Assembly: GCF_030144855.1 (NCBI RefSeq)
Contig: NC_082707.1
Span: 155,372,001-155,436,000 of the forward strand
Length of the DNA: 64,000 nt
DNA from: Hypanus sabinus
Taxonomy: Eukaryota
Direction: 5' to 3'
Positions within the stretch are counted from its first letter, which is position 1, and every line of letters begins with the position of its first letter. The translations under genes were made by a program, and so were the position numbers. Below, in pieces: positions 1 through 64,000 of the stretch. The notes under the pieces were generated by a model that worked only from the letters and a program-made list of their open reading frames with translations, searched no databases and was not told the origin of the DNA.

Positions 1-54
1 CTTCTACTCACCAATCCTTTCATTGTAGCCTTCCAAATCCTTTTTCCAAAACAT

Positions 55-392
55 TTAGAAACATAGAAAACCTACAGCACAATACCACAAAGTTGTGCCA
101 AACATGTCCCTACCTTAAATAATACTAGGCTTACCCATAGCCCTCTATTTTTCTAAGTTCCATGTACCTATCCAAAAGTCTCTTAAAAGACCCCATCGTA
201 TCCGCCTCCACCACCGCTGCCGGCAGCCCATTCCACACACTCACCACTCTGCGTAAAAAACATACCCCTGACATCTCTGTACCTATTCCCCAGCACCTTA
301 AACCTGTGTCTTCTTGTGGCAACCACTTCAACCCTGGGAAAAAGCCTCTGACTACCCACATGACCAATGCCTCTCATCATCTTCTACACCTC
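55..392 (-). mobile_element. CR1-clade LINE 3' end fragment
   Basis: Minus-strand peptide VVSVWNGLPAAVVEADTMGSFKRLLDRYM is the CR1 ORF2 C-terminus. TTTCTATG-type terminal repeat at about 55-70. Confidence 0.85.
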
Positions 393-1002
393 TATTTTAT
401 TTTCCAATTCCCCTTTGAAGGCCACAATCAAACTTGGCCCCACCAATCTGCAGGTAATACTTTCCATATTCTCTAACCCTTCATCTTATACTGAGACCTC
501 TAATCATTGTCCTCTCCACCAAAAAAAGCATTCTATCAACTCTGCCCAACACCACAATTATATCATTTTTATCATTAGGTTTCTCACCTTTACAGAAAAC
601 ACTAGCTGCTCTAAACTATCCTTGTAACTGCATCTCCTATTCCAGGAACATTACTGAATATCTTTTCTGAACATTCTCAAATGTTTTCACATCGTTCCTA
701 GAATATGGAATCAGAATTGCACATGTTACTCTAGTTAAGGCTGGACCAGTGTTTTATAAAAGTTCAACATAACTTCCCTTCTTTTAATCTCTATTCTTCT
801 GTTGATAAAGCCTAAAATATGGATGACTTAAATTGCTCTTTAAATCTGCCTTGCTATTTTCAGTGTTTTGTGCAAGCATAACCCAAGGCAATTCTGCTCC
901 TCAACACTGTCCATTATTCTGTACCACCAAATCTCCTCAAATTTGTAATAAAATATAGCCATTGTCTTGCCTTCTTTATAGCTGTATGATAAAATAGGCT
1001 GT

Positions 1003-2298
1003 AGTCAACATGGTTTCCTCAAGGGAAACTCCTGCCTGACAAATCTGTTGGAATTCTTTGAAAAAGTAACAAGCATGATAGACAAAGGAGAATTGGTTCA
1101 TGTTGTGTGTTTGGATTTTCACAAGGGCTTTGACAAGGTGCCACACGATGCTGATTAACAAGCTACAAACGCATTGGATTACAGGAAGGATTCTAGCATG
1201 GATAAAGCAGAGGCCGATTTAAAGGAGGCAAAGTGTGGGAATATAGGGAGCCTTTTCCAACTGGCTGCCGATGACTAGTGGTGTTCCACGGGGCGGGGGG
1301 GTGTCTGTATTATTGGCACCAATTCTTTTTTTGAATATCAATGATTTGGATGATGCAATCGATGGTTTTATTGCAAAGTTTGCAAACTATATGAAGATAG
1401 GTGGAGGCGCAGATAGTTTTGAGGAAGAAAAGAGGCTACAGAAGGACTTAGACAGATTAGGAAAATGGGAAAACAAGTTGCAAATGGAATACAGAGTCGG
1501 GAAGTGTATGGTCATGCACTTTTGCAGAAGAATTGAAAGGGGTGACTATTTTTGAAATAGGGATAAAATACAAAAAAACTGAGGTGCAAAGGGATTGGGA
1601 GTCCTTGTGCATGATTCCTTAAAAGTTAATTTGCAGGTTGAGTATGTCGTGAGGAAGGCAGATGCAATGTTAGCATTCATTTCAAGGGGACTAGAATATA
1701 AAATCAAGGCTGTACTGTTGAGGCTTTATAAAGCACTGGTGAGGCCTCTCTTAGAATATTGTGAGCAGGTCTGGGCTCCTTATCTTACAAAGTAGAAACG
1801 ATGTGCTGAAACTGGAGAGCATTCAAAGGAGATTCACAAAAATGATTCCAGGATTGAATGGTTTGTCAAATGAAGAGCATTTCATAGCGCTGGGCCTGTA
1901 TTCACTGGAATTCAGAAGAATAAGGGGTGACCTAATTGAAATTTATCCAATGGTGAAGGGCCTTGATAGACTGGATGTGGAGAGTTTCCTATGGTAGACT
2001 TGATGACAGGGAGGACACAGGATAGAGGGACATCCTTTAGAATGGAGATGAGGAATTTCTTTAGCCAGAGAATGGTGAATCTGTGGGATTCTTTACCACA
2101 GACAGCTGTGGAGGCAAAGTGTTCATGTACATTTAAGGCAGAGGTTGATAAATTCTTGATTGGTCAGGCCATGAAAGGATGTAGGGAGAAGGCAGGAGAT
2201 GGGGCCGAGCAGAAAACTGGATCAGCCATGATGAAATGGCGGAGCAGACCCGATAGGCCAGATGGCCTAATTCTACTCCTATATTTTATGGTCTTATC
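1003..2298 (+). mobile_element. Degenerate 5'-truncated CR1 LINE (RT C-terminal half to 3' tail)
   Basis: Frameshifted pieces TSGVP, INDLDD, AKFA(N), LYKALVRPLLEYC, RNFFSQRMVNLWDSLP. Ends in TTTTATGGTCTTAT tail. Confidence 0.9.
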
Positions 2299-3705
2299 TT
2301 TCCTCGTTTTTTCTACCAAAATGAATCCCCTCACAATTTTTCACATTAATCATCTGCCATACATCTGCTTATTTCTACCAGCCTACTTATAACCTCCTAT
2401 AATCTTTCACCATCCTCTCTGTAGGTCATCATATTTTAAAACATTTGTAAATCTAAAAATCGTGGTTTGCAATTCAAAACAAAGTCATTAATATAGATCA
2501 AAACTTTCCAAATGACCCTAACATCTGACAAAAAAATTCTGGTTGTATATCACATGAACTGCATTACCCTAAATTGACTCTGTTACCTCATCAAAAACCT
2601 CTATCAAGTTGTTTAAATACACAATTAACAATTCTATGCTGGCTTGCGTTAATCTATTTTCCTCCATATAAATATCAACTGTATCAGAATCAATGTCTCT
2701 AAAAACTTCCCTACGAGGTCAAAATTGACTGGCCAATTTGCTGGGCTTACCCCAATTTTTTTTTTTGAACAATGGAACAATACTTTCTACACAGCACCAC
2801 AGTTTTTTGTTACCAATTCTCATACCCAAAAAATCATTGGAAGATTAAATTCAGTAGCCCTGTGATTTCTTGCTAAATTTTCCTCAAAATCCTGAGATTC
2901 ATCATATCTGGGCATTCTGGTGACATACCTACTTAAAGTTCAGCAAACCTTTCTATATCTCAGAGAAACAATTTTTAACACATCCAGACATCATCTTCAC
3001 TTTCTGATTACTTTGGAAGTAACTTTTTCCTCTTGAGAGCAGATAACAAGTACTCATTTAGTATCATAATGCCCTCAATCATCAAGTTACCATTTTTATC
3101 CTTATTTGTCCCCACGGTTTCATTTACTACCCTTTTACTATTTATATGCCTGCAGAACACTTATAGATTTCCATTTCTGTAACTAATGTTTCTTATATAT
3201 TTGCTTTGTGTCTCAATTTCATTTTCACTTCCCCTCTGATTCTTTGTTGCAATCAGTCTTACAATACATTGAGGTAGGAAATGGATGCCAATGAACTGTT
3301 CAGTAAGCCTCCACTCTGCAGCAGTTGATAACTTCAATAAAACTGCAAAGAAGTCATTCTCCAAGTTACTTTCATCTTATTTATAGTAATGCTATGCTCA
3401 AGATTCAAGATTGTTTAATGATAACATCAGAAGAAAGCAAGCAATGAATAGTTAGAAAAAACACATTTTGCCAACTTTAAAAACTGAAAGAAGCCCTCAC
3501 ATGTGCATGAAAAACAGCAACTGAATTTGGCCTGTATACAATGAAATTTCAAGTATCCTGTTCAAAAGCTGTTTTCACTGACATAAATTTGTAGTGACTG
3601 TGTTATTTGTGGTAAGTTAAATAATAACTATTTCAGATTAACGATCTTAGAATCATTAACTTTTTCCCATATACATAAACAGTGCAAAGGATTAATGAAA
3701 ATAAA

Positions 3706-4285
3706 ATCACAAACAAGAGAAAATCAGTCAAGTTTCCGGCAGAGACCCTTCAGCAGGACTGAAGTAAAAAAAGATAAGGAGTAGAGTTAAAAGGTGGGAG
3801 GAGGAGAGGGAGAAACACAAGTGATAGGTGAAACAGGGAGGAGGCAGGGTGAAGTAAGGAGCTGGAAAGCTGACTAGTGAAAGAGATACAGAGTTGGAGA
3901 TGGGGAAATCTAATAGGAGAGGACAGAAGGCCTTAGAAGAAAGAAAAGGGGGAAGGAGCACCAGAGGGAGGCGATAGGCAGGCAAGAAGATATGGTGAGA
4001 GAGGGAAGAGTGGATGGGGGGACAGTGAAGGAGGGAGGGGGCCATTACCGGAAGTTTGAGAAATCAATGTTCATGCCATCAGGTTGGAGGCTGCCCAGAC
4101 GGTATATAAGCTGTTGTTCCTCCAACCTGAGTGTGGCCTCATAGTGACAGTAGAGATGGACATATTGGAATGGGAATGGGAAGTGGTATTAAAATGAGCG
4201 GCCACAGAGGATAGATGTTTGATGAAGCCATCTCCAATCTACGTCAGGTCTCACCGTTATACAGGATGCCACACCGGGAGCAACA
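3706..4285 (-). mobile_element. Penelope-like element 3' fragment with degenerate minimal hammerhead
   Basis: Colinear with the 3' part of the Penelope copy at 61790-62350 (shared aatcaatgttcatgcc.tcagg.tggaggct.ccca). Hammerhead-like motif at 3725-3761. Confidence 0.8.
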
Positions 4286-6796
4286 AAAAAGAGCAACAAT
4301 ATTAAATAAAACCAACCTAGGTACAAATGTAATCAATTAATGGAACAAATATTTATTAAGAAATATAAAGTGGCTGTAGCAACATTATTACCTATAAATA
4401 TTCTCCGTTGAGAATATTTATAAAGAAAAATTAAACTGTATCAGGTCTCTGTGAGACAAAAATTCTGATGAATCTCTTATATGTTGGTCCAAAACAAGCC
4501 ACTAAACAACTCCTTTTTTTGCACAAGACAGCAAAACAAAGAGAAGGAAGTAACAGCATCCCAAATCTTATACACATTGTTAATTTATTCCATTTGATGC
4601 CACAGAATCAGAAACAGTGTTGTTCTGCTGAAAGCTGCCCATTTGCAGAATTGTTATAATTATCCTTTTAACACCATAAATAGACTTATTTGCATTTAAA
4701 TAAACAACAAGTCTTCTTTTAATGTCACCCATGCCCTTGAATTTGTTTGTACTCCATGCCTACAGAAATGTTCATGGTATTTTAATAAGGCTTGAATTTA
4801 AATTCTTGCCAATGTTAATTTGAGAAAGTCAGTTATTTTTATAACCTGAGATGGCAACAGTAAAGGGATAAGTATACAATATATCTATTTTACTCATTTT
4901 GTGAATGACTTTAAAAATGGTGCAGTAACTCTTCTTTATCCAGTATTTATTTCAAAAAGAATTCTCAATGAAAATATCCTCAAAAATGAATTTAATTGCA
5001 AACCTTATGCTAAATAATAACAGTTGCAAGTTGATTTGCACCAACATCCTCTGAAGATCTGGCATTTCATGTGATGGTGATTATTTGTTATTTGATTTAT
5101 TTTTGCTGTAGTTGCAAGCTAAATAAAGTGTTTTGTCTTTCAATGCCAACTAACTTGCTTGAGAGGATTTAAAAGAAACCTGAGCTCTGTTTTGAGACAA
5201 TGGATGGCATATGAAAGCGAAGTTTCACTGAAGCTTTGCTTTGCATATGTGACAATAATAAAGCAATGCACCAATGTTTTCAAGTCTCTAGGCAGCAAGA
5301 CTAATATTGAAATACTGGATGCAGGAAAGATCTATCAAATGGTTCTTGAATTGCTGAAATATTAAAACTTTAGAATTGTAGCTGTGTAGTTAGATACCCA
5401 AATGGCAATTTTCCTATAGCCATTAAAGATTTCAGCTTCACCCATTTCTTAATACTCCTTTTTGGTCCTAGTTTGGAAACTAGGCTTGGTAAGAACTAGG
5501 TAAACCAGATGTCAAACTATTAGGATTTCGGAGTTTGAATTAACTTAGTGATTGTGCCTCCATACCTCCCTGACATACTGCTAAAAGACAAAAGAAAATA
5601 TGATTTTGTTTCTTCATACGACTTTCAAACAAGAGGATCACAAATATAGTCTATCCCCTAGCCATTCAACTGGTTAGTTATACAATTTAAAAAATAAAGA
5701 AATTTGAACTAAGAGCCCCTTGTTAAGTCTGTGTTTTTTTCAATTAACTGTATAGCTTATCAAAAGTTATGCTGGAGTCTAATTATTCATTGATTCTAAT
5801 CCTTCACCCTATATGTATCCAAAAAGTGATCATAAGTCAGCAAAGTATGCATCCTCAGTTTAATTACAAATTCAACCCTTTGCTTTTGGAAGGTAATAAA
5901 CAGGTACACCTCTGTACAGACAAGTAATATGCACAGGTGAATATACCACACCCATGAAACTTAAATTTTGCAAGTAAAAACATGAATAAGCTACTGTAGA
6001 AACATGTGTTTTTAAAAATCAAATACCCTAAATAAAGTTACCATTTCTTTTAAAAAGGAGCATGCAAAATAACTGCATTATCCTGATTTTATTCAGTTTG
6101 AAGATTTTGCATTCAAATAGTTTATACCAATATTGACATTACCTTTCATGCAGGCAGCTACATGATGACGTGCCAAAATCTCACTGTGTCACCATGGTCT
6201 CTAAAGACAGTTTACATATTAAGAGGCAATGCATTTTACATTTACTTACTAAATTTGGAGCTAGCGCCCTTAAGAACACAATTAATTGTATGGTCTGAAA
6301 GTAGATTGGATTTGAAGTGAACAGTCTGAAGAACTCTGTTTAATAATAAGTGGGTGAAATTAATAAACTAGTATACAATTAACAAACTTTACACGTACAA
6401 AGAATCTGATTGAATTGTTCACAAATTAAAAAACTACAGGTAAAATATCAATTCACTTTTTCACATTGTGTTTATAGCTCCTTCCAATACGAAGGAACTC
6501 AGAATGGCAATTGACAAACCAGTGCAATAAATCAAACTGTCATTCTGTATACGGGGTGATCAAATTCTCTACAATGATACTGCAGTTAAAAGTTACACCA
6601 CTTGCTTAAGTAATCTCCAGAAGCTCTATTTTGGAAAGTAAAAGATTCATTTTCAACTTTGATTACACAATATTCAGTGACTGCTTTCATTAATGAGGAA
6701 GTCATTAGGCATAAAAACAGGATCTCTGTTCACTCAATAATCGTCAGGCTATTATTAACTATAAATAAAACAAAGCACACCATTAGTGGATATAAC

Positions 6797-6970
6797 TCAT
6801 ACAAAGTGCTAGAGGAATTCAGGAGGTCAGGCAGCATCTATGGAGGGAATGAAACCCTTCCTGATAAAGGGCCTCAGCTTGAAACTGTTTATTTCCCTTC
6901 TTAGATGTTGTCTGATCTGCTGTTACTCCAGCATTTTGGGTGTTGCTCCAGATTTCCAGCATCTGTAGTC
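6797..6970. repeat. Penelope-derived terminal fragment arranged as an inverted repeat
   Basis: 6797-6850 is approximately the reverse complement of 6891-6943. A decayed CTGATAA...GAAA core lies between the arms. Confidence 0.7.
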
Positions 6971-9900
6971 TCTCATCTCCACACCTCTTGACTCATATCT
7001 TATCCCTCATTTCCATCCTGTAAACATATACAAACATATTTCACTTGTGAACTTAATATTATAGTACTATTTTTGGAAAACTAAATAAAATCATCATGAC
7101 CTAACAACACACCTGTCTGCATTTCAATTAAATTTATTGGAAAACAGGTCTTCATAATGACGTGGAGGAAAAGGTGGTGAAAGGGGCTCAGAACGCTCTG
7201 AGCTTCTGATGTAATGTCAAGAGACCTATCATCTGAGCTAAAAAGACTAACAATTACTGAAAATACAAGAAGACATCCTTTTTTTTACAAGGCAATGACA
7301 CAATGAAAATTCAGTTCAATATTTATCATCTGATTTTGGATTGGTAATGCACAAGAAAACTGAAGATAGAAGGAATTGAGACTACCTCCATAGGCATTTA
7401 GAACATTAAAAGAGTAATTAATGAATTTTGGTGGGGTGATTAACAAGCAATTGAATGTCATCATCAATTATCAATTAAAACAGTGAGATGCTATTAAAAT
7501 AAACAGAGTGCAGGAAATGCTATCTCACTGCAATAATAGAAAAAATATTAGCTTATGCTGAATTTCCAGTTCACTTACGGTTGCCCAAGGAGTTTCTGTA
7601 GCCTTTTGTCCAGCCTCTTATACTAATTACAAGATTTTTGGTAATTCATGAGATCTATTTCAGCAAGATCCCATTATTAATTTAGTAATTTGACTTTCTG
7701 AGCCTTCAAATTATGAAATGTCTCCAGCCATCCGCAACGCCTGAAACAGGCATAGTCTGAACCAGGAAAAGTATTAGGTGGAATATTTACTATAACTTAA
7801 AATCTTGCATGGGAAGCAAAATAATTAGCAATATAGGATTAAGGGAAATAGAATTATTAAAATATGAAGCAATGAAATTCAACACTTAAAAAAATCCATT
7901 TTCAGTGCAGGTCAGTTATTTGTAGAAATAACATATCACACCATTTACAATTTGCACAGATGGATTTTGGACAGATACATTTATGCTGACCTGTTTGGAG
8001 AGAACCTGAAGAGCAATTATATCTCAACTTGATCTTTTATGTGTTGTAAGATTTCTCAATGAAATATTGCTGGAACAACAATTGTAGCAACAAAGACCGA
8101 ATGAGACAGCCGTTTCCTGAATTCTGTATCTGATTGTGCATATTATTCTACAATGATGACTGCTAGTCTTAAATGTTTTTACAAATATGATCTTACATGT
8201 TATATAACGCACAAGGGATGCTTCTAGTAGTAATGGATAACAGAACACAAGACTCATCAAACTCTGCTGTAAGCCACAAGACAAATGATGAGTTTGATGA
8301 AAAGTTATTGTTACATTTAAATATAAGTTTACTTTATCAAAGGTGGAATCATCTTCAATATGGAAGCCTATTACATGGGTCAGAACTCCAGTTGTTCACT
8401 ATGCACCAACTCTGACGAAAGAATGTAAGAAACAGAAGCAGTATAGGTCATTGTCCTTTGTGCTTGCTCTGCCATGTAATACCTTAATACCTGTGTACAG
8501 CACTATCTCTATATTCCTTAACATATTTAATATCTAAAATCATACATAGCATCTGAGCCTCCACAGTCCACTTGGATGAAGAATTCTAGACAGTCCTTTT
8601 CCTTTAGATGGTGAAGCTCATGCTAATCCATCTTCGATAACTAACATCTTATTTTGAAAGCATAACCAATAGTTCCACACCCAATCCAGGGGAAGCATTA
8701 AGTCTGTTTCTCCTGTCAAGCATCATCTCCAAAAGAATGTTTGAAGGAATAGGAATGATATGGGAATATATGGTGTGAATTAGCACACATAACAGTATGT
8801 GGTGGGAGAGTGCATAGCTGTCATCAACCATGATTTTGGAGCTCCTTCATTTACCTTGCTAAATCATAATGCAAGTGTAATGAAATGTCTTAAAATGGAG
8901 GGATTATAATAAATAACTTTTAGTTATATATCCGTAAGCACACTGTGATACTGTGATAAATGGGTTGAGTATTAGATCTGATTATTGACAACAGTCTCCA
9001 TAGTGCCCTTTATATTGTGAACTTATCCTGAGGTATTTTGTAAGAGCATAATTAAACAAAATTAATGCCAAACTAAATATTAAGGAATATGACCTAAATG
9101 AGAGATCAGGAAGGATATTCTAGTGAGGAGGTTTTGGCTATACAGAAGCCTTGATTACTAGTGTTGGAGCCATTAAAAACAGGAGAGTATCAACAAACCA
9201 CAACTAAAGGAACATGTCAAAGGATTGTAATACTGGAGAAGGATATAGGGCAATGAAGAGGTAAGGCCATGGAGAAATATGAAACAAATTTGACAACTTT
9301 TAAACTGAAATGTTGCCAAAGCAGGGCTGATTTGCTGAGTTATGTCAGTGATCACAGTTTTTTATTTGGAACAAGACTTTTTGCAAATTAGAAGAAGGGA
9401 TGCAAAATTTTCGATTAACTTACAGGTTACAGGTGGTTACAGGTTATGTAAATAGCAATGAGAATTTGTAAATCCAAACTTTATTGGATTTGTAACGCCA
9501 AAAAACAGAAAGATGGTGACAGTTTAGAGTGTTTCATTGTATATAACTATTTGTCATTGCAGCAATTAACTTCCCAGGCACAATGCGCTGAAGATTTTTA
9601 CTGAACATCAGCCACAGCTCATTATCTAATAGAATGGTTTCCCAGTGGCAGCCTCTAATGACAGTACAATTTGTACTGTTCAATCAATCAATTCCCACTT
9701 TAATATTCCTCTTTCTGTTTAAAAATATAAATGACAAGTGACAAATGGGGGACTGAAGAGGGAAATTGGAAAATGCTGGTGGGACAGGGATTGACGTTGG
9801 GGGAAATTCAATTAAGATTGAGCATAAACATGGATATTAATTTATCTGTTAAAGAAGCCTTTGATTTACTATTTAAAGTTTCTGCAGCAGCAGATTTGAA

Positions 9901-10672
9901 AAAACAAAGGCAACATATTTACAGTGCCAAATACATACCTTCCATGACAATCCGAAGTGATAACAGTAACATCAATCTGTACCGGACTAGTAGGCCCAAG
10001 GTACCATACTCTACACAGGATCACAACTGCCACAACCAGGGCCATCTCCATGGCTAAGGAATAACTCAACTGTGGGATCAGGAGCAAAAGGTGGAACAGC
10101 AACTCTCGAGGATAATGTTATAAGACACCAGATACAACAAATGATACCTCTATCTCAAGCAAAACCATAGGCGTGAGTTAAGTCCATATAATACAATAGG
10201 AAAAACAACAAAAAGACAAATAACATGCTGTAATATCCTTTGCCAGTTGTAATATCTAACAACTATTGAGAGGTACAAGATTCAGCAGTGTGTGTGTTGA
10301 TCAAATGAAAATAACAGAGATGGTACCATGTAATCAGTAACATACTTAAGTAATGGAGGCCTGCTCATATGACCACAATTGGAGGACTTTCAGAAGACTT
10401 ATCATGGAGGTTTAATGAAGAAAGGTATAACTGATGAGAAGCACATCTGTACCCAACTAGCTCTGTGCCAGTAACTGTATGTCTATACTTTAGACAAAGA
10501 CACTGTATGATATGCTTAATAGGTAATTCATTCTTTTGTGCAATTGGGAAAATTTTATGGTCTACACCTAGTAAGGTAAATGGGCCTCTCTCCAGCCTGC
10601 AGACTTAAGAATAATTGAAATAAATACTCCTGCTTCTCTTAAGAACAGAAAATGTCATTGGTTCTTTGATAG

Positions 10673-12057
10673 CCTGACATCGGTGGTGGGGAAAATGCTA
10701 GTCAGTTATCAAAGATGTGATAACAGCACATTTGGAAAGAGGTGAAATCATCGGACAAAGTCAGCATGGATTTGTGAAAGGAAAATCATGTCTGATGAAT
10801 CTTATAGAATTTTTTGAGGATGTAACTAGTAGAGTGGATAGGGGAGAACCAGTGGATGTGGTATATTTGGATTTTCAAAAGGCTTTTGACAAGGTCCCAC
10901 ACAGGAGATTAGTGTGCAAACTTAAAGTACACAGTATTGGGGGTATGGTATTGATGTGGATAGAGAATTGGTTGGCAAACAGGAAGTAAAGAGTGGGAAT
11001 AAACGGGACCTTTTCAGATTGGCAGGCAGTGACTAGTGGGATACCGCAAGGCTCAGTGCAGGGACCCCAGTTGTTTGCAATATATATTAATGATTTAGAC
11101 GAGGGAATTAAATGCAGCATCTCCAAGTTTGCAGATGACACGAAGCTGGGCGGCGGTGTTAGCAGTGAGGAGGGATGCTAAGAGAATGCAGGGTGACTTG
11201 GATAGGTTAGGCGAGTGGGCAAATTCATGGCAGATGCAATTTAATGTGGATAAATGTGAGGTTATCTACTTTGGTTGCAAGAACAGGAAAACAGACTATT
11301 ATCTGAATGATGGCCGATTAGAAAAAGGGGAGGTGCAACGAGACCTGGGTGTCATTGTACACCAGTCATTGAAAGTGGGCATGCAGGTACAGCAGGCAGT
11401 GAAAAAGGCAAATGGTATGTTGGCATTCATAGCAAGAGGATTCGAGTACAGGAGCAGTGAGGTTCTACTGCAGTTGTAAAAGGCCTTGGTGAGACCACAG
11501 CTGGAGTATTGTGTGCAGTTTTGGTTCCCTAATCTGAGGAAAGACATTCTTGCCATAGAGGGAGTACAAAGAAGGTTCACCAGATTGATTCCTGGGATGG
11601 CAGGACTTTCATATGAAGAAAGACTAGATCGACTAGGCTTATACTCGCTGGAATTTAGAAGATTGAGGGGGGATCTTATTGAAACGTATAAAATTCTAAA
11701 GGGATTGGACAGGCTAGATGCAGAAAGATTGTTTCCGATGTTGGGGGAGTCCAGAACGAGGGGTCACAGTTTAAGAATAAAGGGGAAGCCTTTTAGGCCT
11801 TTTAGATGAGGAAAAACTTCTTCACACAGAGAGTGGTGAATCTGTGGAATTCTCTGCCACAGGAAACAGTTGAGGCTGGTTTATTGGCTATATTTAAGAG
11901 GAAGTTAGATATGGCCCTTGTGGCTAAAGGGATCGGGGGTGTGGAGAGAAAGCAGGTACAGGGTTCTGAGTTGGATGACCAGCCATGATCATACTGAATG
12001 GCGGTGCAGGCTCGAAGGGCCGAAGGGCCTACTCCTGCACCTATTTTCTATGTTTCT
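10673..12057 (+). mobile_element. Well-preserved 5'-truncated CR1 LINE
   Basis: RT motifs SQHGFVKGKSC, YLDFQKAFDKVPH, SGIPQGSV, KFADDTKL, VRPQLEYCVQFW, with few lesions. Ends in TTTTCTATGTTTCTA. Confidence 0.95.
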
Positions 12058-12554
12058 AGCATAATACACAAATTACCTTAAACATGCATTAACAGTGTGA
12101 TTTACATACAGGACAAGATGATAATCACTTCAGTTAAACTACAAAAGATCTTAACACAAAATTGGATTGGCAAAAAAAAATGATAGAAATCTAGTTTAAA
12201 GGTTTCAACATGGATCATAAAGGGTGGCAAAAACTAAACAAACACCAATTAATCCAACAAAAAAACATGAAACAGAACTGAGAGGTTATTGTATATACTT
12301 TGTACTTAGGTCAATATTGATGGTCATTTAAGAGTCAACTGTGGAAAAATAAGTAGCTTCAAATCTTGGGATGTCAACATCTCAGAGGATCTATCCTGAG
12401 CTCAAATCAATGCAATCATGAAAAAGGAACAATGGGAGCTATGCTTTGTTAGGAGTTTGTGGATATTTGTATGTCAGCAAACATTTACAATTTTTTTGAT
12501 GCAAATTTCTTCTTGTGATGGACTGGACAAGCAGCTGACATGAAATAAAACAAC

Positions 12555-13032
12555 ATGGGAGATTGTGAGATCAGTGTGGGCTATACTAATAATCTAGGAC
12601 ATGTTGAGATCAAGAAGGAGGTGGTGTTCAGCCTACTGAAGAACACTGAGATGGGTAAGTCCCAAGGGTCTAATGAGATCTACCTCATGGTAATGAGAGG
12701 CAAGAGAGGAGAATGCTGGGTCCTTGACAAAGATCTCTGTATCCTCTCTAGCCACAGGCGAGGACCCAGGGTACTAGAGAGTAGCCAATGTTTAAAGAAA
12801 ATACAAATAAGTAAGGAAATTATAAGCCAATGGGCCTGACATCAGTGGTAGGGAAGCTATTTGAAAGAATTCATAGGGAAAGGATGTACTCACGTTTGGA
12901 AAAACATGGGCCTATTAGCTATAGTCAGCATCGTTTATGTGGTGCAGATCTCGTCTATTAAACTATGAACTTCATTCAACTTTCTGAGGAGGGCAGTGTA
13001 TGTTATCTACATGGACTTCAGTAAGGCCCTTG
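12555..13032 (+). mobile_element. Degenerate CR1 ORF2 fragment
   Basis: KSQGSNEIY (from KSPGPDEIY), LTSVVGK-like and YMDFSKAL motifs. Cut off by the Rex1 piece that follows. Confidence 0.7.
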
Positions 13033-13037
13033 AGAGG

Positions 13038-14360
13038 AAAAAGGTATTTCTCTATGGCCAAAAGAGAGGGAGAAGCGGTAGTCTCCAAGCCAGGTGGAAA
13101 CACAGAGGGATGAGACCCACCCTACCCAGCATCTTGCTAGCAAACATACAGTCACTAAGAACAAGATTGAGAACCTAAGAGCAAGACTGCTATATTGGAG
13201 GGAAATAAGGAATTGCTGTGTTCTGTTTTTACCAGACATGGCTCACTCTGAACATGCCATATTTAGTGATCAGACCTCAGAACTTCTCGATACACAAGGT
13301 GAACCGAACTGCTGATTTGGAGAAGGCAAAATGTGGGCTCTGTGTTTCATGATAAATTGTCCGTGGTGCTCGGATGTGGCAATTTTATCATACTTTTGTT
13401 TCCCTGACCTGGAACATTAGGTGCCAACCTTTCTACTTTCCAAGAGTGTTCTCCTCCATGATCCTGATCACAGTTTACATACTGCCAAAAGCCAACGGTA
13501 ATTAGATACTGGAAATATTGACTGCTGCCATCACCAAACAAGAAGCAGTCCACCAAAGCATTTCAAATCATATTCTAGGACTTCAATCAGGTTTGTTTGA
13601 AGAAATCTCTCAATTACTATCAGCATATAACCTGCAGCACCAGGGATCCTAACACACTAGACCACTGCTATACTACAATAAGGAATGCCTACCGCTCCAT
13701 GCCCAGACTGTATTTCAGGAAATCTGATCACTTGGCTGTCCTTCTCCAACCCGCATACAAGCAGGGGCTAAACAGCAAGGCTTCAGAGGTAAGGACATTG
13801 AAGAGGTGGTCGCAGGAGGCAGAGGAGTGGCTATGGGATTGCTTCGAATCGGCAGACTTTGTCGTGTTCAAGGACTGATCAAAGTATCTGAATGAATAGA
13901 CCATGGTAGTCATGGACATTATAAATACAGACAGAGATGAGTATTCTCCACAAAATCATTCAGAATCTTCCCCAACCAGAAGCCCTGGATGAACCATGTG
14001 ATCTCTAATCTGCTGAGGACCACATCAATGGCATTCAGGTCTGGTGACCAAGTAAGATACAAGAGGTCCAGGTACAATCTCTGGAAAGCCATCTGATGAG
14101 TGAAGTGGCAATTCTGGACTAAACTTGAGTCACTGAAGTATGCTCGACAGTTGTGGCAACTTAAATGCTATTACTCCTACAAATTGAAACCAAGCAACTT
14201 AGGTGTCAACAAGACTTCACTTCCAGATAAGCGTTCTAAGCTTGCTTTAACCACCAAAACATGGAAGAACCTTCACAAGCCCCCACAGCCTCCACTGAGC
14301 CTGTTATTTCAGTCTCTGAAGCTGATGTGATAGCATCCTTCAGGAGGGTGAATCCAGCCA
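13038..14360 (+). mobile_element. Rex1/Babar LINE fragment (AP endonuclease region)
   Basis: LPSILLANIQSL, YYQHITCSTRDPNTLDHCYTTI and SDHLAVLL are typical Rex1 endonuclease motifs. Confidence 0.85.
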
Positions 14361-14789
14361 AGAGATCAGAGTCATACTGGCAGAGTCCAAGCAAGGGTCA
14401 TTGTCTCCTAAATGAAAGTTACAAGGATGAAGAAACAAGGTCTTTGAAGGATTTTTAAAAATTAACAAATTTTAATTTTAATGTGCTGTGTACTGGAGAT
14501 TAATATAAGTTAACTGTTATTAAGAATAGTGGTAGGAAAAGATGAGAAATAAAAAAGCATGCTGTTGCATAAAAGGACTTCTGTGTCTGAAATATTATAA
14601 AATCTGTAACTATATTTTGGATTCAACATGTTACTAACATTGACAAGCTAGTTTCAGCAAGATAAGAAAAAGCCATAGATAATTTAGAATACATTGCAGA
14701 GACCAAAGACAGTAGTTTTGATCTTTCTGATGTTTAGGTTGAGGAAATTTAAAAGTAATTGAAGGCAATGCTAGTTAAGCAGCTCAAAT

Positions 14790-15460
14790 TTACGTTCAAA
14801 GTACATTTATTATCAAATTATGTATATATTATACAACCTTGAGATTCGTCTCCTTACAGGCAGACACAAAGAAACACAATAGAACCCATTATAAAAATGA
14901 TGGTCAAACAACCAATGCAGAGAGAGAGAAAAAACAAATGTACAAATAAAAGTAAGCAAATAGTATTCAGAATGAAAGTGAGTCTACAGACAAAAGCTAG
15001 GCATCCCTGCAACTGGAGCAGATCACAGCGGAGTAAATGTTGCAGAGCAGCGAACAGTACCGGCCCAATCCTTGCCTCTGGTCCCGACACCCTACCTTTT
15101 CAATCTGGCCTGGCACTTAAATCGTCCAAACATCAGATTGTTCCTTGCTGTAGAACCTGGGGCCTGGTGCACCAATACACTCTGGACCTGGACCTCTTCG
15201 CCACGTTTCAGCCCATACTTGACCTTTCCAAATCAGCCTAGAGCTTAAATTGATCAAACCTTGGGTCTTTCTTCACTCTCTGTTTTAATGGGTGGCTTCA
15301 CCTTCACTCACCTTGACTCTGCCTCACCTCTGGTCGGCTCGATTCAGCCTCGACCTTGCCTCAATTCCGTCTCACACTCGCTCATCTCACCTCTGCCTCT
15401 CCATGGTTTGCAGTGATTGCTTACCAGAAAAGGTGTTATTAATAAAGAATAATAGAGGAC
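14790..15460. repeat. Unclassified interspersed repeat, second copy at about 46820-47160
   Basis: Shared block ata.aaccttgagattc.tctcctt.caggcag.cacaaa...agaa.ccatt and ggccc.tcc.t.gcct..gg.cc.gacacc in both locations. Confidence 0.6.
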
Positions 15461-15869
15461 TTCACCAGCGCCTCTGAAACCAGAACTCTTAATTTACAAC
15501 TCAGAGTGAAAAAAAAAATGGAGGTTTTGGTTTTGATCTCTTTAGCACTCAGGATTTTTTTAAGCAGTTATTTTAAGAAGCTGAAGAGGTAGGAAAGTAT
15601 TGACCAGCTGGCAATAGGTTTAATAATCTGGAGGCCTGATCTGGTGACATGGATTCAAATCTCTCCCCGAGTGCTGTAAATTTGAATTTAAAAAAAAAGT
15701 TGCAATTGCAAAAATGTCAGTCATGATGACAGTTACAAAATCCTATATTGGTACTAATTTCTTTTAGAGAAGAAAGGTATCTCATTTGTGGCTCCAATGC
15801 AGCTGTAATGCAGTTGAGTTCGAACTACTTTCAAAATTTTTTTATTTTATTTATATATTCTTATATCCA

Positions 15870-16390
15870 AGCCAGTAAAAATCTTTATGTTGTGTCTCTT
15901 TCGCAATGTACAAGCAATAAAGAGGGGAAATGTGGGAGATTGTATACATAATTGTTTTGTATACGTGTATGTACAGTCAGATATGCAATCACATTAATGT
16001 GTATTGATAAATCTGATAGCCTGGTGAAAGAGCCTGTTAGTCTTGGCCTTAATGCTGCAGTACAGTTTGCCAAACAGTAGCAGATGAAACAGTTTGTGGT
16101 TCAGGTGGCTCTTTGATGATCCTCTGGGCCCTTTTTACGCATCTGCTGCTGGAAATGTCCTTAATATAGGAAAATTCACATCCACAGATGCGCTGGGCTG
16201 GCCACACCACTCTCTGCAGTGACCTGCGATTGAGGTAGTACAGTTCCCATACCAGGTAATGACATAGCCAGTCATGATGCTCTTGTTGATGCCCTATAGA
16301 AAGTCCTGACGATTTGGGGACTGATGCCAAACTTCTTCAGCCTTCCGAAGTGAAAGAAGTGCTGTTGAGCTTTTTTCACCATACAGCAAT
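15870..16390 (-). mobile_element. Rex1/Babar LINE 3' fragment
   Basis: LQRVVWPAQRICGCEFSYIKDI...CVKRAQRIIK on the minus strand, homologous to 21770-21990. Confidence 0.8.
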
Positions 16391-16599
16391 ACCTTAATAA
16401 CCAAGCTAGCTACACCAAAATGCCATGTCAAAACATAACAAAAATATATCTACATTAAGTTATCTTGATTCTGGTTTCACTAATGATGATTCCAACAAAG
16501 AATTTGTTCCAGATTAACCTGAGATTTATTAACAGTGGAATATTGACATTGCTCAACCTTAGCTGACCACACAAGGAAAAAGTGTTGAGTGCACCAGTG

Positions 16600-18022
16600 A
16601 CACCTCCCTCCCTAACACTCTAAAGAACATTTATGCATACTTCAAGATAGGCAACACACCATCCACAAAAGCTACCCCCTCCCAGGTGAGCAGCCACTGT
16701 CTGTAACAGCAGTAGACACGAGAAGGACTCAGCAAAGAGTCAACCCCCATAAGGCAGCCAGGCCGAGTACTCAGGGAATGTGTACACCAACATACTGACT
16801 TCTTCAACAATTCACTCATCCAGGCTGCTGTCCCTACATGCTACAAATCAGTGACCAAACTACTCTACACCTTCAGAACTAAACGTCTGCTGCCCAGTAA
16901 CACTGACATCAATCAACATGAAATGCTTTGAATGGTTAGCAATAGCACGTATCAAAAATTCCATTACTGCCATGTTGGACACTCGCCAATATGCTTACTG
17001 ACAGAACCGCTCTATGACAGATATCTCTGCCATAGCGTCTATCATGCACCTGGCCCTAACACACCGAGAAAACAAGGACACTTAATTCAGAATGCTGTTT
17101 CTAGATGTCAGTTTGGCTTTCAACATTGTTCACCAAGGTCAGCCCAGCACATCTATGGATGTGAATTTCCCTTTGTTCAGGACATTTACAGGAAGCAGGT
17201 GTGTAAACTCCTACTCCTTGGTCTAAATACACCACTGTCCAACTGGGTGTTGGACTTCCTAACCAACAGACCTCAGACAGTCAAGATGCACAGTTCCTCC
17301 CTCCCAATCATCCTCAACACAGGTGCCCCCCCCACCCAGGGCAGTGTACTGAGCCCTCTGCTGTAAACTCTGCTCACACATGACTGCACAGTCGAACACG
17401 TGAGTAATCACAGTGTCATGTTCGCTGATGACACAACAGTGGTGGGGCTCATCACCAACAAAAATAAGACACTACAAAGAGGAAGTGGAAGAGTTCAAGA
17501 TCTGGTGCCAAGCAAATAATCTCTTCCTTTATGTCAACATGACAAATGAGATGATTGTTGACCTCAGGAGTACTCACACCAATCATACCTCTTATATCAT
17601 CGGCAGAACAGCAGTGGAAACTGCAAACCGTTTCAAACTCCTGGGAGTGCACATCTCACACAATCACATGGTACAATCATGAAAAATCACCAATGCCTCT
17701 ACTTTCTGAGGAGTCTGAAGAGAGACAGACGACACACATCGAAACTGATGACTTTCTACAGATGTACAATATAGAGAGCATCCTAACATGCTGCATCACT
17801 GCATGGTACAGAAACTGCACTACGGTGGATAATTAAAACTGTCCAACACACCACTGGTACCAGCCTACTCGCCTTTCAAGGACATGTATACAGAAAGATC
17901 CGAGAAAAAGGACCAGTAAAATCATGAAAGATCCTATCCAACCTGCTCATGGACTTATTGCCCCACGCCCATTAGGGAGAAGGCTATGAAGCATCCACAT
18001 CAGGACTACTAGACTCAAAAAC
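16600..18022 (+). mobile_element. Degenerate Rex1/Babar LINE (RT domain)
   Basis: [70 protein letters not shown]. Confidence 0.9.
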
Positions 18023-18172
18023 AGTTTATGTTATATATCTGTACTTCAATGCCATCAAACAATATTACTTCTTGGACTTGTCCCATCCACAAAAATGTAA
18101 TTTGATACTACCAAAATTATGTTTTAAACTTAATCAGACATTGTTTTTTTACAATAATCCTTTCGCTATTAC

Positions 18173-18340
18173 CTTGTCCAGCTGTGGAAATATTTGCATT
18201 TGCTTTGGATTTTTGAACAGCAGACTTCATCTTCTGTTGAACCTGAACATCCTTAGACATTGGCACAGGGGCAGACTTGCGAGGCGCTGGGGTCTGCAGT
18301 GAGTTCCCCATGCCAAATGCACCAGGACGACTCTGATAAG
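18173..18340 (-). CDS. KIAA0586: KIAA0586/TALPID3 coding exon (168 nt, phase 1->1; AYQSRPGAFGMGNSLQTPAPRKSAPVPMSKD...TAGQ-G)
   Basis: tttcAG acceptor and AAG|GTAATA donor. Matches TALPID3 SPLETPAPRRFAPVPVSRD motif. Confidence 0.92.
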
Positions 18341-19089
18341 CTGAAATTAAATGCAGAATTTAAGTGCTTATTTATTTTAATTCTTCTTCAAAACTATAAA
18401 TGTGTTAGCCCAAGAAAATAATGCCTTGAATTTCATAACAGCAATATTAATTGTATTTGATTGACTGCTTAACACGTCTGTCTGCAATTAGGGCATGAGT
18501 TTCCAGTCTCTTGCTATTTCAATCCTGCATCAACTCTTTCACCTCATTGTTCTTGCTTTTATAAAGTACAATATCATTGCTCTGAAATATTCCAAAAAAA
18601 TAGTGTATTCCAAACTTTGGGGATTCAAAGATTTAATGTATATCCATGGCTTTAATCTTCTAGATGATGCTTACTCCTTACATTGCATTATCAATATAGC
18701 AAGTTATAACTCATATATAACAGAGAATTTCATGGAGTGAAGTTGATAGGCAACTTTTAAATATGATTATTAAAAGTGGCTTTATGATTCTGCAAACAAC
18801 CAAAATCCTTTCATTCCTGCATTATTAAACATTATAACCACCATTATTTGGAATTTTTAAAAATGCTCAGATAATTTTTGCATAGCTTCCATTTTCACAA
18901 TTACAAGTTACCACTAGTTTATAATAGATAATCACCCAGAACAGACATGTAGCCAATGGATTTCAAAGCATCAAGAAAAAATTTTACAAGAATGCAAATC
19001 TTCCATTTAAGAAATTTCAATATTGATGCAATATTGATCAGTATATAAATAGAAGAGATGTGGCTGCACAAGAGAAAGATTAGCCAAAA

Positions 19090-19500
19090 TTTCCCCTGAA
19101 TTGCAGGACTTCAGTAATGGTGAGAAAAAGGTTATTTATTTTGCCTGGTGTGAAAGAGGATGAGAAGTGATCTGATAGAAGTATATTAAACTATAAGAGG
19201 CAAAGATGGGATCAACATTCAGAATCTTTTTCTTTCTCCTCATGATACAGGCATCAAAAACAAGACAGCATAGCTTTAAGATGAAGGGAAGGAACTTTAA
19301 AAGGGGAGTGAGAGAGTGTTTGACATCTGCAGCACGCTGCCAGCACGGGTAGTGGAATCACACAATTGCTATGTTTGAGAGGCATATATACAGACAATTA
19401 AACAGGCAAAGTATAGAAGGATACATACCATTTCAAACAAATGAGATTAGTATAGATGTGGCAAAAAGTTGGCATGAGTCTGTTTCTGTGCTGTACAACT
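19090..19500 (+). mobile_element. Old CR1 3' fragment
   Basis: Decayed RMRSDLIEVY and RQHSFKMKG motifs plus a CR1-type 3' tail (ctgtttctgtgctgta). Confidence 0.65.
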
Positions 19501-20599
19501 CATGACTAAGACTAAAAGTCTTCCTATGAAACATGACCAAGAGCTATCCTTTCAGCATATGACACCATTAACCAGGATTTTGGCTGATTTTCTTAGTGCT
19601 ATTCCCTTAGAATTCAGAAATCTGTTGATCTTTGTTTTAAATTAACTCAATTATTCAGCCATAGTCCTGCATGATAATAAATCCCAAAAATTGCCATTGT
19701 TACCACTTTCAGGCAATAATGGACCTGAACCAGATCCCACCAGCACCCAACTGTTTACTATATATGTCTTTCCTTACACCTCGCATTTATTGGGAATAAA
19801 TTACATCAATCAATGCATGTTCTGCCATTATTACTTCTTCCCCAATTTGACTGATTTGAAATCAAGTTAAATTTAAGTCAAATCAAGTCATTATGAAATT
19901 CTGTGATTTTTGCTGGTGAATTGAAATCAAATTCTGTGGTTTTATTTGAACAGAAAGCTCTAAGCCATAAATCCTTAAATCATGACATAAGTTCATCACT
20001 CATCTAGCCTAGTAAAACCCAAATCTCCTACAGTTCCCAAACTTGCTCAGTTCCTCAAAAGTCACACCGGGGAATCAGCCTGCAAAATTGCAGGTACAGG
20101 AACAGTTACAAGGGACCACATATAGAGCAATTTATGTAGCATTTGAATAACTTGTTTTCTTTTTTAAAAATTTATTATAAAGTAGTAAGATTTTTTAAAG
20201 TTGTTTCATCAATTCAGAAAGGTCAGGGTCATTGAAAAAGTAATTGGAGGTCTTGTTTAGTTAGGCAGCTGGATAAGCCTTTGGGGATGTAGCTTAGCTA
20301 GCTAAACTGTTTTCTATTTTGTGGATGTGGTCTTCACCTGGAAATTCAACTTTTGGAAGAAACTAAAACTTAACATAATAGTCACACCCAAATGAATCAT
20401 AATAAAACATCCTCATCTTGATAGTGACTATTATAACAATAAGCAACATTAGTTATTTTAATATAAAGTTTCCTATTAATGACCAAACAAACATTCAGCT
20501 AAATTTCAAAATCACTGAGATTCCAAGCCATTTCAACAATACTGAAATAGCTAAAGAAGCAATTGTTCCACATCACATTGAATTGTTTACACTTCTCAC

Positions 20600-20804
20600 C
20601 TTGTGTTGCTATAGGGATGTCAGAAGGCACATGGCTGAGTGATATGTAATTTATGTTGTTGCTGGGCAACTTCTGGAGTCCTTGATTCAGTGTCTGTGCT
20701 TTAGAACATGTTTCTAAACATGGCAACAATGTATCAGAATGTGCTGGAACTGCACCATCTGGGTGAATGTGGCTTGTCTTAAATGCTGAGGTAAACATTC
20801 GTGA
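20600..20804 (-). CDS. KIAA0586: KIAA0586/TALPID3 coding exon (205 nt, phase 0->1; SRMFTSAFKTSHIHPDG...PIATQ)
   Basis: ttttcctgtctttcAG acceptor and AAG|GTGAGA donor. N-terminus resembles TALPID3 THFISAALKTSS. Phases fit both neighbouring exons. Confidence 0.88.
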
Positions 20805-21015
20805 CTGAAAGACAGGAAAAAATTAGAACCAGTAATAGTCACTGCAATGATTCTTTTAACTGAGCAATATATTATATCAGTTTTGCTGCCCTAACTGCCA
20901 GAGCTGGGGTGTTAACATTATAATGCAAAACTCTCCAAAAAAACTCAACATTCCAATGTCAAAGCTCTCACATCCATCGTTTGCATCCTCAATCTCAGTC
21001 AGTGAATCTGTATTG

Positions 21016-22147
21016 CAACAGATGACACAATAGCCACTACTCTACATACCGTCCTTACACATCTAGAGAAGAAGGATGCTTATGTGAGAATGCTGTTCCT
21101 GGACTGCAATTCAGCATTCTACACCATAGTCCCATCCAGGCTTGACAAGAAGCTCAGAGACCTCGGCCTTGACCCTGCCTTGTGTAGCTATATCCTGGAC
21201 TTGCTGTTAGATCGTCAGCAGGTTGAAGAGTGGGTTCCCTCACCTCCACACCCTCTGACTCTCAATACAGGAGCTCCTCTGGGCTGCGTACGGAGTCCCC
21301 TACTTTACTCCCTGTATACCGTGCCTGGTTCACCACCCACAGCTCCAATCTACTAATTAAATTTGCCGACAACACTACATTGATAGGCCTTATCTCAAAC
21401 AATAGCGAGATGGCTGACAGGGAAGAAGTCATCTCTCTGACACAGTGGTGTCAAGAAAACAATCTCTTCCTCAATGTCGCAAAAACAAAGCTGCTGGTAG
21501 AGGATTACAGAAGGAATGGAGACGGGCTAACCCCTACTGACATCAATGGACCTGGGGTTGAGAGGGTAAACAGCTTTAATTTCCTCAGCATCCACGCCAT
21601 CAGCTGTGTGGTGAAAAAGACACAACAGCACCTCTTTCACTTCAGATGGTTGAGGAACTTTGATATGGGTCCTCAAATCCTAAGAACTTTCTTGTTGCAT
21701 GAACTGACTGGCTGCATCACTGCCTGATATGGGAAATGTACTTCCCTTAATCACAGGACTCCACATTGAGTGGTACAGACAGCCCAGCATATCTGTAGTT
21801 GTGAACTTCCCATGATTCAGGACATTTACAAGGACAAGTGTGTAAAAAGGACCCTTAGGATCATTGGGGACCCGAGTCACCCAACCACAATCTATTCCAG
21901 CTGCTACCATCCGGGAAACGGTACTGCAGCACAAAAGCCAGAACCAACAGGCTCTGGAACAGATTCTTCCACCAGGCCATCAGACTGATGAACTCACGCT
22001 GATTTGAGTGGACTCTATATTACATTAACTGTTCTTTTTATTATAAATTACTATGACAGCACATTGCACATTTAGATGGAGATGTAATGTAAAGATTTTT
22101 ACTCATGTGTATGAAGGATGTAAGAAATAAAGTCAATTCAATTCAAT
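21016..22147 (+). mobile_element. Rex1/Babar LINE, RT to 3' tail
   Basis: VRMLFLD.NSAF.TIVP, LNTGAPLGCVRSPLLYSLYT, IKFADNTTLIGLI. Ends AATAAAGT(CAATT)n. Confidence 0.9.
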
Positions 22148-22150
22148 ACA

Positions 22151-23062
22151 GTGAGGGCAGCTTGTTGTTCTTGGTGTCGGACGTGGGAGGTCCTGGAGTC
22201 TCCGAGCCTCCCAGACGTCCACATCTGCGCCAGGTGCACCGAACTGCAGCTCCTGAGGGACTGAGTTAGGGAACTGGAGCTGCAGCTTGATGACCTTCGC
22301 CTGGTCTGGGAGAGTGAGGAGGTGATAGAGAGGAGTTACAGGCAGGTGGTCACTCCGGGGCCATGGGAGGCAGATAGGTGGGTCACGGTCAGGAAGGAGA
22401 AGAGGCAGGTACTAGAGAGTACCCCAGTGGCTGTACCCCTTGACAATAAGTACTCATGTTTGAGTACTATTGGGGGGGACAGCCTACCTGGTGGAAGTGA
22501 CAGTGGCCGGGCCTCCGGCACAGAGGACGGCCCTGTAGCTCAGAAGGGTAGGGATAGAAGAAAGAGGTCCATAGTAATAGGGGACTCGATAGTCAGGGGT
22601 TCAGACAGGCAGTTCTGTAGAGGTGATTGGGAGTCCCGGATGGTAATTTGCCTCCCTGGTGCCAGGGTTCAGGACTTTTCTGATCGCGTCCAAGATATCC
22701 TGAAGTGGGAGGGTGAGGAGCCAGAGGTCGTGGTACATGTAGGTACTAATGACATAGGGAGGAAAGGGGAAGAGGTCCTGAAACGAGAGTATAGGGAGTT
22801 AGGAAGGCAGTTAAGAAGAAGGACCGCAAAGGTAGTAATCTCGGGATTACTGCCTGTGCCACGCGACAGTGAGAGTAGGAATGGAATTAGGTGGAGGATG
22901 AATGCGTGGCTGTGGGATTGGAGCAGGGGGCAGGAATTCAAGTTTCTGGATCATTGGGACCTCTTCTGGGGCAGGTGTGACCTGTTCAAGAAGGACGGGT
23001 TACACTTGAATCCTGGGGGGACCAATATCCTAGTGGCGAGGTTTGCTAGGGCTACAGGGTAG
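22151..23062 (+). pseudogene. CR1 ORF1p (C4 zinc finger, leucine zipper, SGNH/GDSL esterase)
   Basis: In frame with supplied ORF 22322..23062. A single TGA at 22262-22264 (likely CGA>TGA). Esterase blocks GDS, GxND and DxxH are intact. Confidence 0.9.
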
Positions 23063-23085
23063 ACTTTAAACTAGTAAGATGGGGG

Positions 23086-26000
23086 GTGGGGGGCGGGAAT
23101 CAATTTCAGGAAACTATGGGAGAAGAGGTTAGTTCACCAGTAGAGCAAGTAAATAGACTGTGTGTGAGGGAGGAAAGGCAGGTGATGGAGAAGGGATGCG
23201 CTCAGCCCGAAGATGTAGGGGAGAAGAAAGAAAAGGATAATAAATTTGAATGCATTGTTAGGGATGAAAAGAGAGGAGGAGGTGGAGAGTATCTTAAATG
23301 TATCTATTTTAATGCTAGGAGCATTGTAAGAAAGGTGGATGAGCTTAAAGCGTGGATTGATACCTGGAATTATGATGTTGTAGCTATGTGAAACATGGTT
23401 GCAGGAAGGGTGTGATTGGCAACTAAATATTCCTGGATTTAGTTGCTTCAGGTGTGATAGAGTAGGAGGGGCCAGAGGAGGAGGTGTTGCATTGCTTGTC
23501 CGAGAAAATCTTATGGCGGTGCTTTGGAAGGATAGATTAGAGAGCTCCTCTAGGGAGGCTATTTGGGTGGAATTGAGGAATGGGAAAGGTGTAGTAACAC
23601 TGATAGGAGTGTATTATAGGCCACCTAATGGGGAGCATGAGTTGGAAGAGCAAATGTGTAAGGAGATAGCAGATATTTGTAGTAAACACAAGGTGGTGAT
23701 TGTGGGAGATTTTAATTTTCCACACGTAGATTGGGAAGTTCATTCTGTAAAAGGGCTGGATGGTTTAGAGTTTGTGAAATGTGTGCAGGATAGTTTTTTG
23801 CAACAATACATAGAAGTACCGACTGGAGATGGGGCAGTGTTGGATCTCCTGTTAGGGAATGCGATAGGTTAGCTGACAGATGTATGTGTTGGGGAGCATT
23901 TCCAGTGATCACAATAGCATTAGCTTCAACATAATTATGGAGAAGGACAGGACAGGACCTAGAGTTGAGAGTTTTGATTGGAGAAAGGCTAACTTTGAGG
24001 AGATGCAAAGGGATTTAGAGAGAGTGGATTGGGTCAAGTTGTTTTATGGGAAGGATGTAATAGAGAAATGGAGGTCATTTAAGGGTCAAATTATGAGGGT
24101 ACAGAATCTTTATATTCCTGTTAGGTTGAAAGGAAAGGTTAAAGGTTTGAAAGCACCATGGTTTTCAAGGGATATTAGAAATTTGGTTCAGAAAAAGAGG
24201 AATGTCTACAATAGATATAGGCAGCATGGAGTAAAGGAATTGCTTGAGGAATATAAAGAATGTAAAAGGAATCTTAAGAAAGAGATTAGAAAAGCTAAAA
24301 GAAGATACGAGGTTAGTTTAGCAAATAAGGTGAAAGTAAATCCGAAAGGTTTCTACAGATATATTAAAAGCAAGAGGATAGTGAGGGATAAAATTGGCCC
24401 CTTAGAGAATCAGAGTGGTCAGCTATGTGTGGAGCCGAGGGAGATGGGAGAGATTTTGAACGATTTCTTCTCTTCGGTATTCACTAAGGAGAAGGATACT
24501 GAATTGTGTAAGGTGTGGGAAACAAGTAAGGAAGTTATGGAACCTATGACAATTAAAGAGGTGGAAGTACTGGAGCTTTTAAGAAATTTAAAAGTGGATA
24601 AATCTCCAGGTCCTGACAGGATATTCCCCAGGACCTTGAGGGAAGTTTGTGTAGAAATAGCAGGAGCTCTGACGGAGATCTTTAAGATGTCATTAGAAAC
24701 GGGGATTGTGCCGGAGGATTGGCGTATTGCTCATGTGGTTCCATTGTTTAAAAAGGGTTCTAGGAGTAAGCCTAGCAATTATAGACCTGTCAGTTTGACA
24801 TCAGTGGTGGGTAAATTAATGGAAAGTATTCTTAGAGATAGTATTAATAATTAACTGGATAGACAGGATCTGATAAGGAGTAGCCAGCATGGATTTGTGC
24901 GTGGAAGGTCATGTTTGACAAACCTTATTGAATTTTTTGAAGAAGTTACGAGGAATGTTGACGAGGGTAAGGCAGTGGATGTAGTCTATATGGACTTCAG
25001 CAAAGCCTTTGACAAAGTTCCACATGGAAGGTTAATTAAGAAGGTTCAGTCGTTAGGTATTAATGCTGGAATAATAAAATGGATTCAACAGTGGCTAGAT
25101 GGGAGATGCCAGAGAGTAGTGGTGGATAATTGTTTATCGGGATGGAGGCCAGTGACTAGCGGGGTGCCTCAGGGATCTGTTTTGGGCCCAATGTTATTTG
25201 TAATATACATAAATGATCTGGATGATGGGGTGGTACATTGGATTAGTAAGTATGCCGATGATACTAAGGTAGGAGATGTTGTGGATAATGAGGTGGGTTT
25301 TCAAAGCTTGCAGGGAGATTTTTGCCGGTTAGAAGAATGGGCTGAACGTTGGCAGATGGAACTTAATGCTGAGAAGTGTGAGGTTCTACATTTTGGCAGG
25401 AATAATCCAAATAGAACATACAGGGTAAATGGTAGGGCATTGAGGAATGCAGAGGAACAGAGAGATCTAGGAATAACAGTGCATAGTTCCCTGAAGGTAG
25501 AGTCTCATGTAGATAGGGTGGTGAAGAAGGCTTTTGGAACGCTGGCCTTTATAAATCAAAGCATTGGGTACAGAAGTTGGGATGTAATGTTAAAATTGTA
25601 CAAGGCATTGGTAAGGCCAAATTTGGAATATTGTGTCCAGTTCTGGTCACTGAATTATAGGAAAGGTATCAATAAATTAGAGAGAGTGCAGAGACGATTT
25701 ACTAGGATGTTACCTGGGTTTCAGCACTTAAGTTACAGAGAAAGGTTGAACAAGTTAGGTCTCTATTCATTGAAGCGTAGAAGGTTGAGGGGGGATTTGA
25801 TCGAGGTATTTAAAATTTTGAGAGGCATAGATAGAGTTGACGTGAATAGGCTGTTTCCATTGAGAGTAGGGGAGATTCAAACGAGAGGACATGATTTGAG
25901 AGTTAGGGGGCAGAAGTTTAAGGGAAACACGAGGAGGTATTTCTTTACTCAGAGAGTGATGGCTGTGTGGAATGAGCTTCCTGTAGAAGTAGTAGAGGCC

Positions 26001-26093
26001 AGTTCAGTTGTGTCATTTAAGGTAAAATTGGATAGGTATATGGACAGGAAAGGAGTGGAGGGTTATGGGCTGAGTGCGGGTAGGTGGGACTAG
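23086..26093 (+). pseudogene. CR1 ORF2p endonuclease/reverse transcriptase (disrupted)
   Basis: Consecutive ORFs 23086..23391, 23399..23872, 23880..24854 and 24897..26093 reconstruct a complete APE-RT protein. Confidence 0.93.
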
Positions 26094-28090
26094 GTGAGAT
26101 TAAGAGTTTGGCACGGACTAGGAGAGCCGAGATGGCCTGTTTCCGTGCTGTGATTGTTATATGGTTAACAGGGCAAATTTGACATAACTCTACATTATTA
26201 GAAACACAAATTATCAAATGAAATCTGTTAATGCAATCACAACATGGATTTCACTTGAATTCAAAAAGCAGCTTTCAGCTATATTACTCAGAGTCAGGTT
26301 TTTAACTTATGTGTACGTATATTTAAAATAATATTAATACCCAGTTGGTCTGGGGACAAAGCCTCACCAGTTGTTAAAGCCATTCAAGGGTGAAGCCTGC
26401 CATTTTCACTGAAAACTGATTAGATCTACTGAGATTTGGACCCATTAGGAGTGTGTGTTTGGAGGTACATAGGTCAAAACCATGGGCTTCACAGAATGTG
26501 CAACACAGCAACTTTGGTATTTCTCTTTGAACTCTGGTTTTCTCTCAGACCCCAAAAGTTTTGCATGCTGACAGGTTAATTGGCTACTGTAAAATTCTTC
26601 CAACAGACAGCACCTGAGGTTAGGATTGCATCCAAGAGTCTGATGCTATAAGGTAGTGACTCTACCAGCTGCATCATGGTGCCACTGGAAATCAAGGAAT
26701 AGCATTGCAGGTCTGTATCAAACCTGGGTCACTGGCATCTGGTCATTGAAACTCATCAACAGCTCAGGGATCACCACTGACCAGAAATTCAGCTGGACTA
26801 GCTTCAGCATTTACATGACATGATCGAAAGTAGGTTATCCTGTACCTCTCAGCACTCATAAGCCTTTCCACCACCTACAGTAAAATAGCAAAAATCTAGT
26901 ATCCAATTGCTCATTCATTTGTATGCTAAGCCCTTGTTATCCATATATGTACTCTGATAAAAAAAATTTACTTTGAACTTTGAACCATTTGTGGATCTGA
27001 ATATCAACAAGGTCGATCACATATTACTAGGAGTGTGAGCCAAGTATGCAGCTGAAACCTAGGTCGAGCAAGGCCAAAACAAGCTGACCTTCCTCCAAGG
27101 ACTCTGGGCTTAGCCCTCATTCCCAGTAACACAAGCTAATTTATCAACCCCACACCACACCCTCATCCACAATGCTTTAGTTTCCCACATTCCCGCTAAA
27201 CTCTCGGGGGCTGTTTTCCAATCCCTTTAAATTCACTGGATGCAAATCACTATACAACAAAATAAAACTTAAACTGGAAAATTCAAATATAAATTAGAAG
27301 AATAACATCTTATACACCATTTGAGTGGATTAATGGCATGAATAATGAATTCTCCAATTTTGGGTAACCCACACACTTCTGTTTTCTCTTTTCACACAAA
27401 CTTACCCACCCACCTAGCTTTCTTGATCCTTTGTTCTCCTCTCCCATTTGTCTTCTCCCTCCATTCCACTAAACTATCAACTAACTACCTTCACCTATCA
27501 GTATCTATCCCATCCACCTCTCCACTTACTGCTATATACTGGCAATCTTTCCACTTTCCACTTGGTCCTGACACAGGGTGTTGGGTCTAAGTGTCAACAT
27601 ACACCTTTTGCCTCAACAGATGCTGCAACTCACGAGTCTGATGCCATATTCTCCACTTGTCTGGATGAATGCAGCTCCAATTTCAAGAAGCTCAACAACA
27701 CCCAAGAAAGAAATAATACATTTAAGTGGGAGCTCATTAACCACCCTAAATTTCACTCTCATCTCTAGTGACACTGAGTAACATGCAGTATACAAAATGC
27801 TTAACAGTAACACATCCAGGTTACTGCAACCCTTACCTCTCAAATCAGGACAATAACCATATTGGAATACCTGCAGTTTCCATTCAAGTCAAACATTTTT
27901 CTTATTTTGAAATATATGACTAGTCCTTCAGTGTTACTGGGTTCAAATCCTATATCTTTCTGCACAATCCCACAGGAGTACATTCACCAAAATAGTTTTA
28001 AAGTAGCAGCTCACCATCACCTTCTCAAGATTAATAAATGCTCTCCTTGCTGTCAATGCCCAGATCATGGAAAATGAATTTAAAAAATAC

Positions 28091-28327
28091 CTGAAGTTCT
28101 AGCTGATGTTCTTGAATTTTTTCCAGATGGCTCAGTCGTTGATTTAAAAGCATGCTTAACTGTGCCTCCAATTCTCTGATTCTTTCTGTATGCTTCTTGG
28201 ACTTTGGATCCTGAATTGAAGCCTTTGCTTGCTCCTCAGCAATCTGTTTTACTTGCTGATCCATTTCCTGGAGTTTAGTCACCAACTCATTCACAGTAGC
28301 AATCTTAGCTCCAAGGTCACTCTGAGC
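28091..28327 (-). CDS. KIAA0586: KIAA0586/TALPID3 coding exon (237 nt, phase 0->0; coiled coil AQSDLGAKIATVNELVTKLQEMD...RLSHLEKIQEHQLELQ)
   Basis: tAG acceptor and CAG|GTATTT donor. Matches recalled TALPID3 [23 protein letters not shown]...HIRHLEKLQQQQIDIQ. Overlaps ORF 28031..28294. Confidence 0.95.
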
Positions 28328-29898
28328 CTATATTTAATAAATATCAATTAACTACAAAGAGCTAACAAAATTCTGAAAAATTTAATTGTGCAGATCAAAC
28401 AAACCATGATATCCAATATTATATCAAATGATGGACTCATGACATCAGTATTTGGTTATGTTTGAGGTTTGTACTTTATTTTTAGGATTGGGATTCATGG
28501 TGGAAGTCTGCATTTTGAAACATTCCTAACTCCACTAAGGTGATGCTATTGAGTCCAAGTCTTCAGTTACTGCAATCAGCATAGTAAGTGAATGACCAAT
28601 ATGAGATTTCAAGCAAACCTCAGAATTCATTCACATTATTTTTAATCAGAGAGGAGGAAGAAGAATCTACTTTAACAAGGTTGGAATCTTTGCCAGTACA
28701 GTGCAGTATAAAATAAATCCAAGTATTCCAGCTCCTTGTCATGTTTTGGGAGCAGCAAACTTTTAGAAGGACCAATGAAGACATTGGTCTCTGATAAACA
28801 GATGTGTGACAGCAAGGAGTCAACGTCTAGCCATCTGGAGTACTTATTTATCCAAAGAGCTTGCCTGCACAATAACTTCCTAAAATTGAGACATCTTATA
28901 GATGAATTTTATCCTCAACAGCTTTTGGGAATATTGATAGTAGCAGTTGTTTGTTTATACATGACATACAGTAGGTATGGATTGTGTATGGTTCCTTTCA
29001 ACATAAGGAAGCAGGTGCTGGGAAGTTTAAAAACTTGCTTATTTATTTGAAAATGAGCTATAATTTTTTTACATTTTAATAGTTAAATTCAGGTGATACA
29101 AGTAACGGTTCCTTAATTTGGTGGTGTGAGTCTTAAGGCTCTTGTACCTTCTTCCTGATGGTAGCAGTGAGAAGAGAGTGTTTCTCTGATGATGGATGCT
29201 ACCTTCCTGTAACAGCGTTTCAAACAGATGTGCTTAGAGGTTGGAAGGGCATTTTCCATGATGGACTGGACTGTATCCACTACTTGTTGTAGGATTTTTC
29301 ATTCAAGGCGATTGGTGTTTCCTATACTGGGCTGTATTGCAGCTAGCCAATATACTCTGCACTACAGATCTAAAATAGTTTTTCAGATAAGGGAAATATT
29401 TTACCTTAAAAATGCCTTTCACCATCAACAGAATAACTAAATTCCGGACAAGAACTCCAGTCAGCATACAGTTATACAATAAGACACTACGTCAACAAGG
29501 GTAAATGGGTTATTCACCAGTAGAAATATTGACAACTGGACCACTGATATACAAACTGCTCTCAAGGAAGTGCAACAGCCAATTAACTGGACTTGTGTCT
29601 CATCAGATCATTGGAACGGTGAGCCGTAGGAGAGCTCTGAATATATAAAATGAAATTCCAATAAGCTAGCACTCTCGAGACTTGATTGGGGCAGACTAAC
29701 AGATTTCTCCCACTACTTAATTATTATCCCAACACACTTTGTTAAGACGTTACACAGTAACATAATAAATTTTTCATGGGCACCATTACTGATGAATCGA
29801 ATCAGATGCTGAATTGTTGGGATTTTCAAAAACTAAGATGACACATTATTTTCAGATTGGAGGTTGTGATCAGTGCAGTGTGCTGCATCCCCTTAAAT

Positions 29899-30012
29899 CA
29901 GTGGTCCCCAACCACCGGGCTGTGCTACCAGGCCACCAGGAAACAATATGATTTGGCAGTATGAAGTGATATGATGAGTCAGCTGCCACGGCCCGGTGGT
30001 TGGGGACCACTG
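29899..30012. mobile_element. 114-bp non-autonomous hAT (Charlie-like) MITE
   Basis: TIR CAGTGGTCCCCAACCACCGGGC, 22 bp perfect and 25/26 extended. Perfect 8-bp TSD CCTTAAAT at 29891-29898 and 30013-30020. Confidence 0.95.
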
Positions 30013-30039
30013 CCTTAAATGATGTAATTTGGTAAGTGG

Positions 30040-30625
30040 TTAAACCAAAGCTGGGCAGACATAGTGAAAGCAGGGCCCTGGTGGGTGTTGCAGAGAAGAG
30101 AAAGTACATAGTCCTCTAAAAGTGGTAATATAATTAGACAGGGTGGTGAAGAATGTGCATGGCTCTCATGCCTTCAATAGTCAGGACAGTAAGTACAAGA
30201 CTTGGGACGTCATGTTACAGACATATAAAGTGTTTGTAAGATTGCATCTTGAGTTCTGTGAGCAGGTCTAATAGCCATATAGGAATAATGTTATTAAACT
30301 AGAGAAGGTAGAAAATGTAAGGATGATGCTAGGAATGTAGGGTTTAAAATAAAAAGAGGGACAGGATAGGGTGGGACAGTTTTCTTTGGAATGAGAGGGT
30401 GAGCAGTGACTTTATAGAGGCTTACAAAATCAGGATGGTCAGTCTTTTTCCAAGGGTAGGGAAGTCAAACACTAGAGAGCATAAGTTTCAGCTGAGAGGG
30501 GAAAAGAGTTAAAAAGGTGTTGAGGGATGAATTTTCCAGAGATTGTAGAGGTAAGTGGAATGAGCTGCAAAAGGATGTCATTGAGGTGGGTACAATTACA
30601 ACAACTGAAAGACATTTACACAAAC
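30040..30625 (+). mobile_element. Old CR1 3' fragment
   Basis: Decayed DRVVKN, WDVMLQ, SDFIEAYKI, TREHKFQLRG and WNEL motifs. Confidence 0.7.
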
Positions 30626-31789
30626 AAGTTCAAATTTTGTTTACAAGTGTAGAAAGAGAATTATAGATTACTGTTATATTTAAGGATAGTCTAATTTTAA
30701 AAGGCAGTGTGAGTTTTATTTGCATGAATAATCATGCTTCCTCTAACACAGCTGCATTCATATCAACTAATAAGTAAGCTATCTTAAAGTAAATAAAATT
30801 TCTCTCCTCAAAAGCCATCATCCATTGTTTATCCATATGTCACATTTCATCTAAACCTAAACATACAACTAATACATTATCAAATGGTTAAAAAAATTCT
30901 TTTTCTAGCTAATGACCTGACAAGTCACACCTTTCTGACCCCTTCACAAATTAGGATAAGGGACTCTCTCCATTTTTTTGTACTTGGGAGATCTTTTCAT
31001 ACATTTTGTTTTTCTTTTTTTAATGTTTCCTCAACAAATCAAGCTTGCTTAGAATTCCCTATGAACACTAAGTTACATCTTTCTCACTTAATAAATTTCG
31101 TGCCAATTCCAGGTACACAACATCAAAACCAATTATTTGTTGTTCCCACAAAGTTACTGATATTGAATTTTCTTACCTTCCCTGGTAATTAGTATTGTAA
31201 ACCATAGTTTTTCTCCATTCCTTTCAAAACTATAGTATATGTTCATAACATCACTTTATAAAAATCCACCATTGACTTCTCTTTCTTTTCAACTCAATTA
31301 CTCAAAGATTTGAAATTTACCAAAGAAAACAATTCTTCAAACCCAAAAGTGTTCTAATTGTTTAAGGTGATTAAGCTGCCCAAAGATTAGAATTCCTCTG
31401 CCAAGTTATTTTATAATTGTTCACTCCATTCATTAGACAGATCTTATTGCTCCCCATACGTTGGATAGATAACACCTGTCAATGCCATTCTATAATCATC
31501 TGCTACAGTTAAGAAGAGCAGCTTGAGCTAGTGAAAATACAAAAACTCAGTATTTTTGGGATTATTGATAAGGATCAAGTTCTACCACTTAATCTCAGCA
31601 GAATTATTCACTAGAGTCACTATGCAATTAAACCTTACTTATTAAGGATAAAGCACTTAGTAAAAAAAACTAATGTCCAGCAAGACAAGAATCTTATCAG
31701 AAATGTTGTCAGCTAACTTTCATCATATTGTATATTTAATAATTCAGTTTGAACATGAATCATGAAAATTACATTAAGAACTCAACTAG

Positions 31790-32279
31790 CTACTGTCCTT
31801 TCCCACCAGCATCCACCTTCTTCAGCCATTTGCTACATCCACCTATCACCTCCCAGCTTCTTACATCATTCCTTGTCTTGCCCATTCCTCACATCATTCC
31901 CAGTCTCTACCATTCCTCATCTAATGGTACACAGAGCTTAGAAAATTAGAGGGCTATGGGTAACCCTGGGTAAATTCTAAGGTAAGGACATGTTCAGCAC
32001 AGCTTTGTGGGCCAAAGGGACTGTATTGTGCTGTAGGTTTACTATGTTTCTAAGTTTCATAAGCCGATCATCTCTCTCACCTATCACCTGCCCAGCTCTT
32101 GCACCACCCCCTTCCTCCATCTTGTTATACTGGCTACCTTCCCTCTTTCTCCCCAGACCAGTCTATTGGCCTGACCTTAAATGTCATCTGTCCATTTCCC
32201 TCCACAGATACTGCCTGTCACGCTGAGTTCCTTCAGCATTCTGTGTGTTGCTCCAGATTTCCAGCATTTGCAGCCTCCT
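31790..32279 (+). mobile_element. Penelope-derived 3' fragment interrupted by a short CR1 3' tail (about 31925-32052)
   Basis: acctatcacct.ccagc and gctgagttc..cagcatt..gtgtgttgctccagatttccagcat blocks. The insert matches the reverse complement of 57-165. Confidence 0.7.
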
Positions 32280-32307
32280 GAGAACTCAATTATGAGGGGT
32301 GGAGTTT

Positions 32308-32317
32308 CAAGATGGCG
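32308..32317 (+). promoter_or_regulatory. YY1-type motif CAAGATGGCG at the L1 5' end (internal promoter)
   Basis: Element starts GGGGTGGAGTTTCAAGATGGCG, with AAGATGGCG at +14. YY1 consensus is AANATGGCG. Confidence 0.75.
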
Positions 32318-32467
32318 ACGTAGACATCTGCCTTTTAGGCACTCTTCATTTTTTAAGCTATAATCACCCTTTAATCAAATCTTTTCGTACTTAACTACAT
32401 GGGTTGATATTTACGATTTATTTCTTTTTTAAAAAATAATACTTGATTTAATTTTTTCAAACTTAAA

Positions 32468-33278
32468 ATGTCTGTACCTAAGAAATCGTCTAAAGACCCT
32501 GTATCTCTCGATGCAATCTCCAGTCTTCTGGATACTAAACTGGATACTAAACTTGCAAGTCTGGAAAATAAACTTACTGCGAAAATGTCTGAGCTTGAAG
32601 AAGTCGTTAGATCATTTGATACCAAGCTTCAATCGCTGGCAGCAGATATTGAACGGCATGAAGAAAAGTTTGCGGCTCTTGACAAGATAATTTGTGAAAA
32701 AATACGTACAATCGAAACTTTGGAGGAGAAGGTACGATTGACCGCTAAAATAGTGGAGCAGAATAAGTTTAAAATCACCGATCTTGAAAACCGATCTCGC
32801 AGACAAAACTTGCGTATTATTGGATTTCCCGAAAATGTTGAGTCTGGTGACTTAACTGAATATTTCTCTAACTTATTGTGGGAAATTTTTGGCGAGGACA
32901 CTTTGCGGGTTAAACCTACCCGGTGCCCACAGAGTTTCGGGATTTTCGGCTGCGAGAGACAAGCCACGAGCTGTGATTGTCCGTCTCCATTATCCTCAGG
33001 AGAAAGAGCTTTTAATTCGATTAGCTCGTCAGAAAGGTATGATTTCTCACAGAAACAAGAAGTTTCGTATTGTTGAGGATTATTCATTCGAGGTGATGAG
33101 GGCGAGAATCGCTTTTAAACCGGTGATGGCAGAGATTCATTCGATTGGACTTAAACAAGCTTTAAGATACCCAGCGAATCTTAGAATTACGTTGAGTGAT
33201 GACAGTCAGCGCTTCTTTAATACTCCGGAAGAAGCGAAGAAATTCGTTGAAGAATATCGGTCTTCTAGTACAAGTTGA
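32468..33278 (+). pseudogene. L1 ORF1p (coiled coil, RRM, CTD) with one frameshift near 32915
   Basis: Heptad-rich N-terminus, DLENRSRRQNLRIIGFPE, AHRV, PRAVIVRL, RIVEDYS, YPANLRI, FNTPEEA. Confidence 0.92.
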
Positions 33279-34240
33279 ACTATGTGTTATGTTGAAGAAT
33301 TTTTGGAGAGAAGACGCCATTCCGCTTTTAGGCTTTAACTTATGAAGCTGCGGTATAGCTTTTTACTTTGGCCTGTAGACCTGGTTTTTTTTTTATTATC
33401 ATGATTTACAGATGCTCTTTTAATTTTACTATAATGTTTTTTTTTAATTAAGTTTTTTTTTCCTCTGGATTAGATATACATGTTAAGATTTTGTAATAAT
33501 GATTTATTTTTTAAGATGTCGTTTCTTTTTCCCATAAGACTTTGCTTTCCGTAAGCGTTTATTTGCCTGTATTTGAGAATGGGACCAATGTTTTGAATTT
33601 TTGGACCTTTTTTTATATATATTGTAGTGGTTATTGAATCCTTTTTTAATCTTATTTTGATGACCTTTTTTTTAAAAAAAAGATTGGCGAATTTACATTT
33701 ATATTCTGTAATATGGTCCTTTCAAAATGTCGTTTCTTCTTCCCATAAGTCTCTGTTTTTGAAACGTCATTTTCTTATATTTGAATATGGAATCTTTTTT
33801 TAAAGGCATATTACACAACTTTAAACTTCAATGGTTATCCTTTTTTTGATTAATGATTTTTTGCTTTTTTATATTATTTTTTTCATTTTGATTGATATAT
33901 ATTCTTTCTTTTTACAACCCTGTATTTATATCTGGGTGTTATATAGTTTCTCTTTTCTTTCTTTTCATGGAGTTGCCATCTTGAAAATGGGGGTAATATT
34001 AGTATTAGTTCGTGCGCCTGCCGCTTGGCTCTTTTTCGAGGAGTTGGGGGGAGGGGGTAGGGATCTTTTTTCACGCTTTTGCTTTTTATTTTTTTGCTTT
34101 TAGTTTATGGGCCGACTTTAAATTATTAATATTGTTGAGTTGTCATGTTCTCCGGTTGCTCCTGAATCATTTTTCCTTCTTCCTGAATTATGGGTTATGT
34201 GTCTTTTTAACCTTTTATGATATACACAACTAATATTGGC

Positions 34241-37200
34241 ATGATGGATAAGTCTATTAACTTTATCTCTTGGAATACTAATGGTTTAAATCATCCGATT
34301 AAATGTAAAAAAATATTTAAAGTATTCCATAGACTAAACGCTAATATTATTTTTGCACAGGAGACCCATATTAGGAGGGAGGATAATCAACGTTTTTTTA
34401 GGTTCTGGAAGGGTCAACAATTTCACTCGAATTGTTCCGTCAAAATTAGGGGTGTGTCTATTTTTACAGACCCCTCAATTTCGTTTACACATCATGAAAT
34501 TATTTCTGATCCACAGGGCAGATTTTTGTTGATAACTTGTTCACTTTTTAATCGAAAAGTGGTTCCAGTTAATATTTATGCTCCAAACTTTGACTGCCCT
34601 GAATTTTTTAAACGTTTATTTACTTCCCTTCCTAATCTAAATGAATATATGTTGATAATGGGTGGAGATTTCAATTGTTGTTTGAATCCTTTGATGGATA
34701 GATCCAAACCTATCCGAATTCTTCCGAATAGATCAGCCTTACTTATTAATTCTTTTATGGTTGATTCGGGAATTACTGAAATATGGGGGTTTTTGAACCC
34801 TAAAGATAAAGAATTTTCATTTTTTTCACATGTATATCACAGTTATTCTAGAATTGATTATTTCCTTATTGATCATCGTTTATTAACCGATGTTACTGAT
34901 TGTAAATATGATTCTATTACTATTTCAGATCATGCACCTTTGAAGTTATCTATCAAGATTTCGGACTTTTCCAATAATACTAGATCTTGGAGACTTAACG
35001 CTACTTTGCTTCAAGACCCAGAATTTATCACCTACATAAAACAGCAAATTGACTTGTTTTTCTCAACAAACTATACTGAAGAGATTGACAGAGGAATACT
35101 TTGGGACTCTTTTAAGGCTTTTATCCGTGGACAAATTATCTCATATTCCGTTGGTAAAAGAAAACAAAGATATTTAGATATTGCTTTATTAGTGGATAAA
35201 ATTAAAGAAATTGATAAGATTTATTCCGTGACTCCTACCAAAAAACTTTATAAGAAGAGAGTTGAGCTTCAAATGGAGCATAGCTTATTATTATCTTCTT
35301 CAATTGAGAATCAATTAATTAGGACCAGGGCTCAATTTTATATCCACAGTGATTGAACTGGTAAACTGTTAGCTAATCAATTAAAAGCTATTTCGACTAA
35401 GCAACAAATTATTAAAATTCGTAAACAAGACGGTAATCTAACTACTGATCATAAAGAAATCACTAACACTTTTCAAGATTTTTATAAATCTTTATATCAA
35501 TTAGAATTTGATGGCGATCTGTCCATGATGGATAATTTTTTTAACAATTTGAATATTCCCAAACTGACAGATGAAGATCGTAGCTTGTTCGATGCTCCTA
35601 TCTCTATGGCTGAAATAGGAGAGGCTATCTCATCAATGAATTCAGGGGAAGCTCCTGGTCCTGATGGTTATATTATAGAATTTTTAAAAACTTTTTCTTC
35701 TTTGCTTTCCCCTTGGTTATGTGAAATCTTTAATGATGCATTTGCTAAGAAGAGATTACCTCAATCTTTTTATGAAGCTACTATCTCTCTAATTCTTAAA
35801 AAAGATAAGGATCCTACTTTATGTGCATCTTATCGTCCTATATCACTATTAAATGTAGACTCTAAGATTCTTACAAAAATTTTAGCCATTAGGTTAGAAA
35901 AGGTACTATCACAGATTATTTCAGAAGACCAAACTGGTTTTATTAGGAATCGGTATTCCTTTTTTAATGTTAGAAAATTGATTAATATAATTTATACTTC
36001 ATCACCCATAATCCCAGAATGTGTTATTTCATTAGATGCTGAAAAAGCTTTTGATAGAGTTGAATGGACATACTTATTTAACGCTTTGAGATATTTTAAT
36101 TTTAGTCCTAATTTTATATCATGGATCAAACTATTATAAACCTGTTGCTTCTGTTCTTACAAATAATTACAGATCCTCTTTTTTACAATTATCTCGTGGT
36201 ACGAGACAAGGTTGTCCCTTAAGTCCTTTATTATTTAATATCGCATTAGAACCTTTAGCCATTGCTATTCGTGAATCTCCTAATATTTTTGGTATTACCC
36301 GTAATGAGAAGTTATACAAGTTATCACTTTATGCTGATGACTTGTTGTTATATATTTCTGATCCTGACAGGTTTATTCCCGCTATTTTATCCTTGTTGGC
36401 TCAATTTGGTAGTTTTTCTGGTTATAAACTAAACTTGGATAAGAGTGATTTATTCCCTTTAAACGTGCAAACTTTATTGAATGATAGGATACCATTTAAA
36501 GTTGTTACTGATAACTTTATCTATTTAGGTATAAAAATTACCAAGAAATATAAAGATTTATTTAGACTGAATTTTTTACCTATGCTCCATCAAATTCAAC
36601 AACTTACTACAAAATGGTCTCCCCTATCCTTATCATTAGTTGGTCGGATTAATGCTATTAAAATGATGATTTTACCAAAATTTTAATATTTATTTCAAGC
36701 CTTACCAATTTTTATTCCTAAATCTTTTTTTGACAACATTGATTCAAAAATTTCCTCATTTGTGTGGCAAAATAAAAACCCCAGGTTAAGTAAAAGGCAA
36801 TTACAAAAATCTAAAAAAGATGGTGGTTTAGCTTTACCTAACTTTAGATTTTACTATTGGGCGAATAATATTCGTAACCTAATATATTGGAAATTAGATT
36901 TGGATTCACCATTGTGCCCACAGTGGGTAAATTTAGAATGCAATGAGGCACAGGGATATTCTCTATTCTCTGTTCTTGGTTCTTCTCTTCTTGCTGATTT
37001 AGTTAAATTCAATAAACAGATATCTAATCCTGTGTCAAACATAAATTACGAATTTGGTTTCAATTTCCTAAGTTTTTTACTCTGAAAAACTTTGTTCTTG
37101 ATAGCCCTATTTTACTTAATATTTTTTTCAAACCTTCTTTGACAGATCAAGCTTTTAGTATAAAATGTTTTCGTGATCTTTTTTTTGAAGGTAGTTTGAT

Positions 37201-38003
37201 GTCTTTCGACCAACTTTCCAACAAATTCAAGTTACCTAAATCTAATTTTTTTTAGATATTTACAAATCAGAAATTTTTTACATAAAGTTCTACCATCTTT
37301 CCCCAATTCAACTTCAATGGATTTCTCAGATTTGATTTTTACCTTAAATCCTTGTCAGAAGGGATTAGTGGCTTTTATTTATAATATGATTATGAAGATA
37401 CAACCAGAAATATCAGGTAGAATTAAACAAGAATGGGAAAAAGAACTTCAATATAATATATCAACAGAAAAATGGGAAAAAATTTTACAAATGGTTAATT
37501 CTTCTTCTATATGTGCTAAACATGCTTTAATACAATTTAAAATTGTACATAGAGCTCATATGTCTAAAGATAAGCTTGCTCGATTCTATTCTCATATTAA
37601 CCCTCAATGTGTCAGATGTCATTCAGATGTGGCTTCATTGACCCACATGTTTTGGTCATGTCCCACTTTACATAACTATTGGAAGGACATATTTGCTACC
37701 ATTTCCTCAATTTGGAATATCGATTTACAACCTCATTTTATTACTGCAATTTTTGGTCTACCAAATGAGGATGGTAATCAGTTTTCCCCTTCAATTAGAC
37801 GAATGATTGCTTTTGTAACATTAATGGCCAGAAGGTCTATATTACAAAATTGGAAAGAAGTAAATCCTCCTACCACGTTTCAGTGGTTCTCTCAAACTAT
37901 TTCTTATCTGAGCTTGGAAAAAATTAGAAGCACTATTTTTGACTCATCAATTAAATTTGAAGAAACTTGGGGACCGTTCATTCGACATTTTCATATGAAT
38001 TAA
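34241..38003 (+). pseudogene. L1 ORF2p (APE, RT, CCHC), disrupted
   Basis: SWNTNGLN, QETH, NIYAPN, GGDFN, YSRIDYF, SDHAP, APGPDG, YRPISLLN, LDAEKAFDRV, GTRQGCPLSP, YADD, CVRC...HMFWSC. Stops at 35354 and 36684 plus several frameshifts. Confidence 0.95.
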
Positions 38004-38579
38004 TTTGGCCTCTTCCAGACCTTCTCTCTGCTTATTCTTATTCAGGTATGGAGTTCCAGAGTTTTTGACACTATCATATACATATAAACTGTTATTATTG
38101 CCCATGTTAGTTTAGTTTAGTGTTTTTTTTCTCAATATATATTTTTTCTTGTATTTTTAATTTTTTTTCTTTTGATTATTATTTTTATTTTTTTCATATA
38201 TAATTATTTATAGGCTTGATTGATTAATGTACTATTTTTTGTTGATATTTTAATAGGATATTGTTATCTTATTATTAATGTAATTTCAAGTCTATTGCAC
38301 TTATAACCTATTCATTATTATGTTACGTTTTTTTTATATATGAAACTCAATAAAAAGATTGAAAAAGAAAAGAGAACTCAATTATGATTCTATACACAAA
38401 TCAACCTACTCCTGGGTTATGATTAAAATCAGTAGCCAATTTATTTCTTTATTTCTATGAAAATAGCAATATTAAAAACCTTACAATAACTTTTGCAAAA
38501 ACATTCTAAAGCTCATATTGGCTAAACATTGGAATTTACCATTGCTAAAATAATAAGGTACAAAGTTGCCATTATACCC

Positions 38580-38700
38580 TGGGGTCTCGGCCTGAAATAT
38601 CGACTGTACTCTTTTACCATAGATGCTACCTGGCCTGCTGAGTTCCTCCAGCATTTTGTGTGTGCTGCTTGGATTTCCAGCATCTACAGATTTTCTTCTA
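38580..38700 (+). mobile_element. Penelope terminal fragment with partial hammerhead, about 40 bp from a TALPID3 donor site
   Basis: gggtctcggcctGAAAtatcgactg...cctgctgagttcctccagcatttt, same family as 61238-61372. Confidence 0.75.
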
Positions 38701-38738
38701 TTTACTATTATAAATGTATCATGTAAAGATTCACCAAC

Positions 38739-38916
38739 CTTAATCAGAGGGGCAGTTGCAGCAATGGCTGCTGCAGTGGCAGCTGCTGTCGTAATGGAAT
38801 TGGAGTTACAGTTGTTCTCTCTAGCACCCTGTATAAATGACTTCTTGTCTTCAAAAGAAGGCTTCCGCAGAAGCTGTACTTTAACATTTTTTCCTTTGGG
38901 GTTACTCTGCAGTTTT
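38739..38916 (-). CDS. KIAA0586: KIAA0586/TALPID3 coding exon (178 nt, phase 2->0; KLQSNPKGKNVKVQLLRK...SITTAAATAAAIAATAPLIK)
   Basis: Pyrimidine tract ttctgtttccccccatttacacAG and AAG|GTTGGT donor. Contains the hallmark TALPID3 motif AAATAAAIA(T)A(A)PLIK. The ORF track shows only the wrong frames here. Confidence 0.95.
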
Positions 38917-39235
38917 CTGTGTAAATGGGGGGAAACAGAAACAACTTTGACATATAACCAGTTACTTTTTAAGTCTAATGTTATATCTATTTATAGTGTC
39001 TACTTTATGGTGAGTGAAGGAGAGATAAATGATGGAAATGTTTCTGCAGTATTTTTAAGCATTATATTTACATAGATCTGCTGCATATTAATACAAAACT
39101 AGCTGAAGTTACTTTAAAACAGCAACACGCATTACTTACCAAAAGAGATACCACTGTCTTTTCTAACAAGCAAATGCAAAAGAAATGGAAGTTGATGGGT
39201 GCAGTCTGTACAGCATGGTTACTAATAATGTCAAG

Positions 39236-39570
39236 GAGAGATCTCATTGAAATCTATCAGATACTGAAAGGCCTGAGTGGGTGCAGAGGGTGCTTCCATT
39301 AGTAGGAGAGCCTAGGACATGAGAGCACAGCCCAAGAATAAAGGCATGTCCTTTTAAAACTAAGATGAGGAATTGCTTCAGATATAGGGTGGTGACATTG
39401 TGGAATTTGTTTCTGCAGAGTGCTGCATAGGTCAAGTCATTGGGTGCATTTCTGGTTCTTGATTGGTAAGGGGTTTAAGGATTATGAGGTAAAGGCAGAA
39501 GAATAGGATTGAAAAATGAAATCAGGCACAGTTGAATGGCAGAGCCAAATAGTCTAATTCTGCTCCTATA
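39236..39570 (+). mobile_element. CR1 3' fragment
   Basis: DLIEIYQILKGL, HSPRIKACPFKTKMRN and the ctaattctgctcctata tail. Confidence 0.75.
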
Positions 39571-40159
39571 TGAAACAGACAAGGAGTATTAATAGCTAAA
39601 TCTGAGATAATTAGCATAGATTTGGAATTAAGATCAATAATGCACAAATTCCACTTCCGGGATTTCAACACTGAAGCAAAGAATTTAAGATCAGCTGAAA
39701 AAGGTCTTATTAAGGAAAAAATATCTATGGCAGAAGTTTTGTTTAAAGAATTATTTTAACTTGTAGTATCCATTGTAGACTAGGCAAGCTTCAAAATTTT
39801 CTTCTACAAGTTTTAAAGGTAAATTGATGTGATGATGCAAATCACTAATTGGCAGTTTATTAATATGCTTCACAAGTTGCAATTATCAATTATAGATTAT
39901 ATGTTTTAGCAACTGAAGGTCAAAATGCCCAGATTTCTAGGATTGAGTGAAATCTATGAATTCAATTTCTTTTAAGAAAATTAAAATTTTCCAATTATAT
40001 GGATTAATTGATTTTAATCAGTTATTCAACCACAGTAGTGGCATACTTTATTACAGCTTTATAATTTTCCAAAACTGAAATTTTATAACATAATTTCCAA
40101 CACTTGCAAAAATCTTTTTTTTTTCATTACCATTTCAACTGAGGAAACATGACAACTTT

Positions 40160-40400
40160 ATTTAGATTTACAGCATAGTAATAGGCCTTTCTGATCCAAT
40201 GAGCCTGTGCCATTTAAGTGTACACAGGTGACCAATTAACCTAACCTATGCATTTTTGGAATATGGGAAGAAACTGGAGCATCCTGAGGAAACTCACGTA
40301 GTCATGGGGAGAAGTAGAAACTCCTTACAGACAACAGCAGAATCGAACCGGAATCGCTAATGCTGTAAAGCATTACTCGAACCATCATGCATCCATATAC
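40160..40400 (-). mobile_element. V-SINE (HE1-like) copy
   Basis: Reverse complement has a B-box-like GGTTCGATTC followed by the V-domain gtctgtaaggagttt..ttctccccatgact.cgtg.gtttcctc.gg.tgctcc.gtttc.tccca. Confidence 0.8.
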
Positions 40401-41849
40401 CACCCTAAAAACTAAAATCATGAATAAAACTTTAAAAATTTGATACAGTTTACTCAAAATTTAAATTTCAAGGTTTACTGCATGAGATGATTTGATAACT
40501 GGATCATGGAATTTTTTAAGAAAGTATTTTTTAAATTTAGTATCAGAATAGTAATGAATGTACCTGGATAGCAGTGGAATCTTGAAGGCCAATTTGCTCA
40601 TTCCTGCTCCTATTCTAGTTAAGTATCATTTAGGCAACAACTATAATTAATTTGTGCCAATGCATCGTTTCCACATAATATATATCATTCTGTGTAATAA
40701 TTTGTCAATCTGACATTAACACAGACCAACTGTACAAATGCTTTTGCCTTTATCTAAGCATTGCTTTATTCATTAATAGATGGTAAGACACCTCTTTAGG
40801 TTAAAACATTGAATGAAAGGATATTGCTCTAAGAAGCTGCATTATTACACACTTAGCTTTTCCACAATGCACCAACACTGGACTTCTCAGTTGCAGGAAA
40901 TATACATCTAGAATCAATGCTGTTAAACTCTTTAAGAATTACATTTCTAAGAGATCACCTAAATAAGACTATCAGCTTCTCAACCAAATGAACACAAAAA
41001 TCATTTAAAGAACACAGTTTATCAATCAAGTAGCATAAATGATATTTAAATTTATTACAAAGAATCCAAAAAATGCTTCAAAGAGAATCAAAAGAAATAA
41101 TGTGAGCAAAACAGAAATTCTGCAATGTGTTTTAACTTTTAAATATTAATTTTACTAAAATAAGATTCATGCATGTCAAATTAAATCCAATATCTCCAAG
41201 CCTATCTGGCATAACCTCCACTCTCTAATTTTTTCCAACATTCTACAAAGATAATGCCTTATAGTACTTTCAGAATCACTCTTCCAATCCATTACAGAAA
41301 ATACATTTTAGCTCCTCCCCTCTTTGTATCCATGATCCCCAATTATCAATGCCAGAGAAGTAACAATTTACTTGCACTCCTTTCAGTTAGTACACTATAT
41401 CCACTACTCATAATATTGTCTTCTGCACACTGGGAAGTACTGAACAAGCACAGATAGGGTGACTACTGTTGTTACTGTGATCAAAATCACTGGGACATAT
41501 GCCAAAATGTGTTGATTGTGTCCAGGACCAACGACCCCACCCATCTATCTGACTGGGAATGGACCTTGCCGCTGAGTTAGGCTTTTATTTACAAATAAAG
41601 ATTAGCTTTGTATGTCCCATGTGCAAGTCCGTACCTACACTTGTATTCAGTGTTTGCATCATAACTTTTTGTGTCTGTATATTAGCTTCTTGCGAATTTT
41701 GCGAGGAGTCACCCTGCTCCAATTACAGCTCAAAGCCCGTCAGTTATTATTTGGATTAATTAATTGGATTATTTGGATAGTATTCTCTTTTGTTGTGTCC
41801 CTCCAAAAATGGACCATTTTGCAATTTAGTTCGTTATGCCTATGTAGAG

Positions 41850-42890
41850 ATTAAAGATTAGTTTTATTTGTCACATGTACATTGAAGCATCCGGTGAAAT
41901 GCTTCATTTGTGTCAACGACCAACATAGCCTGCAAGTGCTTCTGGTGCCGACATAGTGTACCCACAACTTACTGACTCTAACCCATATGAATTTGAAGTG
42001 TGGGTGGAAACCGGAGCACCAGAAGGAAACCCATGGTCTTGTCAAGAATGTGCAACGTTCTTCCTGACATCATGGATTGTAGGGGTATGGAGGCTATAGT
42101 CCCGGTGCAGGTTGATGGAAGGAGGCAGTTAAATGGTTTCAGCATGGACTAGATGGGCCAAAGGGCCAGTTTCTGCCTGTTTCTGGCATGTACTTTTCTA
42201 GGACTCTGTCAGTGGGAAGTGAACCTGGGTCATGGGACCTAATCAAGAATCTATCAACATTTTCTTTAAATATACCTAATATCTTGGCCTGCACAGCCTT
42301 TTGGGATAACAGATTCACATAACAGTGAGATGTGTCGATTGTGTCAGGGATGTGCTGGGGAAACCTGCAAGTGTTATCATACGTTACAACATAACATGGT
42401 GACAACTTACTAATCCTATCCCGTACGAAACTGGAGCACCCAGAAGAAACCCACATTGTCACGTGGAGAATGTGGCACTATGGTGGCATAATGGTTAGTG
42501 CAACACTACTACAGCACAGGGCCTCGGTTTTCAGAGTTCAGTTCCAGCACTGTCTGTAAGGAGTTTGTACGTTCTCTCCTTGACTGCCTGGATTTCATCC
42601 CACAGTCCAAAGATGTACTATTTTGTAGGTTAATTAGTCTTTGTAAATTGTCCCATGATTAGGTTAAATAGGTGGGTTACTGCGTAGAAGTCTGCACTCT
42701 ATCTAGAAATTAATGTAATATGTATTATTAGATTATTTATATATTTCTTATTGTAATTTATAGTTTGATTTTTATGGGGAGAAGGCTGGGAACTGGGGTT
42801 GAGGAAGGAAAAAAAGGATCAGTCATGATAGAATGGCAGAGCAGGTTCGATGGGCCAGATGGCCTAATTCTGTTCCCGTGTCTTATGGAG
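41850..42890. mobile_element. Cluster of V-SINE (HE1-like) copies and CR1 tails in both orientations
   Basis: Minus V-domain at about 42000-42060 and 42425-42470. A plus copy from about 42475 has A box TGGCATAATGG (42484-42494) and B box GAGTTCAGTTCC (42534-42545). CR1 tails at about 42070-42195 and 42775-42890. Confidence 0.75.
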
Positions 42891-44121
42891 AAGCACTGAA
42901 GGAATCTTTAATCAGCAGGCATTCTTGTGATGACACTTATGTTAGAGTCTCACAAACCCATAGTACATTACATTTTATACCTTTAAGATCAAATGTAACA
43001 AGCAACTGATACAATGTAATTTCAATGATTACAATGACATCATTTACTTCAATATTTTGGGTTGACAATGCCTCCTTTGAACTACATATGACAGTGGAAG
43101 AAACCTCTAATGTTCAAACACCCATGCTGGAACAAACGTATTGACAAAAAACAGCTGAAGACACAGCCAGACACCTGAGTACACAATACATCAGCTATTG
43201 ATTGGAACTATAGCTGTGACCATGTTTGATTTGCTAAGTGACAACATCAGTCTGGTTTGCCAGCTTGAACTCAAGTCTTGATGGTGCAAATAACTTAGCC
43301 CATGTTGCCTGGTTTGATGCAGGGCCAATGATCATAACCTCCCATTGTCTTAATGTTTGGTTGATGCATATGCAAACATCTCATGGTCACCATTTTGCAA
43401 ACCATCTGTCTTAGTCTGTGGGCAACCTATGCTCCACAGACAATGCAAAGACATACTTTTAACTTCAATCTACTGCTTGCATTTTACAATCCACATTAAG
43501 AAATGAAGCTGTGGTTCTTGTTTAAATTAATTGCTGCCAATATTCACGCAACTCAAGAATACTCCCTAACAATTGCTTTGCAGAACACTTCCATTGTCAG
43601 AGGCATCATCTTTCAGAGGAGATATTAAACTTAAGACCTTTAACTACTCTATTACATCGATGTTTCAGAATCCACAGCACTACTCCAAGTAAGGGCATGA
43701 TGCTCTGGTGATATTTATTCCTTAAATCATCAAACAAAATAAAATTATCCAGATATTGTTGCTCAGCGAGCTTGCTATGCACAAATTAACAGCACCATTT
43801 TTCATGGATAAATTTTAAAGTGGTTAGAAATTATTTGGAACATTGAGATCCTCAAAAATCTTAGCTAATGCAAGTTTTTGCATCAATGGAGATGAACTTT
43901 GAATCAATTAGGACACTAGTTTAAAGTATGCCTGCTGGCATACTGAGGTAGCACATTAAAAGCAATTAAATTTTAACAAACATCTCTTACATCTCTTACT
44001 GTTCACAGAAATTACATTATTGAACAGGAATTTAACTAATGATATAACCACAGTCTATGTTGCTTCTTTCACCCTAAAAAAAATTGAATGGGCTGTTAAA
44101 AATGACCATTTTGTAACTTAC

Positions 44122-44188
44122 CGCTGAACAATAGCTTTCACTGCTTCATTTTGTCCTCCAGTGTAGTGGGAGATCAAAATATCATTTC
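44122..44188 (-). CDS. KIAA0586: KIAA0586/TALPID3 coding exon (67 nt, phase 1->2; GNDILISHYTGGQNEAVKAIVQR)
   Basis: tttcAG acceptor and CG|GTAAGT donor. Peptide resembles recalled vertebrate TALPID3 [24 protein letters not shown]. Confidence 0.88.
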
Positions 44189-44442
44189 CTGAAAGGTATA
44201 CAAATTCATTTTATACCTTTTGCAACTACCACAGCAAATAGCAAAAAAAAATTATTCTTCAACATATGTCATTGATAATTCATGTACTGCCAAAAGGTTT
44301 GCAAAACAGAAAATCAAAATATTGTAATTACAACTAATGAAATTTACAACAGCAATCTATGATCTGATTTATTTTCTTCAGTCTATAACACAACTACTGT
44401 CTCATAAAAACATTACATGCAGATAAAATTATAAACAAGTAA

Positions 44443-45337
44443 TTTGGATGACACGACGATGCTTGGCTTCATCAACAACGATGTGTCAGAGTACACCGAG
44501 GAAGTGGAGTGGATGCAGGACTGGTGTGAGAAAAACAACCTAAATCTGAACATGGAGAAGACTAAGGAAATGATTGTGCACTTTCAATAGGTTCAGATGA
44601 ACCATCCCCCCTCTACAAATACATGGCTCCTCCATAGAGAGAGTTAAGTGCACCAAATTTCTGGGAGTCCACATCATGGACAACCTCACCTGGTCCTTCA
44701 ATATCACCTTTCTGAATAAGAAGGCACAGCAACACCTCCATTTCCTGAGGATATTAAGGCAAGTGAGGCTTCCCTTCTCTCCCCCCACCCCATCTTAACT
44801 GAATTCTACAGGTGCACCATTGAGACTGTCCTGACAAGTTCTATCTCCATCTGGTATGACAGCAACAGAGCATCAGACCGTTAGTCCCAACAAAAGACTG
44901 TAAATATGGCCAAGAGGATCATAGGGGTCTCCCTACCACCCAACAGGGATATTTACCAGGAGCACTGTGTACAGAGGGCACTGAGCATTATCAAGGATCC
45001 TACCCATTCATCCAGCATTCTCTTTAGCATTCTACCATCAGGCAGGAGACTCCGATGCACAAAGACAAGAACAGTCAGGATGGGAAACAACTTCTTCCCT
45101 CAGGCCATTGGGCTTCTGAACTTCCTGCAACATCACATTCGAAGTGTCACCAGATAATTTGTACTGTACCCTACAATACTTAATGTATGCACTTTACTAT
45201 GTTTATCTACCAGCAATTCATTTGTAAATTTAATTTTTAAGCTATTGTGCATTATATGTACTACAGTGCTTTACACTTTGGTCCAGGGAAATGTTGTCTC
45301 GTTTGTTGGTATATAGTTAAATGACAATAAACTTGAC
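44443..45337 (+). mobile_element. Rex1/Babar LINE 3' portion
   Basis: DDTTMLGFI, KTKEMIV.F, KFLGVHIMDNLTWS, ILPSGRRLR..RMGNNFFPQAIGLLN. Ends aataaacttgact. Confidence 0.85.
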
Positions 45338-46344
45338 TAGAGGTTTAATTCTTCATAGAAGAGGCCTAGGCCCAACCATCTTCAGTTGCTTCTTCAATGA
45401 GCCTCCTTCCAATGCATACACAAGAATAGATATAGTTACTGATGATTGCACAAAGTTAACTTCCATTTACAACTCTTCAGTAAATTAAAAACCATACAAT
45501 ATTCAGGCATGGGCTGATAAATGCAAGGTGCATTCCACAAACAAGAAAAAGGCAATGACCAATTCCAGCACGTTATATTTTAACTACCTGTTAATCACCA
45601 GAATATACCAGATAATCAATGGCATTACCATTATCAAGAGGCCCACCATCAACACCCTGGGTTTACCACCAAATATAAACACAATCACCCACCTGGATAA
45701 CTCATAAAAACTATGGCAAAAACTAGGTAGCTTGCAATAAATGACCTATCTCATGATAGCCCAAAACCCTTTCACTACCTACAAGCACTATGTCAACAGA
45801 ATGACAGAATACTCTCCACTGGCCTGGATGACCACAGTTCCAACAACAATCGAGAATGTGCTTGACAGGCTCCTATCTGCCAGACTAAACATATATTGCC
45901 TTTGTCACCAGTGCACCATGGCTTTAGTATATGTAATTTGCCAAACTGCATATTACAGAATTTGAGTGCATTTGTTCACATGGGATACTCCATTTGTTAT
46001 CTGCCTAGCCCACGAAACTTGGGAACAGCACCACTTCAAGGTTCCTCTCCAAGTCATACACATTCTAATGTGTGGGAAAAAAATTTCCATGTGTGCCAAA
46101 ATCAATAGTTTACTGCCATCCTCAGGAATATAAGTGCTGGGCAACAAATGTCTTGCCTGCAAATGACAAATTAGAAAACTGAATAGAACATAGAACAGTA
46201 GAGCACAGCACAGGTCCTTCGGCTCACAATGTTGTGCCAACCTTTTAACTTACTCCAAGATCAATTTAGCCATTTTCTCCCACATAGCCTTCCATTTTTC
46301 TATCATCCGTGTGCCTGTCTAACAATCTCCTAAATGTCCTGGCA

Positions 46345-46815
46345 GTGCTTTCCATAAACTTACCTTTGGGGTCCTCCCTTGGTCAGGATCAACCATAGCA
46401 TCCTCGCTGTCTAAGTGATACACAAGACAATGCACAAGGCAGGCTACTATGATCCACAGCAGGCTCCCCCTCACCACACAGTTGATGAATCCAAAGGAAC
46501 AGCAGAGACTGATACAGTCTGGCACCAGCAGCTTTGCAGTCGTCAACATAGGACTCTCTTAGGGACTCCAGCTCTGGATTTTTCCTTAGGCTTTACTCCC
46601 AAAGCCTTCCCTAAGAGTGTATATAGCCGCAAGGCAGTGGAGCTTTGAGATCAGAGTTTTCTTTCTCCTAGATGAGCTGCCATGAAAAGTCCCATCTGCC
46701 TGAAGTAACTGGTTTTAAGGTGCCTTTTCCTCTTCTTCTGTCAATAGAAATGGTTCCACTGGGCTTGGTAGCTAAGTCACACATGAAGGCCAGGAGCTGG
46801 ACTTAGTTGTCAAAG
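46345..46815 (-). mobile_element. RTE-related non-autonomous element
   Basis: Non-coding. Carries the recalled RTE 5'-region motif (minus: GGCAGCTCATCTAGGAGAAAGAAAACTC) and is homologous to 55733-56310. Confidence 0.6.
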
Positions 46816-47477
46816 TGCAAAGTTTAAATTAAGCACATACAGTATACCATATATAACCTTGAGATTCATCTCCTTTCAGGCAGCCACAAAACAAAGAAAC
46901 CTAACAGAAACCATTGAAAAAAGTGTCAAACATCCAATGTGTAGAAAAAAAACAAATTGTATAAATCAGTAAAAATAAGCAAATAACATTCTGAACTGAA
47001 GTTCACAATAATGAGTCCACATCCACGAAGCCAGTCATCAATACAGCTGATCCAAGAGTCCATTAGTTACAGCCCAAGCTTCAATTCCACAGAGAGTAAA
47101 CCTCATGGAGCAGTGAGCTGAACACTGGCCTGTCCCTCGCCTTGGGCCCTGACACCTTCAGTGCTGCACATTCAAGACTTCAATTCACACTACAAAAATG
47201 CCAGGTGGTTCAAAAGCTCAACTCCGAAAAGGAAGTTACAGGCTATTGATTTTGGTGATAGTATCTGAGAAAAAGAGTGATTAATACAGTAATTTATATT
47301 TTTGTCTGTTACCAGCAAGTCATCACTGTGCATCACCAGCTCCCTCTTAAACTGGAAGCTAGGAAAGAGTCTATTTGAGATGCACACCACTGGGAGTATT
47401 TATTAGGTAGTAGAGCTTATTCCCACTACCTCCCTGACTATGACAATCTTAAGGAGCCAAATAAATGTGCTGGCTGC

Positions 47478-49950
47478 CTCTCTATCTATGTCTCTTATCA
47501 TCTTATATACCTCTGTCTAGTCACCTCTCATCCTCCTTTGCTGCAATGACAAAAGCCTAACATGCTCAACCTTTCCTCAAAAGATATGCTCTCTAATCCA
47601 GGCAATATCCTAAAACATCTCCTCTGCACCCTTTCTAAATATTCCAAAGCCTTCCTATAATGAGGTAACCAGAACTGAACACATACTCCAAGTGCATTCT
47701 AACCAGAGATTCATAGAGCTGCAACATTACCTCGTGATTCTTGAACTCACCCCCCCCCCCCCAAACTAATGAAGGCCAACACACCATATGGTTTCTTAAC
47801 CACCCTAACAACTTGCATGGCAACTTTGAGAAATCAGTGGACTTGAACCTCAAGAAATCTCTGCTCTCTTCCTCCACACTATTAAAAATCCTGTCATTAA
47901 CATATTCTGCCTTCGTTAGATCTTCTAAAATGAATAACTTCACATTTTCAGAGACTGAAATCCATTTGCCTCTTCTCAATTCAGCTCTCCATTCTATCCT
48001 ATTGCAACCTATGCCAACCTTCTACACTATGTACAACACTACCAACCTTCATGTCATCTGCAAACTTACCAACCTACCATTCCATTCCATCATTCAAGTC
48101 ATTTATAGAAAATCACAAGCAGCAGTGGTCCCAAGACAGATCCCTGTAGAACACCAGTAGTTACGGACCTCCAAGCAGAATACACTCCATCTACGACCAC
48201 ACTCTGCCTTCTGTAAGCAAGCTAATTCTGAATCCACACAACCTAGTTTCGCTGGATTCTTTGTCCCCAGACCTCAGAATGAGACTACCAAAAGGAATCT
48301 GCTTGAATGCCATAATAAAACCTATACACATCACATCCACTGCTCTACCTTAATTAATTTAGTCACTTTCTCGAAAAAGTTCATCAGGCTCATGAGGTCT
48401 GACCTGCCCCTCTTAAAGCAACCCTGACTATCTCTAATCAGACAATGCTTCTCCAAGTGCTTGTAAATTGTGTCTCTAAGAATTTTCTCCAAGACTCACT
48501 GCTCTATAATTCCCAGGATTATCCCCATTAGCTTTCTTGAAAAAAGGAATAAAATTTGCCATCCTCCAATCTTCTGCGACTAATCCTGTGGGTACTGAAG
48601 AAGCAAAGATCATCATCAACTTCCAATCAATCTTTTCCCTCTTCACTAGTAACCTAGGATATATCCCATCCTGCCTCAGGGACACATCCATCCTAATGTT
48701 TTTTAAAAAGTTCCAAATCATCCTCTTCCTTAATCACAACATGTTCCAGCATATTAGCCTGTTCTGTACTGACTTCACATATGTCAAAGTCTCTCTCACT
48801 GCTGAATACAGAAGCAAAATATTAATTGAAGACCTCCCTGACTTCCTTTAACTCCAGGCATGTTTCCTCCTTTATCCCTGATCAGTCTTACAGTCTTCAT
48901 TCAGTTCTTTACATGTGTAAAACACACTGGGGTTTCCTTACTTCCATTTGCCAAGGCCATCTCATGTCCCCTTCTAGCTCTCCTAAGTCCAAGCTCTTTC
49001 CTGGCTAACTTTTAAGTCTAAAGAGCCCAGTCTAAACCTCAAGTATATTTCTTCCTCTTCTATCCCTCTTTCATGGTTCCATGCCTCAATGGGACAGACC
49101 TACCGATAACCCCATGAAAGTAACAACATGTACATTTCTACTGTACATTTTTCGGAGACATCTGTTCCCAATTTACACTTCAAAGTTACTGCTTAGTAGC
49201 ATAATTAGCCCTCCCCCAATTTAACACTTTTCCATACTGTCTGCTCCTATCCCTATCCAAGGCTATGCTAAAAGCTAAGGAGCTATGATCGCTATCTCTG
49301 AAACGCTCACCCACAGAGGGTGCTGGCATCACATCAGGTTTTTTACCTACTACTAGATCCAGTATGGCCTCTTCTCTAGTCAGCCTGTCCACATATTGTG
49401 TGTCAGGAATCCTATTTGGACACATCTAACAAATTCTGCCCCATCTCATACTAAAGAGGTGCAAGTCAATATTAAGGTAGTTGAAGTCTCCTATGACAAC
49501 AACCCTGTTATTTTCACACCTTTCCAAATTCTGCCTACCGATCTGCTCTTCAGTGTCTCGATTCCTACTGGGAGGCCTATCGAAAACTCCCAACAGGGTA
49601 ATTTCTCCCTTCCTGTTTCTGACTTCCACCCATATTGACTCAGTAAATCATCCCTCCACAAGGTCCTTCTTTTCTGCAGCTTTGATACTATCCTTGATTA
49701 GCAATGCCACTCCCACACTTATTTTACATCTCTCCCTATCCCTTTTGAAACATTTGAAACCCCAGAACACTCCTGCTCTTATGACATCAAAGTCTCCGCA
49801 ATGGCCACAACATCATAGTTCCATATTCTAAGTTCATCACCCTTGTTCCTGATACTTCTTGGATTAAAGAAAATACATTTTAACCCATCCGAGTGCAATC
49901 GTACCCTATCCACTGCCTATCCTTCCTCACAGTTTATCTACGCATCGCAC
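47478..49950 (-). mobile_element. Degenerate CR1 LINE (EN through RT, internal deletions)
   Basis: GVFDRPP, VIGDFNY, ILDLV, DSDHSS, EDWRMAN..PFFKK..DNPGNYRAVSL and VMLQLYESLVRMHLEY on the minus strand. Confidence 0.88.
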
Positions 49951-50431
49951 CTACCTTTAAACCAGCTCTTCCCCTACCACTGTGGTTCTCACAGAATTTA
50001 CTCACAGAAGTACCGTTTAACAGATAGAAAGCAGTAAAAATAACACAGGTCATTTTCAAGTTGGGAAGGATTGGTACTGAGGCCTCAGTTATTCATAATC
50101 CCTATCAATAATTTGGATAAATCCAACTTTGCAAACGATTCTATGCTCCCTGCTTCCTTGTCCACTGAGCAATGGTCAGGAGTCAACAGGGCTGTGAGGA
50201 GGATATGGAGGGACTTGCCTATATAACACGTTAAGTGAATGAGCAAGATGCAATGTCCATTTCAGAAGAAAAATGGTGAGAGATTGAAAGGTACTAGTGT
50301 TTATAAGGACCTGGATATCCTTATGAATTACTTAAAACACAGCATGCAATTAAGATGACAAACAACAAATGGATTACATTACAGAAGAATTTGGGTAGAA
50401 AGGTAGAGATATCTTGCTCCAATTATATCAT

Positions 50432-52825
50432 TCTTTCTTTTTCAATCTTTTTATTGAGTTTCATATATATATATAAGAAAAAACATAACATAATAATGAA
50501 TAGGTTATAAATACAATAGACTTGAAATTGCATTAATAATAGGATAATGATATCCTATTAAACATCAACAAAAAAAGGTACATTAATCAATCAAGTCTAT
50601 ATAATTATATATGAAAAAAACAAAAATAATCGTCAAAAGAAAAGGAAAAAAATTTGAAAATACATAAAAGAGAATATATATTGAAAAAAAACACTAAACT
50701 AAACTAACATGGGCAATAATAACAGTTTATAAGTATATGATAGTGTCAAAAAACTCCAGAACTCCATACCTGAACAAGAATAAGCAGAGAGAAGGTCTGA
50801 AAAAGGCCAAATTAATTCATATGAAAATGTCGAATGAACGGTCCCCAAGTTTCTTCAAATTTAATTGATGAGTCAAAAATAGTGCTTCTAATTTTTTCCA
50901 AACTCAGATAAGAAATAGTTTGAGAAAACCACTGAGACGTGGTAGGAGGATTTACTTCTTTCCAGTTTTGTAATATAGACCTTCTGGCCATTAATGTTAC
51001 AAAAGCAATCATTCGTCTGATTGGAGGGGAAAACTGATTACCATCCTCATTTGGTAGACCAAAAATTGCAGTAATAAAATGAGGTTGTAAATCGATATTC
51101 CAAATTGAGGAAATGGTAGCAAATATGTCCTTCCAATAGTTATGTAAAGTGGGACATGACCAAAACATGTGGGTCAATGAAGCCACTTCTAAATGACATC
51201 TGTCACATTGAGGGTTAATATGAGAATAGAATCGAGCAAGCTTATCTTTAGACATATAAGCTCTATGTACAATTTTAAATTGTATTAAAGCATGTTTAGC
51301 ACATATAGAAGAGGAATTAACCATCTGTAAAATTTTTTCCCATTTATCTGTTGATATATTGTATCGAAGTTCTTTTTCCCATTCTTGTTTAATTCTATCT
51401 GATATTTCTGGTTGTATCTTCATAATCATGTTATAAATAAAAGCTACTAATCCCTTCTGACAAGGATTAAAAGTGAAAATCAAATCTGAGAAATCCATTG
51501 AAGTTGAATTGGGAAAAGATGGTAGAACTTTATGTGAGAAATTTCTGATTTGTAAGTATCTAAAAAAATTAGATTTAGGTAATTTAAATTTGTTGGAAAG
51601 TTGGTCAAAAGACATCAAAGTACCTTCAAAAAAAAATCACGAAAACATTTTATACCTTTCCTTTTCCATATGCTAAAAGCTTGATCTATCAATGAAGGTT
51701 TGAAAAAAAAATTAAGTAAAATAGGGCTATCAAGAACAAAGTTTTTCAGAGTAAAAAACTTACGAAATTGAAACCAAATTCGTAGTGTATGTTTGATAAC
51801 AGGATTAGATATCTGTTTATTGAATTTAACTAAATCAGCAGGAAGAAAAGAACCAAGAAAGGAGAATAGAGAATATCCCTTTACCTCACTACATTCCAAA
51901 TTTACCCACTGTGGACACAATGGCGAGTCCAAATCTAGTTTCCAATACATTAGGTTACGAATATTATTCGTCCAATAGTAAAATCTAAAGTTAGGTAAAG
52001 CTAAACCACCATCTTTTTTAGATTTTTGTAATTGCCTTTTACTTAACCTGGGGTTTTTATTTTGCCACACAAATGAGGAAATTTTTGAATCAATGTTGTC
52101 AAAAAAAGATTTAGGAATAAAAATTGGTAAGGCTTGAAATAAATATAAAAATTTCGGTAAAATCATCATTTTAATAGCATTAATCCTACCAACTAATGAT
52201 AGGAATAAGGGAGACCATCTTGTAGTAAATTGTTGAATTTGATGAAGCATAGGTAAAAAATTCAGTCTAAATAAATCTTTATATTTCTTGGTGATTTTTA
52301 TACCTAAATAGATAAAGTTATCAGTAACAACTTTAAATGGTATCCTGTCATTCAATAAGGTTTGCGCGTTTAAGGGGAATAATTCACTCTTATCTAAGTT
52401 TAATTTATAACCAGAAAAACTACCAAATTGAGCCAACAAGGATAAAATAGCGGGAATAGACCTGTCAGGATCAGAAATATATAACAGCAAGTCATCAGCA
52501 TAAAGTGATAATTTGCATAACTTCTCATTACGGGTGATACCAAAAATATTAGGAGATTCACGAATAGCAATGGCTAAAGGTTCTAATGCAATATTAAATA
52601 ATAAAGGACTTAAAGGACAACCTTGTCTCGTACCACGAAATAATTGAAAAAAAGAGGATCTATAATTATTTGTAAGAACAGAAGCAACAGGTTTATAATA
52701 TATTAATTTAATCCATGATATAAAATTAGGACTAAAATTAAAATTTCTCAATGCATTAAATAAGTATGTCCATTCAACTCTATCAAAAGCTTTTTCAGCA
52801 TCTAATGAGATAACACATTCTGGGG
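50432..52825 (-). mobile_element. 5'-truncated L1 (2394 bp), same family as 32296-38371, sense to TALPID3
   Basis: Perfect 17-bp TSD TGCTCCAATTATATCAT at 50415-50431 and 52826-52842. ORF2 is open except for one homopolymer frameshift near 51630. AATAAA on the minus strand at 50450-50455. Inserted at the end of an old CR1 relic (about 50050-50430). Confidence 0.97.
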
Positions 52826-55732
52826 TGCTCCAATTATATCATAGGTAATTTTTTTTTAAATGGGATCAAAGATAATGGACTTCTATTTCAGTTTGGGGGA
52901 TTCAGATATAAATGATGAGGGAACATTAGTTTCTTTCACAGATGTGCTGTATTGTGCTGTAGGTTTTCTATGGTGCAGGAGCTAACCAACAGGATAAATG
53001 GATTAGTAGTTTGAGAAGCGGCATGTTCCTTCCACCATCTACACCAAGCTTGTATGTTCCCATTGCAAACGTTCTATAGCACCAGAAACCTATCAATACT
53101 TTTGGGAAACGATGGGTGAATTCTAGTTCATAATACTTGGAATCCAGCCTCTAAATGTGCACAAAGATATCAACTGCTTACTGCACCTCAACTACCAAGG
53201 ATGGGTGACTTCAGTTCCGAAGTGCAAATCCTGGATATTGTCCAATTTTCCCATTATTCTTGCAGATTAGCTCCAATCCAGCAGAAGCTTGTTGGAGTTC
53301 AGATACGTGATAGAGTCTGGATTGTAGTGAAATAGACTAAAAAGTGTTGGGTTTTCACTAAGATTGTCTCTGTTGTGAGCCTGTTGGTTAGGATTGTAGC
53401 TGGCATGCCATCATGAAGCAAAACTGAGATAAACTTGAATATACTGAACCCTTATGGATAGAGGTCCAAAAATTTGCCACCATCTGAATGAAGAATTTTC
53501 TTCACATTCGGTCAAGCATATCATGACATATACCAATAACTAATTTATTTTGTTTTATCTATCATCATGGCCCCAAAATATCTGTGTTAGCAGAAAACAT
53601 TAACACAAAAAAATCATACTAAAACTCTCAAGAGCCCTGCTGCTCTTTTAGACAGTGCTTCACAGAAAAAGGTTAACTCCTAGCCAAAAGGAGCTACAGA
53701 GTATTCATGACTTAGGATTTAATAAATTAATTGCCCTGTAATTCAGCATATTTTGCCTCTGTGTAGAGATTCTGCTTCTGTACCAAAACCCAGAATGTTT
53801 GCTGAGAATAACAAGGAAATCCAGGGGTTAATAATCTCAAATGGAAATTGTTCCTGAATTGGAAGCCACCATGTCTCAAGTGAAAAGTAAAAACTTTACA
53901 GACACCTGATTGCCAAGGTCTAGCAGAAAATCAGTAACCTAAAACTACAGTAAGCAGGAGACTTAACTTGCTGACAACCATAATATGCATAGGGTTCTCA
54001 GCATTATTCATGTTATTTAAAGGCCAAACTTTCAAGGCCACACCCAATGAAAACCAAAAACAACTAAATTTATCAGAGATAGAGTGGTATTCAACATCGA
54101 CTGAAAGGAATATATCAACAATAACGCTATCCTTGATGTGAACAACTTGGACTATATCCTACAGCAACCTATCTATATGGTTCAACCTCATTCTCACTTG
54201 TGACCAATAAGAAGCCTAAAAGATAAATAAACTATTTTTAAAAATGAAAATAAATTTAAAAAATAAAGTCAACTGAAAAAAAAACACATTGTAAGCAGAT
54301 TATATTGGAGCTGAAGTTCTTGAACCTAATTATGTAAGGCTCTAAAGAGATTACAACAGGAATATTGTGAAGTCTCCTAACCCAAACTTGTGATAAAAGT
54401 TAGTGCAGCAAGAGTTAACTAGATTGATTCCTGAGTTGACCATATGAGAACGGACAATGAACACAGATGACTGAATCAAGCAGCACAAGAGATGAACTTG
54501 ATGGAAACAATAAGAAATTCTTACGAAGCTCAACAAGTTAAATATGGAGATGATATTTCCCCAAAATGAATTATTTGAACCAAAGGTTTTACCTCAGGGA
54601 ATGGAGTCAGTCATATTGTATAGTGATGAAAAGAAATATTTTCACTCAGAGAGTACTGAGTGACTATAGCAACTCATTCATTTACTTTTTCCAAGACATA
54701 CATTTATAGAAATTTGAACATTCTGGGAACCAGGAAAAATGGTGCTCACATAAAAGATCAGTGAAAATCTCCTAACAGCACAGTAAGCACAAGATTGAAT
54801 TACCTAGAACAGCTTCTTTTCCTTCTATAGAGAATGAATAGGAAGTGCCTATTTTCTTTAAAAGAAGGATTGATGAAAAATCAAGCATTTTATTTTCATA
54901 GTTATTGGTAGAAAAACTAGATGGGAATGAAATAATTTTTTTTTCACTCAGAGGACTACAACTCATGGTCTCAAAGAGCAGCTGACACTCATACTTAATG
55001 ACTGTAAATCAAATGGATGGAAACCAAATATTCTGAAGCAGCAGAGAAATATAGGAATCCACATATAGGAATGAATGTAAACTGTGCACAAGAATTCCCA
55101 AAGGCTGATGGAATATTAACCTTTCTCTCATGGAATTTTCAGTGCACACGGATAAAATTTATATCATAGGCTTACAGTATAAATAGTCCTGGTCTTTGCA
55201 ACAGTCTTAAGAACACTGGAGTGAGTTCAGAGCATCTCTCTCTGGGAAACATTTACTGACATTATAGGAGACAGGGCATTTACTCATCAGATTACAATAG
55301 GGCAAAAAATAGATTCAAACAGGCAAGTTGAAAAGACCTTGCATATATTTGCTTCAGAGTAAAAGATGACAGGTCTAATTAACCTCTTCAAAAGGATGAA
55401 TGATTTGAAAGGATATAATGGATGAGTGAGTTCAAAACATTGAAGCATAAACGTAAAATTAAAACTAGCCTCTTCACATGCAAGTGTAAAGTTGGAACAC
55501 TGATTACCTAAATGGTATTGCAGGTGGGTACACAGAAAAATTCAAAACTACTTGCCAATTTTTAAAGGGCAAGTATTAAGGATCAAGAAATCATTAGGTT
55601 TCATTAGGTTGGAGTAAATGAAGATGTCACAGATGAAAATAATATAATTTAATGTGAAGTTTGCAAGAGCTAATTGCATTCCTGTTTCAGCTTTCAAAAT
55701 TAATTAAATACTGCAACACCAAGAATACCATC

Positions 55733-56310
55733 TCAGCTCCGGATTTGTCCTCAGGGTTTACTCCCGAAGCTTTTCCCATAAGTGGGTATGGCTGCAAGGC
55801 AGTGGAGGTTTGAAATCAGAGTTTTCCCTTTCTTAGATGGACTGCCGTCCCAGGCTGACGAGCTCCATCTACCCGAAGCACTGTTTTTAAGGTGCCAAGA
55901 CCTGCGTTCGCCCCTTCTCCTGTCAGTAGAAACAGTTCCGCTGGGCTTAGAGGCTAAGCCACATGAGAAAGCCAGGAGTTGGACTTGATTGTCAGAGGCT
56001 ATTTGAGGCACATGCCGTGAGGAGCACTTTTAGGTAGTGGGAGCTTGTCCCACTACCACTCCTCGGCTTAACAACCTTGACATCCCTAAGGCAGTCCGAT
56101 GTTGTCTTCAACCTCGAAGGAGTTGTCTTCAACTCCTGCAACATCACTGGTGCCAAGCTGTATCGGCGCTTGCCCTTCCCTTGGACAGCGTCGGTGACAT
56201 GGAGGGGGAGACTTGCTACTTGGGCAACTGCCAGTCTTCCATACAACCTGGCTGAAGCAAGACTTCCCAGGCGTAGATCCATGTTCTCACAAGACTAACG
56301 GATGCCATCC
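55733..56310. mobile_element. RTE-related non-autonomous element with an internal inversion
   Basis: Block 55733-56080 is colinear with 46567-46812, while block 56083-56310 is reverse-complementary to about 46440-46565. Degenerate TSD ccaagaataccat / ccaataatactat. Confidence 0.65.
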
Positions 56311-56915
56311 AATAATACTATAACTTTAGTAAAAATAACACACAGAATAGCAGTAGTAAATGTAATTAACTGCCTTATTCCTGGGATATTGAATTTCCTG
56401 TGGACTAAGGAAGAGTAATCATAGGCAAGCAAAAATAAACTCAGTATGCAGCTGAAGGGTAAAGTGGGTCATACAGACTTTATGAAAGAATAGGTGGGGG
56501 GAAGAGAAAGCAAAAGCTAGGGGATTGTGAGATGACCAGGGAAGCAAAATCTGGAAGGAAATGAGAGACAGATAGACAGAGAGACGTCCGATATGCTTCA
56601 CTTGACAAGTACCCTGAACCTTAGTAATAATCCAAAGCTTTAGTTACTAATAAAGCAATATTTTATCATTTTATGTACTTGCATTGACGTTTCTTTAGGA
56701 GCTTACGTGTTCCCACCATAATCTGAGTTCAGGAGAGCAGCCAGAATTTTTACGTTGAGACTGAAGGTAGACACGTTTGCAATTTATGCATTGTCATGTA
56801 ACACAACTTTGTCTGGAATGTAATTCCTTGGTAAATCAATAAATATCTGCTTGGTAAAATATGCATCCTTGTGATTCATGGTGAAGGTAATGCTAAAAGC
56901 ATGTCTTAGTCATAC

Positions 56916-56991
56916 CTTTGAGTTTGCTGCCATCTGCTGCTGCTGTTGAAAGGTTTTCTTCAGTTCCATGTACATCACTTGAACTTGAAAG
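56916..56991 (-). CDS. KIAA0586: Probable KIAA0586/TALPID3 coding exon (76 nt, phase 0->1; LSSSSDVHGTEENLSTAAADGSKLK-G)
   Basis: T-rich tract then ...aaaccAG acceptor and AAG|GTATGA donor on the minus strand. The frame is open and its phase-1 end joins the 44188 exon in frame (K-G-N-D-I). Sequence is poorly conserved, so the call rests on splice signals, size and phase. Confidence 0.6.
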
Positions 56992-57504
56992 CTGGTTTCA
57001 TGAAATACAAAAAAAAAGTAAAATTTGACAAAGAAGTTGCATAAATGCATCAGACCTAAAAAGAGAACAATTATTTTTTGAAAAACTGCCTCTTTTTGGA
57101 GCTGGGAGAATGGGATGCAGTAGTAGTGAAGAGAGACAGGGAGAGAGAAGTGACACATCTGACCTGCCCTACTTTTTCCACATTATGCTACAATTTCCAA
57201 TCAATTCCCTCCACTAGCATCCAGCCCACCCCCATTTTCCTCCCGAGGTCAGCATGCCAGAAGCAAATTCCTTTCTTTCATTTACTGGACAGTATCACAG
57301 CAGGTAGGCCCTTCAATCTTGCACCCAAAGGCTGTGACTATTTAGAACATTGTTGATGATGCTGCTCCAACAAGGGATCAGTGCATGCTTCATGCTCAGA
57401 GGACACTACCTAAAGATCTTTTTTTGGCAATATGCTTAGAGATTTAATCACTTTCCTTCAATTAAATTTAAAAAATTACATATTTGAGGATCATCACATT
57501 TAAC

Positions 57505-58060
57505 ACACACAAAATGGTTGAGGAACTCAGAAGGTCAGGCAGCATTTATGGAAAGGGATAAAGAATCATCACTTTTCACTGACGTCATTCATCCAGTCTG
57601 GAAAGGAAGAGAGAAGAAGCTAGAATAAGGAGGAGGAAGGGGAAGGAGTACAAGCTGGAAGGTGATAGGTGAAGCCAGGTGAGAGGGAAGGAAGGTGGGT
57701 GGGACCACAACAGGGAGGATTTCATAGTGGCAAACCTTTTTAATTCCATTCCCCATTCCCGTTCCAACATGTCAGTCCACGGCATCCTCTATTGTTACAA
57801 TGAGGGTGCTCTAAAGTTAGAGGAGCAATACATCCATATTCTGCCTAAGTAGCCTCTAATCTGAGAGCAAGAACATCAATTTTTCTGAATTCTGGTCATT
57901 CTCCCCACCCCCTTCTCCATTCCGGCTCCCTTCTTACTTTTCACCTCACCTGACCTGCCTATCACCTTTCTCTGGTACCCATCCTTTTTTTTCTTCCATG
58001 GAACACTCTCCTCTCCTTTCAGACACTTTCTTCAGCCATTTACATTTTCCACCTATCTTT
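57505..58060. mobile_element. Penelope-derived fragments in inverted arrangement
   Basis: acacaaaatg..gaggaactcag.aggtcaggcagcat terminal block, then opposite-orientation pieces (ggtgataggtg versus cctatc/tatcacc). Confidence 0.7.
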
Positions 58061-58565
58061 TCACTTCAACATACCACAAGACTGCCACAAGTTGACAAGA
58101 AGCAGCCACTTTCAGACAGACCAACTTCACATAAGTGTGAGTCATTCAATGAGAGTTCAGAGCTGTCATGTTCTCATAAGATTTAGAAGGTATAGAGAAT
58201 TCTTTCAAGGAAGCCTAAATATCAAGGAAATGGAGGACTGGACAAAAAATAAAGGAAACATATGACAGGTCTAGAGAACTGAAACAGAGGGGGAGCTTAC
58301 AAAAATATAGAAGTTATAGAGGAAATTAGGAAGTTAAAGCGGGGCATGAAATATCACTGGTGGACAAGATTAAGAAAAAAACAAATTATTTTAGAAGTAT
58401 ATTAACAGCAAGAGGGTAATCACAAAATTTTTAGGACCCAGTGTGGACCAACCAGACATAAGGCACAGATAAGGTTCTTCATGAATACTTTCCATCTATC
58501 TTCACTGAAGGACATTGCAGTTGGAGATGACTGAGAATGGAGAAACAACAAAATTCCAGAATATA

Positions 58566-60189
58566 CAGTGCCGTCTAAAAATATTCAGACTCCAACCCTT
58601 TGTTCACATAAATGAGTATTACAACCAGAATTTGTGTTTGTAAATCACATGTCCATTTTTCCCATAGTAGAACTCTTTAAAAAAAAGGGAAAATTGCAAT
58701 TCACAGAATATTTTAAAAATTTTATTTGAAATATCAACAGTTTAAAAGCATTCCTCCCCCTTTCCTCAGTACTTAATTGAACAAACTCTTGCAGCTATTA
58801 CAGCCAGTAGTCCTTTTGGATAAGATTCTATAAGCTTCGCACCATGTGATGCAACAAGATTGCCCATTCCTTCTTACAAAATTGCTCAAGCTGTGCCAAG
58901 TTAATTGGGAGTGGCAGTGGAGAGCAATCTTGAAGTCTTGCCAGAGATGTTCGATCGGGTTAAAGTCAGAACTCTGACTGCGGCAATCAAGGACATCAAT
59001 TTTCTTTATTTAAAGCCACTCCATGTTTCCTCTGGCAGTGTGCTTAGGGTCACTGTCCTGCTGAAAGATGAACTTCCCCCCCCTTTGGAAGCTTTCTGGC
59101 AGAGGCTAGCAAGTTTTCAATCCAGGGTCTCTCTGTAGTTAGCAGCATTCATTTTCCTAGCAATCCCGACCAGATTTCCAGTCCTGCTAAAAAGCATCCC
59201 TGTAGCATGATGTTACCTCCACCATACTTTACAGTAAGGATGGTATTACCTGGCTGATGTGCAGTATTAGATGTGTGCCCCACCAATCGCTTAGTGTTGA
59301 GGCCAAAAAGTTACACTTTAGTCTCATCTAACCACAAGACCTCCTTCCACTTTACTGCATCTTTGGTGATGCTTTGCAAAGTCTTTATGGGCAAAGATGG
59401 GCTTTTTTTTAAGCCAGGGCTTCTTCCTAGCCACTCTTTAATAAATGCTCTTTTTGTGCAAGGCCTTAGAAATTGTGGAGCCATGAACTTTATCTCCAGA
59501 TGCAGCCACTGACTTCTGCAGCTCACTCCGAGTGACTGTTGGCATCATAGTAGCCTCTCTTACAAGTGCTATTCTTCTCCAGCAACTAAGTTTAGAGGGA
59601 CAGCCTGACCTAGGTAGAGTGGCTGTGGTTTCATACTTTTTCCATTTTTTCACAATGGACCACACTGAGCTTTAAGTGTATGCTTTAAGTTTAAGCTTTA
59701 AGGTATGCCCAGTGCCTTTGAGATGGTCTTGTACCCTCCCCCAGATTTGTGTTTCTCTATGAACGTGTTCCTGACTTTCTTGAATGCGCTTGTCTTCGCT
59801 TTCATTTGGTCTGTTGAAAATGTAGGAACAGTATGCTATTCCTACCATACTGTTGGACCTTACAGAGAGAGGAGTATTTATTCTTATGAATTCATTGAAA
59901 ACAGGTGATTCTCAAATTTTCTACATCAACAAATTGATTGCGTTGGGAAGGTAATATATAGCATTGCAGCTGAGAAAAGGTAACATAGTAATCAAAAAGG
60001 GGATGAATTCTCTTTCAGCCTCAAAACTTTGGTTTTTAATTTTTAGTAAATTGTTGACTGGTTTTGAAATTTTTCTTGATTTGCATGGTGCACAGCATTT
60101 TGCTGATTAGCTCAAAAATTCCTACTTCAATACATTTTAAATTTAGATAATAAGACAGTATAATGTGAAAATACCTTTACAAGGAATTG
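58566..60189 (-). mobile_element. Tc1/mariner DNA transposon (about 1.62 kb), decayed
   Basis: TA|CAGTGCC left end and degenerate ...caaggaattg|TA right end. Minus-strand transposase pieces IVKKWK...LPRSGCPSKL...LVREAT..PTVT..ELQ and KWKEVLWLDETKV. Flanked on both sides by CR1 remnants (about 58200-58560 and 60192-60310). Confidence 0.9.
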
Positions 60190-60334
60190 TACAAAAACGG
60201 TATTAGCAAGACATCGTCAGGGACTACTGAGATATATCTCAAACTGCAAAGGACGAATTAGCTGGAGCACTGATAGAGGTTTCTAAATCTTTGCTGACTG
60301 CATGAAAAACCCTCCAAGAGGACCATAACTTTGT

Positions 60335-61237
60335 TTACAGGGCTGAAAGCTTGCATGCCTCAAAGACCCAGAGAGCTTTGTTGGCTGGAGTCGGACTTGT
60401 GCCTTGGCTCTTGGTAAAGTCACCCACGTGAAACAGGTAAAAGGGTAGAGGCCTGACTAAGAGTGGTCCACTGGTCCTCCAGGTTTGGGGGCTCAGCTCA
60501 GAGCTAGCAATCCTAACTGGTTCAAAAATAATTATTACAGAAACAGCAATGAAGAATCCTTCTACACCTGTGTGTAACAGTATGCCTAGGTCTCCACCTA
60601 GAACTTGCATGGCTGACAGTAGTGAAAACCAAGAGGAAGCTACTGGCATGATGAAGGAAATGGCACCAAGTCAAGACCAAAATTGGTTGTTGGAATAGCA
60701 GAAATGTGTTGTTACAACCTACAAATACTGGGCGTCAATGAAAGCAGATGACAGGGTCTGGCTGACTAAAGGCAGCAACTAGTGAAACGGTTTTAATCTC
60801 AGGAAGGGAATATAGTCAGCATCATGATGGTGTAGTTGTCATTTTGAAAAAAAGGCATTGAGAAGTATTTGCTGAAGTGGAAGTAGGCTGAAAGGGAAGC
60901 AAGTGAAAATGGGAGCGATCCAGTGCTATGCTCCAACTAATGATAGTGACACTGAAGGATGTCTTCTACGAGCATCTGCAATCTGAGGTAGAGTTAACCA
61001 TACCATAACATAATCATTGCCATGGAAGATCTAACTGCCAAAGTGGGAAATAACAACTCACACTTAACTAGGATCGCAGGCACTCATGGATGTGGAATAA
61101 CAATGGTGAAAGACTGGTGGAATTCTGTGCCATGAACAACCTGGTCGTAGAATGGATCCCCTTTCTGCACCATGAAATATACAAACTGACATGATTCTCA
61201 TTCAATAGATGTGACAAGAACCAGATTAACCATTTGA
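60335..61237 (+). mobile_element. RTE-clade LINE 5' UTR plus endonuclease fragment
   Basis: QCYAPTND, EDLTAKVG, NNGERLVEFCAMNNLV, HKLT and NQINHL, all RTE-type endonuclease motifs, with frameshifts. Confidence 0.75.
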
Positions 61238-61372
61238 TCACAAACACGAGAAAATCTGCAGATGCTAGAAACCAAGCAACACATACAAAATGCTGGTGGA
61301 ACACAACAGGCCAGCAACATATATGGAAAAGAGTAAACAGTCAACGTTTCAGGCCGGGACCCCTTCATCAGG
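61238..61372 (-). mobile_element. Penelope terminal fragment containing the best hammerhead core in the window
   Basis: Minus strand reads cCTGATGAaggggtcccggcctGAAACGTTgactg (61338-61372). Confidence 0.8.
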
Positions 61373-61789
61373 TTTGCTGCGTGAATTAAGTCACTGGAAA
61401 AAAGTACTGTTAGATACAAAGCAGCTTCTTATTCGACAAAACAAGATACATCAGGCATCATATGGAGACGCTTTCAGTGGAAAAGGTCTGTCTGGCCCAA
61501 CGTGGGACTTGATATTTTATGTGCTAAACATCAAAGGGAAATTCCATACTTGCAATGTGTCCACAACACTTCCTTTGAAACTACACACAAACTTCTCACC
61601 TCCTGATTCACAGCCACACCATAAACATCTAAATTAATTTTAACTAGCATTATCTGGTCCGTGATTTAAGGCTTTTATGAACTCAGTGTTCAGAGCTGCA
61701 CTTTAAATTAAATCTACAATTCATATTCAGATTTCAATTGGTGTAGTCATTTGCTAAACGTAAATGTGCTAAACCCTAAAATCACTCAG

Positions 61790-64000
61790 TCAGAACTGGA
61801 AAAAAAGATGAGAAGTCAGAGTAAGAAGGTGGGGGAGGGAAGAAGGACATTCAAGGTGGTTGGTGATGGATGAAACTGGGTGCCGGGGTGGGGGTGAAGT
61901 AAAGCACTCGGAAGTTGATTTGTGAAAGACATAAAGGGCTGGAGGAGGGGGAATCTGAGAGGTAGAAACTCATGGAAAAAAGGAAAGGAGGTGAATCATG
62001 AGAGGGAAGTGATGGCAGGTAAGGAGATAAGGGCAAACACGAATGGGGAATGGCAAGTGAAGGGGGGCAATTATAGGGAGTTTGAGGAATCAATGTTCAT
62101 GCCTTCAGGCTGGAGGCTACCCAGAGGGAATACAAGGTGTTGCTCCTCCAACCTATGTGGCCTCATCAGGGCAGTAAAGGAGGCCATGGAGTGACATTTT
62201 GGAAAAGGAATAGGAAATAGAATTGAAATAGGTGGCTACCAGGAGATCCTGCTTTATCTGGTCAACTAAGCATAGGTTTTCGACTGTGGTCTTCCAGTCT
62301 ACGTCAGGTATCACTGATATACAGGAGGCCACACAAGGAGCACCAAATACAGTAAATGACCCCAACAGACTCACAGGTGAAGTGTCAGCTCACTTGGAAG
62401 GACTGTTTGGGGCCCTGAATGGTAGTGAGAGAGGAAGCATAGAGGCAAGAGTAGCACTTGTTCTGCTTGCAAGGATGAGTACCAGGAGGGAGGTCTGTGG
62501 CAAGGGATGAATGTGCAAGGATGTTGCTTAGGGAGCAGAAAGTGGAAAGTTGGTGGGGGTAGGGGTTGGGGAAGGACATATGTGCTTGGTGGTGGAATCC
62601 CATTGGAGATGGCAGAAGTTACAGAGAATTATATGATGGATGCAGAATTTTGTGGGATGGTAGCTGAAGACAAGAGGAACACCATCCCTGGTGTGCCAGT
62701 GGGAGGATAGACATTCGTGAAATGGAAAAGATGCAGATGAGGGTATCATTGACAGTGGAAGAAGGAAAATCACTTTATTTGAAGAAGGAGGACATCCCAT
62801 TTGTTCTGGAAAGAAAAGCCTCATCCTGCGAGGAAAAATGTAGCAGAGACAGAGGAACTAAGAGAAGGGGGTAGCATTTTTATAAGGGACAGGGTAAGAA
62901 GAAGTATAGTCCAGGTAGTTATGAGGATCAGTGAGGTATAAAAGGTATCAATAGATAGACTGCCTCCAGAGATAGAGACAGAGAGATTGAGAAAGAGGAA
63001 GGAGGTGTTGGAAATGGACCAAGTAAATTTGAGGGCAGGGTGGAAATTGGAGGCAAATTTGATGAAGCTGACAAGCTCAGCATGGGTGCAAGAAGCTGCA
63101 CCAATGCAGTCGTTGATGTAACATAGAAAGAGTTGGGGAGCGATACCAGTATAGGCTTGGAAAGTGGACTGTTCGACATAGCTGATGAAAAAGCAAGCAT
63201 AGCTGTGACCCTTGTAAGTGCCCATGGCTACACCTTTGGTTTGAAGCAAGTGGGAGGAGCTGAAGAAGAAATTATAGAGGGTATCCAATTCTGCCAGATG
63301 AAGGAGAGTGGTGATGTAAGGGAACTGGTTTGGTCTGTTGTCCAGAAGCAGAGAGCTTTAACGCCTTCCTGATGGGGGAGTGGGGTGTGAATATCCACAG
63401 TGAAAATGAGACAATGGGGGCCAAGGAACTTGAACTCATTGAAAAGATCCAGAATGTGTGAAGTGCCACAGATGTAGGTAGGAAGGGACTGAACTAGGGG
63501 GAATGAAATAGTTGAGATATGCAGATATAAGTTCATTGGGGCAGAAACAAGCAGAAATAGGTCTACCTGGATGGGCAGGTTTATGGATCTTGGGTAAGAG
63601 ATAGTAACAGGAGATGCAGGGCAAGGGAGGGCAAGGGAGGTTTGTGGCAGATCCCCAGAGTCAATAAGGTTGATGTTGGTGGGGGAGACAATAGTCTGGT
63701 GCTCCTTAGTGGGGTCCTGTTCGAGGGGTAAGTAAGAGGAGGAGTCTTAGAGTTGTCACTTGGCTTCACCAAGGTAGAGGTCAGTTCTTCAGACCACTAC
63801 AGCACCCTCCCTTATCTGCAGATTTAATGGTGAGGTTAGGAATAATGCAAAGACAGTGGAGAGCAGCACGTTCAGAAGGAGTGTGGTTAGAATTGGAGAG
63901 AGGAGCGGCAAAGTCAAGACAGTTGATGTCTCATCGGCAGACAGCAATAAAAAAAATAAAAAGCAGGCAGAAAGCTAGAGCAGTGCATCCAGGAAGAGGA
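61790..64000 (-). mobile_element. Penelope-like retroelement (RT + GIY-YIG), degenerate, runs off the window edge
   Basis: ADKG.AVVV, YLLPKIHKPAHPGRPI, QTKGVAMGT..HSYAC, YIND (from YIDD), NFHPALKFTW, and a frameshifted IYCI.CS.CGLLYI GIY-YIG motif near 62300-62355. Confidence 0.92.

Follow-up and report, generated by a model that had tools for sequence, protein, structure and literature searches.

Exons of TALPID3 (KIAA0586) lie on the minus strand of the window (the whole stretch of DNA analysed, 64,000 nt). The gene was recognized by matches to Pfam PF15324 on two exons (56 and 39.9 bits), and its closest database relative is a Mobula protein; 79 aa match 'protein TALPID3' of Mobula birostris at 99% identity. 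Six exons are collinear with the Mobula TALPID3 protein by tblastn; the four that concern us here are provisionally labeled E2 to E5 (Table 1). E3 (21 aa) gave no Pfam match and was placed by alignment to residues 123-147 of Mobula TALPID3 (92% aa identity). E4 matches PF15324 positions 22-80 (E=1.7e-10) and was also matched to Mobula TALPID3 by tblastn; a database search with the open frame around this exon returned a sole match, which was SINE-derived and lay in an unrelated Mobula protein. E5 matches PF15324 positions 81-154 (E=2.4e-15) and is 99% identical to Mobula TALPID3 residues 207-285. Splice boundaries at E3 and E4 are canonical AG/GT, and the introns flanking the E3-E4 pair measure 12.7 and 10.4 kb. 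The donor at 56916 and the acceptor at 28327, which the original prediction had named as the neighboring splice sites, were confirmed by Mobula alignment and splice context. Orthologous TALPID3 genes range over 550 kb in Mobula and 237 kb in whale shark. Searches of the window for Rfam RNA families and for tandem arrays found none.

The two introns flanking the E3-E4 pair each carry an L1 copy, and both copies belong to one L1-clade LINE family of the endonuclease and reverse transcriptase type. The left copy is full-length and antisense to TALPID3. Its ORF2 (~34217-38003) encodes an endonuclease (PF03372 Exo_endo_phos, 28.2 bits, cut-off 24.5; 34217-35356), a reverse transcriptase (PF00078 RVT_1, 63.6 bits; 35525-36139) and a C-terminal zinc-binding domain (PF13966 zf-RVT, 29.5 bits, cut-off 27.5; 37317-38003). 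Its ORF1 (~32468-33275) has a coiled-coil-like N-terminal part and a match to PF02994 Transposase_22 that falls just below the gathering score (E=3e-4, 21.5 bits against 22.4). The right copy is sense to TALPID3 and cut to 2395 nt at its 5' end, as L1-clade copies often are, and each copy is flanked by a perfect 16-bp target-site duplication (TSD), another mark of the clade. With fish L1-clade LINEs the ray element shares the apurinic-type endonuclease, the reverse transcriptase, the C-terminal zinc-binding domain and 16-bp TSDs; the sub-cut-off match makes an L1 RNA-binding-type domain in ORF1 a candidate further likeness. A protein search with the 403-codon frame of the right arm returned teleost L1-like reverse transcriptases as the best relatives, at only 50-58% identity. 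Where mammalian L1 is A-rich, this element is T-rich on its sense strand (38.8% T against 30% A). A 3' poly(A) tail is absent from both copies, and instead of a long poly(A) tract a short A-rich ending (GATTGAAAAAGAAA) directly adjoins the duplication; short or non-poly(A) tails are found in some non-mammalian L1 lineages.

Both L1 copies are dead. By open-frame mapping, the left copy carries one frame change in ORF1 and two in-frame stops plus three frame changes in ORF2, and the right copy consists of open frames of 403 and 274 codons split by one frame change near 51618-51636. L1-driven premature polyadenylation was considered and rejected, poly(A) hexamers being near compositional expectation (36 vs ~28; 8 vs ~6), as was L1 exonisation, for which no consensus donors were found in the L1s.

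Table 1. Features around the TALPID3 exons and L1 copies (window coordinates).
Feature	Position	Strand	Description
Left L1 5' target-site duplication	32280-32295		GAGAACTCAATTATGA, exact 16-mer recurring at 38372-38387
Left L1	32296-38371	+	6076 nt: 5' UTR, ORF1, ORF2; in intron downstream of exon 38739-38916
Left arm	36012-38371	+	Section of full-length L1 common to the truncated copy: ORF2 C-terminal two-thirds and 3' UTR
Left L1 3' target-site duplication	38372-38387		Exact 16-mer, same as 32280-32295
Right L1 target-site duplication, 3'-end side	50416-50431		GCTCCAATTATATCAT, exact 16-mer recurring at 52827-52842
Right L1 / right arm	50432-52826	-	2395 nt, 5'-truncated; in intron upstream of exon 44122-44188
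Right L1 target-site duplication, truncated 5'-end side	52827-52842		Exact 16-mer, same as 50416-50431
TALPID3 exon E2 (provisional)	56916-56991	-	76 nt; donor 56916 for would-be skip isoform
TALPID3 exon E3 (provisional)	44122-44188	-	67 nt; acceptor ...tttcag/GAAATG, donor TCAGCG/gtaagt
TALPID3 exon E4 (provisional)	38739-38916	-	178 nt; acceptor ...cacag/AAAACT, donor ATTAAG/gttggt
TALPID3 exon E5 (provisional)	28091-28327	-	237 nt; acceptor 28327 for would-be skip isoform
SINE-like repeat	38581-38696	+	43 nt from E4 donor; two inverted partners upstream of E2 (57504-57551; 61249-61363)

The shared section of the two copies was compared by global alignment. Arms 36012-38371 (+) and 50432-52826 (-) are 95.0% identical over 2355 aligned bases (2238 matches; 117 mismatches, made up of 92 transitions and 25 transversions; 11 indel events), or 94.6% identical when indel events are counted, and identical runs reach 175 bp. 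The pair scores 3531 bits, while every other repeat pair in the 64-kb window scores at most 113 bits. The inverted repeat that the original prediction had placed at 36012-38371 and 50432-52825 is present, with its right end one base further out (52826). Its length of about 2.4 kb held, but 'near-identical' overstated the 95% identity; the claim of almost the same ORF2 C-termini was borne out by 96% identity over 250 aa of translated sequence. The left element had been taken to begin at 36012; it begins at 32296, and 36012 marks only the point from which the 5'-truncated right copy matches it. Likewise, each copy does have its own perfect TSD, both of 16 bp, although that of the left copy lies at 32280 and 38372 and not at 36012. 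Substitutions between the copies fall 17/22/46 by codon position (p=2e-4), a skew which indicates that part of the 5% divergence predates insertion and arose in an active L1 lineage. This pre-insertion part fits two different source elements.

Separate perfect 16-bp TSDs and differing 5' extents bear out the earlier view that the L1s are independent insertions. They also count against two rival origins, inverted segmental duplication and an artefact of assembly, for which nothing speaks beyond the similarity of the copies. The TSDs differ from each other and each is perfect over 16 bp, one copy is full-length and the other is truncated at 52826, the flanks are unrelated, and the 5% divergence comes with 11 indels. 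Duplication or artefact was rejected on the separate TSDs and the 5% divergence, and we accord it a vanishingly small probability; that the two copies are an assembly error is very unlikely.

Because the L1 copies are oppositely oriented, they form an inverted repeat around E3 and E4, two constitutive coding exons. The bracketing of these minus-strand exons by arms in the flanking introns was confirmed together with their AG/GT boundaries, and the left arm was found to end 367 nt from the E4 donor, against a predicted distance of about 370 nt. The right arm lies 6.2 kb from the E3 acceptor, and the arms are ~12 kb apart. Their orientation makes them complementary in the TALPID3 pre-mRNA, with a predicted duplex of ~2.4 kb and both exons looped out. 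Predicted pairing is 96.9% including G-U wobble, with a longest unbroken run of 182 bp, and the summed duplex energy is predicted at ~-3490 kcal/mol compared with ~-560 kcal/mol for shuffled partners. A search for a second reverse-complementary match between the same two flanking introns found none. As judged in silico, the layout is the classic one from which back-splicing and A-to-I editing are expected: the locus combines reverse-complementary flanking-intron arms, internal exons, canonical splice sites and long flanking introns, as circRNA loci do, and the long intramolecular double-stranded RNA that makes an ADAR substrate is seen as an in silico prediction, 96.9% paired.

The inverted L1 pair around the TALPID3 exons is a real yet ordinary arrangement. 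It reflects two separate insertions of the same L1 family, most likely in an incidental, essentially neutral configuration that gives at most trace by-products and is not a regulatory device, a reading based on general knowledge of circRNA yields and not on data from the TALPID3 locus. Once transcribed, the two arms could fold together into a long imperfect duplex with a ~12-kb loop holding E3 and E4. Editing and back-splicing from long intronic duplexes are well established, and where the duplex forms, promiscuous A-to-I editing of the arms would be expected along with low-level back-splicing that joins donor 38739 to acceptor 44188 in a 245-nt circle, and possibly low-level exon skipping. 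Most transcripts would probably escape these effects: the upstream intron and the first arm could be removed while the polymerase is still ~8 kb short of completing the second arm, and duplexes of this kind are further weakened by helicases and editing. Against the neutral reading, the unusual length and strength of the duplex, its being the sole inter-intron match and the 367-nt distance to the donor favor a larger effect than assumed.

The original prediction went considerably further, proposing that the L1 duplex could cause E3 and E4 to be back-spliced substantially into a 245-nt circRNA, skipped together, or both, with a frameshift, nonsense-mediated decay and lineage-specific TALPID3 dosage as the outcome. 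Complementary arms in both of the long flanking introns (12.7 and 10.4 kb), canonical splice sites, the lack of a competing match between those introns and a mechanism established in other animals (PMC8516420, PMC8330042) all speak for such a switch. So does the reading frame: the two exons sum to 245 nt and skipping them shifts the frame, as had been claimed, with the 56916-28327 junction reading GSE-stop, three codons past the junction; dropping E3 or E4 singly is frame-shifting too, and an early stop follows. Weighing against the switch, there are 6.2 kb between the distal arm and the acceptor, and the upstream intron is spliceable before the second arm has been transcribed. Such repeat pairs usually yield little back-splicing relative to linear splicing, circRNA output as a rule not exceeding a few percent of the linear output. 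Loss of TALPID3 is severe in vertebrates and strong loss of an essential gene is selected against, so an insertion of strong effect should not persist; moreover, the Mobula protein retains both E3 and E4 in conserved form. We consider a switch of this kind quite improbable. A ray-lineage-specific two-exon TALPID3 circRNA accompanied by frame-shifting skipping that lowers the dose of an essential cilia gene appears somewhat less probable again, and 'dosage control' is an extrapolation for which the sequence offers nothing in support. Were that combination real, a cartilaginous fish would have a splicing switch built from L1s and not from SINEs.

The same arms might also act on the DNA. Homologous recombination between them would invert the 12-kb two-exon segment, leading to structural polymorphism or occasional null alleles; inverted repeats are established mediators of inversion, and here two 2.4-kb arms of 95% identity, with exactly matching stretches of up to 175 bp, are set 12 kb apart. 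A longest identical run of 175 bp is, however, at or below what efficient ectopic recombination usually requires in vertebrates, and the exon order of the reference is intact and collinear. Inversion has an extremely slim chance of being the main consequence of the pair.

The locus can be set beside known systems in which intronic repeats flank exons. circRNA loci are accompanied by young transposon pairs, lineage-specific and mostly SINEs, in their flanking introns (Gruhl et al. 2021, PMC8516420). Like the inverted Alu or other SINE pairs around circRNA-forming exons of mammals, and like the species-specific young-transposon 'dimers' of that study, the ray pair consists of reverse-complementary copies of one young lineage-restricted family in the long flanking introns of an AT-rich gene, with looping of the pre-mRNA expected. 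It differs in that its arms are L1 and ~2.4 kb, where mammalian circRNA arms are SINEs of roughly 100-300 nt, in that one arm is 6.2 kb from the splice site, and in that the host is a cartilaginous fish and the circRNA a prediction. Complementary matches can favor back-splicing and skipping alike (Cao 2021, PMC8330042), and in C. elegans zip-2, as would be the case in the ray, complementary intronic sequences lie around exons, with circularisation and skipping coupled. The zip-2 match is 13 nt, conserved and required by deletion test, whereas the ray match is a recent transposon pair seen in sequence. The orthologous human gene can yield circRNAs, circKIAA0586 (circ_0102233) being formed from exons 22-23 (PMC12059312); this circle involves other exons, another species and other flanking repeats, and is uninformative on the two 5' exons of the ray.

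As it stands, the locus is a further example of a common transposon by-product. If the duplex forms in vivo, nature would have supplied a clean test case, a single very long L1-derived pair and no competitor, that could gauge the reach and strength of transposon pairs on essential-gene splicing outside mammals. Exact element ends, TSDs, exon phases and predicted junctions are now available for use with ray RNA-seq. Separately from the L1 pair, the SINE-like repeat next to the E4 donor and its inverted partners upstream of E2 make up another complementary pairing, weaker than that of the L1s, whose downstream member shares its intron with the left L1.

Two L1 copies in opposite orientation form an inverted repeat at the site originally predicted, and an inverted-repeat scan, BLAST and global alignment agreed on this. 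The scan (34-55 kb) returned 5 collinear pieces (36013-38192 against 50622-52824, 85-96% complementarity), which BLAST merged into a single 2398-column match between the left and right arms. Percent identity was obtained by aligning 36012-38371 globally to the reverse-complemented 50432-52825, which gave 2238 matches, 117 mismatches (92 transitions and 25 transversions) and 44 gap columns in 11 events. Near-identity over about 2.4 kb had been claimed; the length was borne out, but identity over aligned bases was 95.0%. The arms were by far the strongest repeat pair (3531 bits; others ≤113) in a self-comparison of the whole window, in which no N occurs.

The left copy had been taken as a 2.4-kb element beginning at 36012, which proved too short. 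Reverse-transcriptase coding persists upstream of this position on the same strand, followed still further upstream by open frames resembling ORF1 and endonuclease. The 16-mer GAGAACTCAATTATGA lies after the 3' end (38372-38387) and was found once more at 32280-32295. These two sites form a perfect 16-bp target-site duplication and delimit a full-length L1 of 6076 nt (32296-38371, +). Pfam matched Exo_endo_phos, RVT_1 and zf-RVT, and an L1 RNA-binding-type domain at 21.5 bits, just below the 22.4 cut-off. The left L1 is dead, with 1 frame change in ORF1, and in-frame stops at 35354 and 36684 and frame changes near 36131, 37032 and 37246 in ORF2. At 38.8% T, 30.0% A and 31% G+C, its sense strand has a T-rich composition, the reverse of mammalian L1, in which that strand is rich in A. 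It landed at the extreme end of an older SINE-like repeat (32150-32295), whose conserved core is the same as in the copy at 38581-38696.

The right copy (50432-52826, minus strand) is 5'-truncated and bounded by the perfect 16-mer GCTCCAATTATATCAT (50416-50431 and 52827-52842). It retains long frames of 403 and 274 codons on either side of a single frame change (near 51618-51636), and carries fewer disabling lesions than the left copy. Each copy thus has its own perfect duplication, as proposed (16 bp in both cases), but the left 5' duplication is at 32280 rather than next to 36012. Since duplications and 5' ends differ and flanks are unrelated, the two are independent insertions, as had been argued. 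The ORF2 C-termini are nearly alike, with 96% identity over 250 residues. Both copies lack a long poly(A) tail and share a short A-rich motif at the 3' end. The closest database relatives of the reverse transcriptase were teleost L1-like proteins (50-58% identity).

The three codon positions were unequally affected by the substitutions that separate the copies (17, 22 and 46; chi-square p=2e-4), so part of the 5% divergence arose under selection in an active lineage, before at least one of the copies inserted. The 3' UTRs differ by 8.3% (32 substitutions in 386 nt). We infer post-insertion decay of at most about 3% for both copies combined. In relative terms, "young" is a fair description. Differences between 36012-38371 and 50432-52826 were strand-asymmetric: the L1 sense strand showed 70 of C/T but 22 of A/G type, and just 12 of all 117 lay in a CpG context.

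The host gene is encoded by the minus strand. The 79-residue exon 28091-28327, used as query in an exhaustive search, retrieved a 1587-residue protein (99% identity) named TALPID3 in Mobula birostris and M. hypostoma. By tblastn of the Mobula protein against the window, six exons were mapped in order at 78-97% amino-acid identity, the lowest value (178-nt exon) coming from an alignment that overruns the exon boundary into the intron. The host is thus a relative of Mobula among the rays, not Mobula itself.

Exons of TALPID3 and SINE-like repeats in the window
Feature	Position	Strand	Evidence or location
TALPID3 exon	56916-56991	-	tblastn, Mobula TALPID3
TALPID3 exon (67 nt)	44122-44188	-	tblastn, Mobula TALPID3
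TALPID3 exon (178 nt)	38739-38916	-	tblastn, Mobula TALPID3; Pfam PF15324 (profile positions 22-80, E=1.7e-10)
TALPID3 exon	28091-28327	-	tblastn, Mobula TALPID3; Pfam PF15324 (profile positions 81-154, E=2.4e-15)
TALPID3 exon	about 20601-20810	-	tblastn, Mobula TALPID3
TALPID3 exon	about 18168-18341	-	tblastn, Mobula TALPID3
SINE-like repeat	38581-38696	+	43 nt downstream of 38739 donor
Inverted partner of SINE-like repeat	57504-57551	-	upstream of exon 56916-56991
Inverted partner of SINE-like repeat	61249-61363	-	upstream of exon 56916-56991

Splice sites are canonical, and the linear reading frame is open across the 67-nt and 178-nt exons and the exon on either side. It is lost on omission of either inner exon or both; the predicted 245-nt frameshift was arithmetically correct, with double-skip translation giving GSE, then a stop. 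Because TALPID3 is read from the minus strand, its transcript would carry the right L1 fragment in sense and the left L1 in antisense orientation. As described, they flank the exon pair: the right fragment lies within the 12.7-kb intron that precedes the 67-nt exon, the left L1 within the 10.4-kb intron that follows the 178-nt exon. The proximal ends of both arms are L1 3' ends, 6.2 kb from acceptor 44188 and 367 nt from donor 38739 (about 370 nt predicted). The arms were predicted to pair at 96.9% of aligned positions including G-U wobble (longest uninterrupted run 182 bp), and the computed duplex energy, summed over segments, was about -3490 kcal/mol, whereas shuffled partners gave about -560. 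In a sensitive inverted self-search (28-64 kb), nothing else linked these two introns, and the remaining matches from one intron to another all joined the SINE-like repeat to its partners.

A layout such as that of the L1 pair is classically linked to back-splicing. Flanking introns of circRNAs are marked by young, lineage-specific transposon pairs, mainly SINEs (PMC8516420), and circularisation as well as skipping can be favoured by complementary matches (PMC8330042). Human KIAA0586 yields circRNAs from exons 22-23 (PMC12059312), whereas the ray candidate comprises the 67-nt and 178-nt exons. That the pair controls TALPID3 dosage, as originally predicted, is nevertheless very improbable. From established knowledge and inference, the first arm may be removed with its intron, about 8 kb being untranscribed before the second is complete; long duplexes are weakened by RNA helicases and editing; circRNA yields are usually small; and a strong reduction in the output of a cilia gene that is essential would not be expected to last. 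On these four considerations, the pair is read as an incidental outcome of L1 activity that yields trace molecular by-products at most.

The SINE-like repeat and its inverted partners (84-88% identity over 48-118 nt) form a second candidate pair, this one Alu-sized, that might favour circularisation or in-frame skipping. Such a pair would enclose 3 exons of 76, 67 and 178 nt, whose sum of 321 nt is divisible by three. Beside the 178-nt exon, a translated SINE-derived minus-strand frame (38484-38620) matches part of an annotated PTPMT1 isoform X2 from Mobula hypostoma (78% identity, covering 19% of the query), suggesting that this gene model includes an exonised copy of the same SINE.

Elsewhere, open-frame fragments at 58776-59671 (-) resemble a decayed Tc1/mariner-type transposase (Pfam HTH_Tnp_Tc3_2, 26.9 bits, under the 31.5 cut-off). 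Frame fragments at 47500-49700 (-) and 62800-63750 (-) show endonuclease-like and reverse-transcriptase-like motifs and by eye resemble remnants of other retroelements; Pfam gave no match for them at E≤0.01. Local GC skew was strong at 22001-26000 (+0.40 to +0.46), 48001-50000 (-0.38) and 62001-64000 (+0.39); no tandem arrays were detected in these regions, which are probably old strand-biased repeats.
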